Virus record (IMG/VR): IMGVR_UViG_3300044700_000691
Coordinates: 62,001 to 126,000 of that record
Reading direction: 5' to 3' (one strand)
Length of the DNA stretch: 64,000 nt
Part shown: positions 1-64,000 of the stretch, in pieces
Layout of the letters: the number at the start of each line of letters is the position of its first letter
Position numbering within the stretch: position 1 is the stretch's first letter
Program-made: the position numbers and the translations under genes
The notes under the pieces: model-generated
Told to the model about the DNA's origin: nothing
The model's database searches: none
The model's input: the letters and a program-made list of their open reading frames with translations, nothing else

Positions 1-218
1 AGGGCTGGGTTAGCAAATATTTTTATTTTTTTGACCGCTTCAATATTGTTAAAAACTATTGCATCTAGTTTTAATAAAAATCTATCCATAAAGGCAGACA
101 CTCCAAGCATATATGGAGATACTGTTTTTTCAATAATCTTATCTTTATATGAAAACCCTAAATATAGGCGATTTTCTTTTCTCTCAATGGATTTTCTAAA
201 AATTGAATCTCTATGCAT
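1..218 (-). CDS. Hypothetical protein, 3'-truncated by the window edge (MHRDSIFRKSIERKENRLYLGFSYKDKIIEKTVSPYMLG...)
   Basis: ATG at 218-216 lies 2 nt after the TAA of the gp6-like gene and the frame is open to position 1. Not in the ORF track. Confidence 0.75.
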   Translation of the reverse strand, partial: MHRDSIFRKSIERKENRLYLGFSYKDKIIEKTVSPYMLGVSAFMDRFLLKLDAIVFNNIEAVKKIKIFANPA

Positions 219-220
219 AG

Positions 221-1888
221 TTAGTTTAATCTTGTTTCATCTCTAAAGAAGATGTTAATTGCACAAAGTTTATCATCTGACATTCCAGATTCATAAACGT
301 TGCCAGTTTTATCCCTAAAACCGCCTCTAATAATTGCAAACTCATTTGGCTTAATAATAATATCATTAAATGAATCTAGTCCATCCAGTGGCGCATTTAC
401 CATATTTGGATTGTTAATTGCAGATGCCTCATTAGCTTCACCGATAATTTGAATACTAACTGAATCGACTCCGCTAATTCCCTCTACTAGTTTAATTAAA
501 TCACTTTTTGGAATACGATCTTTACGCGTGTTATTAACAAAATAGGATCCTATTTGTTCAACGATTTGACCTTTAATTGAATCTTTATCGTAATCCGCAA
601 ATGTAACCAAGCTAATATTTAAAGCATATTTCTTTGGAATTGGATCTAGTAGTCTAACTGTGGTTGATATAAGTTCGGTTCCAGATTTTTTAATATATTT
701 TAATAATTCTGTTTTTTGGAATGCAGTTAACTTAAATCGATCCTCGATTAGGTTAAAGTAGTCAACTCCACGTGCAAATATTTTAGTAATATCTGGTACT
801 AAGAATATATTAATTACCCGATTGTCATCAGGATCTAGCGTAACCCTAACCGAAGAAAACATTTGTAGTTTTCTCATTAGGACTTCATAATTATCAACAT
901 TAACCAGTGCAAAGTTTTTACTTGCCTTTGGCGCAAGCAGTCTAGTTAAAGCTAGTGACTCTGGATCTGTTCCAAAATTTGGCGAATTTACACAGCTTAC
1001 TGTTACCATATCAGTAAGAGTTACCTCTTCACCTATTGTGTTTAGTGCAGTATCAGTAAATGTAAAAATTAATTCAGATAAGGCATCTGTAACAATATTA
1101 CCAACTGCACCTTCTGTTATTAAATATTCAACAATAATTTCAGCTCCAGTTGGTGGAATTTTTCCAAATGAACCATTTCCAAAATAGATATCAAGACCAT
1201 TAGTAATACCAGTTTTGCAAACATAACAGTTACCATTTCTTGGAATATCTAGCATTGATTGGTAATTTTCCCAGCGCTCTCCATTAACATAGACGTTAAC
1301 TAGGAACTGGTCAATTAAAAAGTTATTTGGATATCCTAACTGTAAACTTTGAAAAGCTTCTCCAGTACTACCAAAGGTTTGTTGCTGAAGTCTACCCTGT
1401 CTAATTGTAAAGTTTAAGCCAGTCGTACCTTTCATATCTAATCGAGCTTCGTCTCCTGGCATTTCCACTACATAATTTAATCCATTGTTTTCACAATTAA
1501 GATTCATGTATTTTGTAAAAATTAATCTATTGCCTGGAATTTTAGTAAAGTCTACTTTTAAACTTGGCTTAACCTGAATCGTGCCGACTGCTGATAGAGC
1601 TCGGCTGGGATTGTGTCCAGATAGTGAAGCTAGTGAATAGACTGAAGATGGGCGGTTTGCCTCATAAATATTAAGTTCAGTAATCGAGTCTTCTATATAG
1701 AATAAAATCAGCTCAGTTAAGTTATGTAAAACTATCAAAAGCTGACCAAACGGGGAAGCTAACGTAAAAATGTCGCCGCTCGTTTTAAATTTCTGTTGTA
1801 GAAACTGCACAGACTCCCTGTATAGTTCGGTAGCATTTGTGCTTAGCCCTTTAAAAAGCTTGTATGTTGGTGAAAGTGTTTCAGCCAT
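221..1888 (-). CDS. Baseplate wedge protein, T4 gp6-like
   Basis: Motifs typical of gp6-type wedge proteins: ANRPSSVYSLASLSGHNP, VYVNGERW, DIYFGNGSFGKIP..GAEIIVEYLITEGAVGN, GTDPESL..TRLLAP. Confidence 0.85.
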   Translation of the reverse strand: MAETLSPTYKLFKGLSTNATELYRESVQFLQQKFKTSGDIFTLASPFGQLLIVLHNLTELILFYIEDSITELNIYEANRPSSVYSLASLSGHNPSRALSAVGTIQVKPSLKVDFTKIPGNRLIFTKYMNLNCENNGLNYVVEMPGDEARLDMKGTTGLNFTIRQGRLQQQTFGSTGEAFQSLQLGYPNNFLIDQFLVNVYVNGERWENYQSMLDIPRNGNCYVCKTGITNGLDIYFGNGSFGKIPPTGAEIIVEYLITEGAVGNIVTDALSELIFTFTDTALNTIGEEVTLTDMVTVSCVNSPNFGTDPESLALTRLLAPKASKNFALVNVDNYEVLMRKLQMFSSVRVTLDPDDNRVINIFLVPDITKIFARGVDYFNLIEDRFKLTAFQKTELLKYIKKSGTELISTTVRLLDPIPKKYALNISLVTFADYDKDSIKGQIVEQIGSYFVNNTRKDRIPKSDLIKLVEGISGVDSVSIQIIGEANEASAINNPNMVNAPLDGLDSFNDIIIKPNEFAIIRGGFRDKTGNVYESGMSDDKLCAINIFFRDETRLN

Positions 1889-1908
1889 CTTGGCGAATTC
1901 TTTTTTAT

Positions 1909-1915
1909 TATTTAT
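1909..1915 (-). promoter_or_regulatory. Late promoter candidate ATAAATA for the gp6-like gene
   Basis: T4 late-promoter-like (TATAAATA) motif about 20 nt upstream of the start codon; the motif recurs across the window. Confidence 0.65.
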
Positions 1916-1996
1916 TAGGGATAATTGAACTTTGGAAAAGATTTTACGTCGCTCAAGACTAAATAGATAATTCTTTAGTATTATACTAAGAAATAT

Positions 1997-2463
1997 GGGG
2001 CTGTTTTGGCGTTTGACAAGCGGTCGTAGTTCTTTGAATGCAGGCGGAGTTAGTATTGGAAACTCTTTAATAACCTATACAAACAATAACTGACAATAAG
2101 TCAACTTGGACTTTCGAAGACGCAATGTCTTTCGTAGGTGCAGATTTAGCAGTAGCTGCCTAATCTCTCCCGTATCACTCATGGGACTTTAAGAAGAAGT
2201 GAAAGCCAAATCCAGGTGGCTCCCTTAATAGTCAAGGCTGACCTTGAGCATCTGATCGTGGACGATCTATACAGGGGGCGAAAGAGTTGGAGTAACAGGT
2301 CGGAGCTCTACTAAATAACTTCGAGACCGGGTTGTTTGAAAGTTTGGTTCCTACATACATCAAACTTTATATTTTGTCCGTTTAGAAAAATGGACTAAGC
2401 CTGTAAATGAATTCATTGAAGTAGCCGGATTGGACACGGGTTCGACTCCCGTCAGCTCCACCA
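1997..2463 (+). ncRNA. ssrA: Phage-encoded tmRNA (SsrA); tag ORF 2092-2163, (A)DNKSTWTFEDAMSFVGADLAVAA*
   Basis: 5' GGGGCTG pairs with 3' CAGCTCC-A-CCA, giving the G3.U alanine determinant. T-arm ACGGG-TTCGACT-CCCGT. Resume context AATAACT|GAC. Tag ends LAVAA-TAA. Pseudoknot-like pairings follow the tag. Confidence 0.95.
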
Positions 2464-2484
2464 CTGTAGTATTTTTCTAGGTGA

Positions 2485-2491
2485 ATAAATA
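2485..2491 (+). promoter_or_regulatory. Late promoter candidate ATAAATA for the gp15-like gene
   Basis: Motif ends 5 nt before the ATG at 2497. Confidence 0.6.
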
Positions 2492-2496
2492 ACCAT

Positions 2497-3246
2497 ATGA
2501 AGAATACAAATACTCAGGATATATTCCTACGTAATCTTACAATCTCCCTACTGGATCTATTAAATAGACAGTTGGAGATTGAATTATGGCGTGACGATCG
2601 CCCAGAAATTCATACAATTCCTTTTTACTTTAATCAAGGAACCGACGAAGGCTTTATGCAAGATTTCTTTATAGGAATTCCTTCTACCTGTAAAATTTCA
2701 CAAATGGCAGAAGGTAACTATGATCCTATTCCAAGAGGAATTATTACCTTAAGTTCATTTAATGTAAAATCTTCAGATCTTGTTAATAAGTATGTTAGAG
2801 GAACCTTTCAGCGCGATGAATTTGATGAAAATGATGCAAAGAAAAGTAAAGCCTATTCAGCAAGACTCTATTCCCTGCCACTTAAAGTAAACTTTGATGC
2901 AAAGATTATTGTAGATAATCTTAATAAAACATTTAAGGCAACTGAAAAACTATTTGATCTTTTCTATAGTAATCGAGTAATGTATTTTCAATATAGAGGA
3001 ATCAGGATCCCTGCTCTATTTGTTTTTCCAGATCAGGCAACAAATGATAAAGCCTACAAATTTTCTTACACTGACAATAATAAAATAACTATCACATTTC
3101 AAATTGAAATTGAGACCTACTTTCCAAGCTTTGATAAAACTACGGAAATGTATAGAGGAAATGTTATCGACCAAATCTTAATGAAGACTGTTGATAATGA
3201 TTCTGGTCAATTAGATGGTAAAACTTGGATAGACGGCACAGAATGA
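2497..3246 (+). CDS. Tail terminator / sheath stabiliser, T4 gp15-like
   Basis: Pattern FLRNLTISLLDLLN...IPFYF...PRGIITLSSF...PLKVNFDAKI...ITFQIEIETYFP follows the gp15 layout and size. Confidence 0.65.
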   Translation: MKNTNTQDIFLRNLTISLLDLLNRQLEIELWRDDRPEIHTIPFYFNQGTDEGFMQDFFIGIPSTCKISQMAEGNYDPIPRGIITLSSFNVKSSDLVNKYVRGTFQRDEFDENDAKKSKAYSARLYSLPLKVNFDAKIIVDNLNKTFKATEKLFDLFYSNRVMYFQYRGIRIPALFVFPDQATNDKAYKFSYTDNNKITITFQIEIETYFPSFDKTTEMYRGNVIDQILMKTVDNDSGQLDGKTWIDGTE

Positions 3247-4049
3247 TGAAATACCTATTAGAATACCGAAAATTTGTCCTTAATGAAGGAGGTAATGCCT
3301 TTCCTGAAACAGTTTCAGTTAAGCGCGAAGATATCCAAAGAATCGTTGCAGAGTTTAACGATAAGGTAGTCCAGGGAATACTTGGAAGCCAGCCTGGTGA
3401 ACCGATTGGTAGCTGGAAACAGAAACCTATTTCAGGCGATATTGATTGCCTGGTATACACAGATTTGGAACTTCCTAAAATTGTAGAACTATGCAAAGCT
3501 CAAGGAATTGATGCAAAAGCATTTTATGGTTTTAATATTGTGTCAACTAATTTTACGCCAACTGGTCATGAGCCAGTGCAAATTGATATTTTCGTAAGAC
3601 CTCAAACTGCAAATAAAGAGGCAACTGATATTTTCTATAAAAATATTGAAGAGGATCCAGATACAACTAAACACCGTGTCTATTTCCTGTTTACTGTATT
3701 AGATTCGCGAAAGGAAGATATTGAAGGCGATCCAGCTAGCCCTTCTAAATTTACAGGCTATATGTTAAGACCAGACGGTCTCTATAAGATTGTTAAAGAG
3801 ATGAAAAAGGTTAACTATAAAATTATGGATCGTCAATTAATAGCTGAGTCAGCAGAAGATATGGCTAAAGCAATTTTTGGTCAGCCTCTACCATTTAGCG
3901 AATGGAATACCTTTAAGAAAACTTTTGATCTTTTTATAAAGTCTCCGCTCTATCCAAATAAACAGGAGATTATAGTGGCCTACACTGAGAAATTAAAAGA
4001 AGAAGGATTACCTTTGCCAACTAGTGTTATGCTAGATTCTTACGTTTAA
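3243..4049 (+). CDS. Pol-beta superfamily nucleotidyltransferase with a putative head-targeting leader
   Basis: GS-x7-GDID motif (IGSWKQKPISGDIDCLV) with a third Asp in VQIDIF. N-terminus MKYLLEYRKFVLNE|GGNAF. Start moved to the ATG overlapping the upstream TGA. Confidence 0.7.
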   Translation: MMKYLLEYRKFVLNEGGNAFPETVSVKREDIQRIVAEFNDKVVQGILGSQPGEPIGSWKQKPISGDIDCLVYTDLELPKIVELCKAQGIDAKAFYGFNIVSTNFTPTGHEPVQIDIFVRPQTANKEATDIFYKNIEEDPDTTKHRVYFLFTVLDSRKEDIEGDPASPSKFTGYMLRPDGLYKIVKEMKKVNYKIMDRQLIAESAEDMAKAIFGQPLPFSEWNTFKKTFDLFIKSPLYPNKQEIIVAYTEKLKEEGLPLPTSVMLDSYV

Positions 4050-4678
4050 CCAATATAGTTAAGACCCTCACCAAAATCTAGGGCAATATCGAAGTTATAG
4101 AATTGGAATGATACTTCAAACGTATTAAATTTTGGCGCATTTTCATTATATGACAGTGAAATATTAGTCATGCCCGATAGAATTGGGTGATTAAATACAA
4201 TCGACGAAACTGCATAACCTTCATTATTTAGGAGAGTTAATCGGATTGGATCCATTGTAATACCCTGAGGATCTTGCACAAATGGTTTACCAACACCATT
4301 TAGAGACCTGCGTAAGTTAGTTGGTTCTAAATTACCTTGATCTAAATAGTTAAGCGCATTATCTAAAAAGATAAAATAATTTAGGTAAGCATCACTTAAC
4401 TTAAATTTGATTGTAAATTTACGTTCAAACATTTCAGCAATTGGCTTTGCACTATGAAACTCTTGCATTTTACCAAGAGGTCTTACTTGACTTACCATTG
4501 GCACAGTAAAGCCATTAAATGTAACTGACTGAATAGTCGATGCCATGAAATCTTCAATAGTCTCATACGGCATAATGAGGCTATTATAATATTTCTCGTA
4601 TTTCTTACTTATCTGCTTTGAGAAGAAAGTATCTGGGAAACTAATTAGGAATCCGTTTTGTCTTGCGCTTAGTATCAT
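4046..4678 (-). CDS. Tail tube terminator / tube-fold protein, T4 gp3-like
   Basis: Tube-fold pattern QSVTFNGFTV...FTIKFKLSDAYLNY...LTLLNNEG..SIVFNHP..MTNISLSY...FEVSFQFYNFDI. Confidence 0.65.
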   Translation of the reverse strand: MILSARQNGFLISFPDTFFSKQISKKYEKYYNSLIMPYETIEDFMASTIQSVTFNGFTVPMVSQVRPLGKMQEFHSAKPIAEMFERKFTIKFKLSDAYLNYFIFLDNALNYLDQGNLEPTNLRRSLNGVGKPFVQDPQGITMDPIRLTLLNNEGYAVSSIVFNHPILSGMTNISLSYNENAPKFNTFEVSFQFYNFDIALDFGEGLNYIG

Positions 4679-4684
4679 ATAGAT

Positions 4685-4691
4685 TATTTAT
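4685..4691 (-). promoter_or_regulatory. Late promoter candidate ATAAATA
   Basis: Just upstream of the ATG at 4678 and downstream of a terminator. Confidence 0.65.
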
Positions 4692-4702
4692 TTAGGCTAA
4701 CC

Positions 4703-4732
4703 AAAAAAGGCTGCACTTGCGTACAGCCTTTT
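4703..4732 (-). terminator. Rho-independent terminator
   Basis: Minus strand reads AGGCTGTAC-GCAA-GTGCAGCCT followed by a T run, after gene 4756-5205. Confidence 0.85.
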
Positions 4733-4755
4733 CTCAGTAGTAGTAGGGTTGGCAA

Positions 4756-5205
4756 TTATGCTTCTACAAACTTAAAGAATGTAGGGTAGTTATTACTACT
4801 TTTTACATCATTAAGTGTTTCCAATTTAATTGGATGATACGACAATTCCTTTTCTTGACTTAATAAGCCATTGAATTCGGTGTTAAATTCAGCAAATTTA
4901 GGATTCATTTTAGAAACCTCTTTACCGTCTTTGTCCATTTCCTTGATAACCATTTGTAGAGAAACTCCACCTTGGTCGTCAGCTGTGCCGTATTTTTTGA
5001 TCAGTTCCTCACGTTGTGCATCTAAGGTTTTTACCTCGGCTAACACAATGTCATTTAATTGATTAATCCAGTATTTAGCCACAAGACCAATTTCTTCGTC
5101 TAGGATACCGGTTTTTATCTTCTCTCCAGTTTGCTGGTTGATCAAGCCGCTAAGTTCGCTTTGTAGAGAGTAGATTTCAAAAAGTTTTACTGTTAAGTTC
5201 TTCAT
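4756..5205 (-). CDS. Hypothetical helical protein (149 aa)
   Basis: Intact ORF with its own upstream motif and downstream terminator. Confidence 0.7.
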   Translation of the reverse strand: MKNLTVKLFEIYSLQSELSGLINQQTGEKIKTGILDEEIGLVAKYWINQLNDIVLAEVKTLDAQREELIKKYGTADDQGGVSLQMVIKEMDKDGKEVSKMNPKFAEFNTEFNGLLSQEKELSYHPIKLETLNDVKSSNNYPTFFKFVEA

Positions 5206-5227
5206 GAAGTTGTTACTTTTTTGTTTC

Positions 5228-5254
5228 TTATACTATAGTTTTAGTATCAGGTTT
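5228..5254 (-). promoter_or_regulatory. Candidate early/middle promoter AAACC-N15-AGTATAA
   Basis: The same bipartite motif occurs upstream of the RuvC-like and groEL genes. Confidence 0.45.
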
Positions 5255-5262
5255 TATTTCAT

Positions 5263-5294
5263 AAAAAAAGGGGAATAAAAAATTTTCCCCTTTT
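5263..5294 (-). terminator. Rho-independent terminator (possibly bidirectional)
   Basis: Inverted repeat AAAAGGGGAA...TTCCCCTTTT with flanking A/T runs. Confidence 0.75.
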
Positions 5295-5312
5295 AAAGAT
5301 TAAAAAATCAGA

Positions 5313-5660
5313 TTACGGTAATTCTGGTTCAGCTGGAGGTGTAACTGGCTCAGGTGCCGCTGCTGGTGCGGGTTGAACCCATTCAGTATCTCTAACTAGA
5401 CCGGCTTTAGCCAATACAATATCAACAAATACCATATCATCAGTACCCCAAGTAGAGGTATCTTCTGACGTGCAGTTAATGTGCTTAGTCATAATTTGAA
5501 CAGCTGGGGTAGCTGGTGATCCTGGCATAGGATCTGTTTCATACAAATTAACAGTGGCAGAAGATCCGCCTGATGCTAAGTCATAGTGCATTAAGTGAAT
5601 AGTAGCAAATTCTGCAGTTTTGCCAAATCCGATAATCGATTCGATTTTTACTTTTAACAT
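5313..5660 (-). CDS. Hypothetical protein with a Pro/Ala-rich C-terminal tail, probably tail-fibre associated
   Basis: Intact ORF; ATG at 5660 preferred over the upstream TTG at 5669; preceded by ATAAATA at 5680-5686. Confidence 0.65.
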   Translation of the reverse strand: MLKVKIESIIGFGKTAEFATIHLMHYDLASGGSSATVNLYETDPMPGSPATPAVQIMTKHINCTSEDTSTWGTDDMVFVDIVLAKAGLVRDTEWVQPAPAAAPEPVTPPAEPELP

Positions 5661-5679
5661 TGTGAACAATATTTTTTAT

Positions 5680-5686
5680 TATTTAT
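5680..5686 (-). promoter_or_regulatory. Late promoter candidate ATAAATA
   Basis: Intergenic, correct orientation. Confidence 0.6.
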
Positions 5687-5692
5687 CTAGTA

Positions 5693-7024
5693 CTAAGCTA
5701 GTCCAAAACGGGTTTGGTACTTCTTAAAGTTTTGAGTAACTTCAGCTTGCGACAGGACTCGATTGTAAATTTTAGCAACTGGGATTTCTCCATTATATGG
5801 ACCAGTTGTAGCCCCATGCCTCTTTCCAAATATAATAACTGAATTAAAATTATAATTAAGGATTGGGTATGCGGTAGTGGTCAATATTAATTGGCCATTT
5901 CTATATAGCTTATAACTGTAATTAGAATATGTTGCAACTAGGTGCACAAACCCTGTAGTAGTTTCCTTTACCCCCGACCAAGCAGTTCTTTCAAATCCAG
6001 TTGACCCAAACCCCCAGCCTTGGCCAGTTTCATTGTATACAATTGTATCAAATGGCTCTCCACTTTCTCCCATTATTCCAATGACTCCTCCGGCTTGATG
6101 ATTTATATCATATACTCTAGTAACAGCTTCATACGTTTTATCTGTAATATTTGGTAAAAATACTCCAGTTTGACCATAGTCGTTTGTACCATCAAATATT
6201 ATTTGTGCATTTGCATCAAAAGAAACAGTTGATATATTAATTGTTGAATTTCCTGCCAAAGGTAAAAGACCCTGTGTTGCAGACCGAGTATAGGCTGAGC
6301 TATATTGAGTAGCATGTGGTTTTACTTCTAATTGAACGTCTGCTATTCTTAATTCGCCAGCGCCAACTGCATGTCCATAAAAATACATGGTTGGTCCACT
6401 ACCTAACTGACCATAGTCCTTGGCCATAAATGTGATAGATACCCTTTGCCAAGTATTAACCTCTGTATTATATCCATTTTGTAAGCCATCATGGAAATCA
6501 TTATAACCACGAGTGGGACTATAAGAATAGATCCCAACATGAGCGGCTCTGTCTAGATTCTCAACGTACTGTAACCAAGATATTGTGTAAAGTGTTCCAG
6601 CAATAATTCCTATACTATTTAGTGACGCTAAGCCTGTCCCAAAATATTTAGCTTGCCAAACGCCCGTTTCATTATACATTCTCACGACAGGCCGCTGTAT
6701 AATAGTATCAAATATCCAATAAGCATGTCTAGTATTATACCACTCAACTCCTGAGTTTGCAGTATTGATACCAGTGTTTAGGTAATATGAAATATCTCCG
6801 CCGTTTGTATTAAAAACTCGAATTGCGCCTGGATGATTGGCTGCTATATTACCTGTGCCAGATTCTGGCATATATGATTCGTATGACCCATCTAATCTGG
6901 CATTTTGATGATAAATGTGATTGGTAGTAGGCTCCCCTAAGTAAGAGTTAACTGTATCTATTGTGTCGTATGCAAAAATTAACCCGCTTGAAACTGATGC
7001 ACCAAATCCGTATTGTATTGCCAT
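5693..7024 (-). CDS. LamG/concanavalin A-like virion protein with an inserted carbohydrate-binding-like domain
   Basis: Start MAIQYG at 7024, directly after the upstream stop. Motifs GLIFAYD, FDGTNDY, HLVATY..LYRNG, GEIPVAKIYNRVLSQAEVTQNF. Confidence 0.8.
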   Translation of the reverse strand: MAIQYGFGASVSSGLIFAYDTIDTVNSYLGEPTTNHIYHQNARLDGSYESYMPESGTGNIAANHPGAIRVFNTNGGDISYYLNTGINTANSGVEWYNTRHAYWIFDTIIQRPVVRMYNETGVWQAKYFGTGLASLNSIGIIAGTLYTISWLQYVENLDRAAHVGIYSYSPTRGYNDFHDGLQNGYNTEVNTWQRVSITFMAKDYGQLGSGPTMYFYGHAVGAGELRIADVQLEVKPHATQYSSAYTRSATQGLLPLAGNSTINISTVSFDANAQIIFDGTNDYGQTGVFLPNITDKTYEAVTRVYDINHQAGGVIGIMGESGEPFDTIVYNETGQGWGFGSTGFERTAWSGVKETTTGFVHLVATYSNYSYKLYRNGQLILTTTAYPILNYNFNSVIIFGKRHGATTGPYNGEIPVAKIYNRVLSQAEVTQNFKKYQTRFGLA

Positions 7025-7025
7025 A

Positions 7026-7739
7026 TTATAATCCGTATCTTGTTTTCTGTACGTTAAAGTTTTGAAGGACTTCTTGCGCTGATAGAGCTCGGTTGTACAC
7101 TCTAAATTGAGAGAAAGATCCTTTATATGGAGCTCCGCCATTCGCATAAGTGCCTAACCCGTAACCATTACTACCCCTACCCATACCGCCATTGTGAAAA
7201 TTAAAATTAGAGGTTCCATCTACCCGAATTCCATTTACATAGGTATTTAAACTTCCTATGCTACTATTAGGTACGGTATCGGTAAATACCCAAGTAAAAA
7301 TGTTCCAAGTATTATTAACCCAACTTCCCATGCCGCCTGGATAATCTCCGCTTGGACTACCGGGAAAGTAGTGAGAGCCCATGCAGCTTGTATGACAATA
7401 AAACATAGGGCCGTAATTTCCATTAGTTCCCATTGATATAATTCCATATGATCCGCCTTGATCTAATCCATTATGATAAAACATTAGCTCTAAGGTAAAG
7501 CTAGAAAGTCCTCCAGTTAATGTAGAGTTTCCAATCCAATCGTTAGTGCCGTCTAGGGTTAATGCTTTAACACCGTTGATTGTTGTATAACTAATTCCAT
7601 TATACAAGGTACCATGATGGTTGCCGCCAGCTAAATCATACCAAGTAGAGCCGCTGCCCGGATATGAGTTAGTATCAGCTGCATCTAGCGCCAATACTAA
7701 GCCGGTTGTAATAATTTTAGGTGAGAAGTGTAAAGCCAT
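7026..7739 (-). CDS. LamG/concanavalin A-like virion protein (short form)
   Basis: GLVLALDAADTNSYPGSGSTWYDL...LDGTNDW...YVNG...FRVYNRALSAQEVLQNF. Confidence 0.85.
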   Translation of the reverse strand: MALHFSPKIITTGLVLALDAADTNSYPGSGSTWYDLAGGNHHGTLYNGISYTTINGVKALTLDGTNDWIGNSTLTGGLSSFTLELMFYHNGLDQGGSYGIISMGTNGNYGPMFYCHTSCMGSHYFPGSPSGDYPGGMGSWVNNTWNIFTWVFTDTVPNSSIGSLNTYVNGIRVDGTSNFNFHNGGMGRGSNGYGLGTYANGGAPYKGSFSQFRVYNRALSAQEVLQNFNVQKTRYGL

Positions 7740-7745
7740 ATAAGA

Positions 7746-7752
7746 TATTTAT
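7746..7752 (-). promoter_or_regulatory. Late promoter candidate ATAAATA
   Basis: Intergenic, 6 nt before the ATG at 7739. Confidence 0.6.
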
Positions 7753-7765
7753 TTGGCTTAAAAAA

Positions 7766-8113
7766 TTATTGAGGCCAATTAGCTTCAATTGGAGAAGACC
7801 ACTCCTCAGTTGCAAGAAGAGCAAGGATTTCCGAATGAGTTAATTCTGGATAAGAGTCACTCCAAACCGAAGGCCTGCCATAGGTTCCGGCTATGGTCGT
7901 AAAAGTCGATTCTTCCATAGATTCAGGATTTAACATTGTTGTGACAATATCTTCTTCGACTACTTGAATTTCATATTTAATAAATGTTTTGGTTCCATCT
8001 AGTGAATATCGTAGGGACTCTTGATTAAATTCTAAAACCTGATCGAAATTGATAGATTCGACTAGGGCAGATGGAATTATTAACCATCTTCTGTTTTCAA
8101 ATGGGGTTTGCAT
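7766..8113 (-). CDS. Small hypothetical protein within the LamG cluster
   Basis: Intact ORF (INFDQVLE...SLRYSLDGTKTFIKY...THSEILALLATEEW) with a TAATG overlap with the upstream gene. Confidence 0.7.
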   Translation of the reverse strand: MQTPFENRRWLIIPSALVESINFDQVLEFNQESLRYSLDGTKTFIKYEIQVVEEDIVTTMLNPESMEESTFTTIAGTYGRPSVWSDSYPELTHSEILALLATEEWSSPIEANWPQ

Positions 8114-9681
8114 TATAAATTAAATCTTTTTTTGTATGCTTTAAAGTTTTGAGATACCTCAGCCGCAGTTAGGGCTCTATTATAAAATTTAACAACATCG
8201 ATTAAACCTGCCCAATTATGCCCACCACCTGAGTATCTGGAACCTATACCACGATGGGTTGTACCAGAAGATAGTGTATTAACTGAACCAGTTGAAACTG
8301 ATGCTTCTAGGTTTCCATTTAGGTAAACGCTAACGGTTGAGCCATTCCAACTATATGCTACATGGTAATATCTATTTGCTGTAATGGTAGAGGTTGTTCT
8401 GGCTCCAGTAGTATGGCCGCCGTTTCCATCAAACCAATTTGATCCATTGTGTAAGTCTATTCCAAAAAAAGTTTGACCTCCATAATTGTATAGAGCAATC
8501 CAAGTACTTGCTTCTTGAATATAAAGCTGATTATAAGAACTTGGTAAAGAAGTCGGCTTACAAATAAATTCATAGGTGGCTCGAGTAAAGCCAGATTGTA
8601 AATTTGTTGATAGTGGTATATAGTCATTTGTTCCGTCAAAGGTAAGGGCACCCGCTGAATCAAATGAAACGTTTGCTACATCAAGTATGGCAGATCCAGC
8701 AACAGTAAGCAAAGATTGGGTTGAGCTTCTAGTTCCTGCAACAAATGGCGTTGGATGAGTATTTTTTTCAACCTGAATATTTGCTAAATCGTATTTGTCG
8801 AGTGCGCCTGGCCAAAAATATGAAATTACATTTTCATTAATTGGGGTAAATTGAAAAGACTGTCGTGTCCACACTCCAAGCGGGCCATGTGTATAACCGT
8901 GACCCCAACTCGTTGGGCTAACACTGCCATAATTATAATTTTGCATCGAACCATATGCATTAGCGGTTTGCTTGTTTAGTGCCCTTGTCCAAAATGAATA
9001 GGTATGAACCTGTCCAGGAACAACGACTGCATCTGGTCCATATGACATACCGTCTGCGCTCTCTGGACGGTGTGCATGTAATCGCATGCAATCAGTTTTT
9101 TGAGAAGGATAAAGATCAAATCCTCCAACTATAATTTCTTTTACTAATCCTGAGTTGGGTAGATGTGGAGGACCCCACCACTTAGTCGGAAACCCGCTAG
9201 AATTTACTGAAACCCGCTGATCTAACCAAAATGAATCATGTACTTTGTGTCCTCTTGTTGCAGGATTAATATAACCTTGATCCCCGCCTTGTGAGCCATT
9301 ATATTCATGTAAGCTAAATTGAGTGTTTGAAATTTTCTTAGCAAAGTAATTAACGCCAGCTGTTACCCCACCCCCTGTTGTTTGAGGAGTAATAACATCA
9401 AACGAATAAATTCCATGGGAACCAGCCGTTGTAATAATATTACCAGAAACGCTTGATATAGCTGGAATATCCCAATGTACTGCACAGCCATTATTTCCAC
9501 AATACTTATTTGTATTATAGGTGGCCCAACCGTTACCAAAAGTTGGATAACTGTTTACTTGAGGAGAGGGTATAGTATTTACAGCAGGCTCGCCCTTATA
9601 ACTATTAAAAAAATCTGCAACATCAAACGCAAATATTAATCCAGTTGAAATTTGTCCATTATATCCTTTACGACTTGGCAT
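8113..9681 (-). CDS. LamG/concanavalin A-like virion protein with inserted domains
   Basis: GLIFAFD..SYKGEP; QVEKNTHPTPFVAGTRS; FDGTNDY; YHVAYSWNGSTVSVYLNG; KFYNRALTAAEVSQNF. Confidence 0.85.
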   Translation of the reverse strand: MPSRKGYNGQISTGLIFAFDVADFFNSYKGEPAVNTIPSPQVNSYPTFGNGWATYNTNKYCGNNGCAVHWDIPAISSVSGNIITTAGSHGIYSFDVITPQTTGGGVTAGVNYFAKKISNTQFSLHEYNGSQGGDQGYINPATRGHKVHDSFWLDQRVSVNSSGFPTKWWGPPHLPNSGLVKEIIVGGFDLYPSQKTDCMRLHAHRPESADGMSYGPDAVVVPGQVHTYSFWTRALNKQTANAYGSMQNYNYGSVSPTSWGHGYTHGPLGVWTRQSFQFTPINENVISYFWPGALDKYDLANIQVEKNTHPTPFVAGTRSSTQSLLTVAGSAILDVANVSFDSAGALTFDGTNDYIPLSTNLQSGFTRATYEFICKPTSLPSSYNQLYIQEASTWIALYNYGGQTFFGIDLHNGSNWFDGNGGHTTGARTTSTITANRYYHVAYSWNGSTVSVYLNGNLEASVSTGSVNTLSSGTTHRGIGSRYSGGGHNWAGLIDVVKFYNRALTAAEVSQNFKAYKKRFNL

Positions 9682-9694
9682 ATCTTAAATTATT

Positions 9695-10915
9695 TTAACA
9701 GAGGTAGCATCCTCTATTTTCATATCTGATTCGGGTTCTGTTATAAATTTCTAATATCTCAGGTTGAGCTAGGACTCGATTATATGCCAAAGCCATTGGA
9801 ATTTCTCCAAGATATTTAGAGTGGTATTCGCCTCCTATCATTGGCTCAGATCCTAAGTAGGTTCCGCCATAAAATCCGGTATTTACACTGGCAACTTGCG
9901 AGCCGTTTAAATATAGTTTAAGTATACCATCGGTCGATCGTGTACAGGCTAGCATATTCCAACCAGTTGGCGTGCCGCCTCCACCTAGAAGATATTCACT
10001 AGTTCCATTATTGTTTGCAACCCAAGCCGCAATTCCACCATGATAATAACTCATTAACTTAAGGCCAGCTCTATAATCAGGCGATGTGCAAATTAAAGTT
10101 CTATGTGGAGCACCCGTATCGCCATACCACTCAAACCATGCAACTAGAGTTTGATTTTGTGATAAATTTGCGGCAGAAATACCGCTTACCGTTAACCAAT
10201 TATTTGTGCCGTCTAAATAGATTGTGCCATCGCTAAGATAGCCGGCTCTAGTTAAATCAATTTGACCTGTGCCAGTTACATCAAGTAAACCGCCGGTGGT
10301 GCTTCTTGATCCAAGTACAAGCGGCGTTGAAAATCCTTTTTGTTCAAGCTGAAAACCAAAATATGCGAGTTTTTCGCCAACAAAGTCGCCAGTATAGCTG
10401 CTCATATAGAGGCCATTTTCATTAGCTTGGGTTGTTACAGTAGCCGACAGTCTAATCCACTTATGTCTGGGCCAATTTAGGTAATTAGTAGATCCATTAT
10501 AGGCAAATGAGCCAAGCGAATTATTATTAACTGCAGTTCTAACATAAGGCGCAGATGCAAGGGTTGTTCCAGTAAAATAAAAATAAATTGAAAAACTATA
10601 TATTGTACTTGGGCTTACTGGAACAATTGAACTGCCTATATGCTGACTCCCAACTGCAGTTACGGTTGAACTAAAAACTTTAAGACCAGATGTATCGACA
10701 TTTGCAATTACGGGTTTAGCAATTGATGTGTCATTATCATTAAATGTGGTTGATCCACTGTTAGTCCACCAATTTGAGTTGGAATTTAGTGAAGGATTTC
10801 CCGCATACGCTAAATTTGTAGTAGGCGCCCCTAAATATGACGTATTTTTGTCATTTGTATCAAACGCAAAAATTAAGCCGCTTTCGTTATAATCTAATCC
10901 GCTTTTAATTGACAT
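9695..10915 (-). CDS. LamG/concanavalin A-like virion protein with an inserted CBM-like domain
   Basis: GLIFAFD..SYLGAPTTN; QLEQKGFSTPLVLGSRS; LDGTNNW; LYLNG; AYNRVLAQPEI. Confidence 0.85.
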   Translation of the reverse strand: MSIKSGLDYNESGLIFAFDTNDKNTSYLGAPTTNLAYAGNPSLNSNSNWWTNSGSTTFNDNDTSIAKPVIANVDTSGLKVFSSTVTAVGSQHIGSSIVPVSPSTIYSFSIYFYFTGTTLASAPYVRTAVNNNSLGSFAYNGSTNYLNWPRHKWIRLSATVTTQANENGLYMSSYTGDFVGEKLAYFGFQLEQKGFSTPLVLGSRSTTGGLLDVTGTGQIDLTRAGYLSDGTIYLDGTNNWLTVSGISAANLSQNQTLVAWFEWYGDTGAPHRTLICTSPDYRAGLKLMSYYHGGIAAWVANNNGTSEYLLGGGGTPTGWNMLACTRSTDGILKLYLNGSQVASVNTGFYGGTYLGSEPMIGGEYHSKYLGEIPMALAYNRVLAQPEILEIYNRTRIRYENRGCYLC

Positions 10916-10917
10916 AA

Positions 10918-11040
10918 TTATTGCTGTGTGGCAGAGTTTGCCTCGGCTTCAGAATAGTAAATACCAATTAAGTCGGCACCCTCTAGAACAAACCAGCATG
11001 GAGTGCCAGCTAAGTCAATTCCGGTTTCTACGTATTTCAT
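10918..11040 (-). CDS. Small hypothetical protein, 40 aa (MKYVETGIDLAGTPCWFVLEGADLIGIYYSEAEANSATQQ)
   Basis: ATGA overlap with the upstream gene and TAA 2 nt before the next ATG; it fills the gap exactly. Confidence 0.7.
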   Translation of the reverse strand: MKYVETGIDLAGTPCWFVLEGADLIGIYYSEAEANSATQQ

Positions 11041-11714
11041 CGACCGTGTCTATTTTTTTGTGCATTATAGTTTGCTAAAACTTCTTCGCCAGATAAGGCG
11101 CTATTATAAACCCTTATCGCAGAGATTCCGCCAGCAAATTGACGACCGTCGCCTTCCCATCCAACATTACAGTCACTATAGATATAACCAGCCGCTGCAT
11201 AAGTTGCAACAGTATTAACTAGAGTGCCGTTTACATATTGTTTTAGTGTATTGGTTCCTCTATCCCAAACCGACGCCAGGTGGTGCCAAGCTTGTCTGGC
11301 CATGGTTACGCCAGGTTCGTGATATCCTTGGTTTGTGGTTGCATACCAATAATTACTTAATTGTTGATTTCCTTTATTCCAACTTAGATAAGCATAGCCT
11401 TGAAAAATACAACCGCGATCTCCTCCACTTACTTCAGACGCAGCTGGATAAATCCAAGCCTCTAGTGTAAGTGAATTCATGTATTGGGCTGTACCAAATC
11501 TAATTACAAACCTGTCGCCGACCCCATCTAGATTAAAACACGTTGCACCGCCTAGTGTAGTATTAACTGGGCTGCCATAAATATCTGCATAGAATCCATT
11601 ACCGCTAATATCAGACCAAATTGCGCCAGATCCAGGGTAACTATTAACGTCACCTGCATCCAGGGCTAGGAGTAAATTTCGGGTAGTTATTCTTGGATTA
11701 TAGTGTAGTGCCAT
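11037..11714 (-). CDS. LamG/concanavalin A-like virion protein (short form)
   Basis: LLLALDAGDVNSYPGSGAIWSDISGNG...TLEAWIYP...WHHLASVWD..QYVNG...IRVYNSALSGEEV. Confidence 0.85.
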   Translation of the reverse strand: MALHYNPRITTRNLLLALDAGDVNSYPGSGAIWSDISGNGFYADIYGSPVNTTLGGATCFNLDGVGDRFVIRFGTAQYMNSLTLEAWIYPAASEVSGGDRGCIFQGYAYLSWNKGNQQLSNYWYATTNQGYHEPGVTMARQAWHHLASVWDRGTNTLKQYVNGTLVNTVATYAAAGYIYSDCNVGWEGDGRQFAGGISAIRVYNSALSGEEVLANYNAQKNRHGR

Positions 11715-11717
11715 AGA

Positions 11718-11969
11718 TTAAGGTTGAGCCGCTGCATTTTTTGCTTTATTGTGAAATAAGAGAGCATAGTACATAAAGGTATGAGTATAGATTCCATACT
11801 CTGGGGCACCAATATGAATTGGTCCGTTTTCACGTTCACAAATAAAGAATATAGTTGAGTTTACATCAACTATTCCAACGATTTTAAATCTGGAAACTGC
11901 TCCAATGTTGTAGTATGTGTCTAATTCATAGACAGCATCTTCGATTTGATATGTTTGTAAGTTTTGCAT
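11718..11969 (-). CDS. Hypothetical protein (83 aa)
   Basis: TAATG overlap with the upstream gene; fills the gap in the operon. Confidence 0.65.
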   Translation of the reverse strand: MQNLQTYQIEDAVYELDTYYNIGAVSRFKIVGIVDVNSTIFFICERENGPIHIGAPEYGIYTHTFMYYALLFHNKAKNAAAQP

Positions 11970-13285
11970 TATTCGAATCCTCCCATTTTTCTATTATGTG
12001 ATACAACTTCACCGATAACATAGGTGTGAGCTTGGTCAACTTCAATTTGAACTACTTCCATTTCTCCAATTGATTCAATCGATTCAATTTCGGCAAGTCC
12101 ATTTACTGTTTGTACTTTAGCACCTATCCATAGTTCGGATAGTGCAATAAAGCCCATACTTTCGGTTAAAAATTTGTGATTACTTGATACTTTAAGTTCT
12201 TGGCCTCCAATTACAGTACGGCTAACCATATTAGTTCCAGGATTAACTGCGGTCACCCTGTATGATCCCCATTCACCAGTTGTTTCGTGTTTAGTGTAAA
12301 CATAATCTCCAATAGTAAGCTCTCCAGCGGTCACCCAAGTATTAGGATTAATTAAGATTGGCATATCTGGAGTAGGGCAGAATGTTCCACATATTTGATT
12401 AAGATCTGCATATGCTCCATATAATTGAGATATTCCACAGAAAACAAGTTCTCCATAACAACACGAATACCCAGAGACAGGATTATCTAAACAGTCTCGA
12501 CCTTCCCAATATCCACTACCATCTGAAAAGAAATTATAACAGTTATTAGCAGGAGGTTGATATCCACATGTTGTAGAATTGCTTTCAGCCAGAGAAGAAT
12601 AGGTTCCATTACAACCATTTGAATAAGTATAGTAAAGATCAAATCCTGAGCAATAACTGCTTAGATAAGTTCCATTTGCTGGCGAACAGCAACAGCCGCC
12701 GCATGCAGTGGTACAACCTTGACTTACATCATAGGTTCCGCAGCTACCGTTTGCATATCGATAATAAAGAGTACACCCTGAACAAAATTGACTTAAGTAG
12801 GTGCCATTTGCTGGGCAGCCTGCGCTGGTCGTAATCGTTAAAATATTTGAATAACCCGAATAACCACCGGTTGAGGTACAGGTTATTCGCACTCTTATTA
12901 AATAGGTCATGCTTGAGGCAAGTCCACTAATAGTTCTGGTTGCTGAGCAGCCTCCAGAATCTGTGCTCCAGGTCGAACCGTCGTTTGCACTAGATTCAAC
13001 GTGCATAGTTGTACAATTTGAATAGCTAACATTAATTGTAATTGAACTTGATGTAACTGAATTACTGGAAATACTAGGAGCATTGCAGCAAGCAAACGTG
13101 TGATTATAGTTACGCCACTCAGATATTGAAGCTGGGTTAGCTGAAGAAGGAAAGCTTGGTGAGCACGAATTAATCGCAGCATAACTACCATTCTCAGCTG
13201 AGTCTAGACTAATATTTGTACCAGCTGCACGGCCAAGCTCTGTATTGATTTGGCTCATTGAAACCGTAGTCGCGCCTAGTGCCAT
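11969..13285 (-). CDS. Cys-rich tail-fibre-associated protein with an FN3-like domain and a C-terminal Hint domain (11993-12379)
   Basis: N-terminal SMSQINTELG...ISEW motif. FN3-like ISGLASSMTYLIRVR. Two PANGTYLS..CSG..LYY.Y.NG..GTY repeats. Hint block A (CPTPDMPIL), block B (SSNHKF) and blocks F/G (VVQIEVDQAHTY..VVSHN). Confidence 0.8.
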   Translation of the reverse strand: MALGATTVSMSQINTELGRAAGTNISLDSAENGSYAAINSCSPSFPSSANPASISEWRNYNHTFACCNAPSISSNSVTSSSITINVSYSNCTTMHVESSANDGSTWSTDSGGCSATRTISGLASSMTYLIRVRITCTSTGGYSGYSNILTITTSAGCPANGTYLSQFCSGCTLYYRYANGSCGTYDVSQGCTTACGGCCCSPANGTYLSSYCSGFDLYYTYSNGCNGTYSSLAESNSTTCGYQPPANNCYNFFSDGSGYWEGRDCLDNPVSGYSCCYGELVFCGISQLYGAYADLNQICGTFCPTPDMPILINPNTWVTAGELTIGDYVYTKHETTGEWGSYRVTAVNPGTNMVSRTVIGGQELKVSSNHKFLTESMGFIALSELWIGAKVQTVNGLAEIESIESIGEMEVVQIEVDQAHTYVIGEVVSHNRKMGGFE

Positions 13286-13286
13286 A

Positions 13287-16200
13287 TTATTCGCCTCTTA
13301 ATTTTTTAACCTCTAATTTAAGATCTTCTATTTGTGCCTGTTGCTCTTTAATAGCCTCAATTAAGAGTGCAGTCATGTTACCATAAGAAACATTATACAT
13401 TCCAGCGTTATCTTGATTTACAACTTCTGGAACAACTTCTAGCGTTTCTTGTGCAATAACTCCAATCTTAGTTCGAGTATCATCAGAATCAGTTCGGTTA
13501 TAAGAAACTCCACGTAGTGCTAAGGTTTTTGCTAGAGCATTTTCAATTGTATGTATATTGGTTTTAACTCTGGCATCTGAGTATGCTGTTACATCTCCAG
13601 CCATTGTAAGATTACCAGACATATCCATTTGCAATCTATTAGTAGATGCTGACCAACCACCAATGCGCATTACATTATCTGAGTCTAAACCAAAGTTTAC
13701 AGCATAATATCCCCCTCTATGAAAAGACATTATTGCACCACCACCATTATTTGAATATGCTTGTAAAGGAGCTGAATCTGTACTTGTATTTCTATTAGAT
13801 ACAAAATAATTTTGTCCTGTCCAACTATGACCATTACCTAATGAATTAGATATGCTGTTAGTATTACCTACTGTTTGAGATGCAATATTGTATGCTGTAA
13901 TAAATTCATAAAATGTACCATATGATGTAGATGTAGAAGCTTGAACACTTATTGCCATTCTTGGTGTACCATTTCTTAATGTATGTAAAGCACACATTTG
14001 AAGTACATCACCACCAGAATAACCATTAATCCAAAGTGTATCTGACCATACAGACCAAGCTCCTGTCATAGCAGCTTTTAATCCAATACCATTATTAAAA
14101 TATACTTGAGGATTAGTTTGTTGACCTCCAGCATAAGCTGTAGCTAAATATGTTGAATAACCACCAATATTTGTTTGGTCTCCAGTATTTGTACCAGAAG
14201 AAGAACCTGAATGGGAACCGCTAAAGTTTGATGAGGCAAAGGTTCCAGCTATCTGCATATTACCAGATGTAGCGTTTATTGCAGCTATTGGAGCATAAGA
14301 TATTCTACCCCAAGTAAATCCTCTACCTGCATCCCCATCATTCATTTGTGTTTTGATAGAATAATCATTAACCGGTCCATACTGATACAATGAAGATGAA
14401 CCCATACTAATTTTATAAGAATCCGATGACCAAAGCTTTAAACCATTACCTTCGCCTGGTGTCACATTATAGAAGGAGTTCTGATTACTTGCGTTTGGCG
14501 CGGAACCTGCGCTATTTGCATATCTTACACCAAGATCAGAAGGTTCAATCCAACCACTTCCTGAATATGCTCCATTATTATAAACGTATCTAGAGTAATC
14601 AACATAATTTCGACCTTCTCCTCTTGAAATAGCTACACGGGAACTAGCGTCAAACAGAGCCCCGGCATATAAATTATTAGCAGCTCTAACGTGTGAATCT
14701 CCATTGCCGACTGAAAATAATTCAGTTGCCATAGTAGAATCATCATAGAATCTAGTTCCACCATATCCAGTATTTGCTCCGATCTTAATTCCAGTGTGAT
14801 ATCCTATATGTAGATCTGGGTAAGGGTGACTCCAGCCTCCTCCACCTTGATAAATTGCATATGAGTGATTACTTGTGTTACCAGAATCTCCACCGACTCC
14901 AGTAAATCTTAGAACACGCAGAGTTCGATCTTCGTTATCTCTAAAATATGAAAAATTATTAATTTCAGTCTCAGTATAGTATCTGTCATCATGTGTATGT
15001 GAAGAAGCGGCCCATCCTCCGTAATTTCCTAAGTCATTTGAGAATTGAGAAAGAGCAGTTGGTCTACCTGTAACGCCGGTCCATGCAACATTGGTTGCAG
15101 TTGCAGCGTTTCCTGAAATATTTGTTTGATCACCAGTGTTTGTACCGCTTAAATTAGCTGCAAACCAGTTACCACTATTATCAGCATAAGCTCCCCAACT
15201 GTTAGATGAAGTTAAGAAACCGATTCTTCCACTATTACAGTGTATTCTTCTTGTAGTTTCATCTGTATCAGTCATGTAGATATCTGATGATGTACTATTA
15301 CCCACGGTTAGCGATCCATAAACTTGAACTCCTCCAGTATCTACTCTAACTCTCCAGCTATCTGTACTATCTAATAGTCCAAACCCTGCAGCATCTCCAT
15401 ACACTGATCCTTTAAGAGTACTTTCATGGTTAAGTCTAAATTGTAAGTGCACAACTGATCCGCCATTACCTGTAATACCCCATATAGAGCCTCCTCTTGA
15501 GTAAAAGTGATTTCCATTTGCCTGATTATAGAGACCAGTATTGTTTGAATTATTTCGGAACCAGCTGTTATTGTATAAGTCAGTAAAGGTTGGAGATGAT
15601 GAAGTTAGGAGAGCTTGGTTTAGATAACTAGATAACCAGGTTCCTCTGGTTCCAAAGTAAATATCGCCATTTACTAAGAAACTGCCATTTGTTCGTATAC
15701 CTGCATTAGGCGCATCTCCATAGAAATAGTAGGTTTCATTACCTACATAAATATTTGAGTCAAATCTAGCAGAACCTCCGCTATAAACCATTTTATTTCC
15801 GCGTACTCTTAGATAGGTACCGTCAGTCATAAACCAGCCGCCGCCCCAGCCAAAGGATAGGTCTTCATCTTTAAGGTAAGTTGAGGTACCTCGACCAAAC
15901 ACAATACCATCGTTATTGCCTAATAATTGAATTGAGCCATTTACATAAAGTCGGTTATTGGTTGGAACTCCAGTTGCACCAGAGTTATCAGAGGCAGTAT
16001 AAGAAAAATCAGTTGTTCCAAATCCAACCCGGCCGTCTTGGCCTACATAGATTGCATTTGTTCCAAACTTACCAATTTGTACAACATTGTTTGCAAATAC
16101 TTCAAGTACAGGTAAACCTGCAAGGGTATTTACGCTATATAGAGAATCTGAAAGATCATCAACTACTGTAAATAGTCGACCGTTAATTCCATTTACAGCA

Positions 16201-19200
16201 AAAGCTTCAGCTCCTTGGCTTGGGCTATTAATCGTTAAGGCACCGGTCATAGTGTCTCCGCTTACATTAACATATAAATTATCTGCAGTTGCTTGTGATA
16301 ATCCGCTTGAAGACAAAGTTACAGAGTTTCCGCCTGAAATACTTAGGGTATTTCCACTAAGGCTTAAGGTTTGACCATCAGTATTTGTGTCTGTATCAAT
16401 ATCATTAAATGCAGCAGTTAAGGTTGAACCATCACCTTGAGTTAAGGTTAAGGTTTTTGTACCAGTGCCGCTAAATGAAATTGCAGTAGGTCTCTTATCA
16501 TATGCAGTATTCCAGTTTGTTGAATTTCCTCCTGTTGCTGTGATAACTCCTACCGTCCAGATACCATAACCAATAGCTGTTTGGGTACTGCCATTAGCCA
16601 TAAATAGTGCTTGGTGTCCTAATCCAGATTTAGATTGTCCTCCTACATTTGTATGTGTCCATGCAATACCATAAAGAGATCCGGGAGAAGTACCATCGGC
16701 AGATACTTTGTAAGCATCTCCCATTGCAAATACACCCTGGTATCGATCGGAAGCATACAGGCCAACTATACCATTACCATAGTTATCGTCTATATAAAAA
16801 TTACCATTAGCTCGAGTTGCTCTTGCTGCAGTACCCGATACATTAATACTCCAAGTACCACTATTATAAACATAGGCAGTACCGTCTGAGTGTTTTAGTC
16901 TACCTCCATATATGTAAACGGTTCCGCCGCCATTACCAAAATACATATCACCACTTGAGTAATGATTAAAATACATTTGATAAACATTGCCTGCTCCACC
17001 TCTTGTGTCTATATGTAAATTACCGTTAGAAGTTCTAATACGAGCGTATGTTGTATCAGTCGACCAACCGCCAAGATGTAAAGCTGCCGCAGCACTATAT
17101 GAGCTAGCTCCGTATAGAATTAATGCAGTAGCATCACCATTTACAATTGTATTTGTAATATTTGTATAAACTCCATTTGTAACAGAACCGGCATTACCTG
17201 AAATATTAGTAACACTAGTTAAATATCCACTGTTATTAGTAAACTGAGAAATATTCATTGAACTTAGAGCGCCGGCTGTAGCTACAGTTTGTGAACCAAT
17301 GTTTGCTGAAGTTATTACAGCACTACCGTTCGCATACAATGTTCCGCCAATAGCAGCATAAGTATTTCCAGAAGTATCTATTTTAAATCTTTCTGTACCC
17401 CATCCATCTGAAGTTGAGTTATTATTTCTATAACCCATGTTTTGAGTAACACGAAAGTTATCATCATTAGAACAATATCCTACATTCCATCTAGTATCAT
17501 TACCTCCATATGAAAATTGAATAGATGGTCTATCAGAATCGGCAGTATTTATTCTATATCTAGCTACAATACCCCAAGAGTGATTACCTCTATCAGATTC
17601 AAAACTGTATGGAATAAAGTCTCCAGTTGCTGATTGTAAAGTTATCCATTTTCCAGATTGTCCATGGCTCGCTGTACCAACGTTACTTCTATGAAACTCA
17701 GAACCATCACTCCAATATTCATGACCCGCGCCTCCAGAAGGGGCTGCCGCTATATAGGTGTGACCATATATCCAGTTATCAGCGCCCGCTGTTGAAATAC
17801 CATTAGGAAAGAATGCAGAATCGGCAGTGTTCCAAGGATTTCCAGGACTTATGTAACCGCCTTTTGCATAGATAACATCTGTGCTAGGATTTACATAAAC
17901 GTGGGTTGTCCCATAAACATTATTACCAGAACCCCATAATAATTGATATGTTGAGTTTGAATTATTATCATAATTTATAGTTACTTGTGAAGATGTTCCT
18001 GCAATATTTGCATAGGCAACTCGTACACCAGCTGGAGTACCTGGAGAAACTTTAAGTTCCCAGTAACTACCACCATCATAGTTCATGTACATATAGTATG
18101 GAGCAGCTCCGCCGTAAACATAACTTCCATCACTAGCATATAATCGTGTAGAGTTTGTTGCGTAAGTAACAGATTGAGAACCAATATTACCGGTTGTGAT
18201 TAATCCTAAGTTTGATATAAAGTTTGCTGGAGTTTGATAACGCATATAGTCATCATCAGAACAATATATTTTATTTATACCACTTGAAAATGCTCCAGAA
18301 GTTGTGTTAATCCATCCCGCTTGAATATATCCATTGGCATCTGTTCTTACAATTTTGTTTACTTCATTGTTTCTACCACCGTGTACTGCTAACCCACCTG
18401 CTGTTGTAGCATTGCTTACAGACTGAGAGCCAATATTACCGGTTGTGATTGCGTCAGTAATGCCATAACCTGAAATTGTAGTTGGTTTACTGGTTAATGA
18501 AGCAAATGTATGCGAATGTGATATTGCTGCATATCTACCATCTAACAAAGATTGTTTCTTAGTTCGGAGACCATCTATACGTGATGAATTGACTGCAGCT
18601 AATCCTAATGGAGCAGGCGCAGGGACATCATATTGATTTGTACCTGACCAAGCATCATCATAAGATAATGTACTTGAACTATATAAAATGTCAGGTGAAC
18701 CGCTTTGATAAAAACCATTAATTGGTTGATCAGAAAATAGGTGATAAACTGCGCCACCTCCACGTAACATAAAGACATACCCCATTGAGTGGCTATATAT
18801 GAACATATCGGCGCATACGTTTGTATAAGATTCGTTAAATACTCGTAAACGATCTGCATATTCAGCACCGCCCCATCCACCAAAATTACCTTCCCAATCT
18901 AAGAGAAGACCTCCATGGTGAACACCTGTTCCAATTGGATCCCAAGGAGCAGGTTCACCATATCCGCGCTTAATAATAATTCTACGCCAAACATCCTGAT
19001 CTCCTCCCCAAAACTGAACAGCATAAAATCTGTCAGGGTCTCCATCAACTGTAATGTCAACAGAATATGGTAAGGTTGTAACGCCTAACATATTAGATAG
19101 GCCGTTAACTTTAGTCCCAGTTAATTGAGATCCACCTAGATATACACTGCTAAATGAAGGGGCACTGTCTGTTCTAACATTTTGATTTAGATAAGTAGAT

Positions 19201-20009
19201 AACCAATTTCCTCTAGTTCCCAAGTAAATATCTCCATTTGCTAAGAAATTACCATTGGTTCTGATACCAGAGTTTCCGGTATCGCCATAGAGGTAATACG
19301 AACCCTGTGAACCAACTGCTGCATTATTATAGCCAGGATAATATGGATGAGTTGAAAGTAGGTCTCCAGTTAGGGTTCCGCCTGAAAGTAATAAGTATCT
19401 ACCATCGTGGTTATGCGAAGGAAGACTTGTTAAATAACCCGCACTTGCATGGTTACCCCATCCGTATGCAGTGTTCCAATTTGAGGCATTATATCCAGAG
19501 GCAGAAATGGTACCAGTAATAGTTAAATTACCACCGTCCATGTCTAAAATTACGCGGCTTGTTCCTCCACCAACAAATTCAAAATCATTGTTATCACCAT
19601 TCCATCTTAAACCCCAGGCATTAGCAGCGGTTGCGTGCGAAGGATAATAATCTCCAGAGATACCCCAAATATCAAAGTTACCATCGCCTACATCTAAACC
19701 AACTATACCGCCAGGAAATCGTGGACGATTTGCTACCGCGGATGGAAATGTTATTTTTCCAGTTATTGTATCGCCAGCCTTTGAAACTTTACCTGCAAGT
19801 GAGCTCGTAAGTGTTGATGAAAAACTTGCATCATTTCCTAAAGCTGCTGCCAACTCATTAAGAGTATCTAGCGCGCCAGGGGCACCATTAATTAAGTTAT
19901 TAATTTGTGTTGTAACATAAGACGTTGTCGCAATGCTGTGAGCCGCTAGGTTTCCAGCATGGATCGCGCTGTGTCCAGCAATTGTAGTTCCTGATATTAA
20001 TTGTGCCAT
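13287..20009 (-). CDS. Long tail fibre (2240 aa) with a C-terminal peptidase S74 intramolecular chaperone (13287-13580)
   Basis: Gly/Asn/Ser/Thr-rich mosaic with ALDTLNELAAALGND repeat. C-terminus AY|SDARVKTNI...LRGVSY...GVIAQE...LLIEAIKEQQAQI. Confidence 0.9.
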   Translation of the reverse strand: MAQLISGTTIAGHSAIHAGNLAAHSIATTSYVTTQINNLINGAPGALDTLNELAAALGNDASFSSTLTSSLAGKVSKAGDTITGKITFPSAVANRPRFPGGIVGLDVGDGNFDIWGISGDYYPSHATAANAWGLRWNGDNNDFEFVGGGTSRVILDMDGGNLTITGTISASGYNASNWNTAYGWGNHASAGYLTSLPSHNHDGRYLLLSGGTLTGDLLSTHPYYPGYNNAAVGSQGSYYLYGDTGNSGIRTNGNFLANGDIYLGTRGNWLSTYLNQNVRTDSAPSFSSVYLGGSQLTGTKVNGLSNMLGVTTLPYSVDITVDGDPDRFYAVQFWGGDQDVWRRIIIKRGYGEPAPWDPIGTGVHHGGLLLDWEGNFGGWGGAEYADRLRVFNESYTNVCADMFIYSHSMGYVFMLRGGGAVYHLFSDQPINGFYQSGSPDILYSSSTLSYDDAWSGTNQYDVPAPAPLGLAAVNSSRIDGLRTKKQSLLDGRYAAISHSHTFASLTSKPTTISGYGITDAITTGNIGSQSVSNATTAGGLAVHGGRNNEVNKIVRTDANGYIQAGWINTTSGAFSSGINKIYCSDDDYMRYQTPANFISNLGLITTGNIGSQSVTYATNSTRLYASDGSYVYGGAAPYYMYMNYDGGSYWELKVSPGTPAGVRVAYANIAGTSSQVTINYDNNSNSTYQLLWGSGNNVYGTTHVYVNPSTDVIYAKGGYISPGNPWNTADSAFFPNGISTAGADNWIYGHTYIAAAPSGGAGHEYWSDGSEFHRSNVGTASHGQSGKWITLQSATGDFIPYSFESDRGNHSWGIVARYRINTADSDRPSIQFSYGGNDTRWNVGYCSNDDNFRVTQNMGYRNNNSTSDGWGTERFKIDTSGNTYAAIGGTLYANGSAVITSANIGSQTVATAGALSSMNISQFTNNSGYLTSVTNISGNAGSVTNGVYTNITNTIVNGDATALILYGASSYSAAAALHLGGWSTDTTYARIRTSNGNLHIDTRGGAGNVYQMYFNHYSSGDMYFGNGGGTVYIYGGRLKHSDGTAYVYNSGTWSINVSGTAARATRANGNFYIDDNYGNGIVGLYASDRYQGVFAMGDAYKVSADGTSPGSLYGIAWTHTNVGGQSKSGLGHQALFMANGSTQTAIGYGIWTVGVITATGGNSTNWNTAYDKRPTAISFSGTGTKTLTLTQGDGSTLTAAFNDIDTDTNTDGQTLSLSGNTLSISGGNSVTLSSSGLSQATADNLYVNVSGDTMTGALTINSPSQGAEAFAVNGINGRLFTVVDDLSDSLYSVNTLAGLPVLEVFANNVVQIGKFGTNAIYVGQDGRVGFGTTDFSYTASDNSGATGVPTNNRLYVNGSIQLLGNNDGIVFGRGTSTYLKDEDLSFGWGGGWFMTDGTYLRVRGNKMVYSGGSARFDSNIYVGNETYYFYGDAPNAGIRTNGSFLVNGDIYFGTRGTWLSSYLNQALLTSSSPTFTDLYNNSWFRNNSNNTGLYNQANGNHFYSRGGSIWGITGNGGSVVHLQFRLNHESTLKGSVYGDAAGFGLLDSTDSWRVRVDTGGVQVYGSLTVGNSTSSDIYMTDTDETTRRIHCNSGRIGFLTSSNSWGAYADNSGNWFAANLSGTNTGDQTNISGNAATATNVAWTGVTGRPTALSQFSNDLGNYGGWAASSHTHDDRYYTETEINNFSYFRDNEDRTLRVLRFTGVGGDSGNTSNHSYAIYQGGGGWSHPYPDLHIGYHTGIKIGANTGYGGTRFYDDSTMATELFSVGNGDSHVRAANNLYAGALFDASSRVAISRGEGRNYVDYSRYVYNNGAYSGSGWIEPSDLGVRYANSAGSAPNASNQNSFYNVTPGEGNGLKLWSSDSYKISMGSSSLYQYGPVNDYSIKTQMNDGDAGRGFTWGRISYAPIAAINATSGNMQIAGTFASSNFSGSHSGSSSGTNTGDQTNIGGYSTYLATAYAGGQQTNPQVYFNNGIGLKAAMTGAWSVWSDTLWINGYSGGDVLQMCALHTLRNGTPRMAISVQASTSTSYGTFYEFITAYNIASQTVGNTNSISNSLGNGHSWTGQNYFVSNRNTSTDSAPLQAYSNNGGGAIMSFHRGGYYAVNFGLDSDNVMRIGGWSASTNRLQMDMSGNLTMAGDVTAYSDARVKTNIHTIENALAKTLALRGVSYNRTDSDDTRTKIGVIAQETLEVVPEVVNQDNAGMYNVSYGNMTALLIEAIKEQQAQIEDLKLEVKKLRGE
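15012..15119 (-). repeat. 36-codon module shared with 22355-22462 (identical protein, 16 synonymous differences)
   Basis: Codon-by-codon comparison of ISGNAATATNVAWTGVTGRPTALSQFSNDLGNYGGW in both fibre genes. Confidence 0.9.
17218..17261. repeat. 44-bp repeat shared with 20952-20995 (1 mismatch), between the two fibre genes
   Basis: gttaaatatccactgttattagtaaactg(a/t)gaaatattcattga. Confidence 0.9.
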
Positions 20010-20014
20010 ATTAG

Positions 20015-23000
20015 TTATCTATTTTCAAGATTTTCAATTCTCTCGGTTAATTTTTTAATTATTTCATGCTGTTCTTGAATTGTCTTAATCAAGATTGGCG
20101 CGATACGAGTATAGTTAATACCATCAACTTGACCTTCACTATCATATTTAACTAATTCAGGATAGATTTCAGCAACCTCTTCCGCAATTAAACCAATTTC
20201 AGTTTCGCCAGTTCCACCAATTTTAACATAGTGAACTGGTCTTAGTTGTAAGACTTTATCTAGAGCTGGAGTTAGGGACTCAACTTGAGTTTTATATCTA
20301 ATAGATGATAATTCTATTAATCGATTTGCGATTGTTAGGGTTCCAGTATTACTTACTTCAAGTAAACGGTCTCCATCAATTGCACCTTGCCATATAACGA
20401 AATCATCCATTGTATTTGCACCACCGCCGACTCCACCGTCTGTATTTAGCACAAAATGGTGACCTCCTCTAGATTGGTATTCTAGCCAATAATTAGAGCC
20501 TGCTGCAAAACCTTCGCTTGGATAAGCTGCTGCTCGAATTATATTATAAAATCCGCCAGATCCGTCTCTAAATGCAAGTTCGCCGATGATATTTAAGTTT
20601 CCACTAAGGGTACCTCCACTTAGTGATAAGTAGTAGCTATCTGTAACCTGACTCCTAAAGTGACCAGGCGTAGATTTTCTTAAATAGTTATCACTTGTAT
20701 TTTGAGTCCAAATTTGACCAATAGTTGGGTTTTCTGAGTTACCAGCAGAAGCATTAAAATATGATCCTAAGACATAGTTTGAATAGATATTTCCGCTAGA
20801 GTCTCTTCGTACAATTGTATTTACGTTTGCTGCAGTATCTGAAGTATATCCATCCAATAAATCTGCGTCTAAACCAGAACCAGCTCCATCATTTCCTGCA
20901 TGCCAAGGCGTATATCCAAGAGCAGTAGTAACGTTTCCGCTTGTTATACTTGTTAAATATCCACTGTTATTAGTAAACTGTGAAATATTCATTGAGGTTA
21001 AAGCTCCGGCAGTGGTTGCAGTAGCAGCATTGCCGCTAATATTAGTTTGATCTCCTGTATTTGTACCAGAAGATGACCCACTAAAGTTAGTTGCACTTAT
21101 GGTGCCAGTAACAGAAAGGTTACCCCCACTAGTTAAAGATAATCTTCTAGCAGCGTTCCATTGAATAACAAAATCTGCACCAGCCGCCCCACCAGATCTA
21201 GTCATACCAAGTCTCCAGTGGTCGTTGTACCATTGATATTCATGACCAGAGACTAGGTCATTTGTGGTGTACGAAGATGGAATGTATACAGCAACCTCTC
21301 TTCCTTCACTACCGGTTATTGTTATTGGAGTTGACGTGGTTGCTCCTCTACCTGTTACACTCGCTAGAGTATCGGTTTCTGTATATCCAGTTATGTAACC
21401 TTGAGAAGTTACCCATGATTGAGTTGCTAATAGGTTTCCAGCTGCATACGGTACATATTTAAAATATGCAGTATTTGCAGTAGTTATTTCAAGCGCAACT
21501 ACAGTTGGATCATAGATATCACCATATCCAAGTTTAAAGCTATTTGTGTTAGCATTATTAGTCATTCCCATCGACCACATTGGTGCTCCTGTGTAATCCC
21601 AAGCAGTTCCTTGATATGTGCCCATGGCGGTCATAAACATTAGTGTTGCCTGATTCCCTGTTCCTTGTCGGCTAATGAATACTCTGGCAGTTCCTGTTTT
21701 AGCGCTAACATATAATTCTGGATTAGATCCAGCCAATTGAATTTGTGCTGGGTTAGCACTAATTGGAGAAATGTACAGATTTCCTGTCATTTCATCTCCA
21801 CCTATATTAACATATAGCCCGTCTGCTGTTGCTTGAGAAATTCCAGTTGATGCAAGCGTTACAGAGTTACCTCCTGAAATACTTAAGGTATTTCCAGAAA
21901 GACTAAGCGTTTGTGCATCAGTATTTGTATCAGTATCAATATCTGTCCAAGTTGCAGTTACTGTGCCTCCATCTCTTTGTGTAAGAGTTAGGGTTTTTGA
22001 AGTTGTTCCACTAACTGCAGCTGAAGTTATTGTATCATTATATGCAGAATTCCAATTCGCTGAAGTACCATGACTTGGCGTAGAAATTCCACTTGCATTA
22101 ATTACAATAGGCGCAGAAAAGGGTCCAATATTAACAGTATTATTAGCAAAGGCTTCGATTACAGGAAGACCTGCTACCGTATTTACTGAAAATAGAGAAT
22201 TTGAAAGATCATCACTTACTGTGAACAGTCTGCCATTAACTCCGTTTACTGCAAATAATTCCTGGCCGCTGGTTGAACCAGTAATTACTAAAGGCCCAGT
22301 CATTGTGTCGCCAGTTACATTAACATATAGCGGATTAGCTGCTGCTTGTGTTAACCAGCCGCCATAGTTTCCTAAGTCATTAGAGAATTGAGAAAGAGCA
22401 GTAGGTCTGCCTGTTACTCCAGTCCATGCTACATTCGTAGCGGTAGCAGCGTTTCCAGAAATACCAATTGCCCAAGTGCCGTTTTCCCAAACGTAATTGT
22501 AACCTGAACCAGTTTTTAAATTACCATCAGTTGCTAAATAAAATTTAAGAGCTCCAGATTGAGTAAACTTAATTTCTTCGTTTGAGTCATCTTGTGTACC
22601 AATTTCAAGGTAAGATCCTCCAGCCTGGTTGCCGGTTGATATAAATTTAATAAATGCGGCATCTGTATTTAATCCCCAAGTAAGTCCTAATCCAGATGTT
22701 GCACCAAAGGCAAGATTACCAGTCATTGTATCACCACTTTTAGAAACTTTGTTTCCTATTGATGTGGTAATTGTGGTAGCAAAATTAGCATCATTACCTA
22801 ATGCGGTAGCTAATTCGTTAAGTGTGTCTAGTGTACTAGGAGCCGATGCAACTAAGTTAGAAACAGCTGTGTTTACATAGGTTTGAGTTGCATATCCAGA
22901 AAGAGCGGAGGTTGTAATATAAGCTGGGCCATTGGTTAATTGGTTTAGGTTAGTTAAGTTACCAGCTGTCCATACTTGTGAGTTATCCCAATATAGCCTT

Positions 23001-25897
23001 TGGTCTACTCTCATTTCTAAGAACTTACCAACCACACCACTAATATGAAATGCTATACCGGTCGTTGTGTTGTTATAGGATTCAGTCCAAAGAGCAGCTG
23101 TTGTATAATCGCCGTCGCCTTGCGCTTTTCGAGCGTATAATCCGCCTGCAAATACAGAAGCAGTATTTGTGGTTGCACCACGTCCGGTTACACTAGCAAG
23201 AGTATCAGTTTCTGCATAAGATGTGATATAACCTGCTCCGTTTGTTAACTGATTGTTATTAGTAGGTATTGTTATAACTCCAGTTGTAGCGTTATATGCG
23301 CCACTGCCTGCCGTAAAGCTATGAGCAGCTCTAGCCAAAGCATCCGTATATTGTGTTATTGTAGAACTAATAGCACCAGTTGTATTGTTATAACTAATAC
23401 CTGTGCTTCCACTTAAAGAAGTTAAAGTAATATATGAGCTTGAATCAACGGAACCATCTGCTTTTAAGAATTGGGTACTGGTTCCTCCAGCTTTTACAAA
23501 TGAATTTGCTGTAAAATTACCAGATCCATAAATAGCTCCACTTGGATCAACATATGCTCTAACTGATCCGCCTGACATAAAATTAAGCCGGCCGTACATG
23601 GTTGAACCATCTCTATGAACAATAGGGAATTGATCAATACCTTCGCCATTATCAATTGCGATATTAACGGTTTGTAGATTGACGCCTAAACCAGCTTGAG
23701 GAGTGAATGTAATTTCCCATGTATCAATGAAGTTTGCTCCACCACATGGAATTTTCCAAAATGCAAACTGACCAGTTATGCTTATGTCAGATCCAGTGAA
23801 TGGGCCATAATACACACCGCTTGTATTTCTTACTCTAACCGTAACGTTAGCGGGCGGATAGTTTACCCAGAATCCAAGATAAACGTTACCACTTGAATAA
23901 ACTGCATTTTCTCCATTATTTAATCGGTAGGTTCTAACCCAAGTACTCCCGGCATTTGGATAAGTTCCAGTATAAGAATCAGTTTGTGTATATCGGTTAC
24001 TTCCACCAAATAATAACTCTTTTATAATTACCGGGTTAACTGTAATAGTTTTTCCAGAGAACACACTTTGGGTAATATAATCGCCATATGTAACTGCATT
24101 AGTAATACCATATCCAGCAAGAGTAGTAGGATTAGATCCTGCTGTAACTCGGCCTTTTGCATCAACTGTTACTGATTTATAAGTAGAAGCAGTAACTCCA
24201 GTATTTGATAATGCAGTTGAAATTGAGGTTGTTCCAGATCCAGTAATATCACCGCTTAGTGTTATTGTTTGGTTTCCGGTAATATATGTATTTGTATCTA
24301 GTGACCAAGTATTTGCAGCAGTTTTCTTTAAGAATCCGCTGGTTGCTGCAAGTGCAGCAATTGCATCTAAATCTCCGTCCCATGCCTGAACGTCAGTTCC
24401 AATTACAACTCCTAAGTTAGTTCTACCGTAACCCTTTTGGGTTGCAGTAAGACCTTGTGTATTAATATCAACTCTTAGTCTATTACCCAAGGCGGTAGAT
24501 ACGGTAGTTGAGAATGAAGCGTCGTTTCCTAATGCTGCAGCAAGTTCGTTTAGAGTATCTAATGCAGCTGGCGAGCTTGCTACTAAATTAGAAACAGCTG
24601 TGTTTACATAGGTTTGAGTTGCATAACCTTGTGTTGCGTGATTACCCCATCCGTATGCTGTATTCCAATTGTTTACATCGGTTTGTGTAAAGTTTCCGGT
24701 TGTCCATGCATCAACATATGAAGAATAAGGACTAGTTGAACCCCAAGTTTGTTGCCAAATGCGCATTCCAATACCAGATTTCTTGAACATGATAAGGTTA
24801 TCTGTTCCACCAGACGAATCTGTATAAGAACGCATGTGTATAAAATCTGCGTATGGAGAATTGTTATCATTAGTCCATGACGTAAAACCAAATTTCATTT
24901 GGCCAGCTGTCAGTTCACTGGGAGATATTGTTCGGTTATCTTCTCTAATTAAAGTTCCAGCATATCCTGAAATATTTGTAACAGAAGTTAAATAGCCTGC
25001 GGTAGCGTGATTACCCCATCCGTATGCTGTATTCCAATTAGATTTTTCAGTTGTTGTAATTGACTTAACATGAGAAGGTACAGTCGGATCAGTTTCTGTA
25101 TAGGAAGTAATATAATTTGGAGTCCAATTAACCCATTGCGATCCATTAAATTGTAATAGCTGATTAGTAGCAGCCGATGTTATTGTAACATCAGTTAAGC
25201 TGTCTAAGTTTGTTGGAATTGAAATATTAGTTGCAGATACGGCAGTAACCAAACCTTTGGCATTAACTGTAATTACAGGAACTGCTGTCGCTGAACCAAA
25301 TTGGCCAACGTTTGAGTTAACTGTCGCTAGGGCTAAACCTATATTGCCGTTTGCTGTTAATGGTGAGTTTGCAATTGTAAAGTCTGCACCAGTAATTCCA
25401 ACTGAAGTTAAGGGCGGGGTTACTGTATTATAACCAATCGTCCACCAATAAGTTGTACCATCATAGTAAACTCCTAAGACATCAGTTGCATTTGCAGCTG
25501 GACTTGCAGTATAGGTACCGCCGCCAACAATTGAACTTGAGCCTGGCAGGGTTAGGGTTCGGCTACCAGCTGCATCTTGTTTAACCAAGATTAAACCAGT
25601 ATCGCCAGTTTCCATATTGGAAAGTACTAACGTTCTAGCTCCAGCGAGGGTTACCTTTGCATTTGCTCCAGAGTTAAAGTCCCAAGTAATAGCTGCGCCA
25701 TCAGTCAGGGTTTGCTGAGCCATTGTAACCTTACCATTAACCTTAAGATTGCCGGCAACTGTGAATTTTTTAGTCGCCTGTAGAGTTAATGTAAGATTGC
25801 CATTATCATCATGCTGTAGATACGGTTTGTTCGACGTAGTATTACCTATGAATTCTAATAAACCGGATGCGGGAGTTATCTTGACCGTTTGCGCCAC
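20015..25897 (-). CDS. Long tail fibre (1960 aa, GTG start) with a C-terminal peptidase S74 chaperone (20015-20308)
   Basis: Fibre repeats (VTVDAKGRVTAG, LDTLNELAAALGND, GSGLDADLLDG). C-terminus L|SSIRYKTQV...LRPVHY...GLIAEEV...LIKTIQE. Confidence 0.9.
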   Translation of the reverse strand: MAQTVKITPASGLLEFIGNTTSNKPYLQHDDNGNLTLTLQATKKFTVAGNLKVNGKVTMAQQTLTDGAAITWDFNSGANAKVTLAGARTLVLSNMETGDTGLILVKQDAAGSRTLTLPGSSSIVGGGTYTASPAANATDVLGVYYDGTTYWWTIGYNTVTPPLTSVGITGADFTIANSPLTANGNIGLALATVNSNVGQFGSATAVPVITVNAKGLVTAVSATNISIPTNLDSLTDVTITSAATNQLLQFNGSQWVNWTPNYITSYTETDPTVPSHVKSITTTEKSNWNTAYGWGNHATAGYLTSVTNISGYAGTLIREDNRTISPSELTAGQMKFGFTSWTNDNNSPYADFIHMRSYTDSSGGTDNLIMFKKSGIGMRIWQQTWGSTSPYSSYVDAWTTGNFTQTDVNNWNTAYGWGNHATQGYATQTYVNTAVSNLVASSPAALDTLNELAAALGNDASFSTTVSTALGNRLRVDINTQGLTATQKGYGRTNLGVVIGTDVQAWDGDLDAIAALAATSGFLKKTAANTWSLDTNTYITGNQTITLSGDITGSGTTSISTALSNTGVTASTYKSVTVDAKGRVTAGSNPTTLAGYGITNAVTYGDYITQSVFSGKTITVNPVIIKELLFGGSNRYTQTDSYTGTYPNAGSTWVRTYRLNNGENAVYSSGNVYLGFWVNYPPANVTVRVRNTSGVYYGPFTGSDISITGQFAFWKIPCGGANFIDTWEITFTPQAGLGVNLQTVNIAIDNGEGIDQFPIVHRDGSTMYGRLNFMSGGSVRAYVDPSGAIYGSGNFTANSFVKAGGTSTQFLKADGSVDSSSYITLTSLSGSTGISYNNTTGAISSTITQYTDALARAAHSFTAGSGAYNATTGVITIPTNNNQLTNGAGYITSYAETDTLASVTGRGATTNTASVFAGGLYARKAQGDGDYTTAALWTESYNNTTTGIAFHISGVVGKFLEMRVDQRLYWDNSQVWTAGNLTNLNQLTNGPAYITTSALSGYATQTYVNTAVSNLVASAPSTLDTLNELATALGNDANFATTITTSIGNKVSKSGDTMTGNLAFGATSGLGLTWGLNTDAAFIKFISTGNQAGGSYLEIGTQDDSNEEIKFTQSGALKFYLATDGNLKTGSGYNYVWENGTWAIGISGNAATATNVAWTGVTGRPTALSQFSNDLGNYGGWLTQAAANPLYVNVTGDTMTGPLVITGSTSGQELFAVNGVNGRLFTVSDDLSNSLFSVNTVAGLPVIEAFANNTVNIGPFSAPIVINASGISTPSHGTSANWNSAYNDTITSAAVSGTTSKTLTLTQRDGGTVTATWTDIDTDTNTDAQTLSLSGNTLSISGGNSVTLASTGISQATADGLYVNIGGDEMTGNLYISPISANPAQIQLAGSNPELYVSAKTGTARVFISRQGTGNQATLMFMTAMGTYQGTAWDYTGAPMWSMGMTNNANTNSFKLGYGDIYDPTVVALEITTANTAYFKYVPYAAGNLLATQSWVTSQGYITGYTETDTLASVTGRGATTSTPITITGSEGREVAVYIPSSYTTNDLVSGHEYQWYNDHWRLGMTRSGGAAGADFVIQWNAARRLSLTSGGNLSVTGTISATNFSGSSSGTNTGDQTNISGNAATATTAGALTSMNISQFTNNSGYLTSITSGNVTTALGYTPWHAGNDGAGSGLDADLLDGYTSDTAANVNTIVRRDSSGNIYSNYVLGSYFNASAGNSENPTIGQIWTQNTSDNYLRKSTPGHFRSQVTDSYYLSLSGGTLSGNLNIIGELAFRDGSGGFYNIIRAAAYPSEGFAAGSNYWLEYQSRGGHHFVLNTDGGVGGGANTMDDFVIWQGAIDGDRLLEVSNTGTLTIANRLIELSSIRYKTQVESLTPALDKVLQLRPVHYVKIGGTGETEIGLIAEEVAEIYPELVKYDSEGQVDGINYTRIAPILIKTIQEQHEIIKKLTERIENLENR
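22857..22894. repeat. Exact 38-bp direct repeat with 24588-24625
   Basis: ttagaaacagctgtgtttacataggtttgagttgcata, encoding YATQTYVNTAVSN. Confidence 0.9.
24636..24670. repeat. Exact 35-bp direct repeat with 25005-25039; a diverged copy lies near 19447-19481
   Basis: gcgtgattaccccatccgtatgctgtattccaatt, encoding NWNTAYGWGNHA. Confidence 0.9.
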
Positions 25898-25918
25898 GTA
25901 TGTAATAGACTATTTGAA

Positions 25919-26347
25919 TTATTTATTCATGTCTATCTCAATTTGTAATGGTTTAACATCTTTACGTTCAGCCTGCACTAAATAAAAAAAAGTTGGCTTG
26001 TGCGAGCCTGCTACTTCAAAATAAGTATCAGTAATATGTTTAATCCACAACGATTGAGATTTACCGAATGGTGTAATTGTAACTGTGATTGAGTCCGCAT
26101 TTGCTAAGCTTGCCCAATATTCTGGAAAAAAGATACGTTTAGCTTCACTCTTTCCTCTAAGGTAGATGCCATGTTCGGGGCCTTCTAAGTTACCGTGCGC
26201 AAGTTTAAAACCTGGCTTGGTTGGATGGTCAATTAAGAACTGCTTGGTAACAGCTGAAAAATTACCATTATGACTAATATCTCCAGACGTTTCGTTATAC
26301 GTCATGTGAGTACTGATATTAACTTGTTTTAGTTTAACTTGAGCCAT
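25919..26347 (-). CDS. Short fibre-associated protein with a fibre C-terminal/chaperone-like domain
   Basis: KQFLIDHPTKPG.KLAHGNLEGPEHGIYLRG...PEYW...ITVTITP...FFYLVQAERKDV, a motif usually seen at phage fibre C-termini. Confidence 0.6.
   Translation of the reverse strand: MAQVKLKQVNISTHMTYNETSGDISHNGNFSAVTKQFLIDHPTKPGFKLAHGNLEGPEHGIYLRGKSEAKRIFFPEYWASLANADSITVTITPFGKSQSLWIKHITDTYFEVAGSHKPTFFYLVQAERKDVKPLQIEIDMNK
25920..25926 (-). promoter_or_regulatory. Late promoter candidate ATAAATA for the fibre operon
   Basis: Overlaps the stop of the upstream gene, about 22 nt before the GTG at 25897. Confidence 0.55.
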
Positions 26348-26373
26348 TTATGAGTTTGTATCTTTTCTATAGA

Positions 26374-26381
26374 TATTTATA
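26374..26381 (-). promoter_or_regulatory. Late promoter TATAAATA (exact T4 consensus)
   Basis: Intergenic, downstream of a terminator and upstream of 26347. Confidence 0.7.
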
Positions 26382-26405
26382 CTCCAAGTTTTGACTTTGA
26401 ATAAT

Positions 26406-26430
26406 AAAAAAGCCTCCATAAAGGAGGCTC
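26406..26430 (-). terminator. Rho-independent terminator
   Basis: Minus strand reads AGCCTCC-TTTAT-GGAGGCT followed by a T run. Confidence 0.85.
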
Positions 26431-26458
26431 TTATTTAAAAAAATATTTAGTAGTTAAA

Positions 26459-27925
26459 TTAAGCTACTCTATAAGTAATTTCGATTTCATCAGATGCTTC
26501 TAGAGCATAAGGTAATCCTGTTACTCGAACTACTGTGTTTGCGCCCTGTGGCCATACCCAGTTTGTAGTTTTCTTTAACATTACTCCGTTTACTGTAACT
26601 GAAAATACCTCGGCAGCAGCTGTTATCGTAATATCAGTATTACCTGAGGCTGCGGTTGTATATGAAGTTGCTTGGTGAACGTTTAGTGCATTATTACTAA
26701 CGGTTAAGGTAAGTGTATTTGTTGTACCAGGAGCAGCACCGCCGGTTGCAGCAAAGGTTAAACCTTGACCAGTTGCAAAATCTAAAGTATCTGTATCTAA
26801 ATCTAAACTAGACGCAGTAGCACCTTCGGCGCTGATACTTAACTGACTAGCAGCTCCAATTAAGGTTTTAAGATTAGCAAATGTAATTTTTTGGTTGGTT
26901 GCACCATTTGCGGTTACACCAGCAATAAAATCAGAATCTGCAATTGTAGAAACTGTACTTAATTCAGAAAGATCTAAATTAATAGTTAAGGTTCCAGCGC
27001 TATATGCTGTATCGATTCCGTTTGTTCCACCTGCAATTGTTAAAGTTCCGCCTAGTGCAATATTACTACTTCCAGAGTCTCCAGCAAAGGTAATAAACTC
27101 ATTTAAAATCATGGCATTGGTAATACCATTGGCTTTAACGTATAGTGCATCATTGGCATCAATACCAATTGAAGAGTCGTCGTAGTTTACATTAAATTTG
27201 GTACCAGTTCTTGTTAAACCTACGCCAGCTTCAGCAACACCGGCTGCAGAGAATTGAGTAAATTCAAGTTCAACCAGTCCAGCTGGGTTATTAGTAAAGT
27301 CATATAAACCAGCAGCTCCAGTCTGGCCGCTAATTGCTCCGTTCGGTGAACTTAATACCCAACCTGTGTCGCCATATACTGTTCCTTGCTCAACAAAGGT
27401 AAATAATCCGCCAGAAACTTCTCCAATATTTGCAGTTACGTTATCAGCATCTTCGGATCTAATTAATTGACCGGCTTGATATACGTAAATACCGTTTACC
27501 TTACGGCGAGCACCGGTTTGTTGAATTGCAATTAGGACACGATCACCGTCAGTAATGGTAATACCGTCAAGTACAAGCAACCCGATGACAGCCTGTGTGG
27601 TAATCGCTGTATACACATTACCGTCATCTGCGTCGACCCCGTCTAGCTGGCTGTTAGTAGTTATCGCTGGAGTACCGCCTGCTGCTGCAACGTATGTGCG
27701 ATAAACTGCCACTACTGATTTTTTTATATCTAATCCAGTTGCAACCGAATCGACATATTCTTTGTTTGCGGCTTGACTTCCAGATACTGGTAAGCTACTT
27801 ATTACTAAGTTTGCAGCAGGTGTGGTAATTGTACCAGTAGTTAACGTAACTGAACCAGTTGCGCCGCTCAGCTTAGTTAGTGAAACTGACGTATCTTGTA
27901 GTTGTTTACCTTTAATTAGTGCCAT
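26459..27925 (-). CDS. Virion structural protein (fibre or decoration type)
   Basis: AANKEYVDSVATGLDIK, LDGITITDGDRVL, NGIYV, TFVEQGTVYGDTGWV and FTQFS..G...AG.GLT motifs, typical of a widespread phage fibre/decoration family. Has its own promoter and terminator. Confidence 0.7.
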   Translation of the reverse strand: MALIKGKQLQDTSVSLTKLSGATGSVTLTTGTITTPAANLVISSLPVSGSQAANKEYVDSVATGLDIKKSVVAVYRTYVAAAGGTPAITTNSQLDGVDADDGNVYTAITTQAVIGLLVLDGITITDGDRVLIAIQQTGARRKVNGIYVYQAGQLIRSEDADNVTANIGEVSGGLFTFVEQGTVYGDTGWVLSSPNGAISGQTGAAGLYDFTNNPAGLVELEFTQFSAAGVAEAGVGLTRTGTKFNVNYDDSSIGIDANDALYVKANGITNAMILNEFITFAGDSGSSNIALGGTLTIAGGTNGIDTAYSAGTLTINLDLSELSTVSTIADSDFIAGVTANGATNQKITFANLKTLIGAASQLSISAEGATASSLDLDTDTLDFATGQGLTFAATGGAAPGTTNTLTLTVSNNALNVHQATSYTTAASGNTDITITAAAEVFSVTVNGVMLKKTTNWVWPQGANTVVRVTGLPYALEASDEIEITYRVA

Positions 27926-27951
27926 TGTTTATAAAGTCTTTTTATTTAAGT

Positions 27952-27958
27952 TATTTAT
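27952..27958 (-). promoter_or_regulatory. Late promoter candidate ATAAATA
   Basis: Intergenic, upstream of 27925. Confidence 0.65.
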
Positions 27959-27977
27959 TTGTTGATTGTTCAGTAAT

Positions 27978-28904
27978 TTATGCAAGCGTAACTGTGCCTC
28001 CGCTAAAATATTCAAGCAGAATAAGATCAGTGGTTTCTAATCCATGTTCTAAATATGCAGGCCTCGTATAAAGTGAATCTCCTGCCTGCACTTGAGCTAA
28101 TAATAATTGATTTATACCACCAGTTCGGCTAAAAAAGAAAGGAGACGTATTTGAATCTGTTAAGAGTCGTCTTACTCCATTTATACTTATACACACAGTT
28201 GAATCTATATGAATTGCTTTAGTAATTGCAGAGTTTGATGCTAGTGAATAGCTGCCAGTATTTGAAGTATATGACACTTGATTAGCATTGCCTTGTTCAG
28301 CACTTGGAGTAATTGGCGCAACTAGACTTGGAATAACTCGAATATGGCCTCGCATTACGCTTTGGTGAGCTGTACATACATAGAAAAGATCGTCTGGCGC
28401 GTCAAATGGAACTGTCCATAAGATATAGCCGCCGCTACCTTGAGTATTTGTACCGGCACCGCTAGTCGGCATGCCAACTGAATAGGCTGTGCCATTTGCA
28501 CTTCGGATTTGCAGAGTGTGACCTATACTTGAGGCAACTTTAAATTTGTAAATATTTCCTCTAAAAACATAAATCGTTGGATTTGCATTATTACCACTAT
28601 TAAAATCAGCGGCTTCATTAACTAACCATGCAGTATTTTGAAGATGTGCAACAAAAGTTAATAAGTTAGCATTGGTTGGTGAAAATTCAATAAGATCTGC
28701 ATCCAATACTCCGTCCTTAAACCAATACATTTGGTTATCAACACCATTGGCGATTCGGACCTGCATGGTTGGGAATCGAATAGCTTGTGGAATATTAGCT
28801 AATGCTTCAGTTGTTGTTGCATATGGCCCAGAGTACCCGTCGACTGGAACCGGGTTAACTGGTGTAATACCATACGGTAATTGAAGTCCTGGTGTAAAAC
28901 TCAT
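27978..28904 (-). CDS. Virion protein with a cupredoxin-like domain
   Basis: NPTIYVFRGNIYKF...GHTLQI...WTVPFDAPDDLFYVCTAHQSVMRGHIRV supplies an H, C, H, M ligand set. Confidence 0.65.
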   Translation of the reverse strand: MSFTPGLQLPYGITPVNPVPVDGYSGPYATTTEALANIPQAIRFPTMQVRIANGVDNQMYWFKDGVLDADLIEFSPTNANLLTFVAHLQNTAWLVNEAADFNSGNNANPTIYVFRGNIYKFKVASSIGHTLQIRSANGTAYSVGMPTSGAGTNTQGSGGYILWTVPFDAPDDLFYVCTAHQSVMRGHIRVIPSLVAPITPSAEQGNANQVSYTSNTGSYSLASNSAITKAIHIDSTVCISINGVRRLLTDSNTSPFFFSRTGGINQLLLAQVQAGDSLYTRPAYLEHGLETTDLILLEYFSGGTVTLA

Positions 28905-28906
28905 GG

Positions 28907-31138
28907 TTATGCGATAGTTATTTGGTGACGGTGATCTGCACTATATGGAATAGCATTGGTCAGCGTGTATATTTTATATGCAACCGGTGTTCCTCCTCCA
29001 TCATTAACATTAAATGTTGAAAGTGTATAATTTGCTGTGATATTTGCGTTTAGTGCATCTAGGTCTAATACTTGAGTTAGGGACATTGTTGCAGGAATGG
29101 CTACTGTAAATATTGTTTGAGCTGCTCCTGTATTTAGGGTAAATGTATTACCAGCATCAGTAAATCTTTTGCCAGATAAGGCTCTAACTCCAGCTGAATT
29201 AGATGGCGCGCTTGCACTAGGTCCATAGAATACCACGTATTTGTAAGTTATGTTATATGAAGCAGTTGCAGTTGTATAAGAATCTGTAACAGAAACTCGA
29301 TAAATTGCGCTAGTTGCTGATGATGTAATTGACGTATCAGTAAAGTTAGTAAATGATCCGCCGGCTGCCACTAGGGATCCAGCTGTTCCGATATTTGTGT
29401 AAGATCCACCATTAAATGAAACTGCATATTGGAATCCACTAATTGGAACATATAGTCGGTTTCTGGAAGTAGATCCCTGTAAAACAGATGAGGTATTACC
29501 GCGTTCTCTAATTTGATTACTTTCAATTGATAGTGAAAGAGTCGAAGCTGGCGCGCTAAATGAAATACTTGGTGATTGATAAGATTGCGGAGTAATTGTT
29601 AAAGTTGCAGTTGCGGTAGCTCCAGCACTATCTGTTACGATATATTGATAATTAAAAGGTTGAGTATTAAAAGCCGAATCTGTTAGAGTGTGTGTATATG
29701 TAGTTGCACCCGTAGTTGACGTTAAGGTAGTCCATGTACCAGAATTATTACGTCTCCACTGTAAAACAGCAGTTGCCGTAGTTGCACCAAGTGTATTAAT
29801 GGTTTTAGCAAAGACTAGCACGTTTGAAATTGCAGTTTGATTAAATAAGATACTGGTAGAGGAACTTAGGGACACGGTAGGAGCAATTGGTTCCTGTGCA
29901 ATAAGGTTAAACACCTCTTCAGCAGTTTTACCCGCTGCGGGAATTGTGTCGCCAGATATAAATCGTCCAACTGTTTTACCATTTGGTAAACTTACAAAAA
30001 CGTCTGCTGAAAATGTAGGTGGCGAAATCGGTCTTACAAAAACAGTTACCTTATCGCTAGATGGATCAGCTACTGCTAAAATTGATGAACTTAAATTAGC
30101 TGGACCTTCCTTGAAATCAAGTTGCTCCATTTTAGTTAAGATCGTTGCAGGCTCGGTTGATGCAATATCGGTTCCATCATTACTTATAGTAAAGGCTGAA
30201 ACTGAATTAAGGGCCTCAGTATCAATTCCAATTGAAACCTGTTTTGTAGTTGAATTAAAATTAATATTAATTCCACCCTCTCCAGCAATTCTGATTATAT
30301 CATTAATAGAAGCAGCTTCAAATTGAATTGCGCCGCTTGCGCTTGCAATTTTAGAAAAACCTGGAGTTTGAACAGGCGAGTTAATAGTTACCTTATTGGT
30401 TGCACCATTAAATGCAACAGTAGTATCACCAGTACCTTCAATTCTAAATGTACTTTGTGGACCGCTTGCACTTAATTGAATATTACCAAGTGCATTTGCA
30501 ATTTGACTAAACGAATTAGTTGAAACATTTGCTGAGCTAATTATAACCCGCTTGGTTACGGCATCTAGACTTACTGTGGTTCCACCCTGACCCTCAAAAC
30601 CAAGGGTATCAGTTGCACTACTTGCACCAAATATTACAGTTCCTTGAGAATTTGCAATTCCAGTAAAAGCTGTTCCGACTGGGCCGCTTGCGGCTTGGCC
30701 GCTAGATAGTTTTACCCAACCGTTATTTTGAGTATATCCATAAAATCCCTCTCCAGCTGGAGCGGTATTATTTGCATAGATAACATCTCCAATAAGACCG
30801 GCTGCACTGAGCTTACCAGTATTATCCTGTAATCTAAGTAAAGGTGTTTGAAATAGGTTAGCAAGGGCAGATTGGGTTGTTAATACGCCATCTGCATCGA
30901 CCTGCATTTTAATAGAGCCGTTTTGTACGACCCTGATAGTAGAACTTGCTGTAATACCAACTGCTGCAATCTGGTTAACCGAAATATTGTTATTGGTCTC
31001 ATCAAATGAGATTGCAGTTAAAAACGCTTGGATAGCCGCCTGTAAGTTATCAAAATTCTGGTTAGACGTCGATATACTCGAGCTTAAGCTTGAATCAGAT
31101 AAATCGGTAATGTTTGTTAAGTTAGAATAGACTCCCAT
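28907..31138 (-). CDS. Virion structural protein with three internal repeats and Ig-like C-terminal domains
   Basis: Three F..IA...G....A........G.G...V/I repeats; Thr/Ser-rich beta domains; N-terminal SNQNFDNL motif. Confidence 0.6.
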   Translation of the reverse strand: MGVYSNLTNITDLSDSSLSSSISTSNQNFDNLQAAIQAFLTAISFDETNNNISVNQIAAVGITASSTIRVVQNGSIKMQVDADGVLTTQSALANLFQTPLLRLQDNTGKLSAAGLIGDVIYANNTAPAGEGFYGYTQNNGWVKLSSGQAASGPVGTAFTGIANSQGTVIFGASSATDTLGFEGQGGTTVSLDAVTKRVIISSANVSTNSFSQIANALGNIQLSASGPQSTFRIEGTGDTTVAFNGATNKVTINSPVQTPGFSKIASASGAIQFEAASINDIIRIAGEGGININFNSTTKQVSIGIDTEALNSVSAFTISNDGTDIASTEPATILTKMEQLDFKEGPANLSSSILAVADPSSDKVTVFVRPISPPTFSADVFVSLPNGKTVGRFISGDTIPAAGKTAEEVFNLIAQEPIAPTVSLSSSTSILFNQTAISNVLVFAKTINTLGATTATAVLQWRRNNSGTWTTLTSTTGATTYTHTLTDSAFNTQPFNYQYIVTDSAGATATATLTITPQSYQSPSISFSAPASTLSLSIESNQIRERGNTSSVLQGSTSRNRLYVPISGFQYAVSFNGGSYTNIGTAGSLVAAGGSFTNFTDTSITSSATSAIYRVSVTDSYTTATASYNITYKYVVFYGPSASAPSNSAGVRALSGKRFTDAGNTFTLNTGAAQTIFTVAIPATMSLTQVLDLDALNANITANYTLSTFNVNDGGGTPVAYKIYTLTNAIPYSADHRHQITIA

Positions 31139-31158
31139 CTAGGCCCAGTTGTTTTAGT

Positions 31159-31165
31159 TATTTAT
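31159..31165 (-). promoter_or_regulatory. Late promoter candidate ATAAATA
   Basis: Intergenic, upstream of 31138. Confidence 0.65.
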
Positions 31166-31184
31166 TATCCCAAACTGGATTTGC

Positions 31185-32495
31185 TTAAAGAGCAATCTCA
31201 GTCTTAGAATCTTTAGTTGCGTGGTATGAAAGTGGTGATCCTACAACAAGACACTCAGTTAAATCCGCTGAAACTTGCATGTTTGGTTGACCTTTAATTG
31301 TTGATTGCTGAATTGTATTAACGCCAGATTGGTTAAAGTTGCAATTAGATAGAGTTGAGTATCTAATATCATTTTTATCAAAAATTGTACACTCTAAAAG
31401 TCTAGAACTTCTAACTTTACAGTTGACTAGTGTACAGTCAGAAAGTTCAGCTTGAATTGAAGACTCCATAAAAATAATATTTGATAGATTAAAACCATTT
31501 TTTATTCGACCTTCTAAAACTTCAACTTGATTTGTTTCTGAATTATAATTTACACGGCCTCTAACAAGTCCGCCATATGTTACCAGGTCAAAAAGTTTTT
31601 CCCTAACCAGATTAAACTTAGCACCAAGTATTTCTGGCCTTGAATCTAGATCCATTGATAATTTAATAAGTGGAAATTTAGTTTCAAAGGTTGCATAAGA
31701 TTTCAAGGCAGTTAAGTGTGACTTTTGTTCGGTTAAGATCTCTTTAATTTTTTCGCGATCTCTATCTGAATAGATTGAATTTGATTTTAAGGTTGAAAAA
31801 AGAGACTCTATTACCAGGTTTAATAATTCAACGGCTTGGGTATTTCTCTTTTCGTAATCCTTTCCACCAATATACTTTATAGTTACAAAACCTTCACTAA
31901 TTCTGTCGAAATTAATTCCAAACTGTTTTGATCTGGGAAAGCTAAATTCCATTTGTGAAGAATAGCTGCCAGACGGCACCGCAGCCTCGGCTATAAATTT
32001 ATTTTTTGGGTATATTAAATTTATAGAGTGTTTATAGATTTTACTTGAGCGAATCTCCTGTGGCCATAATTCAAAGGCTTTAGCTTCATTAAAATTAAGT
32101 AAAAATTTAAATTTATTTAGCTGAGGAATTCTTGCTCCTTCATTCATTTTAGAGAAACCTAAATCAATTTTAACTTTACACAATTCGTTAGTGTACCCGT
32201 TATCTTCAATAAACTTAAATGATTTAAGAAGAGCATTGACTCCTTCATAATAATAGACTGGGCCAATTGTCATTCGCTTCATTTTAAATCCGTTATTATA
32301 GAGATTGGTTAGTCTTGCTCCATTTTCCTGTAAAGGTTTCCAAGCATCTTTAGTTGCGCCAACCTCAATTTCTCTGTGTAGTGCAGATTTGGCTTTTTCT
32401 GCAAGCTGCTGAATTGATTTATTTGAAAAGAAATCAACTGTAAGCACAAATTGTGCGGATTCTACCTGTTCCCTGTTTTTAATGTCTAGTATCAT
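31185..32495 (-). CDS. Amidoligase (COOH-NH2 ligase)-like protein with a degenerate active site and a C-terminal beta-helix-like region
   Basis: Scaffold motifs GP..Y, GYTNELC, KQFGINF and YIGGKDYE are retained, but the catalytic E/H/R positions are replaced. Pentapeptide-like repeats at the C-terminus. Confidence 0.6.
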   Translation of the reverse strand: MILDIKNREQVESAQFVLTVDFFSNKSIQQLAEKAKSALHREIEVGATKDAWKPLQENGARLTNLYNNGFKMKRMTIGPVYYYEGVNALLKSFKFIEDNGYTNELCKVKIDLGFSKMNEGARIPQLNKFKFLLNFNEAKAFELWPQEIRSSKIYKHSINLIYPKNKFIAEAAVPSGSYSSQMEFSFPRSKQFGINFDRISEGFVTIKYIGGKDYEKRNTQAVELLNLVIESLFSTLKSNSIYSDRDREKIKEILTEQKSHLTALKSYATFETKFPLIKLSMDLDSRPEILGAKFNLVREKLFDLVTYGGLVRGRVNYNSETNQVEVLEGRIKNGFNLSNIIFMESSIQAELSDCTLVNCKVRSSRLLECTIFDKNDIRYSTLSNCNFNQSGVNTIQQSTIKGQPNMQVSADLTECLVVGSPLSYHATKDSKTEIAL

Positions 32496-32503
32496 AGTTT
32501 ATG

Positions 32504-34567
32504 TTATCTGTTTATACCAATATAAGGAATATTTAATCTTGGACGGCAGTTATCAATTATACGTAAAATTGATTCATCTTTAATGAATAACTGACTAATT
32601 ACAAAATCATGGTCCTCCTCTTGAACCATTGTATTAAAGAGTCTTATATTTGCAATATCAATTGGTGATGATACTAGTCTAAAGTTTTCGTTAATTGAAA
32701 AACTAAATGAACTTGCACCAGTCAAGGTTTTCGCTGAAGTATGGATTTGAGAAATATCATTAAAATTATTTAAATTCGCTGGATCCTGATTAAATCCATA
32801 TATAGTTAGGGCAGTTTGTTTAAATTGACTAGAGACTGGCACAAATATTGCATACCACTTATCAATTTCTAATCTAACTGTATTAAATTGAGTTAAGGTC
32901 GAATTTATTTCAAGCCTAATTGAAACGTTTTTATCAGTTGAATTATTAATTGCAATTGAAGTACCATCTAACTTTAATCCTTGTGATAAATTATTATCGT
33001 ATGCATCAATAAAACTAATTGAATCGGTTAGGGCATTAATTTTAAATAGCGCAAAGTAAGTCATATTAGATTTGTCTTCTCCTAATTTTCCAATTTCATT
33101 ATAGACAACACTATAGTCTCTGGTTAAAATATGTACACGGCCATTTGTATCTGGCTCAAACGCTAATTGGTTTGGTGTAAAGAAATTAGAGTCAGCATAT
33201 CTGTCAATTTTAATATATCGGCCAAGCAGTGGATCGTTTGAATTATATGGGCCTCTAATTTTAATTGGAGCGCCATTACTTAAGTCATATGTTGTTAATT
33301 TATAGCCAGCCCATAAGGAAAATAGTTCAGATTCTTCATATGCAATTAAGGTATATTTAGTTGCAGCATCTTCATATTTAACCGAATCCTTTGTAAAATT
33401 TGAGGTTTTTGGTGTAACTGTAATAGGTAAACTTGGCACACTCTTACTTTCATAATAATATTGAATTAGTGGAGAATAGTTGTAGGTTAGGGTCAATTGC
33501 TTGATTTTAAGATCTGGGTGTAGTGCCTTACGGGTTTCATCAAAACGGGTTGAAATCGTTTTAAATTGCTGAGGCATTGTTGCATCCTTAACTTCGTCAA
33601 TCATTTGATCTGCAAATAATTCATCTGTGCTGGTAATAATATTATCCAAGAAAGTTCGGTCTTCCGCTTTCATCATCATATCAATATTTGGCTGAAACTT
33701 AACCAATTGAATTTTCCAATAAACTGGCTCCTGCATAATTCCACGATATAGGTATGTACCCTGAATCTCGTACATTCTGTTAGTTAATGGAAAATAGAGG
33801 AAATCCTTTTTGCGAGGATTCGACGCTGCGCCAAAGATCGTTTGGAAATATTGGTTATCAATATGGATTTCGAATGGCATTTCAAAATCCACACCAAACT
33901 CTGCGTATGTAGGCTTATTATCTGGAAATTTATTTCCGGGTACAAGCACCTTAATGCATTTTCTGCTAATTGTTTTGAATAGAGTCCACTCCTTGAACAC
34001 GTAGTCCGCAGAGTCTCTATCTGGTTCGGTTTTAAAGTAAACAACCTCATGTCCAAATAATTTGTTAGTATTAAAGCTTAATTGTTTAAAAATATTTACA
34101 GCCTGGTCTGCAGCATATGGATTAAACGACATGGTGCCAGTTGAAATAAGAGCTGGACAAACCTCATCGCTACAAACTATGCTTGGTGTAAATAGGCTTG
34201 GAACAGAATCTGCTGCAACAATTTTAAATTTAATTTCATTTACAACAATTGGATTAGTAAGCTGATTCCTAGTTGTATTATTGTATTCATATTTTAATTC
34301 AACAAATAGATCAGCATTATTAAAAGCAAGTGCGGCAATGTCTGCAATATCGTACCACAGAGACCAGTTTCCACGATCTGTCGAATATCTAAATTTTTTA
34401 CTTAGATAGTTTTGGTTATTGCCATTTAAGTCAACATCGTCAGTAAAACTTGTAATCGAATAGGCTCCCGGTAAAGGATCCTTTGTTGAAAATAGTCTAT
34501 AGTTACTGCTGAATGTCAGACTTGATTTGGAAGTCTCCGGAATAAGCTTTAGGGTAACTGTCTGCAT
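32504..34567 (-). CDS. Neck / head-closure protein, T4 gp14-like, with N- and C-terminal extensions
   Basis: FGHEVVYF, FGVDFEMPFEIHID...F, PRKKDFLYFPLTNRMYEI and YWKIQLVKF match gp14-type motifs. Confidence 0.7.
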   Translation of the reverse strand: MQTVTLKLIPETSKSSLTFSSNYRLFSTKDPLPGAYSITSFTDDVDLNGNNQNYLSKKFRYSTDRGNWSLWYDIADIAALAFNNADLFVELKYEYNNTTRNQLTNPIVVNEIKFKIVAADSVPSLFTPSIVCSDEVCPALISTGTMSFNPYAADQAVNIFKQLSFNTNKLFGHEVVYFKTEPDRDSADYVFKEWTLFKTISRKCIKVLVPGNKFPDNKPTYAEFGVDFEMPFEIHIDNQYFQTIFGAASNPRKKDFLYFPLTNRMYEIQGTYLYRGIMQEPVYWKIQLVKFQPNIDMMMKAEDRTFLDNIITSTDELFADQMIDEVKDATMPQQFKTISTRFDETRKALHPDLKIKQLTLTYNYSPLIQYYYESKSVPSLPITVTPKTSNFTKDSVKYEDAATKYTLIAYEESELFSLWAGYKLTTYDLSNGAPIKIRGPYNSNDPLLGRYIKIDRYADSNFFTPNQLAFEPDTNGRVHILTRDYSVVYNEIGKLGEDKSNMTYFALFKINALTDSISFIDAYDNNLSQGLKLDGTSIAINNSTDKNVSIRLEINSTLTQFNTVRLEIDKWYAIFVPVSSQFKQTALTIYGFNQDPANLNNFNDISQIHTSAKTLTGASSFSFSINENFRLVSSPIDIANIRLFNTMVQEEDHDFVISQLFIKDESILRIIDNCRPRLNIPYIGINR

Positions 34568-34587
34568 TACAGATGGCGCTTTCTTTT

Positions 34588-34594
34588 TATTTAT
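34588..34594 (-). promoter_or_regulatory. Late promoter candidate ATAAATA (divergent pair, minus strand)
   Basis: Upstream of 34567. Confidence 0.6.
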
Positions 34595-34621
34595 CCAAGT
34601 TTAGCCTGGTCGCTAACTTAA

Positions 34622-34628
34622 ATAAATA
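34622..34628 (+). promoter_or_regulatory. Late promoter candidate ATAAATA (divergent pair, plus strand)
   Basis: Upstream of 34648. Confidence 0.6.
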
Positions 34629-34647
34629 TCAATAAAGATTCGGCACC

Positions 34648-35448
34648 ATGAAGACTAACCTAAATGTGCCAGTCCTGGATCCACTATGGCTGGCAAATTC
34701 TAAATATGTTGACCTTGAATATTATAATTACGTTATGCTTGGTGCTAAACAAAAGTATCTTGCGGATCTTAAAGCTGGATCTTTTACTAGATTCCACGAA
34801 ATCCTATTTCACTACCTAAATTTAAATACAGTTATTGTTGATAGGGGCGTTTTCGACTCTGCCTATAATTTTAAAAAGGACGATCGTCACGTAATGGAAA
34901 TTATTGCATCTTTAACCCGAAACCGGGAAGAGTATGGCGGAGAAATCTTAAGAATGTCCTCAACCATTCTAGCAGAAGTTCTTACTGAATATTTAGATAT
35001 TATGTTAGATCGACTAGCCTATACTCGACTCTACTTTAATTCAGCAAAATTTCACAAGTTAGATTCGATTTATGTTGCAACTACACAAAATAGAGCTAAA
35101 CTTAATCACATTTGGAAAATTACCAAAGAGAAAGGTGTACCCTTTATGATTAAAGCAAATCACCTAATTGAAATAAACGAATTTTCATGTGAAGACGGCG
35201 AATTTAGCGAACTATTAGGTCAAGTTAAGCCAGAAATTACAGATTTTTCAGCTAAGAAAAATGTCATGGTATTATCTTCAGTAAAGAAAATTAAAGACGA
35301 AACTCTATTTGAACTAGCGTTAGCTACAATTGTTGCTAATAAACTTCTGAATCACTCTAGTGGCTTCAATTCAAACATCTTATTGGATATTAAGTCCATG
35401 TTAGAAAGAGGCCAGGTGATCCCGTATAAGCTTAGATCCTTAACTTAA
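34648..35448 (+). CDS. Hypothetical protein (266 aa)
   Basis: Intact ORF filling the gap between minus-strand genes, with its own promoter motif. Confidence 0.75.
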   Translation: MKTNLNVPVLDPLWLANSKYVDLEYYNYVMLGAKQKYLADLKAGSFTRFHEILFHYLNLNTVIVDRGVFDSAYNFKKDDRHVMEIIASLTRNREEYGGEILRMSSTILAEVLTEYLDIMLDRLAYTRLYFNSAKFHKLDSIYVATTQNRAKLNHIWKITKEKGVPFMIKANHLIEINEFSCEDGEFSELLGQVKPEITDFSAKKNVMVLSSVKKIKDETLFELALATIVANKLLNHSSGFNSNILLDIKSMLERGQVIPYKLRSLT

Positions 35449-35451
35449 TTG

Positions 35452-36492
35452 TTATTGGAAATATTGGAACATGGTATTGTAACCACCGCCAGAAGATTCA
35501 GAGTATTGACCAGAACCTCCACTGCTGTAACTGCTGTAACTGTTGCCGCCGCTGTATGTATAAGTTTGGCTCGTAACAGGTGCAGTATAGCTAAACACTA
35601 AGTCAATCTCAGTAATAGTTGTGTTGCCTACACTAATTGCATCTGCAAGTTCTTGAGTAAATGGTTGACTCGTTGAAGTTGTACTAACTGGTAAAGGCGA
35701 CTTCTTTTGCCAATATGAAAACGAATATCCAGAAGGAAGAGATGAAGATATTGATACACTTACATTTTGACCACTTGTAAATTGTCTAATAATTTGATTA
35801 GAGTTACCCGATTGCGGGCTACCCGAAGCTCCGTTTAGCGTAATTGTAATATATTGAGATAGTGTACTCGATGAAATTGACGACAAGTTTGTTTTAAGCA
35901 GATTTACTTTAAAAATACCTCCATTATATGTAGCAGCTGATGCAGATGCTCCAACTGCTGGGGCATAGTTTGCAGAAATAATTCTCCAAGTATAGGTCTG
36001 AGGAGTAGCTAAGGCACGTGATGTACGTTGACACTGAACTACCACTGAATTAATTGGTAAATTTGCAACGGTTGTAATTGCCGCGCTAGTTGAAGGCAGG
36101 GCCGATAGTGTAACTACAGTTGTTTCGGTTCCTCCACTTGTAAATTTAACAGCAAGGGTCGAACTTTTTTGGTTAGTCAAAACATATGTTCTGTGTAGAA
36201 CGCTTGCAGTAGGCGATGGTAAAGTAATACCAGTAATTGCACTAGTTGATCCAACATATACTCCATAATGACCGTTAGTTAACTCTAATAGGCCTGATTT
36301 TTCACTGCCGAAGTATGCAACATTCGGTAAGCTTAGCGATCCATTAAGCATGAAGTGCGAAGTTGGATTAGAAAGAACTGCATCCATGGTTGCATCTTCA
36401 TAATAGTTAAATTTTCCAGCCGCCATTCTGCCATCTCTGGTAACGGTAAACTTAACTGCTTTAAGTATATTTGATAAACTTAATGTTTTCAT
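35452..36492 (-). CDS. Hypothetical Ser/Thr-rich virion protein
   Basis: Last gene of a long late operon; beta-rich composition; Gly/Ser/Tyr-rich tail. Confidence 0.6.
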   Translation of the reverse strand: MKTLSLSNILKAVKFTVTRDGRMAAGKFNYYEDATMDAVLSNPTSHFMLNGSLSLPNVAYFGSEKSGLLELTNGHYGVYVGSTSAITGITLPSPTASVLHRTYVLTNQKSSTLAVKFTSGGTETTVVTLSALPSTSAAITTVANLPINSVVVQCQRTSRALATPQTYTWRIISANYAPAVGASASAATYNGGIFKVNLLKTNLSSISSSTLSQYITITLNGASGSPQSGNSNQIIRQFTSGQNVSVSISSSLPSGYSFSYWQKKSPLPVSTTSTSQPFTQELADAISVGNTTITEIDLVFSYTAPVTSQTYTYSGGNSYSSYSSGGSGQYSESSGGGYNTMFQYFQ

Positions 36493-36506
36493 GTGTTATG
36501 TATATT

Positions 36507-38120
36507 TTATACTGATTCGTTTGAATTTGATCCGGAGTTAGTATCAACTAGAGCTGGATCATTTGAATATGCAACAAAGTGCATGCTACCATCTCGGGTT
36601 GTAATAAAAGCTGAACCTGTTCCAGACGTACCTGCCGGACTATCATCTCTATATGTAAAGTTCATATTTCCATTATCATCAAAATATGAATTAAATCCTA
36701 AATAACTTGCGAGGCCAGCCGCTGTTGCAGCACTACCAGTAACACTTAAATTTGGCTGCCTTGGTACAAATAATTCGGTTAGCCCGCTACCAGACAAAGG
36801 TAAACTATTTTTGGTCATTGTTCCAAGGTTAACTTGGTCTGCCAAATATCGGGTATCGGAAACTGCCGATGCTATACTCTTAGTTCCATATACAGTTAAT
36901 GATGAATTGGGGGTACCTCCAACACCAAGAGCAGTTGTTTTTTCAGTTGCGCCAAATCGCTTAGCGATAATTTTCTTAGTATCGCCTAACGCGGTTCCAA
37001 ATACTCCAATTGAAATATCACCAGTTGCACAAATATCAAATGCAGCTTTTGTAATAAGATATGACGCATTTGAAGAATTTATTCCAAGCGAAAGACGAGT
37101 TTTACCAGAAGCAGTTGCGCGTTCAAGCAAAAGTCCATTTATATCAAATACCGCGTCGTTTTCGGCAAAGCTTTTAATTGCAGAAGATCCTCCAGTATAT
37201 AGCGTAACTCCATTGTGGGCTGAGCCGTCCATTTGAGATGCTCTAAACTTAAAGGCTGATGTTGCACCATTAACTGAATTAGTATACGATGAATCTCCAC
37301 CTACATTAAATTCTGAAAGAAAGTAAGAAACAGATGGACTCGCTGACGTATTGTTTATTAGCGCATGTTTTATTCTAAGATTATTCTCAGAAAAACTCAT
37401 TTGGTGCTGACCGTTTGGTAACTTGTATAGCGAACCTAATTGAATATGATAACGACTTGCAGATTCATCTGAGGTAGTTACAAAATTTGAATATATTGTT
37501 GTAATTGCTTTACTAACATCAGTAATTAGTGCATCAACACTTCCGTTTGCAACAAAGTTAGCTTGGTATTTGTCTAAATCAAAGTTATTTAAAAATAGGG
37601 TTGAGTTATTATAAGTTGATGCAGAACTTCCATAATTTATTCCATCCGGGTTGACGACAGCTAAGTCTGCTCCAGCATTTTTTAAAAATCTTACTATTCC
37701 ATAATTTTTCTTTTTAGTACTTGCAGTAAAGGTAGTATCAGTGTCACTAATTGTAAATAATTGTTTATTTAAAAAGAACTCAGTCGATACTGCTAAAAGA
37801 TCGTTTATGTTAAATATTTGAGACCACGCGGTTGCCGTTTTATTATAAAATATACCGCCGGTTGTAATAAAAATATCGTCAACTATTGCGGTTGTGTTGG
37901 TGGTTTGGTCTGATCCACTAAATATTCTAGAGCCCTTTGCTCCTCTAGGTCCAACTTGACCAGCTGGGCCGATTCCGCCTATCGCACCGGCAGGGCCGCT
38001 TGGGCCAATATCGCCTATTCCTAATTCAATTAACTTAGTAAAGTTAAAATTTAGTTTGTCTGACAATACGGCTTGGCTATCTGTTGTAAAAACCTCTTTA
38101 AGATTTAATTGTGCTGGCAT
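36507..38120 (-). CDS. Virion fibre-like protein with a short collagen-like (G-X-Y) segment
   Basis: GDIGPSGPAGAIGGIGPAGQVGPRGAKGSR after the N-terminal KLNFNFTKL motif. Confidence 0.65.
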   Translation of the reverse strand: MPAQLNLKEVFTTDSQAVLSDKLNFNFTKLIELGIGDIGPSGPAGAIGGIGPAGQVGPRGAKGSRIFSGSDQTTNTTAIVDDIFITTGGIFYNKTATAWSQIFNINDLLAVSTEFFLNKQLFTISDTDTTFTASTKKKNYGIVRFLKNAGADLAVVNPDGINYGSSASTYNNSTLFLNNFDLDKYQANFVANGSVDALITDVSKAITTIYSNFVTTSDESASRYHIQLGSLYKLPNGQHQMSFSENNLRIKHALINNTSASPSVSYFLSEFNVGGDSSYTNSVNGATSAFKFRASQMDGSAHNGVTLYTGGSSAIKSFAENDAVFDINGLLLERATASGKTRLSLGINSSNASYLITKAAFDICATGDISIGVFGTALGDTKKIIAKRFGATEKTTALGVGGTPNSSLTVYGTKSIASAVSDTRYLADQVNLGTMTKNSLPLSGSGLTELFVPRQPNLSVTGSAATAAGLASYLGFNSYFDDNGNMNFTYRDDSPAGTSGTGSAFITTRDGSMHFVAYSNDPALVDTNSGSNSNESV

Positions 38121-38122
38121 CT

Positions 38123-41100
38123 TTAGATAAATTTCATTTTTGGTTCAATTATTAAACTTAATCGACCGGTTGTTTTTAAGGGAATTCTTAATTGAACAGA
38201 TCGTCCGTCTTTAATATTTATTTGGACTCCTTCTAGTTTCTTGTACCCTAACGCATAGCGCTCTGCCGCGGTTTTGGTAATAATTTCAAGGCCAGTCGGC
38301 TGGCTCTTATCTTCTATGTACCAGAATACAAGTTGGTCAATTGCATAGTTAGGTAAAATGTTCTCGATTGCATACTGTTTAACGTATGACGAAAAATCGT
38401 ATGATCCAAGTATTTCTGGATTTCTAGCAGTTGTATCAATATCAAAGCTGCCTGAAATTTGAGATTCTAGGCCTAATGATAAGACCTTTGCTGCAAAAAC
38501 ATTAGTTAAGTTTATATCAACTTGAGAGTCGCTAGTGTTTACTTTGTATAAAACGTCAGCCTCTCTATTAATATAGTCAGCCGAAATCGATGGAAACTCC
38601 AGTATTTCGCTAGAAGAAAGTGAATCTATTTCAATAGACGTCGGTAGCGAGGCAAGTTTAGCCATAAAATAAGAATCTTCGGCTATACGTCGGGTGCCGT
38701 ATGCTGGAATAGAATCAGTTTTATTAATATATTCTAAATGGAAGCCATAGTCCCAATTTGATGCAAGTAAATAAAGGTCACCGTTTGAGATTGGAGTTTC
38801 TCCAATTAATTCAAAGATTGGTTTATACTTATCGTTACCTTCCAGCTCTAGAATTTTCTTTTCTGAAACTTTGATATGTTCAAATCCTTTTACTTCAAAG
38901 AATCGATTTGCGTTTGGATTAAATTTGCAATTTGCGTCTTTAACTATTTCTAAATTTAAAGTTGTATCTGGCATAAATGCGGTAACTTCTCTAAAAATAG
39001 GAGAATAGGTTGAACCGTGTCTTCTTAGGAAAACCGGATTTTGTAAATACGATTCAGTTGCAGTATAGCCAACTAAGTTGGATGCCTGTCTTTTACTTGT
39101 AGTTTCGGCTTGCGTTAATTGTAGATTAACTGGTGAAACAGTTGGTATCTTTAATTTTTCAACAATGGTAGCCTCTTCAATTTCAATATAAAACTCATTT
39201 GTTGTTTTTACTCCGTTTGAATAGGTAGTATAGGTTACATTATCTCGGCCTCTATCAATTGATCGCTTAAACTCATTGAAACTTAATCTCTTAAATAATC
39301 CTTTGTAATAAGATTCTCCTCCAAGCAAAAGGGCAAAGTTTACTGATTCCCAATAACTAGTATCAAACGCAGGGATAGTTGATTCTCTTTTAATAATTTT
39401 ATCAATATTAAAGGTTGTTGCACCTGAAACAGTTTGTGCAGTTGGAATACCGGTAAATGCAAGTTCGCCAATTCCAGAGTCAGATCTCATTACAACACCA
39501 CTTGGCAAAATCTCCGAAATACCAGATTCATTTGATAATCTATAGATAGTTTGCTTAATTATTCTAAGAAGTTTTTTGTTTGCATCTCCTGGATAAGCTA
39601 AAATATTAAAGACTGAATTTGTTTCTGATGCCAGTACTTGTGCATTTGGATAGGTATATCCGGTGTCGCCAGTAGCTGTATTTTTTAATTCTAAAATATC
39701 AATAACGTTTAATAAAGTAGTACCTGCATAAGCTACCCGGTTTTGTGTAGCAAGCGCATGGCTAATATCCGATTGATAAAAATTAATAGGCGCCGCCGAA
39801 TTTTTTTGGAAAAATTTGACAGTAACGGCTGACCCAGTTGAGGTCGCAGCTGCCGATAACGTAACTTTAGTTATAAGTTGGCCGTTTGCATCAAGCGCAG
39901 CATTATTAACGCTAACTACATAGGCATTGGCCGGAATACCAGTGCCTGTTACATAGACTTTATTTGACGCATTATAGTTTAAACCAGTTGAATCACCATA
40001 CGATGCTAATTCTAAATTTGTATCGGCTTGTAAATATAGGTCAGCTGAACCTGATGTAATAGCGGCAGGCCGACTTTGATTTGATATATTTGATACAATT
40101 GCCTTGGACAAGGTTACGGCTGTGCCATTAACTGAATTGACTCTGGTTCCAGGCTTACTCCATCCAACAATTTCAACTTCAGATCCAATTAAAATTGAGG
40201 TGGCTGGCGCTGAGCTTAGCGTGATAATCGAAGAACCTCCTTCTACACTAGCAGTTACAGCTGGACTGAGAGCACTTCCAATTATTGTAGTTTGGTTAAC
40301 AAATGATTCTTTAATACTGTTTGATGTAATAATTCGGTTTTTAATAAATGGATATAAACTTAGTCCAGCTACACCATATGCATTATTTTCAGTTGTCGTA
40401 ATTCCTTGTGAAGTTCCTCCAGGAAGAGTAATAGTAGTTAAGGCTTGACCTTCTCCACTTGACAGGAGTCCATTTGAATTAATTGGAAAATCTAGCGTAA
40501 ATTCTTCTGGATTAGCTGTACCAAATACTTTAATTATAGTGGAGTCTTTATACGATAACATACTATTAACGCTAACTTTATTAATCTCGTCAGCTATTTG
40601 AATATCCGAGCCTTTATCTAACGAAAATACAAATGGTAACCCTCTGTCTCCATATCCAGCCGGCCTTGATAAATCTAAACTATTTACTAGATTTATGCTA
40701 CTGTAACTGTTAGCTAGTGTATTATACTTTTTGTTTTTTGCATAATACATAAAGGCTAACGTAATATCAGAAATTGATAGAATCCCGTTAGCCGTACTAA
40801 TTTGATTTATATTAAGTTTATAGTCAGAAAATGAAGCTGGCATATTATTGAATACATGCTGTTCATTTTGAGAAAGGCCGCCGGTTTTAGTTACAAGTAA
40901 TTCGGTTGGACTGGACACCAATGCATTTGATTTACGGCTAACTCTTAATTCAACTATTAACGTAATAAATTTAAAGTCTCGTGATTCAATAAATTTAAAT
41001 TGAATAGGATTTTCACCAGAGTATGGTGTCTCTTCTATTACCTTTAGGATTGACGTAAAACGATAATTATTAAAACGATTGGATTCTCTAACATATTTAA

Positions 41101-44100
41101 GAGCGCCGGATAATTCTTGTTCCACTGTATCTTGCACGACCTCTTTAAATACAAACTTAATTCCTTTAAATATAGATTTAGCAATGCCAGACACAGAGTC
41201 TTTTTTAATTTGGGAAAATCTATATTGCGTTCTTGCACAAGGCGTCATAACTCCATTATTTAAATAACTTGGAGTAAAAATAAAGTAGTCCTCAAAATAT
41301 CCAGCTTGCGTTACAGCTAGTGTTGGGTTAAACGGCGTATCAAAATATAGTTTGTTTTGAGACGCGGCAGTTATGTCATTAATATAATCATATAGAGATT
41401 CAATATAAAACCACTCATGCGTCATTAAACTTGAATCTGGCTCAACTTTATTTGGCTCGGGTGAAAAATTATTTACACCAAAAACTAAATCCGCATTTAA
41501 CCGATACGGGTTTGATCTTGAATCAAGGGAACCGTCTGCTCCCCATTTACAGATGTACTTAACCAATCGGTTTTTTCCAGCATTTTCAATTAAAAATCTT
41601 TCGTAATTTGAGTCGTACTCTGATGTAATTTTTCCGCTTGTAAATCTATCTCGATAAATGTATGATACTGTTTTAGAAGGAGAAACTTCAGCATAGTCTG
41701 ACGTGATTGTAAAAAATCCTTTAAAATCTAAAATATCTGGAGTATTATCAGCAAGCTCAACATCATAAGTAGGTGTTGTTAGTGATAGTGCTGGAATTAC
41801 AAACGGATCTCCGTTTATCGCTTCAAATTTAACAACCGTTGGTAGTACTGTTTTTTCAATTAAATCTCCATCACTATATGTAGACGTTCCAATTTTAATA
41901 CTACCATTTAAAACTCGATATGCAGATTTTCCTAGGTTAATCATATTAATTCCTTCTGGAATAAATGCAGATTTCCAGACATCACTTAATTGAGTAGACG
42001 CGTATTGGCTATCAGTATGGTCAAAATCAAAATCTTTAATTGGGATAATTGATAATGCACTAATTGTTGGTTTATATTTCTTTTTAATTTGAACTAGTCC
42101 AAATTTTAAAAGAGCTTCTGTGCCGTTTTCTGTTAATACGTTTATATTATTATCGTAATAGTCTACTGCTTTAATTTTATCAGCTTCGCTAGTAAATGTA
42201 TTGGTGTTTATGTAATCTATACTCTTAACAATATTTTCAATTTCAACCCAACCAGAAGGCGATTGTACTAGAATATCTGCCTTATTTGTATGTAATTTAT
42301 TGAAATATTGGCCTTCAACTGAAATATGCGAGGATAGTGCTGAGCCAGGCTTAAAATTAACTACTTGACATCCAATTATGTCAGTTTGGTCTAAATTTCC
42401 TATACCAAACGTTAGGGTTTTTACTCCAGCTTCTGCAATCAAAGTACCAAATAAGTAGTTAATTTGATTAATACTGGGTGAAGCTTCGCCATATACAATA
42501 TAATCGCTATTAGTTAAATCGATAGTTGTACTAGAACTTGTTCCAAGTAGGTCGGCTGCCGTTTTCTTAAAAATTGGCTCGTCTGATATAGTTATCTTAA
42601 GGTCACTACTGGCTGGAATATATTGGGCAGCATATTCTAATGAAACATTACCTTCGGTATTTACAACAATAAATATTCGGTTTTGATAAGAAAATGCTTT
42701 AAATCCACTGTTTTGTATAGCGTTAATTGCTTCGGTTATCGACTCTGCAATTTTTTGTAATTGAGTCGCTAGATCTTCCTGCTGTACAACATTAATACTA
42801 TAGTAAAATTGATCTGGCCCATATTCATTGTATAGAGCAAGCGCTCCAAGTAGAGTCGACCCATTATATGAAAAATTAGATACCGCAGTAAGTGTTTCAA
42901 ATCTCTTAGAATTTTGATTAGTCGCTTTTCCATTTGGATAATAAATTCTAAGTTGATCTAGGTGGTTTGGGATTGCGTCAATTGAAATTTCAATAAATGA
43001 TTGGATTCCACCTTCTGTATAATCGGCAGAGTCTTCCATAAATGTTTCAGTTGGACCGTGTAGTAGAGACAAATCTATTGATTTACTCGAAATCTTTAAT
43101 TTTGAATCTAAAATATTTGCTTGCGTAACTTTATGTAAGTTACCTAACTTATCTTCAAGTGTGATAATACCAGCTCCATCTAATTCAGACAATGCAGAAG
43201 AAACCGACGCTGGAATTGCATGAAATTTTAAGTCTAATCCATTTTCATTAGTTTGGGTAAATGGTGTTTGCGCATATTCATATGTGTTAGGATCAGTAAT
43301 GGTTGGAGAATTTAATGCAAGCGCAGCATGATCGCTTAAGTCAAAATCTAGCTCGGCTAACTCTACAGTATTACAGTAAATTCCAAAATATCTATTAAAT
43401 TCAAAGTCGTCTGACGTGTCGTCAAATAGAAATTCTAGATTTAGAATATTTGGATAAATTACAGAGTTTCTCTCATAACCTAGAGTTACATATTCTTCAA
43501 AGTCAGTAATAGTTTTACCGCCTATAATTAAGTCTTGTAGGTTTTCAAATTTTTCAGTGTAACAGCCAACTTTATAGGCAACTCCCGAATATGATGCAAG
43601 CAAGCCTCTGTTAAATGGAAAGTTTAGTGTAGTCGACGGAAATAACGGATTGCTCTGCATCTTTTTAAGATACGTACCGATATGCGAGTCTACTCCTAAG
43701 TCAAAGGTTTTTATAATTTGAGCACCATCCAGTATGCTTTTTAAATGTCCAGCCTTGGCATATGGATAGCTTGCTTTGGTTTCCGAAATTGGCAAGTGAC
43801 TTGCCCCGGGGATTTTAAAAATTACAAATTTTTCTGGGACCTCTTTATTTAAATATATTGGCGCAAAGTACTTGAACTTTTCAGAATAATTCTTTGATAT
43901 ACAGTATCGCGCGCCTGAAAAATATTCAGAAAAATCGTATTGGTCAGCAAAATTTGATGATGTTGAATCCAGTGCGACATTTGTTTTTACGCCAAATACA
44001 ATTGATTCTGGCGTATTTCCATTACTAAAAAATCTATATAGATTTGAATCATGATTAGACGTTGGGTCAATTGGATAGGCTTTATACTTATCATTTGCTA

Positions 44101-44245
44101 ATTCAGAGCTTGCCTCAATTGATTCAAAATATAAATTTTGGTTAGCATCTACCACTAACTTAATATTCCCTGTAAGTTTAGGGTTAGTTCTAACTAATCC
44201 AAATGATGTGTCAAAAGGTGTAATCTTTTTATAAGATAATGCCAC
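38123..44245 (-). CDS. Very large hypothetical protein, probably virion/baseplate (2040 aa, GTG start)
   Basis: Long intact ORF in a late operon; no catalytic motif recognised. Confidence 0.6.
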   Translation of the reverse strand: MALSYKKITPFDTSFGLVRTNPKLTGNIKLVVDANQNLYFESIEASSELANDKYKAYPIDPTSNHDSNLYRFFSNGNTPESIVFGVKTNVALDSTSSNFADQYDFSEYFSGARYCISKNYSEKFKYFAPIYLNKEVPEKFVIFKIPGASHLPISETKASYPYAKAGHLKSILDGAQIIKTFDLGVDSHIGTYLKKMQSNPLFPSTTLNFPFNRGLLASYSGVAYKVGCYTEKFENLQDLIIGGKTITDFEEYVTLGYERNSVIYPNILNLEFLFDDTSDDFEFNRYFGIYCNTVELAELDFDLSDHAALALNSPTITDPNTYEYAQTPFTQTNENGLDLKFHAIPASVSSALSELDGAGIITLEDKLGNLHKVTQANILDSKLKISSKSIDLSLLHGPTETFMEDSADYTEGGIQSFIEISIDAIPNHLDQLRIYYPNGKATNQNSKRFETLTAVSNFSYNGSTLLGALALYNEYGPDQFYYSINVVQQEDLATQLQKIAESITEAINAIQNSGFKAFSYQNRIFIVVNTEGNVSLEYAAQYIPASSDLKITISDEPIFKKTAADLLGTSSSTTIDLTNSDYIVYGEASPSINQINYLFGTLIAEAGVKTLTFGIGNLDQTDIIGCQVVNFKPGSALSSHISVEGQYFNKLHTNKADILVQSPSGWVEIENIVKSIDYINTNTFTSEADKIKAVDYYDNNINVLTENGTEALLKFGLVQIKKKYKPTISALSIIPIKDFDFDHTDSQYASTQLSDVWKSAFIPEGINMINLGKSAYRVLNGSIKIGTSTYSDGDLIEKTVLPTVVKFEAINGDPFVIPALSLTTPTYDVELADNTPDILDFKGFFTITSDYAEVSPSKTVSYIYRDRFTSGKITSEYDSNYERFLIENAGKNRLVKYICKWGADGSLDSRSNPYRLNADLVFGVNNFSPEPNKVEPDSSLMTHEWFYIESLYDYINDITAASQNKLYFDTPFNPTLAVTQAGYFEDYFIFTPSYLNNGVMTPCARTQYRFSQIKKDSVSGIAKSIFKGIKFVFKEVVQDTVEQELSGALKYVRESNRFNNYRFTSILKVIEETPYSGENPIQFKFIESRDFKFITLIVELRVSRKSNALVSSPTELLVTKTGGLSQNEQHVFNNMPASFSDYKLNINQISTANGILSISDITLAFMYYAKNKKYNTLANSYSSINLVNSLDLSRPAGYGDRGLPFVFSLDKGSDIQIADEINKVSVNSMLSYKDSTIIKVFGTANPEEFTLDFPINSNGLLSSGEGQALTTITLPGGTSQGITTTENNAYGVAGLSLYPFIKNRIITSNSIKESFVNQTTIIGSALSPAVTASVEGGSSIITLSSAPATSILIGSEVEIVGWSKPGTRVNSVNGTAVTLSKAIVSNISNQSRPAAITSGSADLYLQADTNLELASYGDSTGLNYNASNKVYVTGTGIPANAYVVSVNNAALDANGQLITKVTLSAAATSTGSAVTVKFFQKNSAAPINFYQSDISHALATQNRVAYAGTTLLNVIDILELKNTATGDTGYTYPNAQVLASETNSVFNILAYPGDANKKLLRIIKQTIYRLSNESGISEILPSGVVMRSDSGIGELAFTGIPTAQTVSGATTFNIDKIIKRESTIPAFDTSYWESVNFALLLGGESYYKGLFKRLSFNEFKRSIDRGRDNVTYTTYSNGVKTTNEFYIEIEEATIVEKLKIPTVSPVNLQLTQAETTSKRQASNLVGYTATESYLQNPVFLRRHGSTYSPIFREVTAFMPDTTLNLEIVKDANCKFNPNANRFFEVKGFEHIKVSEKKILELEGNDKYKPIFELIGETPISNGDLYLLASNWDYGFHLEYINKTDSIPAYGTRRIAEDSYFMAKLASLPTSIEIDSLSSSEILEFPSISADYINREADVLYKVNTSDSQVDINLTNVFAAKVLSLGLESQISGSFDIDTTARNPEILGSYDFSSYVKQYAIENILPNYAIDQLVFWYIEDKSQPTGLEIITKTAAERYALGYKKLEGVQINIKDGRSVQLRIPLKTTGRLSLIIEPKMKFI

Positions 44246-44267
44246 GTGTTTCTACTTAATTTTTATA

Positions 44268-47200
44268 TTACATAAAATTAGTTAGAGAAGAGTTCAGTGA
44301 TAAATTAAATGCTGAGCTTCTAAGAATATCAGTTAAATCTGATATGTAAACTCCGCCTCCGCCTGATCCGCCGTGTGGCGTAAATATAGTTGGCGAAGTA
44401 ATAATTGTATCACGCTGATGCTTACCACTAACCTGTATATCGAACTCAAATAATCCACTCTTAGTGTAAATATCAAGTCCAATAATTTTTGTATATGTAA
44501 TATTAGTTAATTTTTGACCGGTTGACCAACCTCCAATTTCACCGATTTTATCAGTGGTTCTAAATTGGAAAACTATTGGAACTGTTATTGAAGCAGCAGA
44601 TCCAGCAGAAACCGTTCTTTTTGACGATCTTGAGTTTGATCCATCTACTGAAATAGAGGCATATGATTGCGGCATCATAAATAAGTACGATCCGCAGGTT
44701 TTTGCACCAATTAGATAATCATCGCCAGTCCCAAATCCAATTTTAATTGGAAAAGTATTTAGCGCTGAATATAATACGTCGCTATATGCATAAGGCGATT
44801 CTGGGGTTACCCTTTCCGCTTGTGCATAGTATGGAACTCCAAATTCATTGGTTCCTGCTTCTGCGCTTGTGTTAAAGTGAACCGCGTGAGAAAAAGGTAA
44901 ATATACTTGACTTGTATTTGTGATAGCATTTCCTGAAACTTCGTATGGTGCGCTTGCACTAAGGCCTAAGAAATTATTACCATTGAATGAACCGTTTCCT
45001 AAGTTTTTAAGGAATGGGTGATCTTTATGAATACAGAATTCAGTAAGGGTTCCACCTCCAGCCGGAACGCCGCCGCTAAGGCTGCCATTCCAAACATCAA
45101 GAGCTCCTGCTGCTCCAGGAATAGATGGAATATAGTGTCCACCCATATAGTTAGGTTTTCCAGGGACTACGTTTACCGTATCAGTAAATTTATAGTTTTG
45201 GTTAGTTGCATAAGATGACACATTGATACTAGACGTTGAAGCAGATTGGTCTAGCATATCTCCAAAATAGAGACGTTTACTATTATCTGCGTTAAAGTAT
45301 CTAGCATAAATATATTGGCTTTTTACTTGGGATGATTGATAGCCGGTTCTTTGTGTAAATGCAGCAAAGCCTGCTCTAGAAACTCCATTTAAATTAATTG
45401 GAGCTTTATCGTATCTTAAATATGTATTGTATTGAGTATCAGTATTTGCACCTGGGAAAGATGTTGGTGCAGCCACTCCAATTCCTCCGCCTAAGGTTGA
45501 AATTAATTCAAGCGGGGTTTGTGAAGCATTTCTAATCTTAACTTGATATTCTTTAGATACAACTTTACCTTTATCTAAAGAACCGTCTGTTAATTTAGCA
45601 GAGTCTACATAATATCCAGCAAACAAATCAACGGTTTGACCATTTGTAACCTGTACTTCGCTACCCTCTGGGGTAATTATGCTAATAATAAGTTCAGCTG
45701 TTGCGGTAGAAAGAGACGCTTGAATTGCTGAAAGAGACTCTGATATTTCTTTTAACTTATCGTATAAAGAAATAGCGGTGCCGTCTGCTAAAAAGAATCC
45801 TGACGCAACCGCATCTGTTGTATGTGAATAATACTTATCTTTACTAGTAAAGGCGGTAGATAGGTGAAGATCTAATCCTCTAGCATTTAATTCTTCCTGT
45901 AGGGAAATTCTGCTCTCGTCTGCCATTGCCTGCTGAGCAATAAGGGTATTTTCTTCTGCTGATTGAATATTTGATGGAAAGTCTATTGTAATAGCGTCAG
46001 ACCACTCTGATTCAACTGGATTATCTGGAAAACCTGCTTCAGAAAGAGATTTAATTTTAATTTCAACAGATTCACCTTTTCTAATTGCAATATCCAATTG
46101 ATTAATATTAACTGATTCCGGATCTGCAACATTTTCCTCAGTCCATTCGTAAAGACCAGTTGTTGAGTTATATGTCTTTTGCTTAGCCTTTGTTAAAGTC
46201 TCTGTCCATGGAGAAAAATAGCCAGTTCTTTGAGTTCCAGCTGCATCTGTAAATGTAATAGGGTCGGCAGCGGCTGCATCTTTGTTTAAACTTAGATACC
46301 TATATGCAATTTTGAACTGAACTGTTTTTTGTAAGCCGTACGGCGAATCAATATCAGCTGGAATTTCCCAAAATCCTCTAACTCGATATTTAGGGGAAAC
46401 GCTAAATTCTGGTGAAGTTTTTACGTTTAGGGAAAGTTCTTTAACTACTGTAGATAATTGAGAAAATGACTGCGATCTTGCTGAAGTTTTATTATTTAAA
46501 TCAGATTGTGCTTTAAGTCGAATTGCATCATTTTGATTACCTGATGAGTTAATTGTCTTTTTAAGAGTATCAATAGATTTGTCCAATTCTCTTAATTGAG
46601 AATTAATTGATTCCTTTTGTGAAACTAGAGTTTTTACCGTAGACGCAGAGTCCGTATTAGTTACGTGTGAATCTATTTGTAAAACTTTAAAATTTGCTGA
46701 ACTAAGCGTTGGTGCATTTGGCTGAAATCCTAGAGAATTCGGCAATTTCTTTTCCTTTGCGAATGATAAAAATAATAGGCCAAAGTCTGCAACAAAATTA
46801 TTGTAGTATTCGTTTAGCGTTAAATTTTGACCGCTTTGTAGAGTAATTTGCAATTCATTTGTGTAAATTCCAAATCCGTTTGAAATAAAATCAACAGTTA
46901 AGTCCATTTTTGAACTTATTGGTTTTATAAAAATTACTTCGCGTTCGTTATATCCAATGTTTACAGCAAGGGTTGGAGATCTATATAGTTCAGGTTTAAT
47001 TCTTAAGTTTTCAAAAAGAACAATTCCATCTGATCCAAATACTCTTTTTAAAATAACTGATTTATCTTTAGTATCAACTGACTCAACTAGATATTCTGAA
47101 TTTTCTTCAGTTATTACTCTAGCGCCAACCGATAATTCTCTTCGCTGTGCAGCTGGAGTAGATCCAGTTACATCGGTGTATTCTAATTTATCAAGAACGT

Positions 47201-47942
47201 ATTTTACTTTACTGTAACTTAGGATTTCGCCGTTAATAGTTTCAGGCACAGTTATTTCAGAAATAGTTTGAACTTTAAACGTTCCACGATATCTGTTAAT
47301 TGCTCCAGGTAAATCTACAATATTGGTATCTTCAAAATAAGAAATTCCAGCATTTACTAAATCATTTAATAGAGTTGTGTAATTAACGGAATTTTTACCT
47401 TTGTAATTATTATTAAAAAATGTAATTAAGTCAGTATCTTCTCCAACATTTACAATAACTCTTCTAATTTCAAACTTAGAAATATCATCTGATACATAAT
47501 TAGTTACGTCAATTGGAACATATAGTAGTGGGCTAAGGAAACTCTCAAAAAACCAGTTATTTTTGGTTTTAAATCTGGTTGGTAAACCTAAACTAGCATC
47601 TCCGATTTTTTCAAGATCTGAAATAGTTTTAGTTATGTCGTTAAGCTCAAATCGTTTAACGTTGCCTTGATCGTCCTTAACTCCAATTGTATTACCGTTT
47701 GCGTTAAGAAGAGTCTTAAATTTAGTATCGATTTCTTCAATACGACCATTCATATATCCAATTGATGGAATTGGAATAGTTGTACTTAAAGTTGGATCAT
47801 CTGCATCGATTCGAGTAACTTCAACTTGGCTAGAATTTGTAGTTAGAGCCTGATTCATTTTTGAAATAAGCTCTTGTGCGTTAGCGGTTTGTACGCCAAG
47901 CGAATTTAAGATCTCTGATAAAGAATTAGTTCCTTCAGCCAT
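44268..47942 (-). CDS. Large hypothetical virion protein with a central coiled coil (1224 aa)
   Basis: Intact ORF; heptad segment KESINSQLRELDKSIDTLKK. Confidence 0.6.
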   Translation of the reverse strand: MAEGTNSLSEILNSLGVQTANAQELISKMNQALTTNSSQVEVTRIDADDPTLSTTIPIPSIGYMNGRIEEIDTKFKTLLNANGNTIGVKDDQGNVKRFELNDITKTISDLEKIGDASLGLPTRFKTKNNWFFESFLSPLLYVPIDVTNYVSDDISKFEIRRVIVNVGEDTDLITFFNNNYKGKNSVNYTTLLNDLVNAGISYFEDTNIVDLPGAINRYRGTFKVQTISEITVPETINGEILSYSKVKYVLDKLEYTDVTGSTPAAQRRELSVGARVITEENSEYLVESVDTKDKSVILKRVFGSDGIVLFENLRIKPELYRSPTLAVNIGYNEREVIFIKPISSKMDLTVDFISNGFGIYTNELQITLQSGQNLTLNEYYNNFVADFGLLFLSFAKEKKLPNSLGFQPNAPTLSSANFKVLQIDSHVTNTDSASTVKTLVSQKESINSQLRELDKSIDTLKKTINSSGNQNDAIRLKAQSDLNNKTSARSQSFSQLSTVVKELSLNVKTSPEFSVSPKYRVRGFWEIPADIDSPYGLQKTVQFKIAYRYLSLNKDAAAADPITFTDAAGTQRTGYFSPWTETLTKAKQKTYNSTTGLYEWTEENVADPESVNINQLDIAIRKGESVEIKIKSLSEAGFPDNPVESEWSDAITIDFPSNIQSAEENTLIAQQAMADESRISLQEELNARGLDLHLSTAFTSKDKYYSHTTDAVASGFFLADGTAISLYDKLKEISESLSAIQASLSTATAELIISIITPEGSEVQVTNGQTVDLFAGYYVDSAKLTDGSLDKGKVVSKEYQVKIRNASQTPLELISTLGGGIGVAAPTSFPGANTDTQYNTYLRYDKAPINLNGVSRAGFAAFTQRTGYQSSQVKSQYIYARYFNADNSKRLYFGDMLDQSASTSSINVSSYATNQNYKFTDTVNVVPGKPNYMGGHYIPSIPGAAGALDVWNGSLSGGVPAGGGTLTEFCIHKDHPFLKNLGNGSFNGNNFLGLSASAPYEVSGNAITNTSQVYLPFSHAVHFNTSAEAGTNEFGVPYYAQAERVTPESPYAYSDVLYSALNTFPIKIGFGTGDDYLIGAKTCGSYLFMMPQSYASISVDGSNSRSSKRTVSAGSAASITVPIVFQFRTTDKIGEIGGWSTGQKLTNITYTKIIGLDIYTKSGLFEFDIQVSGKHQRDTIITSPTIFTPHGGSGGGGVYISDLTDILRSSAFNLSLNSSLTNFM

Positions 47943-50071
47943 TATCGTATTCTATCTATTTTAAAGTCCAAGGTTAAAGAATTTATACAAATGATTTCGA
48001 AAATAGGTCGATTATCGCTGGACCAGCCGTAATCTGTTAATATTCCTATTCTTGTGTTGTATGCTTGAGTAACACTAGAAAAATCTAAATTTGTAGATCT
48101 AGCTAATGCATCAGTTGATAGTGTAATACTATATCCGTTTGTTAAAACTGGATCTGCAAATACTAATCTTAACACTTGGCCTTTTTTCCATTGAGTTAAG
48201 GTATCGTTAATTTTTAAAACCAGATTTCCAGTTAGGGTATGTGAATTCCCAGATTTTTCATGTCTATAATAATTACTAAATGGTACTAGAGGAATTGATT
48301 GAGCTAGCGCAATATCAAAGATTGGGCTTGTTTCAAAATTGTAATCTGGTGTTTCATTGTTGACAACGATTTGGTTACTGATTCCTCGGCTAATTCCTAT
48401 CCCCGATCCGCTTTTTACAACATCTGTATTATATGCAACTTCAAGAGAAGTCTTTCCTGCTACAAAATTTGTAAGTTGACCTTCGACGTTTGTGATTTTC
48501 TCAATAACGTTTTTAGTATTTAAAAATAGCGCGCTATTTGCAAGTAGAGCTTTTTCTAAGCTCGAAAGTCTTGATTCTATATCAGAAGTTTTGCTAGTAG
48601 TTAATAGACTTGACTTAACTTTTTCCCAGTCAGTTTGTAATTGAGTAAATTGGGTTAATTTAGCCTCCTGATTAATTGCAACTGTTTGGAAACGATTCAT
48701 TAAGTCTGTAAAAAGCTCTAAACTGAATCCAGCGTTTGCATTAATATTTTTAATTGGTTCTACCGCAACATCTTCAATTGAAGTATCGAATTTTACGTTA
48801 AGTTTAAATGCATAAGAGTTACCATTAATTTTACTTAATGGATCTGGCTTGTATTTAGCTAGTCTTGGTATTTCAAATTCTAAACCGTTTGGTTGAATTT
48901 TATTTAAGAAAAGTACACCATATAAATTCTTAGCTTTTAATACTTTAGTTACTGGATCAATTACATCATAATAAACAAGAACTGTGTTAAAATCAAAGTT
49001 TTTATTTTGAACATTAATGTCATTAAGTCCAGAGAAGGCTGTTTTTGCGTTTTGTGTTGCCACTAAATAATCAGTAAGCGAAAAGTCTACACATACTCCA
49101 TCTAACGTTGATCTAGTATAATTAATAGTTGTAGTTACGCCGCTATTAGTTTTACTCTTTTTGATTTTCTTATTAACAGCTGTATTATATTTCCAAGTAG
49201 CAGAAGGTGCATCATAAGTACCATCAGTATAGTATGAGTTATTTAAGGTTCCTTGAAACCAGTTTTGCGCGGTATATGTAGAACCTGCGTATGGAGCTTG
49301 CTCCAAAAGCACAGTTGAATCATCTAAATCATAAAATGCATTTAAGCTTAATCCTTGTGGGTGAGTATCACTATAGTGACGACCAACAATAGTTTCACGG
49401 TCTTCAGGTAAATCTGGACTGTGTGTAACTGTCATATTTGGCTTATAATTAGAGTCATCTATTGATTTAAATAGAATATATGGAGTTGACCCTACATTAT
49501 TTGGAACATGTAGGTAAAGTTCGCTATATGAATTTTCTTTACCTTTATATGAGTTAACAATATCGATTTCACCAATATATTGTACGACTTTGCTGTATGA
49601 TGAGCCAACTGCTTCGTCCTCTTCTGTAAAAATTCCAGTAGTAGAGGTTTCTAACGTATTAGCGCCTCTCCAACGAATAGCGCCAGCTTCCTTTAACCAT
49701 TTCCAAAAAACCCTCTCTGATACGTTAAGCGGTAATTCTCTATTATATGAATCCTGAGAAATCAATAGGGCTTCTAGATTCAAAGCGTAGTTTTGAAAAC
49801 TTTGAGCTAAGTTGTAATTTTGATTGCTTTGGTTATAAAGACCAGGATCAGTCATTAATGTTTCACCTTGAGCTTTAAAAAATAGCTTATTATCTGAAGG
49901 AGTTCCATCTGGTGTTCCAACATTAGGTAAATTTAAAAGCACAAAGTTAGAAAACTTAAATTGATTACCACTATTATTAAATGATAAAGTTAAGTCTTCT
50001 AATGAACTCTGGAAAGTGTAAAATATACCCTTTCTAGTTGTTATTGGTTTTATAATAGGAGCAACTGCCAT
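47942..50071 (-). CDS. Hypothetical virion protein (709 aa)
   Basis: Intact ORF with a TAATG overlap with the downstream gene. Confidence 0.6.
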   Translation of the reverse strand: MAVAPIIKPITTRKGIFYTFQSSLEDLTLSFNNSGNQFKFSNFVLLNLPNVGTPDGTPSDNKLFFKAQGETLMTDPGLYNQSNQNYNLAQSFQNYALNLEALLISQDSYNRELPLNVSERVFWKWLKEAGAIRWRGANTLETSTTGIFTEEDEAVGSSYSKVVQYIGEIDIVNSYKGKENSYSELYLHVPNNVGSTPYILFKSIDDSNYKPNMTVTHSPDLPEDRETIVGRHYSDTHPQGLSLNAFYDLDDSTVLLEQAPYAGSTYTAQNWFQGTLNNSYYTDGTYDAPSATWKYNTAVNKKIKKSKTNSGVTTTINYTRSTLDGVCVDFSLTDYLVATQNAKTAFSGLNDINVQNKNFDFNTVLVYYDVIDPVTKVLKAKNLYGVLFLNKIQPNGLEFEIPRLAKYKPDPLSKINGNSYAFKLNVKFDTSIEDVAVEPIKNINANAGFSLELFTDLMNRFQTVAINQEAKLTQFTQLQTDWEKVKSSLLTTSKTSDIESRLSSLEKALLANSALFLNTKNVIEKITNVEGQLTNFVAGKTSLEVAYNTDVVKSGSGIGISRGISNQIVVNNETPDYNFETSPIFDIALAQSIPLVPFSNYYRHEKSGNSHTLTGNLVLKINDTLTQWKKGQVLRLVFADPVLTNGYSITLSTDALARSTNLDFSSVTQAYNTRIGILTDYGWSSDNRPIFEIICINSLTLDFKIDRIR

Positions 50072-50092
50072 TTTGCGCTCAGGGTTTTATTT

Positions 50093-51115
50093 TTAAATGT
50101 TATAGATGGCGTTTGAAGCACCAGTTACAACAAGTCTTGATTGATTTGCTCCCCAACTTGCAGGAAGGTTTGCACTATTTTTAACTGTTCCAACATTCAT
50201 TAAGGTAACAGAAGATGTAAATAGGTTACTACTTAATCCAACTGCCCATTGTGAAGCTAGTGTAGTATGAGTTGAATCTAATCCAACTGCATCTTGGTCT
50301 AACACTGCAAAGTTTTGTCCAATTACTCTAATTTTATGAGTTGCTGAATTGGTTGTAGCAAAGGTTTCGTATACTCCACTTACATGTGTAACAGTTCCAC
50401 CAGATGTATAGGTGACAGCTCTTACCATAATTGTAAATTCTTGACCGCTTCGTACCGGAGAAGTGGCGTCATTTATAAGAACAATATCAATACCGTCTGT
50501 AATTGTACTCTGGAAAGCAGATCCGCTATAGAATGAGCTTGCATCAAGAGTTAATATAATTAATGATTTACTAGTTGCAGTTAGAGTAACTTCGGCTTTT
50601 GCTCGGTTTGCACCAGCTACCGCAACCAGGGTTTTGGTAACATCTTCTCGGCTATTAGAGAAACTTCCTGTGATATTTACGGATCCAACTAAATTGGACT
50701 GGCCGTTTGTTGTAATTGCACCAGTAAAGGTTGATGTACCAGAGATTGCTAGACCTGCTGATGAAATCGATGCATTTGCTACAAGTAGACCTGTTGTAAT
50801 TTTACCAACGGTTGCACTGTTAACTGTATCAGTTTCAAATTTAATTAAATCTGCAGTACCGTTTGCATTTTTAAAATACAACTGGCCATTTTGAATGGTT
50901 AGTACTTTAGTTTTTAACTCTGTTAATGGAGTTAAGGTTGTGTCCGGGTCAACTCCGATCTTTTTATCAGAAAGGTCGATTTTTAAGTTGTTAATTAGAT
51001 CTTCTACTTTACTCTTAAGCAATCCGGTATTGCTATTAGAGATAATACGCATATCTGATACATACGTAGTTTCTAGAATTTCTTGTGTTGATAGTGATAG
51101 TGCAACAAAAGCCAT
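50093..51115 (-). CDS. Hypothetical virion fibre-like protein (340 aa)
   Basis: First gene after a late promoter motif; beta-repeat-like segment ISGTSTFTGAITTNG. Confidence 0.6.
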   Translation of the reverse strand: MAFVALSLSTQEILETTYVSDMRIISNSNTGLLKSKVEDLINNLKIDLSDKKIGVDPDTTLTPLTELKTKVLTIQNGQLYFKNANGTADLIKFETDTVNSATVGKITTGLLVANASISSAGLAISGTSTFTGAITTNGQSNLVGSVNITGSFSNSREDVTKTLVAVAGANRAKAEVTLTATSKSLIILTLDASSFYSGSAFQSTITDGIDIVLINDATSPVRSGQEFTIMVRAVTYTSGGTVTHVSGVYETFATTNSATHKIRVIGQNFAVLDQDAVGLDSTHTTLASQWAVGLSSNLFTSSVTLMNVGTVKNSANLPASWGANQSRLVVTGASNAIYNI

Positions 51116-51136
51116 TTGTTTTATTCTATTTTTTGT

Positions 51137-51143
51137 TATTTAT
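51137..51143 (-). promoter_or_regulatory. Late promoter candidate ATAAATA
   Basis: Context GCTAATAAATAACAAAAA is nearly identical to the site at 57616. Confidence 0.7.
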
Positions 51144-51209
51144 TAGCAGAGTGTTAGCTTGCAAATAATAGCCGATTAGCCTTCTTGTACTAACAAAACA
51201 GAAACTGGC

Positions 51210-52034
51210 TTATATAGTACTTAAATTTATCTCTGTTCCATTATTTCTGTTAATAATAGTACCATCTGCTAAGATTTCGTAATCATCAAAATTAATATCA
51301 ATCATTTGGGCATCTGCTCGTAGAGAGTTTTTAGCTAAACTTGAAGTGATTGGTCTAGAGTTTAAACTACTTTCAATATAGTCAATATAGTCGTCTTTGG
51401 CCATTACTTTAACGAATCTTCTTTCTGGAAGAGGGTGTTCATTTCCCCAAAGATCAATAACGGTTCCGGATATTTCATATTCACCAACTTCGTCAAATCT
51501 CCAAATAAAAGTCCAGCCTGCTTCAACCTCTGCCATTGTAACCGGAGAAGAACCCGATGTAACATTGACAAGTTTCCATAACACTGTAGATTTTCCCATG
51601 ACTTCTCTTGCAGAGATAAACACTGGAAGATGTTTGGGAACAGTTAGACGATCTGTCGCAATTTTTAATTCAGAAATATCTAGTGAATTTTTAGTAAAAA
51701 ATGAAGGAATGAATCCTACCTGTTTTCCGTCTTTATATGAAATATACCCAAGATTTTTCCAATATTCTGGTTCATGCACCTTTCTAAGTACCTCAACACC
51801 ATTTTCAATAAACTTTCTTCCGTAAATCTGATCGTTAAGCGGGGCATACACCATAAGGTTTTCGACGTCAAACGCTGGTATAATTCCATACAATTTTAGT
51901 TGCTCAAGATTTGACATTTGCTCCTTAGAGTAGGTGTCAACCGGCTCATAATAAGAATACTTATTATTTGAACTAAATACAACATTGGCACTAGGTAAGC
52001 CAATTGCAGATATGTTAACGTAGGTGATTGGCAT
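51210..52034 (-). CDS. Hypothetical virion protein with a PKD/Ig-like segment
   Basis: WKLVN...FIWRFDEVGEYEISGTVIDLWGN. Confidence 0.55.
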   Translation of the reverse strand: MPITYVNISAIGLPSANVVFSSNNKYSYYEPVDTYSKEQMSNLEQLKLYGIIPAFDVENLMVYAPLNDQIYGRKFIENGVEVLRKVHEPEYWKNLGYISYKDGKQVGFIPSFFTKNSLDISELKIATDRLTVPKHLPVFISAREVMGKSTVLWKLVNVTSGSSPVTMAEVEAGWTFIWRFDEVGEYEISGTVIDLWGNEHPLPERRFVKVMAKDDYIDYIESSLNSRPITSSLAKNSLRADAQMIDINFDDYEILADGTIINRNNGTEINLSTI

Positions 52035-55000
52035 TAATTGTGGTTAATTTTTAATTTAGCAGATCTAACTCCAATTGAGTTTGGTTGAACTCTAATTTTT
52101 ACGTTATATGTATCGCTAGGGTTAATATCAATACTATTAATTGCGCTAACCTCAGTTTCAGTTTGACCAGATGTTAATACCAGTTTAAATTCATCTGAGT
52201 CTTGGTCTAGTGTTATTGTCTGTATTGCAAGTTTACTAGAGGAGCCTGTGTTTGTAATTGGTATAGTTAGGTCTCTGCTTGCGCCAACCTCAGTTGAATT
52301 AAAAACAATAGGGGCGTTAGCGGATCCGACGGTAAAACTTGGAGCAGCTACTAAGATTGATACATTGACTCTATTTGATGAGGTGCCGCTTGATCCAAGT
52401 ACTCTAAATGTAAACAGATCAGTTCCAGTATAGTCCTGGTTTGGAATATATCTAATTACGTAATTATTAAAGGTTACTGTTCCTTGGGTTGGGTTTGCTG
52501 TTATATTAAGTCCGTTAAATATTGACCCATTTAAATTAACAAAAGACAGTGTATTAATATCTACATATAGGTTTCTGCCTACGGTTTGTTGAGGCACCTG
52601 CGATAAAATTGGAGATGCAGCTTGTATAATAAGCGATCTGGTTGAAGATGTTGTTTGAATAACACCTGTACTATTGTTTGTTCCAGTTACAGTAATATCA
52701 TATGTGCCAGCGGCAACGGCAGTATATGTTATTGGATTATTATTTGTACCTGACCCTAAACTTGATGTAATAACATAATTATTAACATATTCAGAAGCAG
52801 CACTAAATGTGATATTTGAGCCGCTGCTGATTGGATTTGCAAATATCTGTAAATTTGCAAAATCTATAACTGGCATAGGAGGCAATACTGTTACTGGAAT
52901 CTGTTTAGTAAAACTATTTAGTAGCGAATAATTTTTAAATGGTGAATTATAGATCACGGTTAAGGTTGGTGTAACCTGTTGATTGTCATTGGCAATTACC
53001 CATGTTGCAGTAAATGATCTACTTACATTGTTTGGTATAAAGCTAGCCGAAAGTGTTGTGCCGCTTTGGCTAACAGCAACACTATATAGACCGTCTGTTG
53101 CAAATTCAGGAATCCACTCTGGTGAGTCCGGCTGGGTCGTAACTTGAACCATCGAAGCTATTCCTTGTCTTAATTGAGTATACGATAAATTTATATCGGA
53201 AACTGGGCGACCTATTACCAGCTCTCTATTTACGCTAAATTCAGATCCGTCTTGAAACAAACCAGACAAGACTATTCGATAATAACCAGGAACACTTGGC
53301 CTAAATGCAAGGGAGGTTAAATCTGCTGCATATTGATAATACGTCCACATTTCTGGAGCTTGAATTGATGCAAGGTCAGTTGTTCCGTTGACTATTGCAA
53401 ACGGTTTCCATATAGTATCACTTGGACTATATTTTCTTTCTACCGCCCAGGTTAGAGTAGTTAAATTAACCTGTTGTAGAGTAGTCGTTAACTGATATAC
53501 ACCAGGCCTCGGATCTTCGCTCGTAGGGTCAAACGTTGAAATATAAGATCGGTTTGAATTTGCAGCAGAATTTGTAATAAATCTATATGATTCAGCTGAT
53601 TCATTACTTTCAGATAAAGCAATTGTTGTTAACCCTAATTGGGCTAAATTAGTACCAGCTGCAATACCTGCTGTGTTGACCGATACTGCGGCTGAATATA
53701 AAAAGGTGAGCCCATCGTCTCTTTGAGCATAGGCTTTTGCATAATACTGAGTATTTGCAGTAAGGCCGGCCAATTGACTGATTAAGGCAGCTGGACTAAT
53801 ATTTGGTGCAAGAACGCCTGTTTCGACTTTAACTACACCAGCCGCGCCATCTACTAAATTGGTAGAGTTACCCAGTTTAAATAAAAGACCATATCTAGTG
53901 TAGATATCGCCGGAACTATTAGTAAATGTTGAGCTTAGGGTAGCGCCGGTTTGAGTTAGGTTACTTATAATTGGAGTTGATATATTACTATTATTACTAA
54001 GGGTAGTAAATGTCGTAATTTGAGATGTACCATTTCCAGTTGAGTTAGTTGCGACTGCATCCACTGTATATTGAGTAAGCGGAGTTAATCCAGTAAACTG
54101 CACAGAAATTCCAAGATTAAAGCTTGTTATGGCTATACTTGATACTAAAACTGAATTTTGATATAGCCTAAATCTTACTGCTGTTACATCACTGCCGCCG
54201 TTATTTGAAATTGTTGTGGTTACAGTTGCAGTACTTGCAGTTATTGCACTAACCGTTGGTGTAGTTAAGGTAGCAACCGTTCCGGTTGATGTCGGCGTAC
54301 ATGCTGTATATTCAATCGTTGCACCACATGGAGTGCCTGTTCCAGACGCTGGTGTTATTACATATCGCGTTTGAAATCTTTGATATGATCCGTTTCTTAG
54401 TTGGCATGGAGAAAATGCGCCAGCCACCCAAGTTTCTTGAGTTGCACCATAACCCCAATTACTTAGCACACAATTTACTGGCGTCGAAGCTGGCGCACAT
54501 GCTGAATCGCTAGTACAGGTTGAGGTGCCGCCGGCTACTATAATTCCATATGATCCTGGGTCAAATATAGGTTCACCGTATAATAATATAGTTGGTGTAG
54601 TTGATGAACACATATATAGTGTTCTGACATTGCCTGAAGTCGTGTAAATTGACCAGTTTGATGCAAATACTTGAGAAGTGAATTGGTCGCCGACTGGAGT
54701 ATACCGAAATTCTACATCCGATAGTGAATTATCCACTGTGTTAATTGCAATTGAATAACACATTGACTCGGGTTGATTGCCAATATATCCAGGAGAACAA
54801 TCATCATCCGCTGTACATGGAGAAGAACCTCCAGTTAAGGTCATGCCGTATTCTGAGAAATTTGAAATTTGACCAGATACTAAAAGAACTGGTTCACTTT
54901 GTCCAGATGCACAAAAATAATAGGTATTTCCTTCTGGGCCCATTGATGCTTCCATATACATTTGGTCCAATTGAATAGAAATTGGTTGTGGTTCTCCAGG

Positions 55001-55081
55001 TTGAGTATACACTAAAGTTTTTCCAAATCTTTCAACTGAATCTGGTATAGTTAATTGATAACAAAAAGCGAATACTGACAT
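52034..55081 (-). CDS. Multi-domain adhesin-like virion protein: two Cys-rich repeats, TSP1-like domain, FN3 domains and Ig-like domains
   Basis: Two C..GG.S.CT.D..C repeats. TSR-like VNCVLSNW..SPC..QTRYVITPASGTGTPC..C. FN3-like TGLTPLTQYTVDAVATNSTG and AGLTANTQYYAKAYA. Big_9-like YIPNQDYTGTDLFTFRV. Confidence 0.7.
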   Translation of the reverse strand: MSVFAFCYQLTIPDSVERFGKTLVYTQPGEPQPISIQLDQMYMEASMGPEGNTYYFCASGQSEPVLLVSGQISNFSEYGMTLTGGSSPCTADDDCSPGYIGNQPESMCYSIAINTVDNSLSDVEFRYTPVGDQFTSQVFASNWSIYTTSGNVRTLYMCSSTTPTILLYGEPIFDPGSYGIIVAGGTSTCTSDSACAPASTPVNCVLSNWGYGATQETWVAGAFSPCQLRNGSYQRFQTRYVITPASGTGTPCGATIEYTACTPTSTGTVATLTTPTVSAITASTATVTTTISNNGGSDVTAVRFRLYQNSVLVSSIAITSFNLGISVQFTGLTPLTQYTVDAVATNSTGNGTSQITTFTTLSNNSNISTPIISNLTQTGATLSSTFTNSSGDIYTRYGLLFKLGNSTNLVDGAAGVVKVETGVLAPNISPAALISQLAGLTANTQYYAKAYAQRDDGLTFLYSAAVSVNTAGIAAGTNLAQLGLTTIALSESNESAESYRFITNSAANSNRSYISTFDPTSEDPRPGVYQLTTTLQQVNLTTLTWAVERKYSPSDTIWKPFAIVNGTTDLASIQAPEMWTYYQYAADLTSLAFRPSVPGYYRIVLSGLFQDGSEFSVNRELVIGRPVSDINLSYTQLRQGIASMVQVTTQPDSPEWIPEFATDGLYSVAVSQSGTTLSASFIPNNVSRSFTATWVIANDNQQVTPTLTVIYNSPFKNYSLLNSFTKQIPVTVLPPMPVIDFANLQIFANPISSGSNITFSAASEYVNNYVITSSLGSGTNNNPITYTAVAAGTYDITVTGTNNSTGVIQTTSSTRSLIIQAASPILSQVPQQTVGRNLYVDINTLSFVNLNGSIFNGLNITANPTQGTVTFNNYVIRYIPNQDYTGTDLFTFRVLGSSGTSSNRVNVSILVAAPSFTVGSANAPIVFNSTEVGASRDLTIPITNTGSSSKLAIQTITLDQDSDEFKLVLTSGQTETEVSAINSIDINPSDTYNVKIRVQPNSIGVRSAKLKINHN

Positions 55082-55082
55082 A

Positions 55083-57599
55083 TTATAGTTGAGTTACTTT
55101 TACGGTAAAATTATTTGTATTTGAACTTTCTTTTGCGGTTGCATATACTTGATTATTTACCGCACGATATCTAAATTTAGAAATTGCACTATGCGTTGAA
55201 ATATTTAATTGATCAACTAAATTGGTAACGCTAATATAGCTAGGCACCGTATATGGATCATGTAGACCCAATCTAATTTTGTAACCTATTGTCGGAGCCG
55301 CAATTGAAAATCCTTGTAAAAAATCAGATTGATAAGATAATTGATAGAATTTTGTATGAAATAGGTCTCCAATTTTAGCATCAGCCAGATCACTCATTCT
55401 AGGTTTTAGCGAGTTGTCGCCTACTCCCCAACTATAAGAGTAATCTGAAGTTAAGGTAGAGTCGCCCAATTCTTTGTATTGACCAGTTAATTTATCCTTT
55501 ATTTTGGCACTAGTTGGTGAAGTATTATTACTAAAATTTGCGGAATAGTATGCCCAATCAAAAAGTTCCTTTTCTAAATCGATTGCCCCTATTTTTTGTG
55601 TAAATGACGCAATTGTTACGTTTGGGTTAAACATATAACTGCCTCCCATATCTCCAACTGTAACATTGGTTAAATCTTTAAATTGATATGAAAATTTATC
55701 AGAAGTTCTGGTAAATCCAATAGTTGATGCTATTGTTGGTTTTACGGTAAACTTAATAAAGTCTACTGAAATACCTGCAAATTGGTCATACACTCTTAAT
55801 TCAATTAAGTAGTCTCCAACATAGGGTAAAAAGTGAACAATTTGATTAAAATCATAGATTGATCCACGGAAACTCCACTTATATGGGTTAGGTGCATTTT
55901 TGGTAATAATCCACTCAGCATCAACTAAATTTAAATATGTTATAATATCTCTAACCTTAGCTCCTTCTGTTTCTAAGTCTGCAAATGTGATTCCGTCATA
56001 GTCCATTATTTTATATTTAGGCAGGTTTGCTGTTAATATAATTGGACATGCAAGTTGTTCTTTAACGTTAACTTCTCCATTTGACCAGTAATAGGCCCTA
56101 CCGTGTTTTTTCCACTCTTCGGTTTGTACTTGATTATAGAAAACCTCAACCGCACTAATTAATGCTAATTGTTGAGTTGCTGAATAGTGTTGTTGGTTAT
56201 CGTATGGATTAGCAATTGCAGAAAATACTCCACTTTTATTTTTACCAGTGTTAAACGAATATTTAGGAAAGCCTGTTAAAATTTTAGTTGGATCAGTTGA
56301 ATCAGCTTCAGCTGAATAAAATATTGGTCGAATATCTCTAATATAAGGAACCGCAATGGTTGAACCTGGAAAATCAACCGCTGCTTTAATTTTAGTATTA
56401 ATATCAATACTTCTTGATTGTACGTCGTCTGACCAATATCTAATATTGAATTTTTCAAAAAATATAAACTCGCCAATAATATCTCGAACTACTACATGAA
56501 TAGGTAAAATTTCGCGTTTTACCTTTTTGGCAAGGCCGTCTAATTTATAGAAAATTTCAGCTGGGGTAAAGTCAGTGGTTTCAATTACTTCTGGTAAGCC
56601 ATCTTCATCGTAATTATCTGTGGCTTTAGTAAACTGATAGCATAGGGCAATAAATGAGGTCTTTTTAAATTGACCCGAATCTAAAACCGCACCACCGGTT
56701 GAAACATATACCATGTCATCGATTTTGCCGTCATCTAAAAAGTCTGTTATGTTAACTAGCGCAAATTGGTTTAGTGCAGCAGACGAATTATTGGTGTTTT
56801 GCCAAAATTCCTTAACGTCTAGTGTATCTTTATAACCAAATAGGTTTATAAAATTGCTTAAGCCTTTGTAGGTTCCAACATATGGAAAAACCTGATCCCT
56901 ATTTACAAGAAGCTGTTTTCTGGCTTGGTCGATTTGAGTCCAATCTGGTAGGGCCTCTTTAATATCATAATCCTTTAGTAATTGGGCGTCGTCTTTATGG
57001 AAAGATATTCCAAAATTTTCTAGCCACATTCTATATCTAGAGTCCTCGTCTTCGCCCTCACCATAATAGTCAAGTTCTAGGATTTTAGTTCGGCTTAAAA
57101 CCGATCCACTAGAAAGCGTTTCATGGTAGGCTATTAGTTTTCTCTGGTAAATCGATTCTTCAATTGGAGAAAAAGCAACGTTAATTTGTAGGGGTAAATT
57201 TATATCAAGTTGAGAAGAAGATCCATTTGAATAATCCGAATGATTAATAATAACCTGGTTAACCTTTTCAATATAAGGAGTATCTACATTACTGTTGCCG
57301 GTTATATCCTGTTTAACTAAATATAAAAAGAATGCCTCGTCGGTTGAGTCAGCTGTTTCCCATTTAACAACAATTCTTTCATTTTGAGAAAGTTTAGGAA
57401 ATTTATAACTGTTAGAGTCCTTTTCTACTAAAAAAATCTGGCGGCTGTCATATAATCCAACTGAAACTGAATTAATGTATTCTCGGCCGTACCACCAAGA
57501 GATAGTATCAGAAGAACCTGTCTCCTGGTTGAACTTAGTTGTTTGAAGGTTATAGTTTTCACCAAACTTATCAAAAAATATGAGATTAGTCAGTTGCAT
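55083..57599 (-). CDS. Large virion/baseplate-associated protein
   Basis: Intact ORF, first after a late promoter motif; YVGTYKGLSNFINLFGY resembles baseplate wedge/tail-sheath-initiator segments. ATG at 57599 preferred over the TTG at 57602. Confidence 0.55.
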   Translation of the reverse strand: MQLTNLIFFDKFGENYNLQTTKFNQETGSSDTISWWYGREYINSVSVGLYDSRQIFLVEKDSNSYKFPKLSQNERIVVKWETADSTDEAFFLYLVKQDITGNSNVDTPYIEKVNQVIINHSDYSNGSSSQLDINLPLQINVAFSPIEESIYQRKLIAYHETLSSGSVLSRTKILELDYYGEGEDEDSRYRMWLENFGISFHKDDAQLLKDYDIKEALPDWTQIDQARKQLLVNRDQVFPYVGTYKGLSNFINLFGYKDTLDVKEFWQNTNNSSAALNQFALVNITDFLDDGKIDDMVYVSTGGAVLDSGQFKKTSFIALCYQFTKATDNYDEDGLPEVIETTDFTPAEIFYKLDGLAKKVKREILPIHVVVRDIIGEFIFFEKFNIRYWSDDVQSRSIDINTKIKAAVDFPGSTIAVPYIRDIRPIFYSAEADSTDPTKILTGFPKYSFNTGKNKSGVFSAIANPYDNQQHYSATQQLALISAVEVFYNQVQTEEWKKHGRAYYWSNGEVNVKEQLACPIILTANLPKYKIMDYDGITFADLETEGAKVRDIITYLNLVDAEWIITKNAPNPYKWSFRGSIYDFNQIVHFLPYVGDYLIELRVYDQFAGISVDFIKFTVKPTIASTIGFTRTSDKFSYQFKDLTNVTVGDMGGSYMFNPNVTIASFTQKIGAIDLEKELFDWAYYSANFSNNTSPTSAKIKDKLTGQYKELGDSTLTSDYSYSWGVGDNSLKPRMSDLADAKIGDLFHTKFYQLSYQSDFLQGFSIAAPTIGYKIRLGLHDPYTVPSYISVTNLVDQLNISTHSAISKFRYRAVNNQVYATAKESSNTNNFTVKVTQL

Positions 57600-57615
57600 C
57601 AACTTGGCTTTTTGT

Positions 57616-57622
57616 TATTTAT
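57616..57622 (-). promoter_or_regulatory. Late promoter candidate ATAAATA
   Basis: Intergenic, upstream of 57599. Confidence 0.7.
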
Positions 57623-57640
57623 TAGCCAGGAAATGGCAAG

Positions 57641-58060
57641 TTAGATCGTGTAGATTTCGCTCTCGCCAGAGTGGCTTAGTGAAATCGTAATTATCTTTTC
57701 GCCTTTTCCAATATGCTTATAGATCTTTTTATATTCTTTAGCATATCCGTTTTTTGAGATTTGTGTAAAGTAGGCAAATGCATTATTTGATTTCTCTTCA
57801 TTAAAGTTTCGCCAGTATCGCAAAAGGTCCAATTGCGCGGATTGAATACAGTCCTCGCGGTCTAGCGGATTTTTAAATACTAGTTTTTGGATAGCACGGT
57901 TTGACAACAGGATAAAATATTCAATTGCTTTTGGAGAAAGCTCCCCCTTTGTGTGCTGGTAGCCAGTTTCTTCATTTAAGTACCCGTGTTTGCATCGGAT
58001 AATTTCGTTAGTAAAGTCTCTATTATTAATATAGAACTTTGGGTCTTTAATTCTTGCCAT
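57641..58060 (-). CDS. Late-transcription sigma factor, T4 gp55-like
   Basis: YINNRDF, REDCIQSA...YWRNFNEEKSNNAFAYFTQI are hallmark gp55 motifs. Confidence 0.85.
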   Translation of the reverse strand: MARIKDPKFYINNRDFTNEIIRCKHGYLNEETGYQHTKGELSPKAIEYFILLSNRAIQKLVFKNPLDREDCIQSAQLDLLRYWRNFNEEKSNNAFAYFTQISKNGYAKEYKKIYKHIGKGEKIITISLSHSGESEIYTI

Positions 58061-58722
58061 TACGTTAGTGCTTGGTAAATTTTTAATACGCTTAAATACG
58101 AATCAACTAGATCGGGAAATGGTGATTTAATCTCAGATGATGTGACTAGTTCTGTTCTATATTTATTTAAGCATTTAGCTAAAGCTGAGTCTCTGGCTGC
58201 ATCTATTTTGGGGTCTTCGATAAATTGATTAAATACATCAAATTTATTAGCATTACCCTTTGCTCCTATTGCATTCTTTAGTTCCGAAGGTGAAAATATA
58301 AAAAGTCCAGATAAATTCTTATCTAAAAGGCGGTCTGCTATAGTTTTCTTTAAGATTCCAGTAGTTTGAACAATATCGACTAAAGAATTACCCTTAGCGC
58401 CATATGCAAAACCTTCAATTCCTACAATAATAGGCTTTTGTATAACTTTAGTTAAAACCGTATCAATTAAAGTATTGACTAATATAATCTGATTTTGTAA
58501 TTTCTTACGTTCAGTGTCTGAATAGCTTGCTCCTTTATTATTCTTTTCTCCTAAATTAACAATATGGATATCTGGAAACTCTAGGTTAATACCTTCTAAG
58601 AAGTGAAGATATGATTTACTTAATTTGGTGTTTGTGACAGCAACCCATTTAAAAGTCTTGAAGTCATGACTGATACAAGCAGCTGGGAAGTTAATAGAGA
58701 AGTCAAATCCTATAATAGTCAC
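58060..58722 (-). CDS. RuvC-like Holliday junction resolvase (GTG start)
   Basis: IIGFDFS, IEGFAYG, PSELK...KGNANK and DLVDS give the RuvC-type catalytic pattern. Confidence 0.75.
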   Translation of the reverse strand: MTIIGFDFSINFPAACISHDFKTFKWVAVTNTKLSKSYLHFLEGINLEFPDIHIVNLGEKNNKGASYSDTERKKLQNQIILVNTLIDTVLTKVIQKPIIVGIEGFAYGAKGNSLVDIVQTTGILKKTIADRLLDKNLSGLFIFSPSELKNAIGAKGNANKFDVFNQFIEDPKIDAARDSALAKCLNKYRTELVTSSEIKSPFPDLVDSYLSVLKIYQALT

Positions 58723-58743
58723 ATACTTAGGTAATTTGCTATA

Positions 58744-58770
58744 CTTTACTGAAAAATTTATAAAAGGTTT
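58744..58770 (-). promoter_or_regulatory. Candidate early/middle promoter AAACC-N15-AGTAAAG for the RuvC-like/gp55-like operon
   Basis: Same bipartite motif as at 5228-5254 and 59644-59669. Confidence 0.4.
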
Positions 58771-58821
58771 CTAAAACCTTATTCCAAATCACTATAAAAT
58801 AAGGGAAAGGTTTGGGAGGGT

Positions 58822-58891
58822 GTCAGACTGATACTTAGTGACTCTATTCTCTTTATTTTTAAAAATAAAGAATTAAGAGTCTCAATCTGAC
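58822..58891. repeat. 70-nt imperfect inverted repeat with a 22-bp perfect palindromic core (58850-58871)
   Basis: GTCAGACTGA/TCAATCTGAC, GACTCT/AGAGTC and TCTTTATTTTT/AAAAATAAAGA arms. Confidence 0.8.
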
Positions 58892-58936
58892 CAAAACTTA
58901 AGAATCTTTAGTATATTGTTTTTAAATTATTAAGCA

Positions 58937-59686
58937 ATGTTTACACAACAGCAAATTTCCAAGATGGTCTTTTTTGATATCGAGACCTCAACTACTACCC
59001 AAGCGGTAGATTCATTAAGCCCCGCCCTACAGAGTCAGTGGCATAAGCGAGCCGACTACCTTCGTGATACTCTTTCACAAAAATATCCAGATAATAAGAC
59101 CCTAAGCGATGAGGATCTTTTTACACAGAAAGCTGCACTTCAAGCAGAGTTCGGTCGAATAGTCTGTATCAGTTTTGGTCGTATTGTTTATAGAGACGGC
59201 GAACCTACCTTTAGTGTAGCTGCTATTTCAGGAAAAAACGAAGAAGAGCTTTTACTTAAAGCACAAAAATCTATTTCTAAAATATTTGCAACAGGCGGAG
59301 TCTTAGTTGGTCATAATATTAAAAGATTCGATATTCCTTATCTATGTAAACGACTATTAATTAATGGTCTTGCTATTCCTGATGAATTACACTTTCATAA
59401 TAAAAAACCTTGGGAAATCCCTATGCAAGATACAATGGACGTTTGGTCATTTGGTGCTTGGCAAGAGGGATTTGCTTCACTAGATCTTATCTGTGGAGTC
59501 TTAGACATTCCGTCACCTAAAGGAGCTATGCGAGGCGAAGAAGTGCCAGCTGCATTTTGGCAAGGTCGACTTACTGAAATTGCTACTTATAATATGGAGG
59601 ACGTTATTGCCCTCGGCCGTATTATATTAAAGGTCTCTGGACTAAACTTGTTCGAGGAAGAGAGTATAACAAGAAATACTATATAA
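58937..59686 (+). CDS. PolB-type standalone 3'-5' exonuclease (DnaQ fold)
   Basis: ExoI FFDIET, AEFGRIVCIS, ExoII GHNIKRFDIPY, KKPWE..DT..W.FG, SLDL....L.IPSPK, ExoIII YNMEDV. Confidence 0.85.
   Translation: MFTQQQISKMVFFDIETSTTTQAVDSLSPALQSQWHKRADYLRDTLSQKYPDNKTLSDEDLFTQKAALQAEFGRIVCISFGRIVYRDGEPTFSVAAISGKNEEELLLKAQKSISKIFATGGVLVGHNIKRFDIPYLCKRLLINGLAIPDELHFHNKKPWEIPMQDTMDVWSFGAWQEGFASLDLICGVLDIPSPKGAMRGEEVPAAFWQGRLTEIATYNMEDVIALGRIILKVSGLNLFEEESITRNTI
59644..59669 (+). promoter_or_regulatory. Candidate early/middle promoter AAACT-N14-AGTATAA for groEL
   Basis: Lies within the 3' end of the exonuclease gene, about 32 nt before the groEL ATG. Confidence 0.4.
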
Positions 59687-59701
59687 AAATATTTAAACAT
59701 A

Positions 59702-61294
59702 ATGTCAAAAACAATAATTTTTGATGCTGATGCAAGAAACCGATTAAAAGTTGGTGTTGATACATTAGCCAATTCAGTAAAAGTAACAATGGGTCCAGGT
59801 GGACGTAATGTCGTTATCGCAAGAGATGGCGGTTTAGCTGTTACAAAGGACGGAGTTTCCGTTGCTAGAGAAGTAGTATTATCTGATCATATTGCTGATG
59901 TTGGTGCGCAAATGGTAAAACAGGTTGCACACAAAGTTGCGCAGTTAGCCGGCGATGGTACAACCACGGCAACAGTATTAACTCAAGAAATTTTCAATAG
60001 AGGATTAAAAGCAGTTGCGACAGGAGCCAACCCAATCGAATTAAAAAGAGGTATGGATGCTGCTTTAACTGAAATAGTTGCAGCGCTAAGCCAATCATCA
60101 ATTCCAGTTAAAGATCTTACTCACATTCATCAAGTTGCAACAATTTCTGCAAATAACGATGAATCTATGGGTGCTTTAATTACTCAATGTATGGAGGCAG
60201 TTGGATTTGATGGAATTATTACGGTTGAGCAAAGTAAATCAGCTGAAACCTATGTTGATATAGTAGAAGGAATGCAATTTAAATCAGGCTACCTATCACC
60301 ATATTTTATTAATTCTAACGAAAAACCTCAAGTTGAATTTGAAAACGCCCTAATCTTATTAGTAGATGGTAAAGTTTCTGTGCTAAATGATATTGTACAG
60401 TTCTTAGAATATTCAAATCAAAAGGGTCGTCCACTATTAGTTATTTCTGAAAGTGTAGACGGCGATGCTTTAAATACAATGGTTCTTAATAAATTAAGAG
60501 GAACAATTAAAGCAGCAGCGGTTAGAGCTCCAGGCTTTGGAGAATTACGTAAAGAAAACCTAGACGATATTGCAATCCTAACTGGCGCCAAAACCGTCTC
60601 TGAACGAGAGGGTTATTCATTAGCTGAAACCATTGCTTCTGAAGTATTAGGTTCAGCCACTAAAGTTATTGTTACAGCAGACTCTACTACAATTATTGGT
60701 GGAGAAGGCCTGCAAGACTCGATTAAAGAGCGTATTTCAGATATTAATGCTCAAATTGAAAACAGCACAAACGAATCAGCAACCCTAATTCTTAAAGAGC
60801 GTATTGCTAGAATAGATGGTGGAGTTGCTATTATTAAAGTAGGAGCCCACTCTGAAATTGAAATGCGTGAGAAAATTGACCGCATTGACGATGCAATAGG
60901 TGCAACCAGAGCGGCAGTTGAAGAAGGTATTGTTGTAGGCGGTGGAGTTGCACTTTGTAAAATTGCTGAAGAATTAACACCAACTATTGCTCAAACCCAA
61001 AACTTTGAACATAGACTAGGTCGTACAATCTTATTAGAATCATGTCTAGCACCATTTAGAGTTATTTTAACTAATGCAGGAGAGTCACCAGATGCAATTC
61101 TTTCAGAAATGAAGAATAGAGGTCAGGAATATAATGTAAAAACCAGAGAATATTGTAATTTTATTGACTCAGGTATTATTGATCCAGCTAAAGTAGCCAG
61201 AGTAGCTATTGAAAATGCAGTTTCGATTGCATCTATGATGCTTACAACTGAGGTCTTAATGGTACAAGACCCACCTACAGAAACTAAGGCGTAA
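59702..61294 (+). CDS. groEL: Phage-encoded chaperonin GroEL (Cpn60)
   Basis: VKVTMGPGGRNV, TKDGVSVA, AGDGTTTATVL, EGMQFKSGYLSPYF, APGFGE.RK, GGVAIIKVGA, GIIDPAKV. Confidence 0.97.
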   Translation: MSKTIIFDADARNRLKVGVDTLANSVKVTMGPGGRNVVIARDGGLAVTKDGVSVAREVVLSDHIADVGAQMVKQVAHKVAQLAGDGTTTATVLTQEIFNRGLKAVATGANPIELKRGMDAALTEIVAALSQSSIPVKDLTHIHQVATISANNDESMGALITQCMEAVGFDGIITVEQSKSAETYVDIVEGMQFKSGYLSPYFINSNEKPQVEFENALILLVDGKVSVLNDIVQFLEYSNQKGRPLLVISESVDGDALNTMVLNKLRGTIKAAAVRAPGFGELRKENLDDIAILTGAKTVSEREGYSLAETIASEVLGSATKVIVTADSTTIIGGEGLQDSIKERISDINAQIENSTNESATLILKERIARIDGGVAIIKVGAHSEIEMREKIDRIDDAIGATRAAVEEGIVVGGGVALCKIAEELTPTIAQTQNFEHRLGRTILLESCLAPFRVILTNAGESPDAILSEMKNRGQEYNVKTREYCNFIDSGIIDPAKVARVAIENAVSIASMMLTTEVLMVQDPPTETKA

Positions 61295-61341
61295 TTAAAT
61301 TATGCTGCAGTCTTCGTTAAATAAAAAAAAGAAGACTTACT

Positions 61342-64000
61342 TTGTCAGAAATAGACATTCTCATTGACCAAATTCGTTGCGAACTAAGAGAAAACCCCTT
61401 CTTTACTGAAGGGGATCTTGCAGCTTTAGACGATTGCCTCCCAACGTCAGATCAAATTGAAACTGCTCAAAAGGAAGAAATTACTCAACTAGTAACTGAA
61501 GACCCTTGCGCTAAAAAGACAATCGATGCGGTAAATGCGGAATTAGAAAAAAATGATGCTAAACTAAAAGCAGCAGTTAAGTCTAAATATGTAATTTCAA
61601 GATTAAACGAATTACGGGATCTTCTATATCCAGCTGAGTATTTTTATAAAACACGTCAAGAATTTTTTAATTTAGTCGTTAAAGAACTTGATGCTAGATT
61701 TACGGTTCCTGCCGCTGCTCCATCTTTTACTACAGTCCTAAATAAATTTGAATATAACTCCTATAAATTTAACGTTGCTGCAACCACAACTACAATATCT
61801 GAAATAGACAAACTAAATGCAGATATTAAAGACCAAATTGAAGCATATTTTAGTAAAAAACCAACGGGCGTAGGTTCAATCGGCAGAATCTCTCCAATTG
61901 CATATTCTTATAATTCAACAAACCCAACCTTTTTAATAACTTTACCGGGAAAATCTGGGTTCACGGTTAAATCTTCAGAAAATCAAAAAACCGGCAAAGT
62001 CGATCAATTTGGTAATTCTGAAACTAAACAGGTTACAGTTAATATTAAAATATCGCCTGAGGATGCTGTGTATGAAACACAAGCTAAAGTTTTTCAAAAA
62101 AGAAAGTTAGAAGTTGTTAAATTTGCATCACAGCTATATACTGATACAGCAGCAACTGATATTTTATATCCATTTACTGGCTCACTTGCCGAATTTTATA
62201 AAAAGATTGAGGATCCTTTAAAATTATTTACGCTACAGGAAAAAGGTTTAACCACAAGTTCAGCTAACGTTGATAAAAAATTAAAAAAAGAAGGCCTTGA
62301 CGGAATAGTTAAAGAAAAAAGATCAAATGGTACAGAGGAACAGTTCTATATTGAAAATACTGAAAAGTATCAGCAGTTTTATGAAAATCTTGAGCCTAAG
62401 ATTGAAGCTCGTATTGAAGTAGAGCGTCAGAAATTTAGAAAAGACTTAGTTAGCTCTGGTAAATTTTTAAAATTATCAAATCTTGCCAAAAAACAGGTAT
62501 TTGATGTTGTTAATAATGGTAATATAGAGGCAAAACCTACTGAAAAACTTATTGTAAATGGAGTAGAGGTTTTACCAAGCGAATATGGGCAAAATGCTAG
62601 AACTGCAATTAAAAACAGCTCAGCTGAAGTATTAGGTTTAATTAAAGACATTGAAACCCGAATCGCTAAGATAAAGGAGGCAAATTCGCCAAAACCAGAC
62701 GATTTAGCCAAAGCTCTTGCGGCAACTGGCTGTGTTCCGCCTGATGAAGGCCCCTGTAAAAAATTAGCAAAAGCCGGCTCTGACCCATTGGGTTACAAAT
62801 CAATGACCGTGCAGCCAACTGAAGCTAATCCAGATTATACATGTGGCTGTTATTGGAAAGAGGTAACTAAACACCTAAATAAGCTAAACCTATTACCTAT
62901 TCCAGATATTATGCGCCTACCCGCATTAAGATATTGGCCAGTTGGATTAATTATCCCAACTCCATATCCAATTAGAATTCCACTACCTCAAATTTGGTTT
63001 CATATAGTAACCTTAAACTTACCATTTGGTACTCTAGTTATTTGGTATGTACAGTGTGGAATCGTTCCATCACCAATTGTTATGTACATTGGACCAGATG
63101 GAAAAAAGATTATCCTATTAAGTTTTAGAGCACTACAAGGTCAATTTGATCCAGTTGGATATACACTAGATGAAGCCAGCGTTTCTCCATTAGGAATAAA
63201 CCAAACATCAATTGGAAAACCTAGCGGAACTGGCGCAAAGACAATTACGTTTGGTAATATCATGGTAAATGCTAAATTGCAAAAAGTAGCAAAAGTTGCA
63301 GCACAAGCGCAAGCCTTATTGGAATTAGCGGATCCTGGTAAATTAATGCCAAACGGTTTTAATATTCCATTTAAACCAGGCGAAAAACCAGACTGGAAAA
63401 CTGGAGATGAAGATTTTTTAGATACTGCAACTGCTTCCTTAAATGATTTTACCGTATTTGTTAAAAATATTAATCGCACAATTTGCGTTAAAATAGATGA
63501 ACTTGGAGATTTTGAATTACCTAATTTTTCAATCGCATTAAAAAGCGCCCAAGACTCTGCTAAAAATCGACAAACTACGCTAGCCGGCCTTCCGTATAAT
63601 TTTGATCAAGCCTGGCTAAACTGCGATCCAGGTAATCTTTATTCAAATATTCCATCTAACTTCTCACACTCAAACTTAAATATTGATTCTAATGAATGTA
63701 AAGAAATGGTATTATCTCTTTCGCTAGATTTAGATAAATTTTTAGATAAACTTAAACTTGGAACCTATACCATTCCAAAAGACAAGGGCAAATCAATTAA
63801 ACCTGAAGCCATGCTTGATGGAGTAATTGATTCTGTTATGGAGTATATGTCAAGAACAAACTTTGGAAAAGCCAAATCTATCAACTTTAATAAGAAGTTT
63901 AGAAAAGCAATGCGAGATTTAGATTTAAATGCCGCAATTGATGCAGCCGCAGCTAAAGTTGATATAACTAAAGTCGAAAGTGTAACCGCATTTAAGAAAA
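61342..64000 (+). CDS. Large hypothetical protein, truncated at the window end (TTG start; MSEIDILIDQIRCELRENPFF...)
   Basis: Frame read as open from 61342 to the end (>880 codons); absent from the ORF track because it has no stop. Pro-rich hydrophobic segment RYWPVGLIIPTPYPIRIPLPQIW. Confidence 0.75.
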   Translation, partial: MSEIDILIDQIRCELRENPFFTEGDLAALDDCLPTSDQIETAQKEEITQLVTEDPCAKKTIDAVNAELEKNDAKLKAAVKSKYVISRLNELRDLLYPAEYFYKTRQEFFNLVVKELDARFTVPAAAPSFTTVLNKFEYNSYKFNVAATTTTISEIDKLNADIKDQIEAYFSKKPTGVGSIGRISPIAYSYNSTNPTFLITLPGKSGFTVKSSENQKTGKVDQFGNSETKQVTVNIKISPEDAVYETQAKVFQKRKLEVVKFASQLYTDTAATDILYPFTGSLAEFYKKIEDPLKLFTLQEKGLTTSSANVDKKLKKEGLDGIVKEKRSNGTEEQFYIENTEKYQQFYENLEPKIEARIEVERQKFRKDLVSSGKFLKLSNLAKKQVFDVVNNGNIEAKPTEKLIVNGVEVLPSEYGQNARTAIKNSSAEVLGLIKDIETRIAKIKEANSPKPDDLAKALAATGCVPPDEGPCKKLAKAGSDPLGYKSMTVQPTEANPDYTCGCYWKEVTKHLNKLNLLPIPDIMRLPALRYWPVGLIIPTPYPIRIPLPQIWFHIVTLNLPFGTLVIWYVQCGIVPSPIVMYIGPDGKKIILLSFRALQGQFDPVGYTLDEASVSPLGINQTSIGKPSGTGAKTITFGNIMVNAKLQKVAKVAAQAQALLELADPGKLMPNGFNIPFKPGEKPDWKTGDEDFLDTATASLNDFTVFVKNINRTICVKIDELGDFELPNFSIALKSAQDSAKNRQTTLAGLPYNFDQAWLNCDPGNLYSNIPSNFSHSNLNIDSNECKEMVLSLSLDLDKFLDKLKLGTYTIPKDKGKSIKPEAMLDGVIDSVMEYMSRTNFGKAKSINFNKKFRKAMRDLDLNAAIDAAAAKVDITKVESVTAFKK

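What the first reader, a model, noticed from the sequence alone, without database searches (positions are those of the whole stretch)
13287..25897. Two giant fibres built from shared linker cassettes in different order: signature of module shuffling
Seen: short blocks recur within and between the genes in non-collinear order (LDTLNELAAALGND, NWNTAYGWGNHA, MNISQFTNNSGYLTS, GTNTGDQTNI, DIDTDTNTD.QTLSLSGNTLSISGGNSVTL, FAVNG.NGRLFTV.DDLS, NVAWTGVTGRPTALSQFSNDLGNYGGW), and they flank unrelated variable domains. One 36-codon block has 16 synonymous and 0 non-synonymous differences, indicating an old duplication under purifying selection. Others are identical or nearly so at DNA level (38/38, 35/35, 43/44), suggesting recent exchange. 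Inference: conserved linkers act both as structural joints and as homology anchors for recombinational swapping of receptor-binding modules, giving a DGR-independent diversification route.
Basis: partly seen in the sequence, partly recalled or inferred. Interest (0 to 1): 0.6.

Follow-up and report, generated by a model that had tools for sequence, protein, structure and literature searches.

The report
Mosaic giant phage tail fibres
Two neighbouring 2,000-residue tail-fibre genes of an uncultured freshwater jumbo phage are assembled from a shared set of cassettes bounded by short conserved motifs. Related phages carry the same cassettes in other orders, so this is a clear new example of the known way phages vary their host-recognition fibres by recombination.

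Summary
Both ORFs are tail fibres ending in a Peptidase_S74 chaperone domain. They lie in a 216.8 kb viral record whose other structural genes resemble jumbo phages of Bacteroidota.

Five related lineages keep the flanking genes collinear, but their fibre pairs differ in length (1960/2240, 1713/2079, 2056/1584, 2875/511 with five inserted genes, 1861/1095). Block order also differs, and cassettes of gene A sit in gene B elsewhere.

Ends of shared segments fall at the blocks more often than chance (23/30 against 41% expected). I resolved five junctions: three at a recurrent x-Y-I/L-T joint, one in a NIGSQ repeat and one at an HxH box. A natural in-frame 873-nt deletion bounded by two joints occurs in two metagenome studies.

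The homology-anchor idea is only partly supported. Junction homology is 1 to about 20 nt and most blocks are old at the DNA level, but three 29-38 nt exact tracts look like recent conversion. That the swapped modules bind receptors is untested.

The principle has been known since the T-even and P2 fibre work, so this is a new member of a known kind.

The parts
20015..25897 (-). Fibre gene B, 1960 aa, GTG start
   Evidence: ORF. Peptidase_S74 at residues 1864-1917, 44.1 bits. PHROG tail-fibre families.
13287..20009 (-). Fibre gene A, 2240 aa, starting 5 nt after the stop of B
   Evidence: ORF. Peptidase_S74 at residues 2144-2197, 55.3 bits. PHROG tail-fibre families.
25106..25897 (-). B1-264, the conserved N-terminal anchor domain, ending in the first joint (NWTPNYIT)
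   Evidence: 85-97% nt identity in four lineages. All four diverge directly after this joint.
25088..25122 (-). Joint / YITxYTETD block, copy 1 (B259-270)
   Evidence: Repeat family D10. Breakpoint in four lineages. The R346 junction lies in the 10-nt TATATTACTT.
24980..25063 (-). NWNTAYGWGNHA block, copy 1 in B (B279-306)
   Evidence: Holds one arm of the 35-nt exact repeat.
24476..24694 (-). NWN copy 2 plus LDTLNELAAALGND block, copy 1 in B (B402-474)
   Evidence: Holds arms of both the 35-nt and the 38-nt exact repeats.
23435..25102 (-). B266-821, absent from the R346/L006 allele
   Evidence: Junction read at nucleotide level. The allele is reproduced in a second sample with 1 mismatch in 19.6 kb.
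23144..23239 (-). Joint plus YITxYAETDTLASVTGRGATT block, copy 2 (B887-918)
   Evidence: Upstream end of the 873-nt population deletion.
22353..23225 (-). 873 nt (B892-1182), skipped in frame in contigs of two metagenome studies
   Evidence: Joint 22352->23226 in runs X9 and X13, with flanks 98-99% identical to the window. The junction peptide reads ...NGAGYIT|QAAANPLYVNV.
22706..22954 (-). LDT block copy 2 plus SGDTMTG motif in B (B982-1064)
   Evidence: Matches PDB 9d93 gp4 and 6v8i gp68. Holds one arm of the 38-nt exact repeat.
22355..22462 (-). 36-aa NVAWTG block in B (B1146-1181)
   Evidence: 36/36 aa and 92/108 nt against the A copy.
22118..22354 (-). Joint (LYVNVTGDTMTG) plus FAVNG block in B (B1182-1260)
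   Evidence: 55/79 aa against A1237-1315.
21710..22090 (-). DIDT block plus second joint in B (B1270-1396)
   Evidence: 77/127 aa against A1154-1280.
21311..21406 (-). Joint plus YITGYTETDTLASVTGRGATT block, copy 3 (B1498-1529)
   Evidence: Segment ends of four lineages lie at B1498-1523.
20939..21166 (-). GTNTGDQTNI plus MNISQFTNNSGYLTS blocks in B (B1578-1653)
   Evidence: 43/44 nt match to gene A. Breakpoints at B1657-1665.
20132..20362 (-). C-terminal chaperone region of B (B1846-1922)
   Evidence: The sequence LSSIRYK has Ser and Lys five residues apart.
19746..19946 (-). LDT block plus SGDTITG motif in A (A22-88)
   Evidence: Breakpoints at A76-84 in two lineages.
19422..19490 (-). NWN block in A (A174-196)
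19392..19415 (-). HxH box 1 in A (SHNHDGRY, A199-206)
19140..19301 (-). GIRT block, copy 1 in A (A237-290); copy 2 is at 15573-15734
   Evidence: 35/54 aa between the two copies.
18375..18491 (-). GYGITDA plus NIGSQ repeat, copy 1 (A507-545)
   Evidence: R346_A joins this copy directly to MNIS, so A541-~911 is absent there.
17205..17315 (-). NIGSQ copy 3 plus MNIS block in A (A899-935)
16065..16550 (-). DIDT - joint - FAVNG cassette in A (A1154-1315)
   Evidence: Homologous cassette sits in gene B of the R402 lineage.
15012..15155 (-). GTNTGDQTNI plus the 36-aa NVAWTG block in A (A1619-1666)
14970..15005 (-). HxH box 3 in A (SSHTHDDRYYTE, A1669-1680)
   Evidence: Junction with the 511-aa fibre of the R402 lineage. 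Upstream is unrelated and downstream is 87% nt identical.
13401..13634 (-). C-terminal chaperone region of A (A2126-2203)
   Evidence: The sequence YSDARVK has Ser and Lys five residues apart. Breakpoints at A2138-2142 in three lineages.
25919..26347 (-). Conserved 142-aa upstream flank gene
   Evidence: Used to find relatives; 89-100% identity in the clade.
11969..13285 (-). 438-aa downstream flank gene
   Evidence: Used to find relatives; 63-100% identity in the clade.

Best explanation
Genes A and B encode two long tail fibres of an uncultured freshwater jumbo phage, probably infecting a member of Bacteroidota. By analogy with other fibres of this type, each is expected to form a homotrimer and to cut off its C-terminal S74 chaperone after folding.

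Each fibre has a conserved N-terminal anchor, a shaft made of cassettes, and a distal part ahead of the chaperone. The cassettes come from a pool shared with the sister gene, with close relatives and with many other freshwater phages.

Cassette borders carry a small vocabulary of conserved motifs:
- the x-Y/W-I/L-T joint, often written QFTNNSGYLT, NQLTNGPGYIT or NDLGNYGGW;
- the LDT helix;
- the SGDTMTG strand;
- the NIGSQ motif;
- the HxH box.

Recombination at or beside these motifs adds, removes or replaces cassettes in frame. This recombination is unequal within a gene, occurs between the two genes, and occurs between co-infecting phages.

What is shown: mosaicism, the position of junctions, and the existence of natural in-frame variants.

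What is inferred:
- The motifs are structural registers, so a junction there gives a foldable fibre. Selection would therefore keep such junctions.
- Short homology or microhomology helps to place the crossover.
- The changes alter fibre length, geometry or host recognition.
For: Identity as fibres:
- S74 domain in both genes.
- PHROG tail-fibre hits for both genes; the 308-aa gene at 27978-28904 matches the baseplate-wedge tail-fibre connector family, phrog_677.
- A Bacteroidota jumbo-phage context, in freshwater runs.

Mosaicism:
- Five lineages have collinear flanks but different fibre lengths and block orders.
- WIN A1154-1677 is homologous to R402_B 1924-2401.
- The WIN A82-166 module sits in R346 gene B.
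- The same vocabulary appears in other orders in other contigs. Variable cassettes are shared with them at 75-87% nt.

Junctions:
- R346 lacks B266-821, with the crossover in the 10-nt TATATTACTT.
- A break follows directly after the YITGYTETD...GATTST block.
- A NIGSQ copy 1 / copy 3 hybrid exists in R346_A.
- There is a junction at the HxH box.
- All lineages diverge after NWTPNY(I/L)T.

Statistics:
- 23/30 segment ends lie within 5 aa of a block against 40.7% expected, p=7e-5. For unique sites the figure is 15/22, p=0.009.
- 20/137 ends lie within 6 aa of a joint against 5.5 expected.
- G[YW][ILV]T occurs 88 times against 8 expected.

Population: an in-frame 873-nt skip between two joints is seen in two studies.

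Conversion-like exact tracts are present. The record encodes a RecA-family recombinase. The alleles are reproduced in independent assemblies.
Against: - No structure supports the 'register' role. Both AlphaFold2 single-sequence models were unusable (pLDDT 35 and 38).
- Only about 15% of segment ends among 26 fibres lie at the x-Y-I/L-T joint. The blocks cover 33-37% of the genes, so the enrichment is real but moderate.
- HSP ends are approximate markers of crossovers in diverged sequence.
- The read evidence comes from assembled contigs, not raw or long reads.
- The deletion junction was not found in IMG/VR contigs.
- Host, receptor and any phenotypic effect are unknown.
Confidence: 0.75

Rival explanations
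1. DNA identity within the blocks is the main driver: homologous recombination starts in the blocks, which were kept partly for that purpose.
For: - Three exact tracts of 29-38 nt are clustered beyond expectation.
- A RecA-family recombinase is encoded in the record.
- The R346 junction lies in 10 identical bases.
- The NIGSQ junction lies in about 20 nt of partial homology.
Against: - Most paralogous blocks are 52-70% identical in DNA, with evenly scattered synonymous differences. That is too diverged for efficient homologous recombination between the copies now present.
- The 873-nt deletion has 1 nt of shared sequence at the junction.
- The 36-aa block is kept at the peptide level, not at the DNA level.
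Confidence: 0.25
2. The blocks are purely structural. Recombination is illegitimate and random along the gene, and only junctions at domain borders survive selection. DNA similarity plays no part.
For: - The junction with 1 nt of homology sits at equivalent positions of two diverged joint motifs.
- Blocks are conserved as peptides across saturated synonymous sites.
- The LDT block is shared with fibres of very distant phages in the PDB.
Against: The exact 29-38 nt tracts inside otherwise diverged blocks are hard to explain without DNA-level exchange between block copies. One clean junction has 10 nt of identity.
Confidence: 0.3
3. Duplication and divergence in place, with no exchange between genes or phages.
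For: Internal repeats exist within A and within B.
Against: - Close relatives with 85-97% identical anchors and flanks carry different cassettes at the same place.
- Cassettes change gene between lineages.
- The same cassettes occur at 75-87% nt in contigs that lack the clade's flank genes.
Confidence: 0.03
4. An assembly artefact: metagenome assemblers joined the wrong pieces at the repeats.
For: Short-read contigs of public runs break at the repeated blocks.
Against: - Exact repeats are at most 38 nt.
- The window allele is identical over 31 kb in another record.
- The R346 allele recurs with 1 mismatch in 19.6 kb in another sample.
- The R402 allele recurs at 99.995% in another sample.
- All the fibre alleles compared here keep a long open frame.
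Confidence: 0.02
5. Programmed diversification by a diversity-generating retroelement or an invertase shufflon.
For: None found.
Against: - No RVT_1 match in the 216.8 kb record, which is 84% complete.
- Mismatches are not adenine-biased.
- Only short imperfect inverted repeats exist, and all blocks are direct.
Confidence: 0.02

Closest known systems
T-even phage distal fibre locus (gp37/gp38): recombination between conserved motifs ('His boxes') swaps adhesin specificity. Tetart, Desplats and Krisch 1998, PMID 9737921, as cited in PMC1079782 and PMC10408124.
   Same: Conserved short motifs separate variable segments. Alleles in relatives are mosaics with junctions at the motifs. Fibre A even carries HxH boxes, and one junction lies at such a box.
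   Different: There is no detectable homology of the shafts to gp37 or gp38; the PHROG 'distal subunit' hits cover only the C-terminal chaperone region. Here whole cassettes along a 2,000-residue shaft are shuffled, in two tandem genes, using about a dozen motif types. No experiment links any change to host range.
Mosaic tail-fibre genes of P2, Mu, P1, lambda and relatives (Haggard-Ljungquist et al. 1992, PMC206541, cited in PMC1079782); conserved DNA motifs around receptor-binding domains as proposed recombination hotspots (PMC10408124).
   Same: Fibre gene segments are transferred horizontally among otherwise unrelated phages. The N-terminal anchor is conserved and the rest is exchangeable.
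   Different: Those cases mostly swap one C-terminal receptor-binding part. Here internal cassettes are gained, lost and permuted as well.
Fibres and spikes with a C-terminal intramolecular chaperone (Peptidase_S74: K1F endosialidase, T5 L-shaped fibre pb1). The examples are from my own knowledge.
   Same: An S74 domain above the Pfam threshold, with Ser and Lys five residues apart at the expected cleavage site in both genes.
   Different: The fibres are much longer and occur as a tandem pair. Cleavage and trimerisation have not been observed here.
The LDT motif of solved fibres: PDB 9d93 gp4 'tail collar fibers' and 6v8i gp68 'Fiber Upper'.
   Same: The block SAP..LDTLNELA.ALG.D.NFAT aligns with both chains, E = 1.6e-10 and 1.5e-4.
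   Different: Only this roughly 60-residue block is shared. The remainder of the proteins is unrelated.

Membership tests
Tail fibre with C-terminal intramolecular chaperone (Peptidase_S74) | PF13884 match above the gathering score at the C-terminus | tested here: met
   A scores 55.3 bits and B 44.1 bits against a cut-off of 22.
Tail fibre with C-terminal intramolecular chaperone (Peptidase_S74) | Ser and Lys five residues apart at the self-cleavage site. The spacing is from my own knowledge of K1F endosialidase. | tested here: met
   A reads YSDARVK and B reads LSSIRYK at the start of the domain. This was read from the sequence, not assayed.
Tail fibre with C-terminal intramolecular chaperone (Peptidase_S74) | Homotrimer that releases the chaperone after folding | not testable with these tools
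   The monomer models were unusable. No trimer model was made.
Virion tail fibre of a contractile-tailed jumbo phage | Location in a baseplate/fibre gene module of a phage genome | tested here: met
   The record is viral and 216.8 kb long. The 308-aa gene at 27978-28904 matches the baseplate-wedge tail-fibre connector family, phrog_677. A 1224-aa structural protein is homologous to those of Tenacibaculum, Flavobacterium and Chryseobacterium jumbo phages.
T-even gp37/gp38 His-box recombination system | Sequence homology to gp37/gp38 | tested here: not met
   Only the chaperone region matches PHROG 'long tail fiber distal subunit' families. No Pfam gp37 or gp38 family matched.
T-even gp37/gp38 His-box recombination system | Conserved motifs, including HxH, that bound variable segments and coincide with junctions between alleles | tested here: met
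   This shows that the locus works like that system, not that it is a member.
Diversity-generating retroelement | Reverse transcriptase plus template/variable repeat with adenine-specific mismatches | tested here: not met
   No RVT_1 match. Mismatches are not adenine-biased and, in the 36-codon block, are all synonymous.
Invertible fibre segments (Mu Gin, P1 Cin) or shufflon | Inverted crossover sites flanking alternative fibre ends, with an invertase | tested here: not met
   Only short imperfect inverted repeats exist, and all blocks are direct. No invertase was searched for specifically.

The most novel reading that the evidence does not exclude
The giant fibres of a wide group of freshwater, probably Bacteroidota-infecting, phages follow a simple grammar. 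Cassettes end in a universal x-Y-I/L-T joint with a small set of permitted continuations, so almost any cassette can follow any other in frame. Populations continuously hold cassette gain and loss variants. Within this grammar, the 36-residue NVAWTG peptide is invariant across saturated synonymous sites in several phages. This reading takes it to be a docking site for a conserved partner, such as a branch fibre, an assembly factor or a host structure, rather than a mere spacer.
Probability: 0.3. Interest if true: 0.55.

Novelty: new member of a known kind. Interest (0 to 1): 0.4.

Why it matters
Tail fibres decide which bacteria a phage can attack. How uncultured environmental phages change them is known mostly by extrapolation from coliphages.

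This locus gives an unusually readable natural record:
- five allelic architectures;
- junctions resolved at nucleotide level;
- a population-level in-frame cassette deletion;
- a motif vocabulary shared by many freshwater phages.

It could serve as a rule set for delimiting fibre modules in metagenomic phages, and for choosing splice points when fibres are engineered in laboratory phage-host pairs. It does not change the established view that fibres evolve by recombination at conserved motifs.

Tried and rejected
- Megablast of the 12.6 kb against 50,697 phage records gave no match.
- Whole-protein search of the PDB matched only the LDT block.
- AlphaFold2 was run without alignments on B860-1070 and B1120-1400. 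Mean pLDDT was 35 and 38, so the models were not used and no fold search was run. The only hints are a helical LDT block and strand-rich cassettes. The loci in hand held too few full-length homologues for a useful alignment.
- ESM Atlas feature search of the A tip and of A291-506 gave only weak tail-fibre-like leads below the recognition level. Two earlier calls failed on a size limit and were corrected.
- An exact search for the 873-nt deletion junction in IMG/VR found nothing.
- RecT, ERF and Rad52 families are absent from the record.
- Most loose ends and contig breaks in the laid contigs lie at the repeated blocks. I did not count them as evidence, because short-read graphs break at repeats shared by A and B.
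- The first blastp dot-plot was swamped by low-complexity gapped alignments and one script timed out. Both were replaced by an ungapped scan.
- A literature search for the PDB code 9d93 returned unrelated papers.
- Complex prediction, the large representative search and the search for homologous proteins were not used, because no claim here rests on them.
No other genetic code was used. No spliced model was involved.
Full report
WHAT IS THERE

The window is bases 62001-126000 of a 216,815-base IMG/VR viral record. CheckV estimates the record as 84% complete. G+C is about 0.39 across the region.

Coordinates 13287-25897 are filled by two minus-strand ORFs separated by 5 nt. Gene B is 20015-25897 (1960 aa, GTG start). 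Gene A is 13287-20009 (2240 aa).

Both end in a Peptidase_S74 intramolecular chaperone domain, scoring 44.1 and 55.3 bits against a cut-off of 22. Ser and Lys lie five residues apart at the expected cleavage site: LSSIRYK in B and YSDARVK in A. I read this; the spacing rule comes from my own knowledge of K1F endosialidase.

PHROG matches for both genes are tail-fibre families. Among the neighbouring genes, the 308-aa gene at 27978-28904 matches the baseplate-wedge tail-fibre connector family.

A 1224-aa structural protein of the window is most similar to proteins of Tenacibaculum, Flavobacterium and Chryseobacterium jumbo phages, of Sphingomonas phage PAU, and of large uncultured and Prevotella phage records. 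The FAVNG block matches annotated tail fibres of Flavobacterium phages. The best genomic matches of the NVAWTG block are in Bacteroidota MAGs. All public runs that hold the DNA are freshwater or lake metagenomes.

So these are two giant tail fibres of an uncultured freshwater jumbo phage. The host phylum is an inference.

THE OBSERVATION

- The seven motifs recur within and between the genes.
- A1631-1666 and B1146-1181 are identical in 36/36 residues and 92/108 bases. There are 16 synonymous codon differences, all at third positions.
- The exact DNA matches are 38 nt (22857/24588), 35 nt (24636/25005) and 43/44 nt (17218-17261 against 20952-20995). The first two pairs lie inside gene B, not between the genes.
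- The order is non-collinear. A has DIDT-joint-FAVNG and later GTNTGDQ-NVAWTG. B has NVAWTG-joint-FAVNG-DIDT-joint and later GTNTGDQ-MNIS.
- Chance does not produce this. There are 94 repeated 14-mers against 0.9 in codon shuffles. There are 19 strong ungapped A x B segments against 0-1 in shuffles.
- The blocks occur in no other gene of the record.
The first is a joint x-Y/W-I/L-T: G[YW][ILV]T occurs 88 times in 32 fibres against 8 expected. The second is an HxH box, S-H-x-H-D-D/G-R-Y, three times in A: 34 HxH in the fibre set against 9.7 expected.

I used the two flanking genes as probes: the 142-aa gene at 25919-26347 and the 438-aa gene at 11969-13285. This recovered the locus from related viral contigs and I merged overlapping loci. 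Flanking genes are collinear, but the fibre pair differs in every lineage.

| Lineage | Gene B (aa) | Gene A (aa) |
|---|---|---|
| Window (an identical copy is in a second record) | 1960 | 2240 |
| R346 | 1713 | 2079 |
| R569 | 2056 | 1584 |
| R402 | 2875 | 511, after five unrelated inserted genes |
| L043 | 1861 | 1095 |

.

The alleles are reproducible. The window allele is identical over 31 kb in another record. R346 recurs with 1 mismatch in 19.6 kb in another sample. R402 recurs at 99.995% in another sample.

Block order differs among lineages, and cassettes change gene:
- WIN A1154-1677 is homologous to R402_B 1924-2401, at 64% aa and 78.6% nt over 1 kb.
- The module WIN A82-166 lies in gene B of R346.

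The same vocabulary, in yet other orders, builds fibres of 1,500-2,400 aa in contigs that lack the clade's flank genes. The 'variable' cassettes are shared with such contigs too, at 75-87% nt.

The stated refutation, collinear relatives with breakpoints unrelated to the repeats, is therefore not met.

JUNCTIONS

1. R346_B equals WIN_B without B266-821. Identity to the left parent ends and identity to the right parent begins inside TATATTACTT, which encodes Y-I-T.
2. All four lineages are 85-97% identical up to NWTPNY(I/L)T at B264. Each then continues differently.
3. High identity with R346 runs through the YITGYTETD...GATTST block and stops right after it. R346 then continues with the module that follows the LDT block in WIN gene A.
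4. R346_A joins NIGSQ repeat copy 1 to the MNIS block that follows copy 3 in WIN, so A541 to about A911 is absent. The switch lies in about 20 nt of partial homology.
5. The 511-aa fibre of R402 and WIN A share 87% nt from the HxH box onward but have unrelated cassettes upstream of it.
6. The distal part A1833-2138 is replaced in two lineages. Its right end is at the start of the chaperone.

STATISTICS

Blocks were defined from the window alone. Of 30 ends of shared segments (300 nt or more, 78% identity or more), 23 lie within 5 aa of a block. A random position does so 40.7% of the time (p = 7e-5). After merging recurrent sites the count is 15 of 22 (p = 0.009).

Among 26 fibres from the fetched loci, 20 of 137 ends of segments with 70-99.5% identity lie within 6 aa of an x-Y-I/L-T joint. 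The expectation is 5.5 (P < 0.001).

The enrichment is real but moderate. The joint explains only a minority of borders, and HSP ends are approximate.

POPULATION DATA

Only assembled contigs of public runs were available, not raw or long reads. I laid four runs from four studies on gene B (5,883 letters).

Two of them (X9 and X13) hold a contig that skips 22353-23225. This is 873 nt, in frame, and its flanks are 98-99% identical to the window. The junction peptide reads ...NGAGYIT|QAAANPLYVNV. The deletion therefore runs from just after one joint to just after the next joint-like GGWLT, with 1 nt of shared sequence.

I found no IMG/VR contig with this exact junction. Contig breaks at the repeats were not counted as evidence.

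AGE AND SELECTION

Most block pairs (NVAWTG, DIDT, FAVNG, GIRT, YITETD) show evenly scattered synonymous differences, so they are old copies kept by selection on the peptide.

The 36-residue NVAWTG peptide is encoded by five distinct nucleotide versions in different contigs, 75-88% identical to the version in gene A.

In contrast, the 38, 35 and 29 nt exact runs are clustered far beyond a column-shuffle expectation (P < 0.0002, < 0.0002 and 0.004). This is what short, recent conversion tracts between block copies would look like.

In the parts orthologous between the window and R346, blocks and non-blocks have the same low pN/pS, 0.077 and 0.067. The fibres therefore vary by cassette replacement, not by point-mutation hypervariability.

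MECHANISM

Shown:
- The fibres are mosaics of cassettes drawn from a shared pool.
- Junctions concentrate at a small set of conserved motifs.
- In-frame cassette variants coexist in nature.

Inferred:
- The motifs are structural registers of a trimeric shaft, so junctions placed there fold, and selection keeps them.
- Short homology or microhomology helps to place crossovers.
- A RecA-family recombinase encoded elsewhere in the record may contribute.

DNA homology as the main anchor is only partly supported. Junction homology is 1 to about 20 nt, and most paralogous blocks are 52-70% identical in DNA.

That the internal modules bind receptors is untested. They may set the length and geometry of the shaft, with only the distal part ahead of the chaperone contacting the host.

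A DGR and an invertase system are excluded as far as the record goes.

COMPARISON AND NOVELTY

The principle is established. The literature I read records extensive swapping of fibre gene fragments between loci, and recombination between conserved motifs that swaps adhesin specificity in T-even phages (PMC1079782, citing PMID 9737921 and PMC206541). It also proposes conserved motifs around receptor-binding domains as recombination hotspots (PMC10408124).

HxH motifs are known from T4 gp37, where they coordinate iron (PMC11705849). The LDT block is a pan-phage fibre motif present in solved structures 9d93 and 6v8i.

The locus works like the T-even system but is not a member of it, because no shaft homology was found. 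It is a member of the S74-chaperone fibre class.

What is new here:
- the scale, with two tandem fibres of about 2,000 residues and about a dozen motif types;
- the clade;
- the clean natural junctions;
- the joint motif;
- the invariant 36-residue peptide.

I rate it a new member of a known kind, interest 0.4.

LIMITS

- No usable structure was obtained.
- No raw or long reads were available.
- Host and phenotype are unknown.
- Relatives come from metagenome assemblies.
- The block definition covers a third of each gene.

Noticed in passing
window 5693-11714, minus strand: Five paralogous genes lie downstream of the fibres (225, 406, 522, 237 and 484 aa). They are 25-32% identical with a shared C-terminal region, and match PHROG 'virion structural protein' families. 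Their number and lengths differ among relatives (R346: 231, 398, 409, 222, 388, 424 aa). The variable island therefore extends beyond the two fibres.
   Followed up: partly
L039:3419-8452 (the same in R402 merged, 11074-16107): In one lineage, five non-fibre genes sit between the giant fibre and a short 511-aa fibre. Their PHROG families are 1417 (twice), 1604, 1409 and 1458, and the last carries a Methyltransf_24 domain. The arrangement is identical in two independent assemblies.
   Followed up: partly
window 15012-15119 and 22355-22462: The 36-residue NVAWTG peptide is invariant in both genes and in other phage contigs. It is encoded by five distinct nucleotide versions, 75-88% identical to the version in gene A. 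No function is known, and conservation is far above that of the surrounding fibre.
   Followed up: partly
window 19392-19415, 18504-18518, 14970-15005: Gene A has three HxH boxes (S-H-x-H, mostly followed by D-D/G-R-Y) and gene B has none. They resemble the iron-binding HxH motifs of T4 gp37.
   Followed up: partly
window 24588-24670: Two perfect patches, 38 nt and 35 nt, lie 10 nt apart in gene B. They match two different remote places of the same gene (22857 and 25005). This looks like a composite made by two separate short exchanges.
   Followed up: partly
G000:C1:142530-143246, outside the window: A 399-aa ORF matches RecA (75.7 bits). It is the only recombinase family of the four I searched that was found in the record.
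   Followed up: no
window 38123-47942, minus strand: Two further giant ORFs are present: 2040 aa (phrog_31887) and 1224 aa (phrog_29329). The 1224-aa protein is conserved in Bacteroidota jumbo phages and in large uncultured phage records of 460-735 kb.
   Followed up: no
window 11969-13285 against 25919-26347: Between the window and the R346 lineage, the upstream flank gene is 100% identical in protein but the downstream flank gene is only 68%. The whole distal end of the structural module is therefore mosaic.
   Followed up: no

What the first reader, a model, noticed from the sequence alone, without database searches (positions are those of the whole stretch)
31185..32495. Apparently catalytically dead amidoligase retained in the neck operon
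Known: phage COOH-NH2 ligase/amidoligase proteins conserve G-x-E-x-E, E-x-x-(S/T)-(G)P, H-x-H/N and E-F-R motifs. Seen: the equivalent positions read LTVDFF, RMTIGP, CKVKIDL and VTIKYIGG, while the surrounding scaffold (GYTNELC, KQFGINF, GGKDYE) and the 436-aa ORF are intact. The gene follows the gp14-like gene. Inference: a pseudoenzyme repurposed as a structural, peptide-binding or regulatory subunit, possibly partnering an active paralog elsewhere in the genome.
Basis: partly seen in the sequence, partly recalled or inferred. Interest (0 to 1): 0.6.

Follow-up and report, generated by a model that had tools for sequence, protein, structure and literature searches.

The report
Dead amidoligase beside a phage fibre gene
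A freshwater giant phage keeps, under strong selection, a protein with the fold of an ATP-dependent amide-bond ligase whose catalytic residues have all been replaced; it is always encoded just before a tail or neck fibre gene, so an enzyme seems to have become a non-catalytic helper or part of the virion.

Summary
The 436-aa ORF (31185-32495, minus strand) is intact.

**Fold.**
- Residues 1-240 fold like the glutamine-synthetase catalytic domain (Z 11.3). Phage "amidoligase enzymes" are the best viral look-alikes.
- Residues 311-436 form a pentapeptide-like beta-helix.
- Full-length homologs at about 37% identity pass Pfam's cut-off for Amidoligase_2. The window protein itself does not match.

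**Loss of the motifs.**
- Of 110 non-redundant family members, 39 keep every motif residue scored. Four of the five distant huge-phage homologs used as outgroup are among them; the fifth has one change.
- The window's clade and a second clade have lost them. The nine pocket residues scored go from a net charge of -5 to about +1.6.

**Not decaying.** dN/dS is 0.03-0.1, lowest in the dead domain.

**No active paralog.** None is found in the 216.8-kb phage record, which is 84% complete.

**New here.** In all three clades the gene sits directly upstream of a fibre gene with a shared 150-aa N-terminal domain and unrelated C-terminal parts.

**Best reading.** It is a pseudoenzyme serving attachment or assembly of that fibre. 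This role is inferred from gene order, not shown. It is a new variant of a known family and of moderate interest.

The parts
31185..32495 (-). 436-aa ORF (P0001): pseudo-amidoligase fused to a beta-helix
   Evidence: There are 127 family members. The model has mean pLDDT 81.9 and pTM 0.70.
31776..32495 (-). Residues 1-240: glutamine-synthetase-like (Amidoligase_2) domain with its catalytic residues replaced
   Evidence: VIA-align: human GS 2ojw_A Z 11.3, rmsd 3.4 A, 178 aligned; several other GS chains Z 9.5-10.4; Dop Z 8.4. BFVD phage amidoligases E 2e-10 to 1e-3. Homologs pass PF12224 at 27.9-32.3 bits against a cut-off of 22. dN/dS is 0.028.
32427..32447 (-). Motif 1, VLTVDFF, in place of GFEFEFF (first metal-binding ExE strand). 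E19 became T and E21 became D.
   Evidence: E. coli GlnA reads GPEPEFF at the corresponding motif. The motif lies in model strand 14-23.
32262..32309 (-). Motif 2, TNLYNNGFKMKRMTIG, in place of EPDxSGGxKxxELxTG. Changes: E63 to T, D65 to L, E74 to R, T77 to I.
   Evidence: The motif lies in model strands 60-67 and 70-81.
32157..32177 (-). Motif 3, KVKIDLG, in place of GxHINxS. Changes: H109 to K, N111 to D, S113 to G.
   Evidence: A non-significant hhalign match places the family's GFHINMSL on GlnA's GMHCHMSL. The motif lies in model strand 107-114.
31863..31886 (-). Motif 4, VTIKYIGG, in place of LE(V/F)RYxGG. E205 became T and R207 became K.
   Evidence: GlnA reads IEVRFP. The motif lies in model strand 204-210.
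31566..31775 (-). Residues 241-310: helical linker
   Evidence: Helices 244-263, 267-273, 287-296 and 298-307 in the model. This is the least conserved part of the protein.
31188..31565 (-). Residues 311-436: short right-handed, pentapeptide-like beta-helix with invariant Cys354, Cys359, Cys385 and Cys415
   Evidence: Pfam Pentapeptide_4 E 8e-4, 19.8 bits, below the cut-off of 38. VIA-align: pentapeptide proteins 2j8k and 2xt2 Z 8.6, rmsd 2.6-2.7 A; other right-handed beta-helices Z 9-10, rmsd 2.3-2.5 A. Invariant columns.
32504..34567 (-). Upstream 687-aa gene, weakly T4 gp14 / head-closure-like. It lies directly upstream of the homolog in clade A loci and one clade B locus; in another clade B locus a 107-aa ORF intervenes.
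   Evidence: PF11649 at 19.7 bits (cut-off 25), and 23.2 bits in a 45%-identical ortholog. phrog_679 Hc2 E 1.8e-7. Orthologs at 45% identity in L001 and L005.
28907..31138 (-). Downstream 743-aa fibre-like gene, the conserved partner gene
30689..31138 (-). N-terminal 150-aa domain of the fibre gene. It is found directly downstream of the amidoligase-like gene in all three clades, ahead of unrelated C-terminal parts.
   Evidence: BLASTP: 27-34% identity to the first ~150 aa of the downstream genes in L001, L003 and L005, E 1e-10 to 8e-22. Alignment A3. The clade C partner is a collagen-like tail fibre, PHROG E 4.7e-33.

Best explanation
The gene encodes a pseudoenzyme.

**Shown**
- The protein descends from a phage-specific fusion of an Amidoligase_2 domain (glutamine-synthetase fold, an ATP- and Mg-dependent carboxylate-amine ligase) with a short pentapeptide-like beta-helix.
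- The ancestral state kept the full set of metal-, ATP- and substrate-binding residues: ExE, ExD, E..T, HxN, ExR.
- In the window's lineage every one of these was replaced. The nine pocket residues scored went from a net charge of about -5 to about +1.6.
- After that burst of change the whole protein, the dead domain most of all, has been held under strong purifying selection.
- The gene always lies directly upstream of a fibre gene. That fibre's first ~150 residues are conserved, while the rest is exchanged between phages.

**Inferred**
- The protein can no longer bind the Mg-ATP cluster or make an acyl-phosphate, so it is not a ligase.
- Its retained job is non-catalytic and concerns that fibre. 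It either binds the conserved N-terminal anchor domain as an attachment or assembly factor, or joins it to the neck or tail as an adaptor subunit.
- The remodelled, now basic pocket and/or the beta-helix would serve as the binding surface.
- Two of three clades dispense with the catalytic residues yet keep size, architecture and gene position. This suggests the non-catalytic job already existed in the active ancestor.
- T4 gp63 is a precedent: its ligase activity and its tail-fibre-attachment activity are separable.
For: **Homology and fold**
- Full-length homologs at 36-39% identity (E about 1e-90) pass the Pfam Amidoligase_2 cut-off over profile positions 2-238 of 245.
- The model (pLDDT 81.9) matches glutamine synthetases at Z 9.5-11.3 over residues 1-250.
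- It matches phage amidoligases at probability 1.00.

**Loss of the motifs**
- Alignments and per-clade counts.
- Four of the five outgroup huge-phage homologs (24-27% identity) keep every motif residue scored. The fifth has one change, L for E63.
- GlnA carries the same motifs in the same order.
- All four motifs fall in core beta-strands of the model.
- Net charge of the nine pocket residues scored is -5.0 in intact members and +1.6 in the window clade.
- Positions 21 and 111 alternate between D and N inside the window clade, so no acid is required there.

**Burst of change, then constraint**
- Stem branches are 1.83 (window clade) and 1.77 (second dead clade), against 0.13 for the intact clade.
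- N-domain identity to the outgroup is 33% for the intact clade and 22-23% for the dead clades.
- dN/dS is 0.04-0.14 overall and 0.028 in the N-domain.
- The ORF is intact in every family member recovered.

**Link to the fibre**
- The conserved N-terminal domain lies directly downstream in clades A, B and C, with unrelated C-terminal parts giving proteins of 743, 678, 654 and 1532 aa.
- The clade C partner is a clear tail fibre.
- Structural genes surround the family everywhere examined:
  - a neck-like gene in clades A and B;
  - a gp6-like wedge gene in clade C;
  - a head-tail adaptor gene near one huge-phage homolog.

**gp63 precedent**: PMC3004832.
Against: - No direct evidence that the protein binds the fibre or is in the virion. 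The one complex prediction gave no verdict.
- Residue-level superposition on a liganded GS structure could not be done. Assigning each motif to metal or ATP binding rests on motif order, the Pfam family and knowledge of GS.
- Profile-sequence alignment to GlnA is not significant.
- No member of this subfamily, active-looking or not, has a tested activity, so 'ancestrally a ligase' is itself an inference.
- Gene adjacency in a long late operon can reflect co-expression only.
- No BLAST-detectable fibre N-domain was found next to the huge-phage homologs.
Confidence: 0.6

Rival explanations
1. The protein is still an enzyme with a different chemistry. The remodelled pocket (T19, D21, T63, R74, K109, D111, T205, K207) forms a new, metal-independent active site. 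It could be a hydrolase or transferase acting on the same kind of substrate, or a nucleotide-binding site that uses Arg and Lys instead of Mg.
For: The replacement residues are themselves well conserved within the clade: T19, T63 and R74 in 27 of 27 sequences, K/R109. The N-domain has the lowest dN/dS, 0.028. The fold includes enzymes that run the reverse or a hydrolytic reaction, such as Dop, which matches at Z 8.4.
Against: D/N alternation at positions 21 and 111, T/S at 205 and K/N at 207 inside the clade argue against fixed catalytic acids or bases. The second dead clade uses quite different residues at the same sites (C/V, A/S, T/V, Q/S, K/T/Q, I/V/N, N/K). It nevertheless keeps architecture and gene position, which is hard to reconcile with one new chemistry. 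From general knowledge, Dop-type hydrolases keep the ATP and metal residues.
Confidence: 0.12
2. The job has nothing to do with the virion. The pentapeptide-like beta-helix acts as a DNA mimic or decoy, as Qnr and MfpA do on gyrase, or the protein serves host takeover or anti-defence. It sits in the late operon only for timing.
For: There are weak pentapeptide-repeat matches and fold similarity to Qnr, AlbG and MfpA.
Against: The beta-helix has only about 110 residues, compared with 180-220 in Qnr-type proteins, and lacks a significant family match: 19.8 bits against a cut-off of 38. Other right-handed beta-helices (adhesins, pectate lyase, bactofilin) fit as well or better. The immediate linkage to a fibre gene with a conserved N-terminal domain holds across three clades at 27-34% identity. 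Chance or timing alone would not be expected to give that.
Confidence: 0.15
3. One reading: the dead subunit works as a regulatory or scaffolding partner of an active amidoligase paralog encoded elsewhere in the same phage.
For: Pseudoenzyme-enzyme pairs are common in general. The record is only 84% complete.
Against: A six-frame search of the 216,815-bp record found nothing with PF12224 at E up to 1. With the family's own profile it found only the gene itself.
Confidence: 0.05
4. The ORF is a decaying gene remnant or a mis-called ORF.
For: It gives no direct Pfam or PHROG match to the enzyme family.
Against: dN/dS is 0.03-0.1 with synonymous sites near saturation. The 435-436-aa ORF is intact in all clade members. 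The fold is predicted with confidence. The sequence is present in assemblies of RNA libraries from three studies.
Confidence: 0.01

Closest known systems
Pfam PF12224 Amidoligase_2: phage and bacterial carboxylate-amine ligases of the glutamine-synthetase fold
   Same: The N-terminal domain is homologous, shown through full-length relatives that pass the family cut-off. The fold is the same. The order of the four motif-bearing strands is the same.
   Different: The window protein gives no direct match to the model. All conserved acidic, His and Arg residues are replaced. It carries a C-terminal beta-helix. It sits in a virion-structure module beside a fibre gene. The phage amidoligases described so far lie in peptidoglycan-modification cassettes (PMC5498523) or DNA-hypermodification gene clusters (PMC8989533).
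Glutamine synthetase (E. coli GlnA, human GS 2OJW)
   Same: The catalytic-domain fold matches (Z 11.3, rmsd 3.4 A, 178 residues). Motif-intact family members carry GxExEFF, HxN/HxS and ExR strings like GlnA's GPEPEFF, GMHCHMS and IEVRFP.
   Different: Sequence identity is 6-10%. There is no N-terminal beta-grasp domain. The sequence-profile match is not significant. In the window protein the metal ligands are gone.
T4 gp63 (RNA ligase 1 and tail-fibre attachment protein)
   Same: This is a functional analogy only. gp63 is an ATP-dependent ligase that also promotes the joining of fibres to the particle, and its mutants separate the two activities (PMC3004832). Here a ligase-fold protein is tied by gene order to a fibre, and its catalytic residues are dispensable in two clades.
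   Different: The fold and chemistry are unrelated: gp63 is a nucleotidyl-transferase ligase acting on RNA. gp63 keeps its catalysis. No fibre-attachment activity has been shown for the present family.
Pentapeptide-repeat proteins (Qnr, MfpA, AlbG, Np275/276)
   Same: The C-terminal 110 residues show five-residue periodicity with Cys, Ser or Thr and a hydrophobic residue pointing inward. They fold as a right-handed beta-helix (Z 8.6, rmsd 2.6 A).
   Different: The match is below the family threshold (19.8 against 38 bits). The helix is about half as long as in these proteins and is fused to another domain. Other right-handed beta-helices fit equally well.
PafA/Dop of the pupylation system (GS-fold protein ligase and deamidase)
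   Same: The fold is the same (Dop, Z 8.4). They show that a GS-fold enzyme can act on a protein substrate, which makes a fibre-directed ancestral activity conceivable.
   Different: There is no detectable sequence relationship and no Pup-like gene was seen. This is a lead only.

Membership tests
Pfam PF12224 Amidoligase_2 | The protein itself matches the family HMM at or above the gathering score (22 bits) | tested here: not met
   P0001 gave no PF12224 hit at E up to 1. None of the window-clade or clade C members scanned hit it either.
Pfam PF12224 Amidoligase_2 | Homology to bona fide members, by transitive full-length similarity | tested here: met
   P0030, P0043, P0045 and P0048 are 36-39% identical to P0001 over 99-100% of its length (E 1e-87 to 1e-102). 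They score 27.9-32.3 bits on PF12224 over profile positions 2-238 of 245.
Glutamine-synthetase-like carboxylate-amine ligase superfamily | GS catalytic-domain fold | tested here: met
   VIA-align gave Z 11.3, rmsd 3.4 A over 178 residues to 2ojw_A, and at least ten other GS-type chains at Z 9.2-10.4. Foldseek probability to GS was 0.93-0.96, although E was only about 2e-3. BFVD phage amidoligases matched at E 2e-10.
Glutamine-synthetase-like carboxylate-amine ligase superfamily | Conserved metal-, ATP- and substrate-binding residues (ExE strand, further Glu/Asp, HxN/H, ExR) | tested here: not met
   The window protein reads T19, D21, T63, L65, R74, K109, D111, T205 and K207. At these positions intact members read E, E, E, D, E, H, N, E and R: 36 of 36 in the intact clade, except E19 at 35 of 36.
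Glutamine-synthetase-like carboxylate-amine ligase superfamily | ATP-dependent amide-bond formation | not testable with these tools
   This needs an ATPase or ligation assay on purified protein.
Pseudoenzyme (a homolog of an enzyme that lacks catalytic residues yet is maintained by selection) | The catalytic residues are lost relative to an ancestral active state | tested here: met
   Four of the five outgroup huge-phage homologs and the intact clade keep the motifs. The tree rooted on the outgroup places the losses on the stems of two clades.
Pseudoenzyme (a homolog of an enzyme that lacks catalytic residues yet is maintained by selection) | Purifying selection acts on the dead domain | tested here: met
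   Nei-Gojobori dN/dS for the N-domain is 0.028 (window against P0018 and against P0019). Overall values are 0.04-0.14. pS is 0.6-0.75, so dS is near saturation and the ratios are rough.
Pentapeptide repeat family (PF13599 and relatives) | HMM match at the gathering score | tested here: not met
   19.8 bits against a cut-off of 38. PDB profile matches to Qnr and MfpA had E 0.26-0.47.
Pentapeptide repeat family (PF13599 and relatives) | Right-handed quadrilateral beta-helix fold | tested here: inconclusive
   2j8k and 2xt2 matched at Z 8.6, rmsd 2.6-2.7 A. TibA, pectate lyase and bactofilin fit as well, at Z 9-10.
   Pfam gave 19.7 bits for the window protein, 23.2 bits for a 45%-identical ortholog and 18.0 for another. 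phrog_679 'head closure Hc2' matched at E 1.8e-7 over profile positions 18-221 of 251.

The most novel reading that the evidence does not exclude
The motif-intact members of this family are ATP-dependent protein ligases. They would covalently modify or cross-link the conserved N-terminal anchor domain of the neighbouring fibre, in a PafA-like amide or isopeptide ligation during virion assembly. The window's dead version would then be a substrate-trap descendant that holds the same domain non-covalently. That would be an enzymatic post-translational step in phage fibre attachment that has been lost at least once, possibly twice.
Probability: 0.12. Interest if true: 0.8.

Novelty: new variant of a known kind. 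Interest (0 to 1): 0.55.

Why it matters
- **An untested family.** Phage amidoligases are widespread. In the papers I could read, their roles were stated only as predictions from sequence and gene neighbourhood.
- **A concrete candidate partner.** This subfamily ties one of them by gene order to a specific partner: the anchor domain of a fibre. It also offers a natural experiment, with live and dead versions in the same architecture and the same gene position.
- **Directly testable questions.** Does the ligase fold serve fibre attachment? Was catalysis ever needed for it?
- **Annotation.** Hits to 'amidoligase' in huge freshwater phages should not be read as metabolic or DNA-modification enzymes without checking the motifs. 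About two thirds of the sampled family (71 of 110 non-redundant members) lack them.

Tried and rejected
- **Complex prediction** of the whole protein with the fibre's N-terminal 150 residues, using alignments A1 and A3: score 0.00, no verdict. It counts neither for nor against binding.
- **Residue-level mapping on glutamine synthetase by sequence.**
  - hhalign of the intact-clade N-domain profile against E. coli GlnA gave probability 0.7, which is not significant. It did align the HxN and HxH strings.
  - HMM searches of PDB sequences gave only weak pentapeptide hits or spurious RNase PH hits.
- **Foldseek against PDB** gave no match at E 1e-3 or better. The fold came out only with VIA-align wide and BFVD.
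- **Search for an active paralog** in the phage's own record: none.
- **One loss or two.** In the quick ML tree the two dead clades fall on one side of a branch with support of only 24. Both sit on long branches, so this stays unresolved.
- **Databases and literature.**
  - PHROGs and NCBIfam gave nothing for the protein.
  - The 2009 paper that defined the amidoligase families (PMC3268129) is not held, so the motif definitions rest on the alignments made here.
  - Paper searches found no report of a pseudo-amidoligase or a virion amidoligase.
- **RNA libraries.** Contigs from four metatranscriptome runs (three studies) cover the gene, most pieces without a mismatch. No silent control stretch was laid, and contigs cannot show strand or level, so transcription is not shown.
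Full report
**1.

- The ORF at 31185..32495 on the minus strand is intact: 436 aa, ATG start.
- It begins 8 nt after the stop of a 687-aa gene.
- A word search found 59 relatives and a profile search raised this to 127. In a 20-sequence alignment the four strings lie in gap-free blocks opposite GFEFEFF, NELxTG, GxHINxS and YLEVRY of relatives at about 37% identity. Invariant columns flank them on both sides.

**2. What the protein is**

- *Direct family scans.* Pfam gives the window protein only a sub-threshold pentapeptide-repeat hit at residues 348-390. PHROGs and NCBIfam give nothing.
- *Transitive homology.* Full-length relatives at 36-39% identity pass Pfam's gathering score for Amidoligase_2, at 27.9-32.3 bits against 22, over nearly the whole profile.
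- *N-terminal fold.* An AlphaFold model built on the alignment has mean pLDDT 81.9 and pTM 0.70.
  - Residues 1-250 superpose on glutamine-synthetase catalytic domains: human GS Z 11.3, rmsd 3.4 A over 178 residues; many others at Z 9.5-10.4; Dop at Z 8.4.
  - Among predicted viral structures, the best hit is a member of this family itself. Dozens of phage proteins named amidoligase follow at probability 1.00. The ESM Atlas gives the same picture.
- *C-terminal fold.* Residues 311-436 form a short right-handed beta-helix with five-residue periodicity. It fits pentapeptide-repeat proteins (Z 8.6, rmsd 2.6 A) and other right-handed beta-helices about equally well.
- *Linker.* A helical linker (residues 241-310) joins the two domains.

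**3. The catalytic residues are gone, and that is a derived state**

- I added five distant homologs from 460-735-kb uncultured phages, at 24-27% identity. Four of them keep every motif residue scored: GxExE, EPD, ELxTGP, HxN, LEFRY. The fifth has one change, L for E63.
- E. coli GlnA, read from its genome record, carries GPEPEFF, HHHEV, GMHCHMS and IEVRFP in the same order. These are the metal-, ATP- and substrate-binding strands of glutamine synthetase (established knowledge).
- Per-clade counts:

| Group | Sequences | State at the motif positions |
|---|---|---|
| Intact clade | 36 | E21, E63, D65, E74, T77, H109, N111, S113, E205, R207 in 36 of 36; E19 in 35 of 36 |
| Huge-phage outgroup | 5 | The same residues in 5 of 5, except E63 in 4 of 5 |
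| Window clade | 27 | T19, D/N21, T63, L65, R74, I/V77, K/R109, D/N111, G113, T/S205, K/N207 |
| Second dead clade | 58 | Keeps only the second Glu and T77/G78; different residues from the window clade elsewhere |

- Net charge of the nine pocket residues scored is -5.0 in intact members, +1.6 in the window clade and +0.2 in the other dead clade.
- D and N alternate at positions 21 and 111 inside the window clade, so no acid is needed there. That argues against residual metal binding.
- All four motifs fall on core beta-strands of the model.

**4. Evolutionary pattern**

- I built a maximum-likelihood tree of 110 non-redundant rows, rooted on the huge-phage sequences.
  - The intact clade sits on a short stem (0.13).
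  - Each dead clade sits on a very long stem (1.83 and 1.77 changes per column).
- Whether the two losses are one event or two is unresolved. The dead clades share a branch with support of only 24, and both are long-branched. The different replacement residues favour two events.
- Against the outgroup, the N-domain of the intact clade keeps 33% identity. The dead clades keep 22-23%. The C-domains differ much less, at 24%, 20% and 24%. This fits release from catalytic constraint in the N-domain.
- Inside the window clade, selection is strongly purifying.
  - dN/dS is 0.04-0.14 overall.
  - It is 0.028 in the N-domain and 0.05-0.10 in the C-domain.
  - Synonymous sites are near saturation, so the ratios are rough, but pN is far below pS.
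- This is a maintained pseudoenzyme, not a decaying gene.

**5. No active partner in the genome**

- The window lies in a linear virus record of 216,815 bp, estimated to be 84% complete.
- A six-frame search with PF12224 found nothing. The family's own profile found only the gene itself.
The missing 16% prevents a firm negative.

**6. Context, and the main new point**

- The window is a virion-structure module. It holds a gp6-like wedge gene, several fibre-like ORFs of 1,200-2,240 aa, collagen-like fibres and the neck-like gene.
- The upstream 687-aa gene is only weakly gp14-like: Pfam 19.7 bits against 25, and PHROG Hc2 E 1.8e-7. Orthologs at 45% identity lie upstream of the homolog in the intact clade. 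One is adjacent; in the other locus a 107-aa ORF intervenes.
- The downstream link is tighter.
  - The first ~150 residues of the next gene recur directly downstream of the amidoligase-like gene in all three clades.
  - Identity is 27-34% between clades, E 1e-10 to 8e-22.
  - The rest of that protein is unrelated, giving totals of 743, 678, 654 and 1,532 aa.
- In the second dead clade the neck-like gene is not adjacent, yet the pair persists. There the partner is an unmistakable collagen-like tail fibre, PHROG E 4.7e-33.
- A conserved N-terminus with swapped distal parts is the usual signature of a fibre's attachment domain (general knowledge).
- Near one huge-phage homolog lies a head-tail adaptor gene.

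**7. Mechanism**

- *Shown:* the fold, the loss of residues, the selection and the gene pair.
- *Inferred:*
  - The protein no longer binds Mg-ATP or ligates anything.
  - It acts on or with the fibre's anchor domain, either as an attachment or assembly factor or as an adaptor subunit.
  - This job pre-dated the loss of catalysis.
- *Closest working analogy:* T4 gp63, an ATP-dependent ligase that also promotes tail-fibre attachment. Its mutants separate the two activities (PMC3004832).
- *Binding test:* a direct computational test gave no verdict.

**8. Comparison with what is known, and novelty**

- Phage amidoligases have been discussed as parts of peptidoglycan-modification cassettes (PMC5498523) and of thymidine-hypermodification clusters (PMC8989533).
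- I found no report of a dead one, of a fusion with a beta-helix, or of a link to a fibre gene. The held library is incomplete, and the founding 2009 paper could not be read.
- I rate this a new variant of a known family, of moderate interest.

**9. Habitat and expression**

- The gene is found nearly identical in freshwater metagenomes. The runs that hold it come from 14 studies in all, DNA and RNA together.
- It is also in assemblies of RNA libraries from three studies. That is compatible with expression but does not prove it.

Noticed in passing
window 27978-28904 (-), compared with L014:12593-13900 and L015:8418-9695: The 308-aa gene has a C-terminus that matches PHROG 'baseplate wedge tail fiber connector' (E 1.5e-17). 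In two close relatives the same gene is 435 and 425 aa. Their first 308 residues are 80-88% identical to the window's, so the window phage lacks a C-terminal part of about 120 aa.
   Followed up: partly
window 34648-35448 (+): A 266-aa gene is the only plus-strand gene inside the long minus-strand structural operon. It keeps this divergent position next to the neck-like gene in clade A (84% identity) and clade B (29% identity, L005:2331-3125). It has no family match.
   Followed up: partly
P0001 residues 126-165 (window about 32001-32120, minus strand): A segment outside the catalytic motifs (LNKFK..L...NE.K.FE.WP ... YPKNKF) is the best-conserved stretch across live and dead clades alike. Invariant residues are N127, K130, E137, F141, W144, P145 and P163. 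It is a candidate for the shared, non-catalytic interface. The model's confidence is lower there (pLDDT 57-84).
   Followed up: partly
window 59702-61294 (+): A phage-encoded GroEL-type chaperonin (phrog_5725, E 1e-148). A 3'-5' exonuclease gene (58937-59686) and a RuvC-like resolvase gene (58060-58722) lie next to it.
   Followed up: no
window 13287-20009, 20015-25897, 38123-44245, 44268-47942 (all -): Four very large ORFs of 2,240, 1,960, 2,040 and 1,224 aa lie in the same operon. In relative L014 the ~1,980-aa gene at the position of the 1,960-aa ORF carries a Peptidase_S74 (fibre intramolecular chaperone) domain. The 1,224-aa ORF matches phrog_29329 at E 1.7e-128.
   Followed up: no
L003:13988-16773 (clade C phage, 265.9-kb contig): Immediately beyond the fibre gene, on the other strand, lies a small sulfation cluster: a sulfotransferase (PF13469/PF00685) and an APS kinase (PF01583). 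A sigma-70-like gene and the large terminase lie a few kb upstream of the dead amidoligase.
   Followed up: no
L009:9068-10273 (LR756500.1, 462-kb phage): A homing-endonuclease-like gene (phrog_3339, E 7.5e-27) sits just after a head-tail adaptor gene, about 2 kb downstream of the motif-intact homolog.
   Followed up: no

What the first reader, a model, noticed from the sequence alone, without database searches (positions are those of the whole stretch)
54296..54480. Thrombospondin type-1 (spondin-like) domain in a phage protein
Seen: PVNCVLSNW...AFSPC....YQRFQTRYVITPASGTGTPCGATIEYTAC. Known: spondin-type TSRs follow VDC.VS.W..WS.CS..CG.G...R.R.V...P..GG..CP...E...C, have disulfides 1-4, 2-5 and 3-6, and are mainly eukaryotic adhesion modules. 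Here Cys3 and Cys6 are both missing, consistent with loss of one disulfide pair. The domain sits among FN3 and Ig-like domains. Inference: a eukaryote-like adhesion module displayed on the virion, for example for binding glycans, mucus or algal surfaces where the host lives.
Basis: partly seen in the sequence, partly recalled or inferred. Interest (0 to 1): 0.6.

Follow-up and report, generated by a model that had tools for sequence, protein, structure and literature searches.

The report
Genuine thrombospondin repeat in phage protein
A large protein in the tail/fibre gene block of an uncultured jumbo phage carries a real but divergent thrombospondin type-1 repeat, one of a small, barely documented pool of such repeats in environmental phages, so this "animal" adhesion fold is also used by bacterial viruses.

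Summary
Residues 201-261 of a 1,015-aa protein (window 52034-55081, minus strand; nt 54299-54481) form a thrombospondin type-1 repeat (TSR). The window's own copy is below Pfam thresholds (TSP1_spondin 14-22 bits, cut-off 41). Several orthologues pass the TSP_1 cut-off. A profile of this family alone retrieves bona fide TSR proteins from 1.84 billion sequences. A profile of TSRs from other phages scores it 65 bits, against 11.5 for the best shuffle. The AlphaFold model (pLDDT 88.8) matches only TSRs in three independent structure searches.

The closest single-domain relatives sit in at least five unrelated phage contexts, and about 75 IMG/VR loci carry such repeats, so it is not a one-off eukaryotic import. 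It is not basic, so GAG-type binding is unsupported. It is the most conserved domain of the protein. Before it lie two variable Cys-rich repeats with no PDB fold match in these searches. I read it as a rigid stalk module that presents those repeats on a virion fibre or decoration. Virion display and ligand are inferred, not shown.

The parts
52034..55081 (-). Gene for the 1,015-aa multidomain protein P0001. It has no signal peptide. All 12 Cys lie in the first 261 residues.
   Evidence: ORF and translation. 38 orthologues of 917-1023 aa. Synteny is conserved in a 267-kb relative.
54782..55081 (-). Cys-rich repeat 1 (aa 1-100, 4 Cys). It is absent from the ~920-aa orthologues.
   Evidence: Alignments. 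Most variable part of the protein.
54491..54781 (-). Cys-rich repeat 2 (aa 101-197, 4 invariant Cys). Small beta-rich domain with no PDB fold match in these searches.
   Evidence: AF2 pLDDT 94.7, pTM 0.85. Foldseek best E 0.23 and VIA best Z 4.4, with heterogeneous hits.
54299..54481 (-). Thrombospondin type-1 repeat (aa 201-261). Spondin/group-2 type with 4 Cys (C204, C226, C252, C261), W209/W218/F223 on strand A, R235/Q237/R239 on strand B, and an 11-residue insertion Y211-G221.
   Evidence: Pfam, AF2, fold searches, reciprocal profile search, independent phage-TSR profile at 65 bits.
54014..54259 (-). FN3 domain (aa 275-356)
   Evidence: PF00041 27.4 bits, above the 25-bit cut-off, when the segment is scanned alone.
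52838..54013 (-). aa 357-748: uncharacterised middle region. The start looks like a second FN3-like unit; aa 470-745 has no family hit.
   Evidence: No Pfam hit for 470-760. Not folded here.
52661..52837 (-). PKD-like Ig domain (aa 749-807), below threshold
   Evidence: PF00801 19.5 bits against a 23.5-bit cut-off.
52361..52540 (-). Big_9 bacterial Ig domain (aa 848-907)
   Evidence: PF17963 28.0 bits, above the 23.6-bit cut-off.
52040..52318 (-). C-terminal Cep192_D4/ASH-like Ig domain (aa 922-1014). Well conserved; candidate virion-attachment end.
   Evidence: PF22073 36.4 bits, above the 35.5-bit cut-off. Conservation 0.66/0.61.

Best explanation
Residues 201-261 are a true but divergent TSR of the spondin (group 2) kind. 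SHOWN: homology to TSRs and a TSR fold. The two Cys pairs that cap the Trp/Arg-layered core are retained (C204 with C252, C226 with C261, by alignment position). The third, bottom disulfide is lost. An 11-residue insertion lengthens strand A. The domain belongs to a phage-borne TSR pool with reduced Cys content. INFERRED: the protein is a bead-on-a-string fibre or decoration of the virion. Its gene lies at the head of a long co-directional block of tail, baseplate and fibre genes, just after a late sigma-factor-like gene. The conserved C-terminal Ig-like domains would hold it on the particle, and the N-terminal 260 residues would be the exposed distal end. Within that end, the TSR would act mainly as a rigid rod-like stalk or junction. 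It is the most conserved domain, whereas the two Cys-rich repeats before it vary in sequence and in copy number, as expected of ligand-contacting tips. The protein has no signal peptide and is made in a reducing cytoplasm. The genome shows a thioredoxin but no Erv or DsbA oxidase. The six predicted disulfides therefore probably form only after lysis, locking the distal module in the oxidising environment.
For: TSR identity:
- All 36 distinct family segments hit TSP1_spondin, and 27 of 36 hit TSP_1. Orthologues exceed the 21.6-bit cut-off (30.9, 27.7 and 26.3 bits).
- The family profile searched against 1.84 billion proteins returns 86 hits. One is the orthologue cluster. All 10 of the others that were checked carry PF19028 (9 also PF00090) far above threshold.
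- An independent phage-TSR profile scores the segment 65 bits, against 11.5 bits for the best shuffle, and 63.9 bits in the genome search.
- The AF2 model has pLDDT 88.8.
- The Foldseek PDB top 50 are all TSR proteins (C6, C8, C9, Unc5, ADAMTS13, TSP-1, properdin, Sema5A). Best hit: TM 0.64, rmsd 2.0.
- The Foldseek-independent VIA search of 48,161 chains lists 23 entries at Z>=2, all TSR or TSR-like. Best Z 5.5 and 5.1.
- The ESM Atlas's nearest models are spondin-1, spondin-2, R-spondin-3 and SBSPON (TM 0.68-0.73, rmsd 1.1-2.1).
- As a control, the neighbouring Cys-rich repeat model gives no specific match in the same searches.

Disulfide logic: Tan et al. 2002 describe the group-2 C1 layer as formed between strands A and C, with a dispensable third disulfide.

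Context:
- Neighbouring genes and conserved synteny.
- Per-domain conservation, and Cys confined to residues 1-261 in all orthologues.
- Thioredoxin present; no Erv or DsbA found.
Against: - The window's own copy is below both Pfam cut-offs (best 21.9 bits against 41), and its Trp spacing is not WxxWxxW.
- One Arg layer is Gln (Q237).
- No proteomic, EM or homology evidence places the protein in the virion. tblastn against 50,697 GenBank phage records finds nothing.
- High conservation of a 60-residue domain may only reflect its dense core, not a stalk role.
- In classical tail fibres the N-terminus is the anchor, which is the opposite polarity to the one proposed here.
Confidence: 0.6

Rival explanations
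1. The TSR itself is the ligand-binding adhesin. It would bind glycans, sulfated polysaccharides, mucus or algal surfaces, as eukaryotic TSRs bind GAGs.
For: TSRs of TSP-1, F-spondin, ADAMTS-4 and TRAP mediate GAG or matrix binding (Tan et al. 2002). The domain lies in the presumably exposed part of the protein. Its strong conservation could reflect a conserved ligand.
Against: The domain has net charge about +1 (3 Arg, 0 Lys, 2 Glu), and about 0 in the family consensus. That is unlike the basic front face linked to GAG binding. One Arg layer is replaced by an invariant Gln. The variable, copy-number-variable Cys-rich repeats are better candidates for specificity. The habitat is unknown.
Confidence: 0.2
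2. The domain is a recent capture from a eukaryote (alga, protist or animal). The phage carries it as a eukaryote mimic.
For: Annotated TSRs are overwhelmingly eukaryotic. The nearest Atlas shapes are all eukaryotic spondins. Algal giant viruses carry TSP1 proteins. None of 401 sampled genomes of one bacterial phylum has a phage-type TSR.
Against: The best single-domain matches are phage-borne: P0102 38 bits, P0105 26, P0092/P0076 23 and P0043 22.6, each in a different phage context. A Flavobacterium contig with a phage-type lysin carries repeats that share the RYVITPAS motif. About 75 IMG/VR loci carry such repeats. In a quick, weakly resolved tree, the family (SH-aLRT 99) groups with reduced-Cys TSRs, apart from the cluster holding the eukaryote-context and six-Cys repeats. 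The gene is conserved with synteny in orthologues down to about 50% identity.
Confidence: 0.1
3. The protein is not a virion component. It would be a released or accessory protein, for example a lysis-associated or host-surface-modifying factor, as the signal-peptide-bearing TSR proteins of temperate phages may be.
For: P0102 and P0105 are TSR proteins in other phage contigs. Both have N-terminal hydrophobic leader-like sequences, and P0102 lies next to an M15 endolysin gene. There is no direct virion evidence for P0001.
Against: P0001 has no leader sequence. It is 1,015 aa of FN3 and Ig-like beads, which is typical of virion surfaces. It sits at the head of a tail, baseplate and fibre gene block downstream of a late sigma-like gene.
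Confidence: 0.1
4. Chance resemblance: a Cys- and Trp-containing stretch that merely looks like a TSR.
For: The window's own sequence is below Pfam thresholds. The direct PDB sequence search gave only noise, and the profile search added one weak Unc5B TSR hit (E 0.27).
Against: 65 bits against 11.5 bits for the best shuffle. The reciprocal profile search recovers TSRs. Three structure searches return only TSRs.
Confidence: 0.02

Closest known systems
Spondin-type (group 2) thrombospondin type-1 repeats, Pfam PF19028 (F-spondin, R-spondin, SBSPON)
   Same: Same three-strand layered fold (TM 0.68-0.73, rmsd 1.1-2.1 A). An N-terminal Cys on strand A pairs by position with the Cys after the GG motif. 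The WSPC-type motif is present in most orthologues, and there is an Arg-bearing strand B.
   Different: The AB-loop Cys and the last Cys are missing, so there are two disulfides rather than three. An 11-residue insertion lies in strand A. One Arg layer is Gln. F223 replaces the third Trp in the window's copy. The score is only 14-22 bits against the 41-bit cut-off. No O-fucosylation or C-mannosylation motif or machinery is expected.
TSRs of complement C6, C8 and C9
   Same: Best solved-structure matches (Foldseek TM 0.64, rmsd 2.0; VIA Z 5.5). According to Tan et al. 2002, the C-terminal TSRs of C6-C9 also lack the third disulfide.
   Different: Those are group 1 (C1 layer between strands B and C) and belong to pore-forming immune proteins of animals.
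Phage-borne TSR proteins found here (P0043, P0092, P0102, P0105, P0051 = WP_182650583.1, the L035 protein) and UniProt A0A6J5N7M8 'Thrombospondin type-1 (TSP1) repeat (Fragment)', uncultured Caudovirales phage
   Same: Closest relatives by single-domain score. They share the TR-x-VITPAS-NGG signature and reduced Cys content (4 or 2 Cys). P0102, P0043, P0101 and P0105 also have a lengthened strand A. A0A6J5N7M8 is the best BFVD structure match (E 6.9e-4, 32% identity).
   Different: They come from different phage lineages and have different architectures (tandem TSRs, beta-helix-like C-terminus, signal peptides). Only the P0001 family has the full 11-residue insertion and the arrangement of two Cys-rich repeats, one TSR, then FN3.
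TSP1-domain proteins of prasinoviruses and other giant viruses
   Same: Viral proteins with TSR folds (BFVD hits from Micromonas, Ostreococcus and Bathycoccus viruses).
   Different: Those are viruses of eukaryotic algae, whose hosts themselves have TSR proteins. Here the virus is a tailed phage.
Ig-like/FN3 virion decorations of phages (T4 Hoc type), and the animal-type adhesion domains listed for jumbo phages by Iyer et al. 2021 (PMC7824862)
   Same: A string of small beta-sandwich domains in a structural-module protein. Jumbo phages are already known to carry discoidin, LamG, SPRY and C1q domains on fibres and decorations.
   Different: TSR is not in that list. There is no sequence homology to Hoc. 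The location on the virion is untested.

Membership tests
Thrombospondin type-1 repeat (Pfam TSP1_spondin PF19028 / TSP_1 PF00090) | HMM score above the curated gathering cut-off, for the window's own sequence | tested here: not met
   PF19028 scores 14.1 bits in the whole protein and 17.9-21.9 bits when cut out, against a 41-bit cut-off. PF00090 was not reported for the window's copy.
Thrombospondin type-1 repeat (Pfam TSP1_spondin PF19028 / TSP_1 PF00090) | HMM score above the cut-off in orthologous copies of the same domain | tested here: met
   PF00090 (cut-off 21.6 bits): P0023 30.9, P0029 27.7, P0020 26.3, and P0011, P0039, P0018 and P0027 about 23. All 36 of 36 hit PF19028 as top family, and 27 of 36 hit PF00090.
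Thrombospondin type-1 repeat | Reciprocal homology: a profile of the candidate retrieves accepted TSRs, and TSR profiles retrieve the candidate | tested here: met
   The A1 profile gives 86 hits in 1.84 billion proteins. All 10 of 10 checked carry PF19028 at 87-458 bits. The A3 profile of other phage TSRs scores P0001 at 65.3 bits.
Thrombospondin type-1 repeat | Three-stranded antiparallel layered fold (irregular strand A, regular strands B and C) | tested here: met
   AF2 pLDDT 88.8, with strands at domain residues 36-47 and 60-64. Only TSRs are returned by Foldseek-PDB, VIA-wide and the Atlas. This is a predicted model, not an experimental structure.
Thrombospondin type-1 repeat | WxxWxxW tryptophan ladder on strand A | tested here: inconclusive
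   W209, W218 and F223 (Trp in most orthologues) are present, but with spacings of 9 and 5 instead of 3 and 3. Stacking could not be inspected because no coordinates were available.
Thrombospondin type-1 repeat | Arg ladder on strand B (RxRxR) interdigitating with the Trp residues | tested here: inconclusive
   The sequence is R235-x-Q237-x-R239. R239 and Q237 are invariant, and Q237 aligns with a canonical Arg. Tan et al. 2002 note that R-layer substitutions occur in accepted TSRs.
Group 2 (F-spondin type) TSR | C1-layer disulfide between the start of strand A and strand C, plus the C2-layer disulfide | tested here: met
   C204, C226, C252 and C261 align with the corresponding Cys of spondin-type repeats and are conserved in all orthologues. 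Met at sequence level only; the bonds themselves were not observed.
Canonical six-Cys TSR | Third (bottom) disulfide from the AB-loop Cys to the C-terminal Cys | tested here: not met
   N230 occupies the AB-loop Cys position and no Cys follows C261. At least 22 of 64 near-full-length TSR matches among the hits also lack the AB-loop Cys.
Phage virion Ig-like/FN3 decoration or fibre proteins | Physical presence on the virion surface | not testable with these tools
   Only the gene's position in the tail/fibre block and FN3, Big_9 and Cep192_D4 domains above cut-off. No homologue in annotated phages.

The most novel reading that the evidence does not exclude
Tailed phages carry their own lineage of TSRs. 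It would be adapted to folding in the bacterial cytoplasm by stepwise loss of disulfides (6 to 4 to 2 Cys) and by lengthening of the Trp/Arg ladder. It would be combined with a previously undescribed 95-residue four-Cys beta domain into a modular adhesin toolkit shared by jumbo, crAss-like and other phages. If this lineage is old, the TSR fold would not be a eukaryotic invention, and phages could have been a vehicle for its spread.
Probability: 0.2. Interest if true: 0.7.

Novelty: new variant of a known kind. Interest (0 to 1): 0.5.

Why it matters
TSRs are textbook extracellular modules of animals and apicomplexan parasites. They depend on the secretory pathway for disulfides and glycosylation. 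This work shows a well-supported TSR in a conserved jumbo-phage structural-module protein, together with a pool of related repeats in unrelated phages. That widens the known range of the fold. It gives a natural series of disulfide-reduced TSRs for studying how the Trp/Arg-layered core folds without the eukaryotic machinery. It also points to a candidate phage adhesin module (TSR plus a Cys-rich domain with no PDB fold match here) that current phage annotation (PHROGs, Pfam thresholds) misses. No paper describing phage TSRs turned up in the library searched. The 2021 jumbo-phage survey lists other animal-type adhesion domains but not this one.

Tried and rejected
- PDB sequence searches with the single sequence gave only noise. 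The A1 profile added only a weak Unc5B TSR match (E 0.27).
- tblastn against 50,697 GenBank phage records found nothing. Queries were P0001, its residues 264-1015, its TSR, and the crAss-like phage TSRs. This says nothing beyond BLAST sensitivity.
- PHROGs had no family for P0001.
- The genome-contig scan gave one hit, L011, in an alphaproteobacterial MAG. It is a chance 10-residue motif in a 130-aa protein and was rejected.
- 'Relatives' cannot be drawn for a virus record. L020's genome is not held, so no Bacteroidota sample could be searched. The only phylum sampled was that of G001, with 0 of 401 genomes matching. The positive control on the phage's own genome worked.
Accession searches in papers found nothing.
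- The Atlas feature search of the N-terminal 198 residues gave no usable hit.
- The Cys-rich repeat model had no convincing fold match.
- The careful tree did not finish. Only a quick, weakly resolved tree is reported. It used 7 family representatives, the 21 A3 rows, and at most two domains per other hit protein. All other domains were left out.
- Model coordinates are not exposed, so Cys-Cys distances and Trp/Arg stacking were not measured.
- L023 (the contig of P0040) looks animal-like (TMEM72 and sparse genes). I did not compare or search it further.
Full report
**Where it is**

The quoted peptide lies on the minus strand. It is residues 201-261 of a 1,015-aa ORF at window 52034-55081, nucleotides 54299-54481. 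The window is positions 62001-126000 of a 216.8-kb IMG/VR virus record with 36.6% G+C. Neighbouring genes identify a jumbo tailed phage:
- a late sigma-factor-like gene, a RuvC-like resolvase, a GroEL-like chaperonin and a DNA polymerase exonuclease;
- then a long co-directional block with tail-fibre-like, baseplate-wedge and head-closure-like genes and ORFs of 1,960-2,240 aa.

Two flanking proteins (1,224 aa and 839 aa) have distant homologues. These occur only in jumbo or huge phages of Bacteroidota (Tenacibaculum, Flavobacterium, Chryseobacterium, Prevotella Lak phages), in Sphingomonas phage PAU, and in uncultured huge phages. A Bacteroidota host is plausible but not shown.

**Is it a TSR? 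Sequence evidence**

The window's own copy is sub-threshold in Pfam. TSP1_spondin scores 14.1 bits in the whole protein and up to 21.9 bits when the segment is cut out, against a 41-bit cut-off.

The word search found 38 orthologues of 917-1023 aa at 47-96% identity over the N-terminal region. In the family consensus, the window's F-S-P-C is W-S-P-C, the classical TSR motif. All 36 distinct domain segments have TSP1_spondin as their top family. Of these, 27 also hit TSP_1, and several exceed its 21.6-bit gathering score (30.9, 27.7 and 26.3 bits).

The test also works in reverse. A profile made only from this family, run against 1.84 billion representative proteins, gave 86 hits at E<=1e-3. 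One was the orthologue cluster. The rest were mostly multi-repeat proteins, and all ten that I checked carry PF19028 at 87-458 bits; nine of them also carry PF00090.

I then built a profile from 21 TSRs taken from other phage proteins, with no family member included (A3). It scores the window's segment at 65.3 bits (E 3e-19). The best of 2,000 shuffles of the same residues scores 11.5 bits. The same profile finds exactly one place in the phage genome, as does PF19028.

**Is it a TSR? Structure evidence**

AlphaFold2 on the 36-sequence alignment gave mean pLDDT 88.8. Four searches followed.
- Foldseek against the PDB. All 50 top rows are TSR-containing proteins (complement C6, C8 and C9, Unc5, ADAMTS13, thrombospondin-1, properdin, semaphorin-5A). 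E-values are weak because the domain is small (best 0.013), but TM by query is about 0.64 and rmsd about 2 A over 66-71 columns.
- VIA-align, which is independent of Foldseek, against 48,161 chains. Only 27 chains reach Z>=2. All 23 listed entries are TSRs or TSR-like domains. The best are C8 (Z 5.5) and TSP-1 TSR2-3 (Z 5.1).
- ESM Atlas. The nearest models are spondin-1, spondin-2, R-spondin-3 and SBSPON (TM 0.68-0.73, rmsd 1.1-2.1 A).
- BFVD. The best match is a UniProt entry already named 'Thrombospondin type-1 (TSP1) repeat (Fragment)' from an uncultured Caudovirales phage (E 6.9e-4, 32% identity). Prasinovirus and other giant-virus TSP1 proteins follow.

As an internal control, the equally confident model of the adjacent Cys-rich repeat (pLDDT 94.7) gave only heterogeneous noise in the same searches.

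**Anatomy of the domain**

Aligned to six-Cys repeats, C204 matches the N-terminal Cys of spondin-type repeats. C226 matches the Cys of the WS-x-C motif. C252 matches the Cys after the GG motif; it sits one residue earlier in most orthologues. C261 matches the Cys at the end of strand C. N230 occupies the AB-loop Cys position, and no Cys follows C261.

Tan et al. 2002 (PMC2173040) describe group-2 TSRs as having the top Cys layer formed between strands A and C. They describe the third disulfide (AB loop to C-terminus) as one that consolidates the bottom of the domain, and note that the C-terminal TSRs of C6-C9 lack it. The two pairs that cap the layered core are the ones kept.

Other departures from the canonical repeat:
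- The Trp ladder is W209, W218 and F223, with an 11-residue insertion (Y211-G221).
- The strand-B ladder is R235, Q237 and R239, with an invariant Gln where a canonical Arg sits.
- The domain has 3 Arg, 0 Lys and 2 Glu, so it lacks the basic face that the same paper links to GAG binding.

**The rest of the protein**

Two homologous repeats of about 97 residues, each with four invariant Cys, come before the TSR. The ~920-aa orthologues lack the first repeat. FN3 (275-356), an uncharacterised middle region, a PKD-like segment, Big_9 and a Cep192_D4/ASH-like Ig domain come after it.

All 12 Cys are in the first 261 residues and are conserved in every orthologue. The remaining 754 residues have none.

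Among the more distant orthologues, the TSR is the most conserved domain (identity to P0001 0.71 in long forms and 0.64 in short forms). The C-terminal Ig domains follow (about 0.61-0.66). The Cys-rich repeats are the least conserved (0.36-0.48). Gene order around the protein is the same in a 267-kb relative.

**A phage-borne TSR pool**

Ranked by single-domain score, the best non-orthologous matches are in phage contexts:
- P0102 (38 bits): a P22/lambda-like contig with integrase, NinB and a pectate-lyase-like tailspike, next to an M15 endolysin.
- P0105 (26 bits): a contig with ERF and YqaJ recombination genes.
- P0092/P0076 (23 bits): next to a crAss-type capsid gene.
- P0043 (22.6 bits): a contig with T7-type capsid genes.
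- P0051: annotated by NCBI as a thrombospondin type-1 domain protein of Flavobacterium sp. SOK18b. It lies on an 8-kb contig of small ORFs with a GH108/PG_binding_3 lysin and is 51% identical to the crAss-like phage's repeats.

Two other hits sit in eukaryote-like contexts.

The phage repeats share a TR-x-VITPAS-NGG signature and form a series of Cys loss: six, four (like P0001), or two Cys (P0051 and P0105, which also lack the first and fourth). A subset has a lengthened strand A and strand B.

A pattern scan of IMG/VR with the A3 profile returned 75 confirmed loci. Most are on 10-145-kb contigs, and a minority are on giant-virus bins. By contrast, there was no BLAST-level match in 50,697 GenBank phage records, and none in 401 sampled genomes of one bacterial phylum.

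The Cys-rich repeat also recurs near TSRs. It appears at the C-terminus of the crAss-like P0092 (hhalign E 1.2e-4, 33% identity, all four Cys aligned). It also appears two genes downstream of a five-TSR protein in L035.

A quick tree on 70 columns is poorly resolved. It keeps the family together (SH-aLRT 99) beside other reduced-Cys repeats, away from the cluster holding the eukaryote-context and six-Cys repeats.

**How it most likely works**

Shown: a real TSR, conserved, in a protein of the late structural gene block. The steps below are inferred.
- The protein is a bead-on-a-string fibre or decoration, held by its conserved C-terminal Ig-like domains.
- The N-terminal Cys-rich repeats form the variable distal tip.
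- The TSR acts as a stiff, highly conserved stalk or junction.

There is no signal peptide. The genome shows a thioredoxin but no Erv- or DsbA-type oxidase. The disulfides therefore probably close after lysis.

Direct glycan or GAG binding by the TSR remains possible but is not favoured by its charge or by the pattern of variability. Recent capture from a eukaryote is not favoured by the closest relatives. A non-virion role cannot be excluded.

**Literature**

No paper in the searchable library describes TSRs in phages or in Flavobacterium. The comparative survey of 224 jumbo phages lists discoidin, LamG, SPRY and C1q domains on fibres and decorations, but not TSR (PMC7824862). Aravind and colleagues treat TSP1 as an animal-type adhesion domain transferred to apicomplexans (PMC3417536). 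Automatic annotation has already labelled at least two phage-context proteins as TSR-containing.

**Verdict**

The 'eukaryote-like import that binds glycans or mucus' part is unproven and partly contradicted. This is a new variant of a known domain in an unusual host. It is of moderate interest, chiefly because it exposes an unrecognised phage TSR pool and a partner domain with no PDB fold match in these searches.

Noticed in passing
window 54491-55081 (-), aa 1-197 of P0001: Two tandem repeats of about 97 aa, each with four invariant Cys (CY-Q-x-x-I ... CS ... GG-x-S-x-C-T-x-D-x-x-C). The AF2 model is very confident (pLDDT 94.7, pTM 0.85), but Foldseek (best E 0.23) and VIA-align (best Z 4.4, mixed folds) find no match. 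This may be a new small disulfide-stabilised beta domain. It recurs beside TSRs in a crAss-like phage protein (P0092 C-terminus) and in L035.
   Followed up: partly
L016 10001-11170 (P0102); L017 10001-11218 (P0105): TSR proteins in temperate-looking phage contigs begin with hydrophobic leader-like sequences. One lies directly after an M15 endolysin gene. They look like exported accessory proteins rather than virion parts, so phage TSRs seem to occur in two settings.
   Followed up: no
L035 525-3332: A 27.5-kb viral contig has a run of extremely Cys-rich genes. These include a 555-aa protein with five TSRs, then FN3-like proteins, one of which ends in a copy of the Cys-rich repeat.
   Followed up: partly
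alignment A3 (P0102, P0043, P0101, P0105 rows): A subset of phage TSRs has both a longer strand A (W-x-x-W-x-x-x-G-x-W) and four extra residues in strand B (TR-x-E-x-RTR). This looks like an added Trp/Arg layer. The P0001 family appears to be a further-extended form of this type.
   Followed up: partly
L020 (Flavobacterium sp. SOK18b contig QKNZ01000039.1): The NCBI 'thrombospondin type-1 domain-containing protein' WP_182650583.1 sits on an 8-kb contig of small unannotated ORFs with a GH108/PG_binding_3 lysin. It shares an N-terminal segment and its TSRs with a crAss-like phage protein. It is probably phage or prophage DNA rather than a core bacterial gene.
   Followed up: partly
window 59702-61294 (+): The phage encodes a full-length GroEL-like chaperonin (phrog_5725, E 1e-148). 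It lies just outside the structural block and is conserved at the same place in the 267-kb relative (L012).
   Followed up: no
window 57641-58060 (-) and 58060-58722 (-): A late sigma-factor-like gene (phrog_234) and a RuvC-like resolvase lie immediately upstream of the 839-aa and TSR-protein genes. This suggests that the block is late-transcribed.
   Followed up: no
window 13287-25897 (-) and 38123-44245 (-): There are three giant ORFs of 2,240, 1,960 and 2,040 aa. The 1,960-aa one has many tail-fibre PHROG matches, and the 2,040-aa one matches only an unknown PHROG.
   Followed up: no
G000:C1:214753-215025 (outside the window): A 96-aa thioredoxin gene (74.7 bits) is present. No Erv1/ALR or DsbA homologue was found in the 216.8-kb record, which is estimated to be 84% complete.
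   Followed up: partly
P0001 aa 252 compared with orthologues: The Cys after the GG motif sits one residue later in the window's copy and a few close relatives (G-T-P-C) than in most orthologues (G-T-C). The BC loop therefore tolerates a register shift of the presumed disulfide partner.
   Followed up: no
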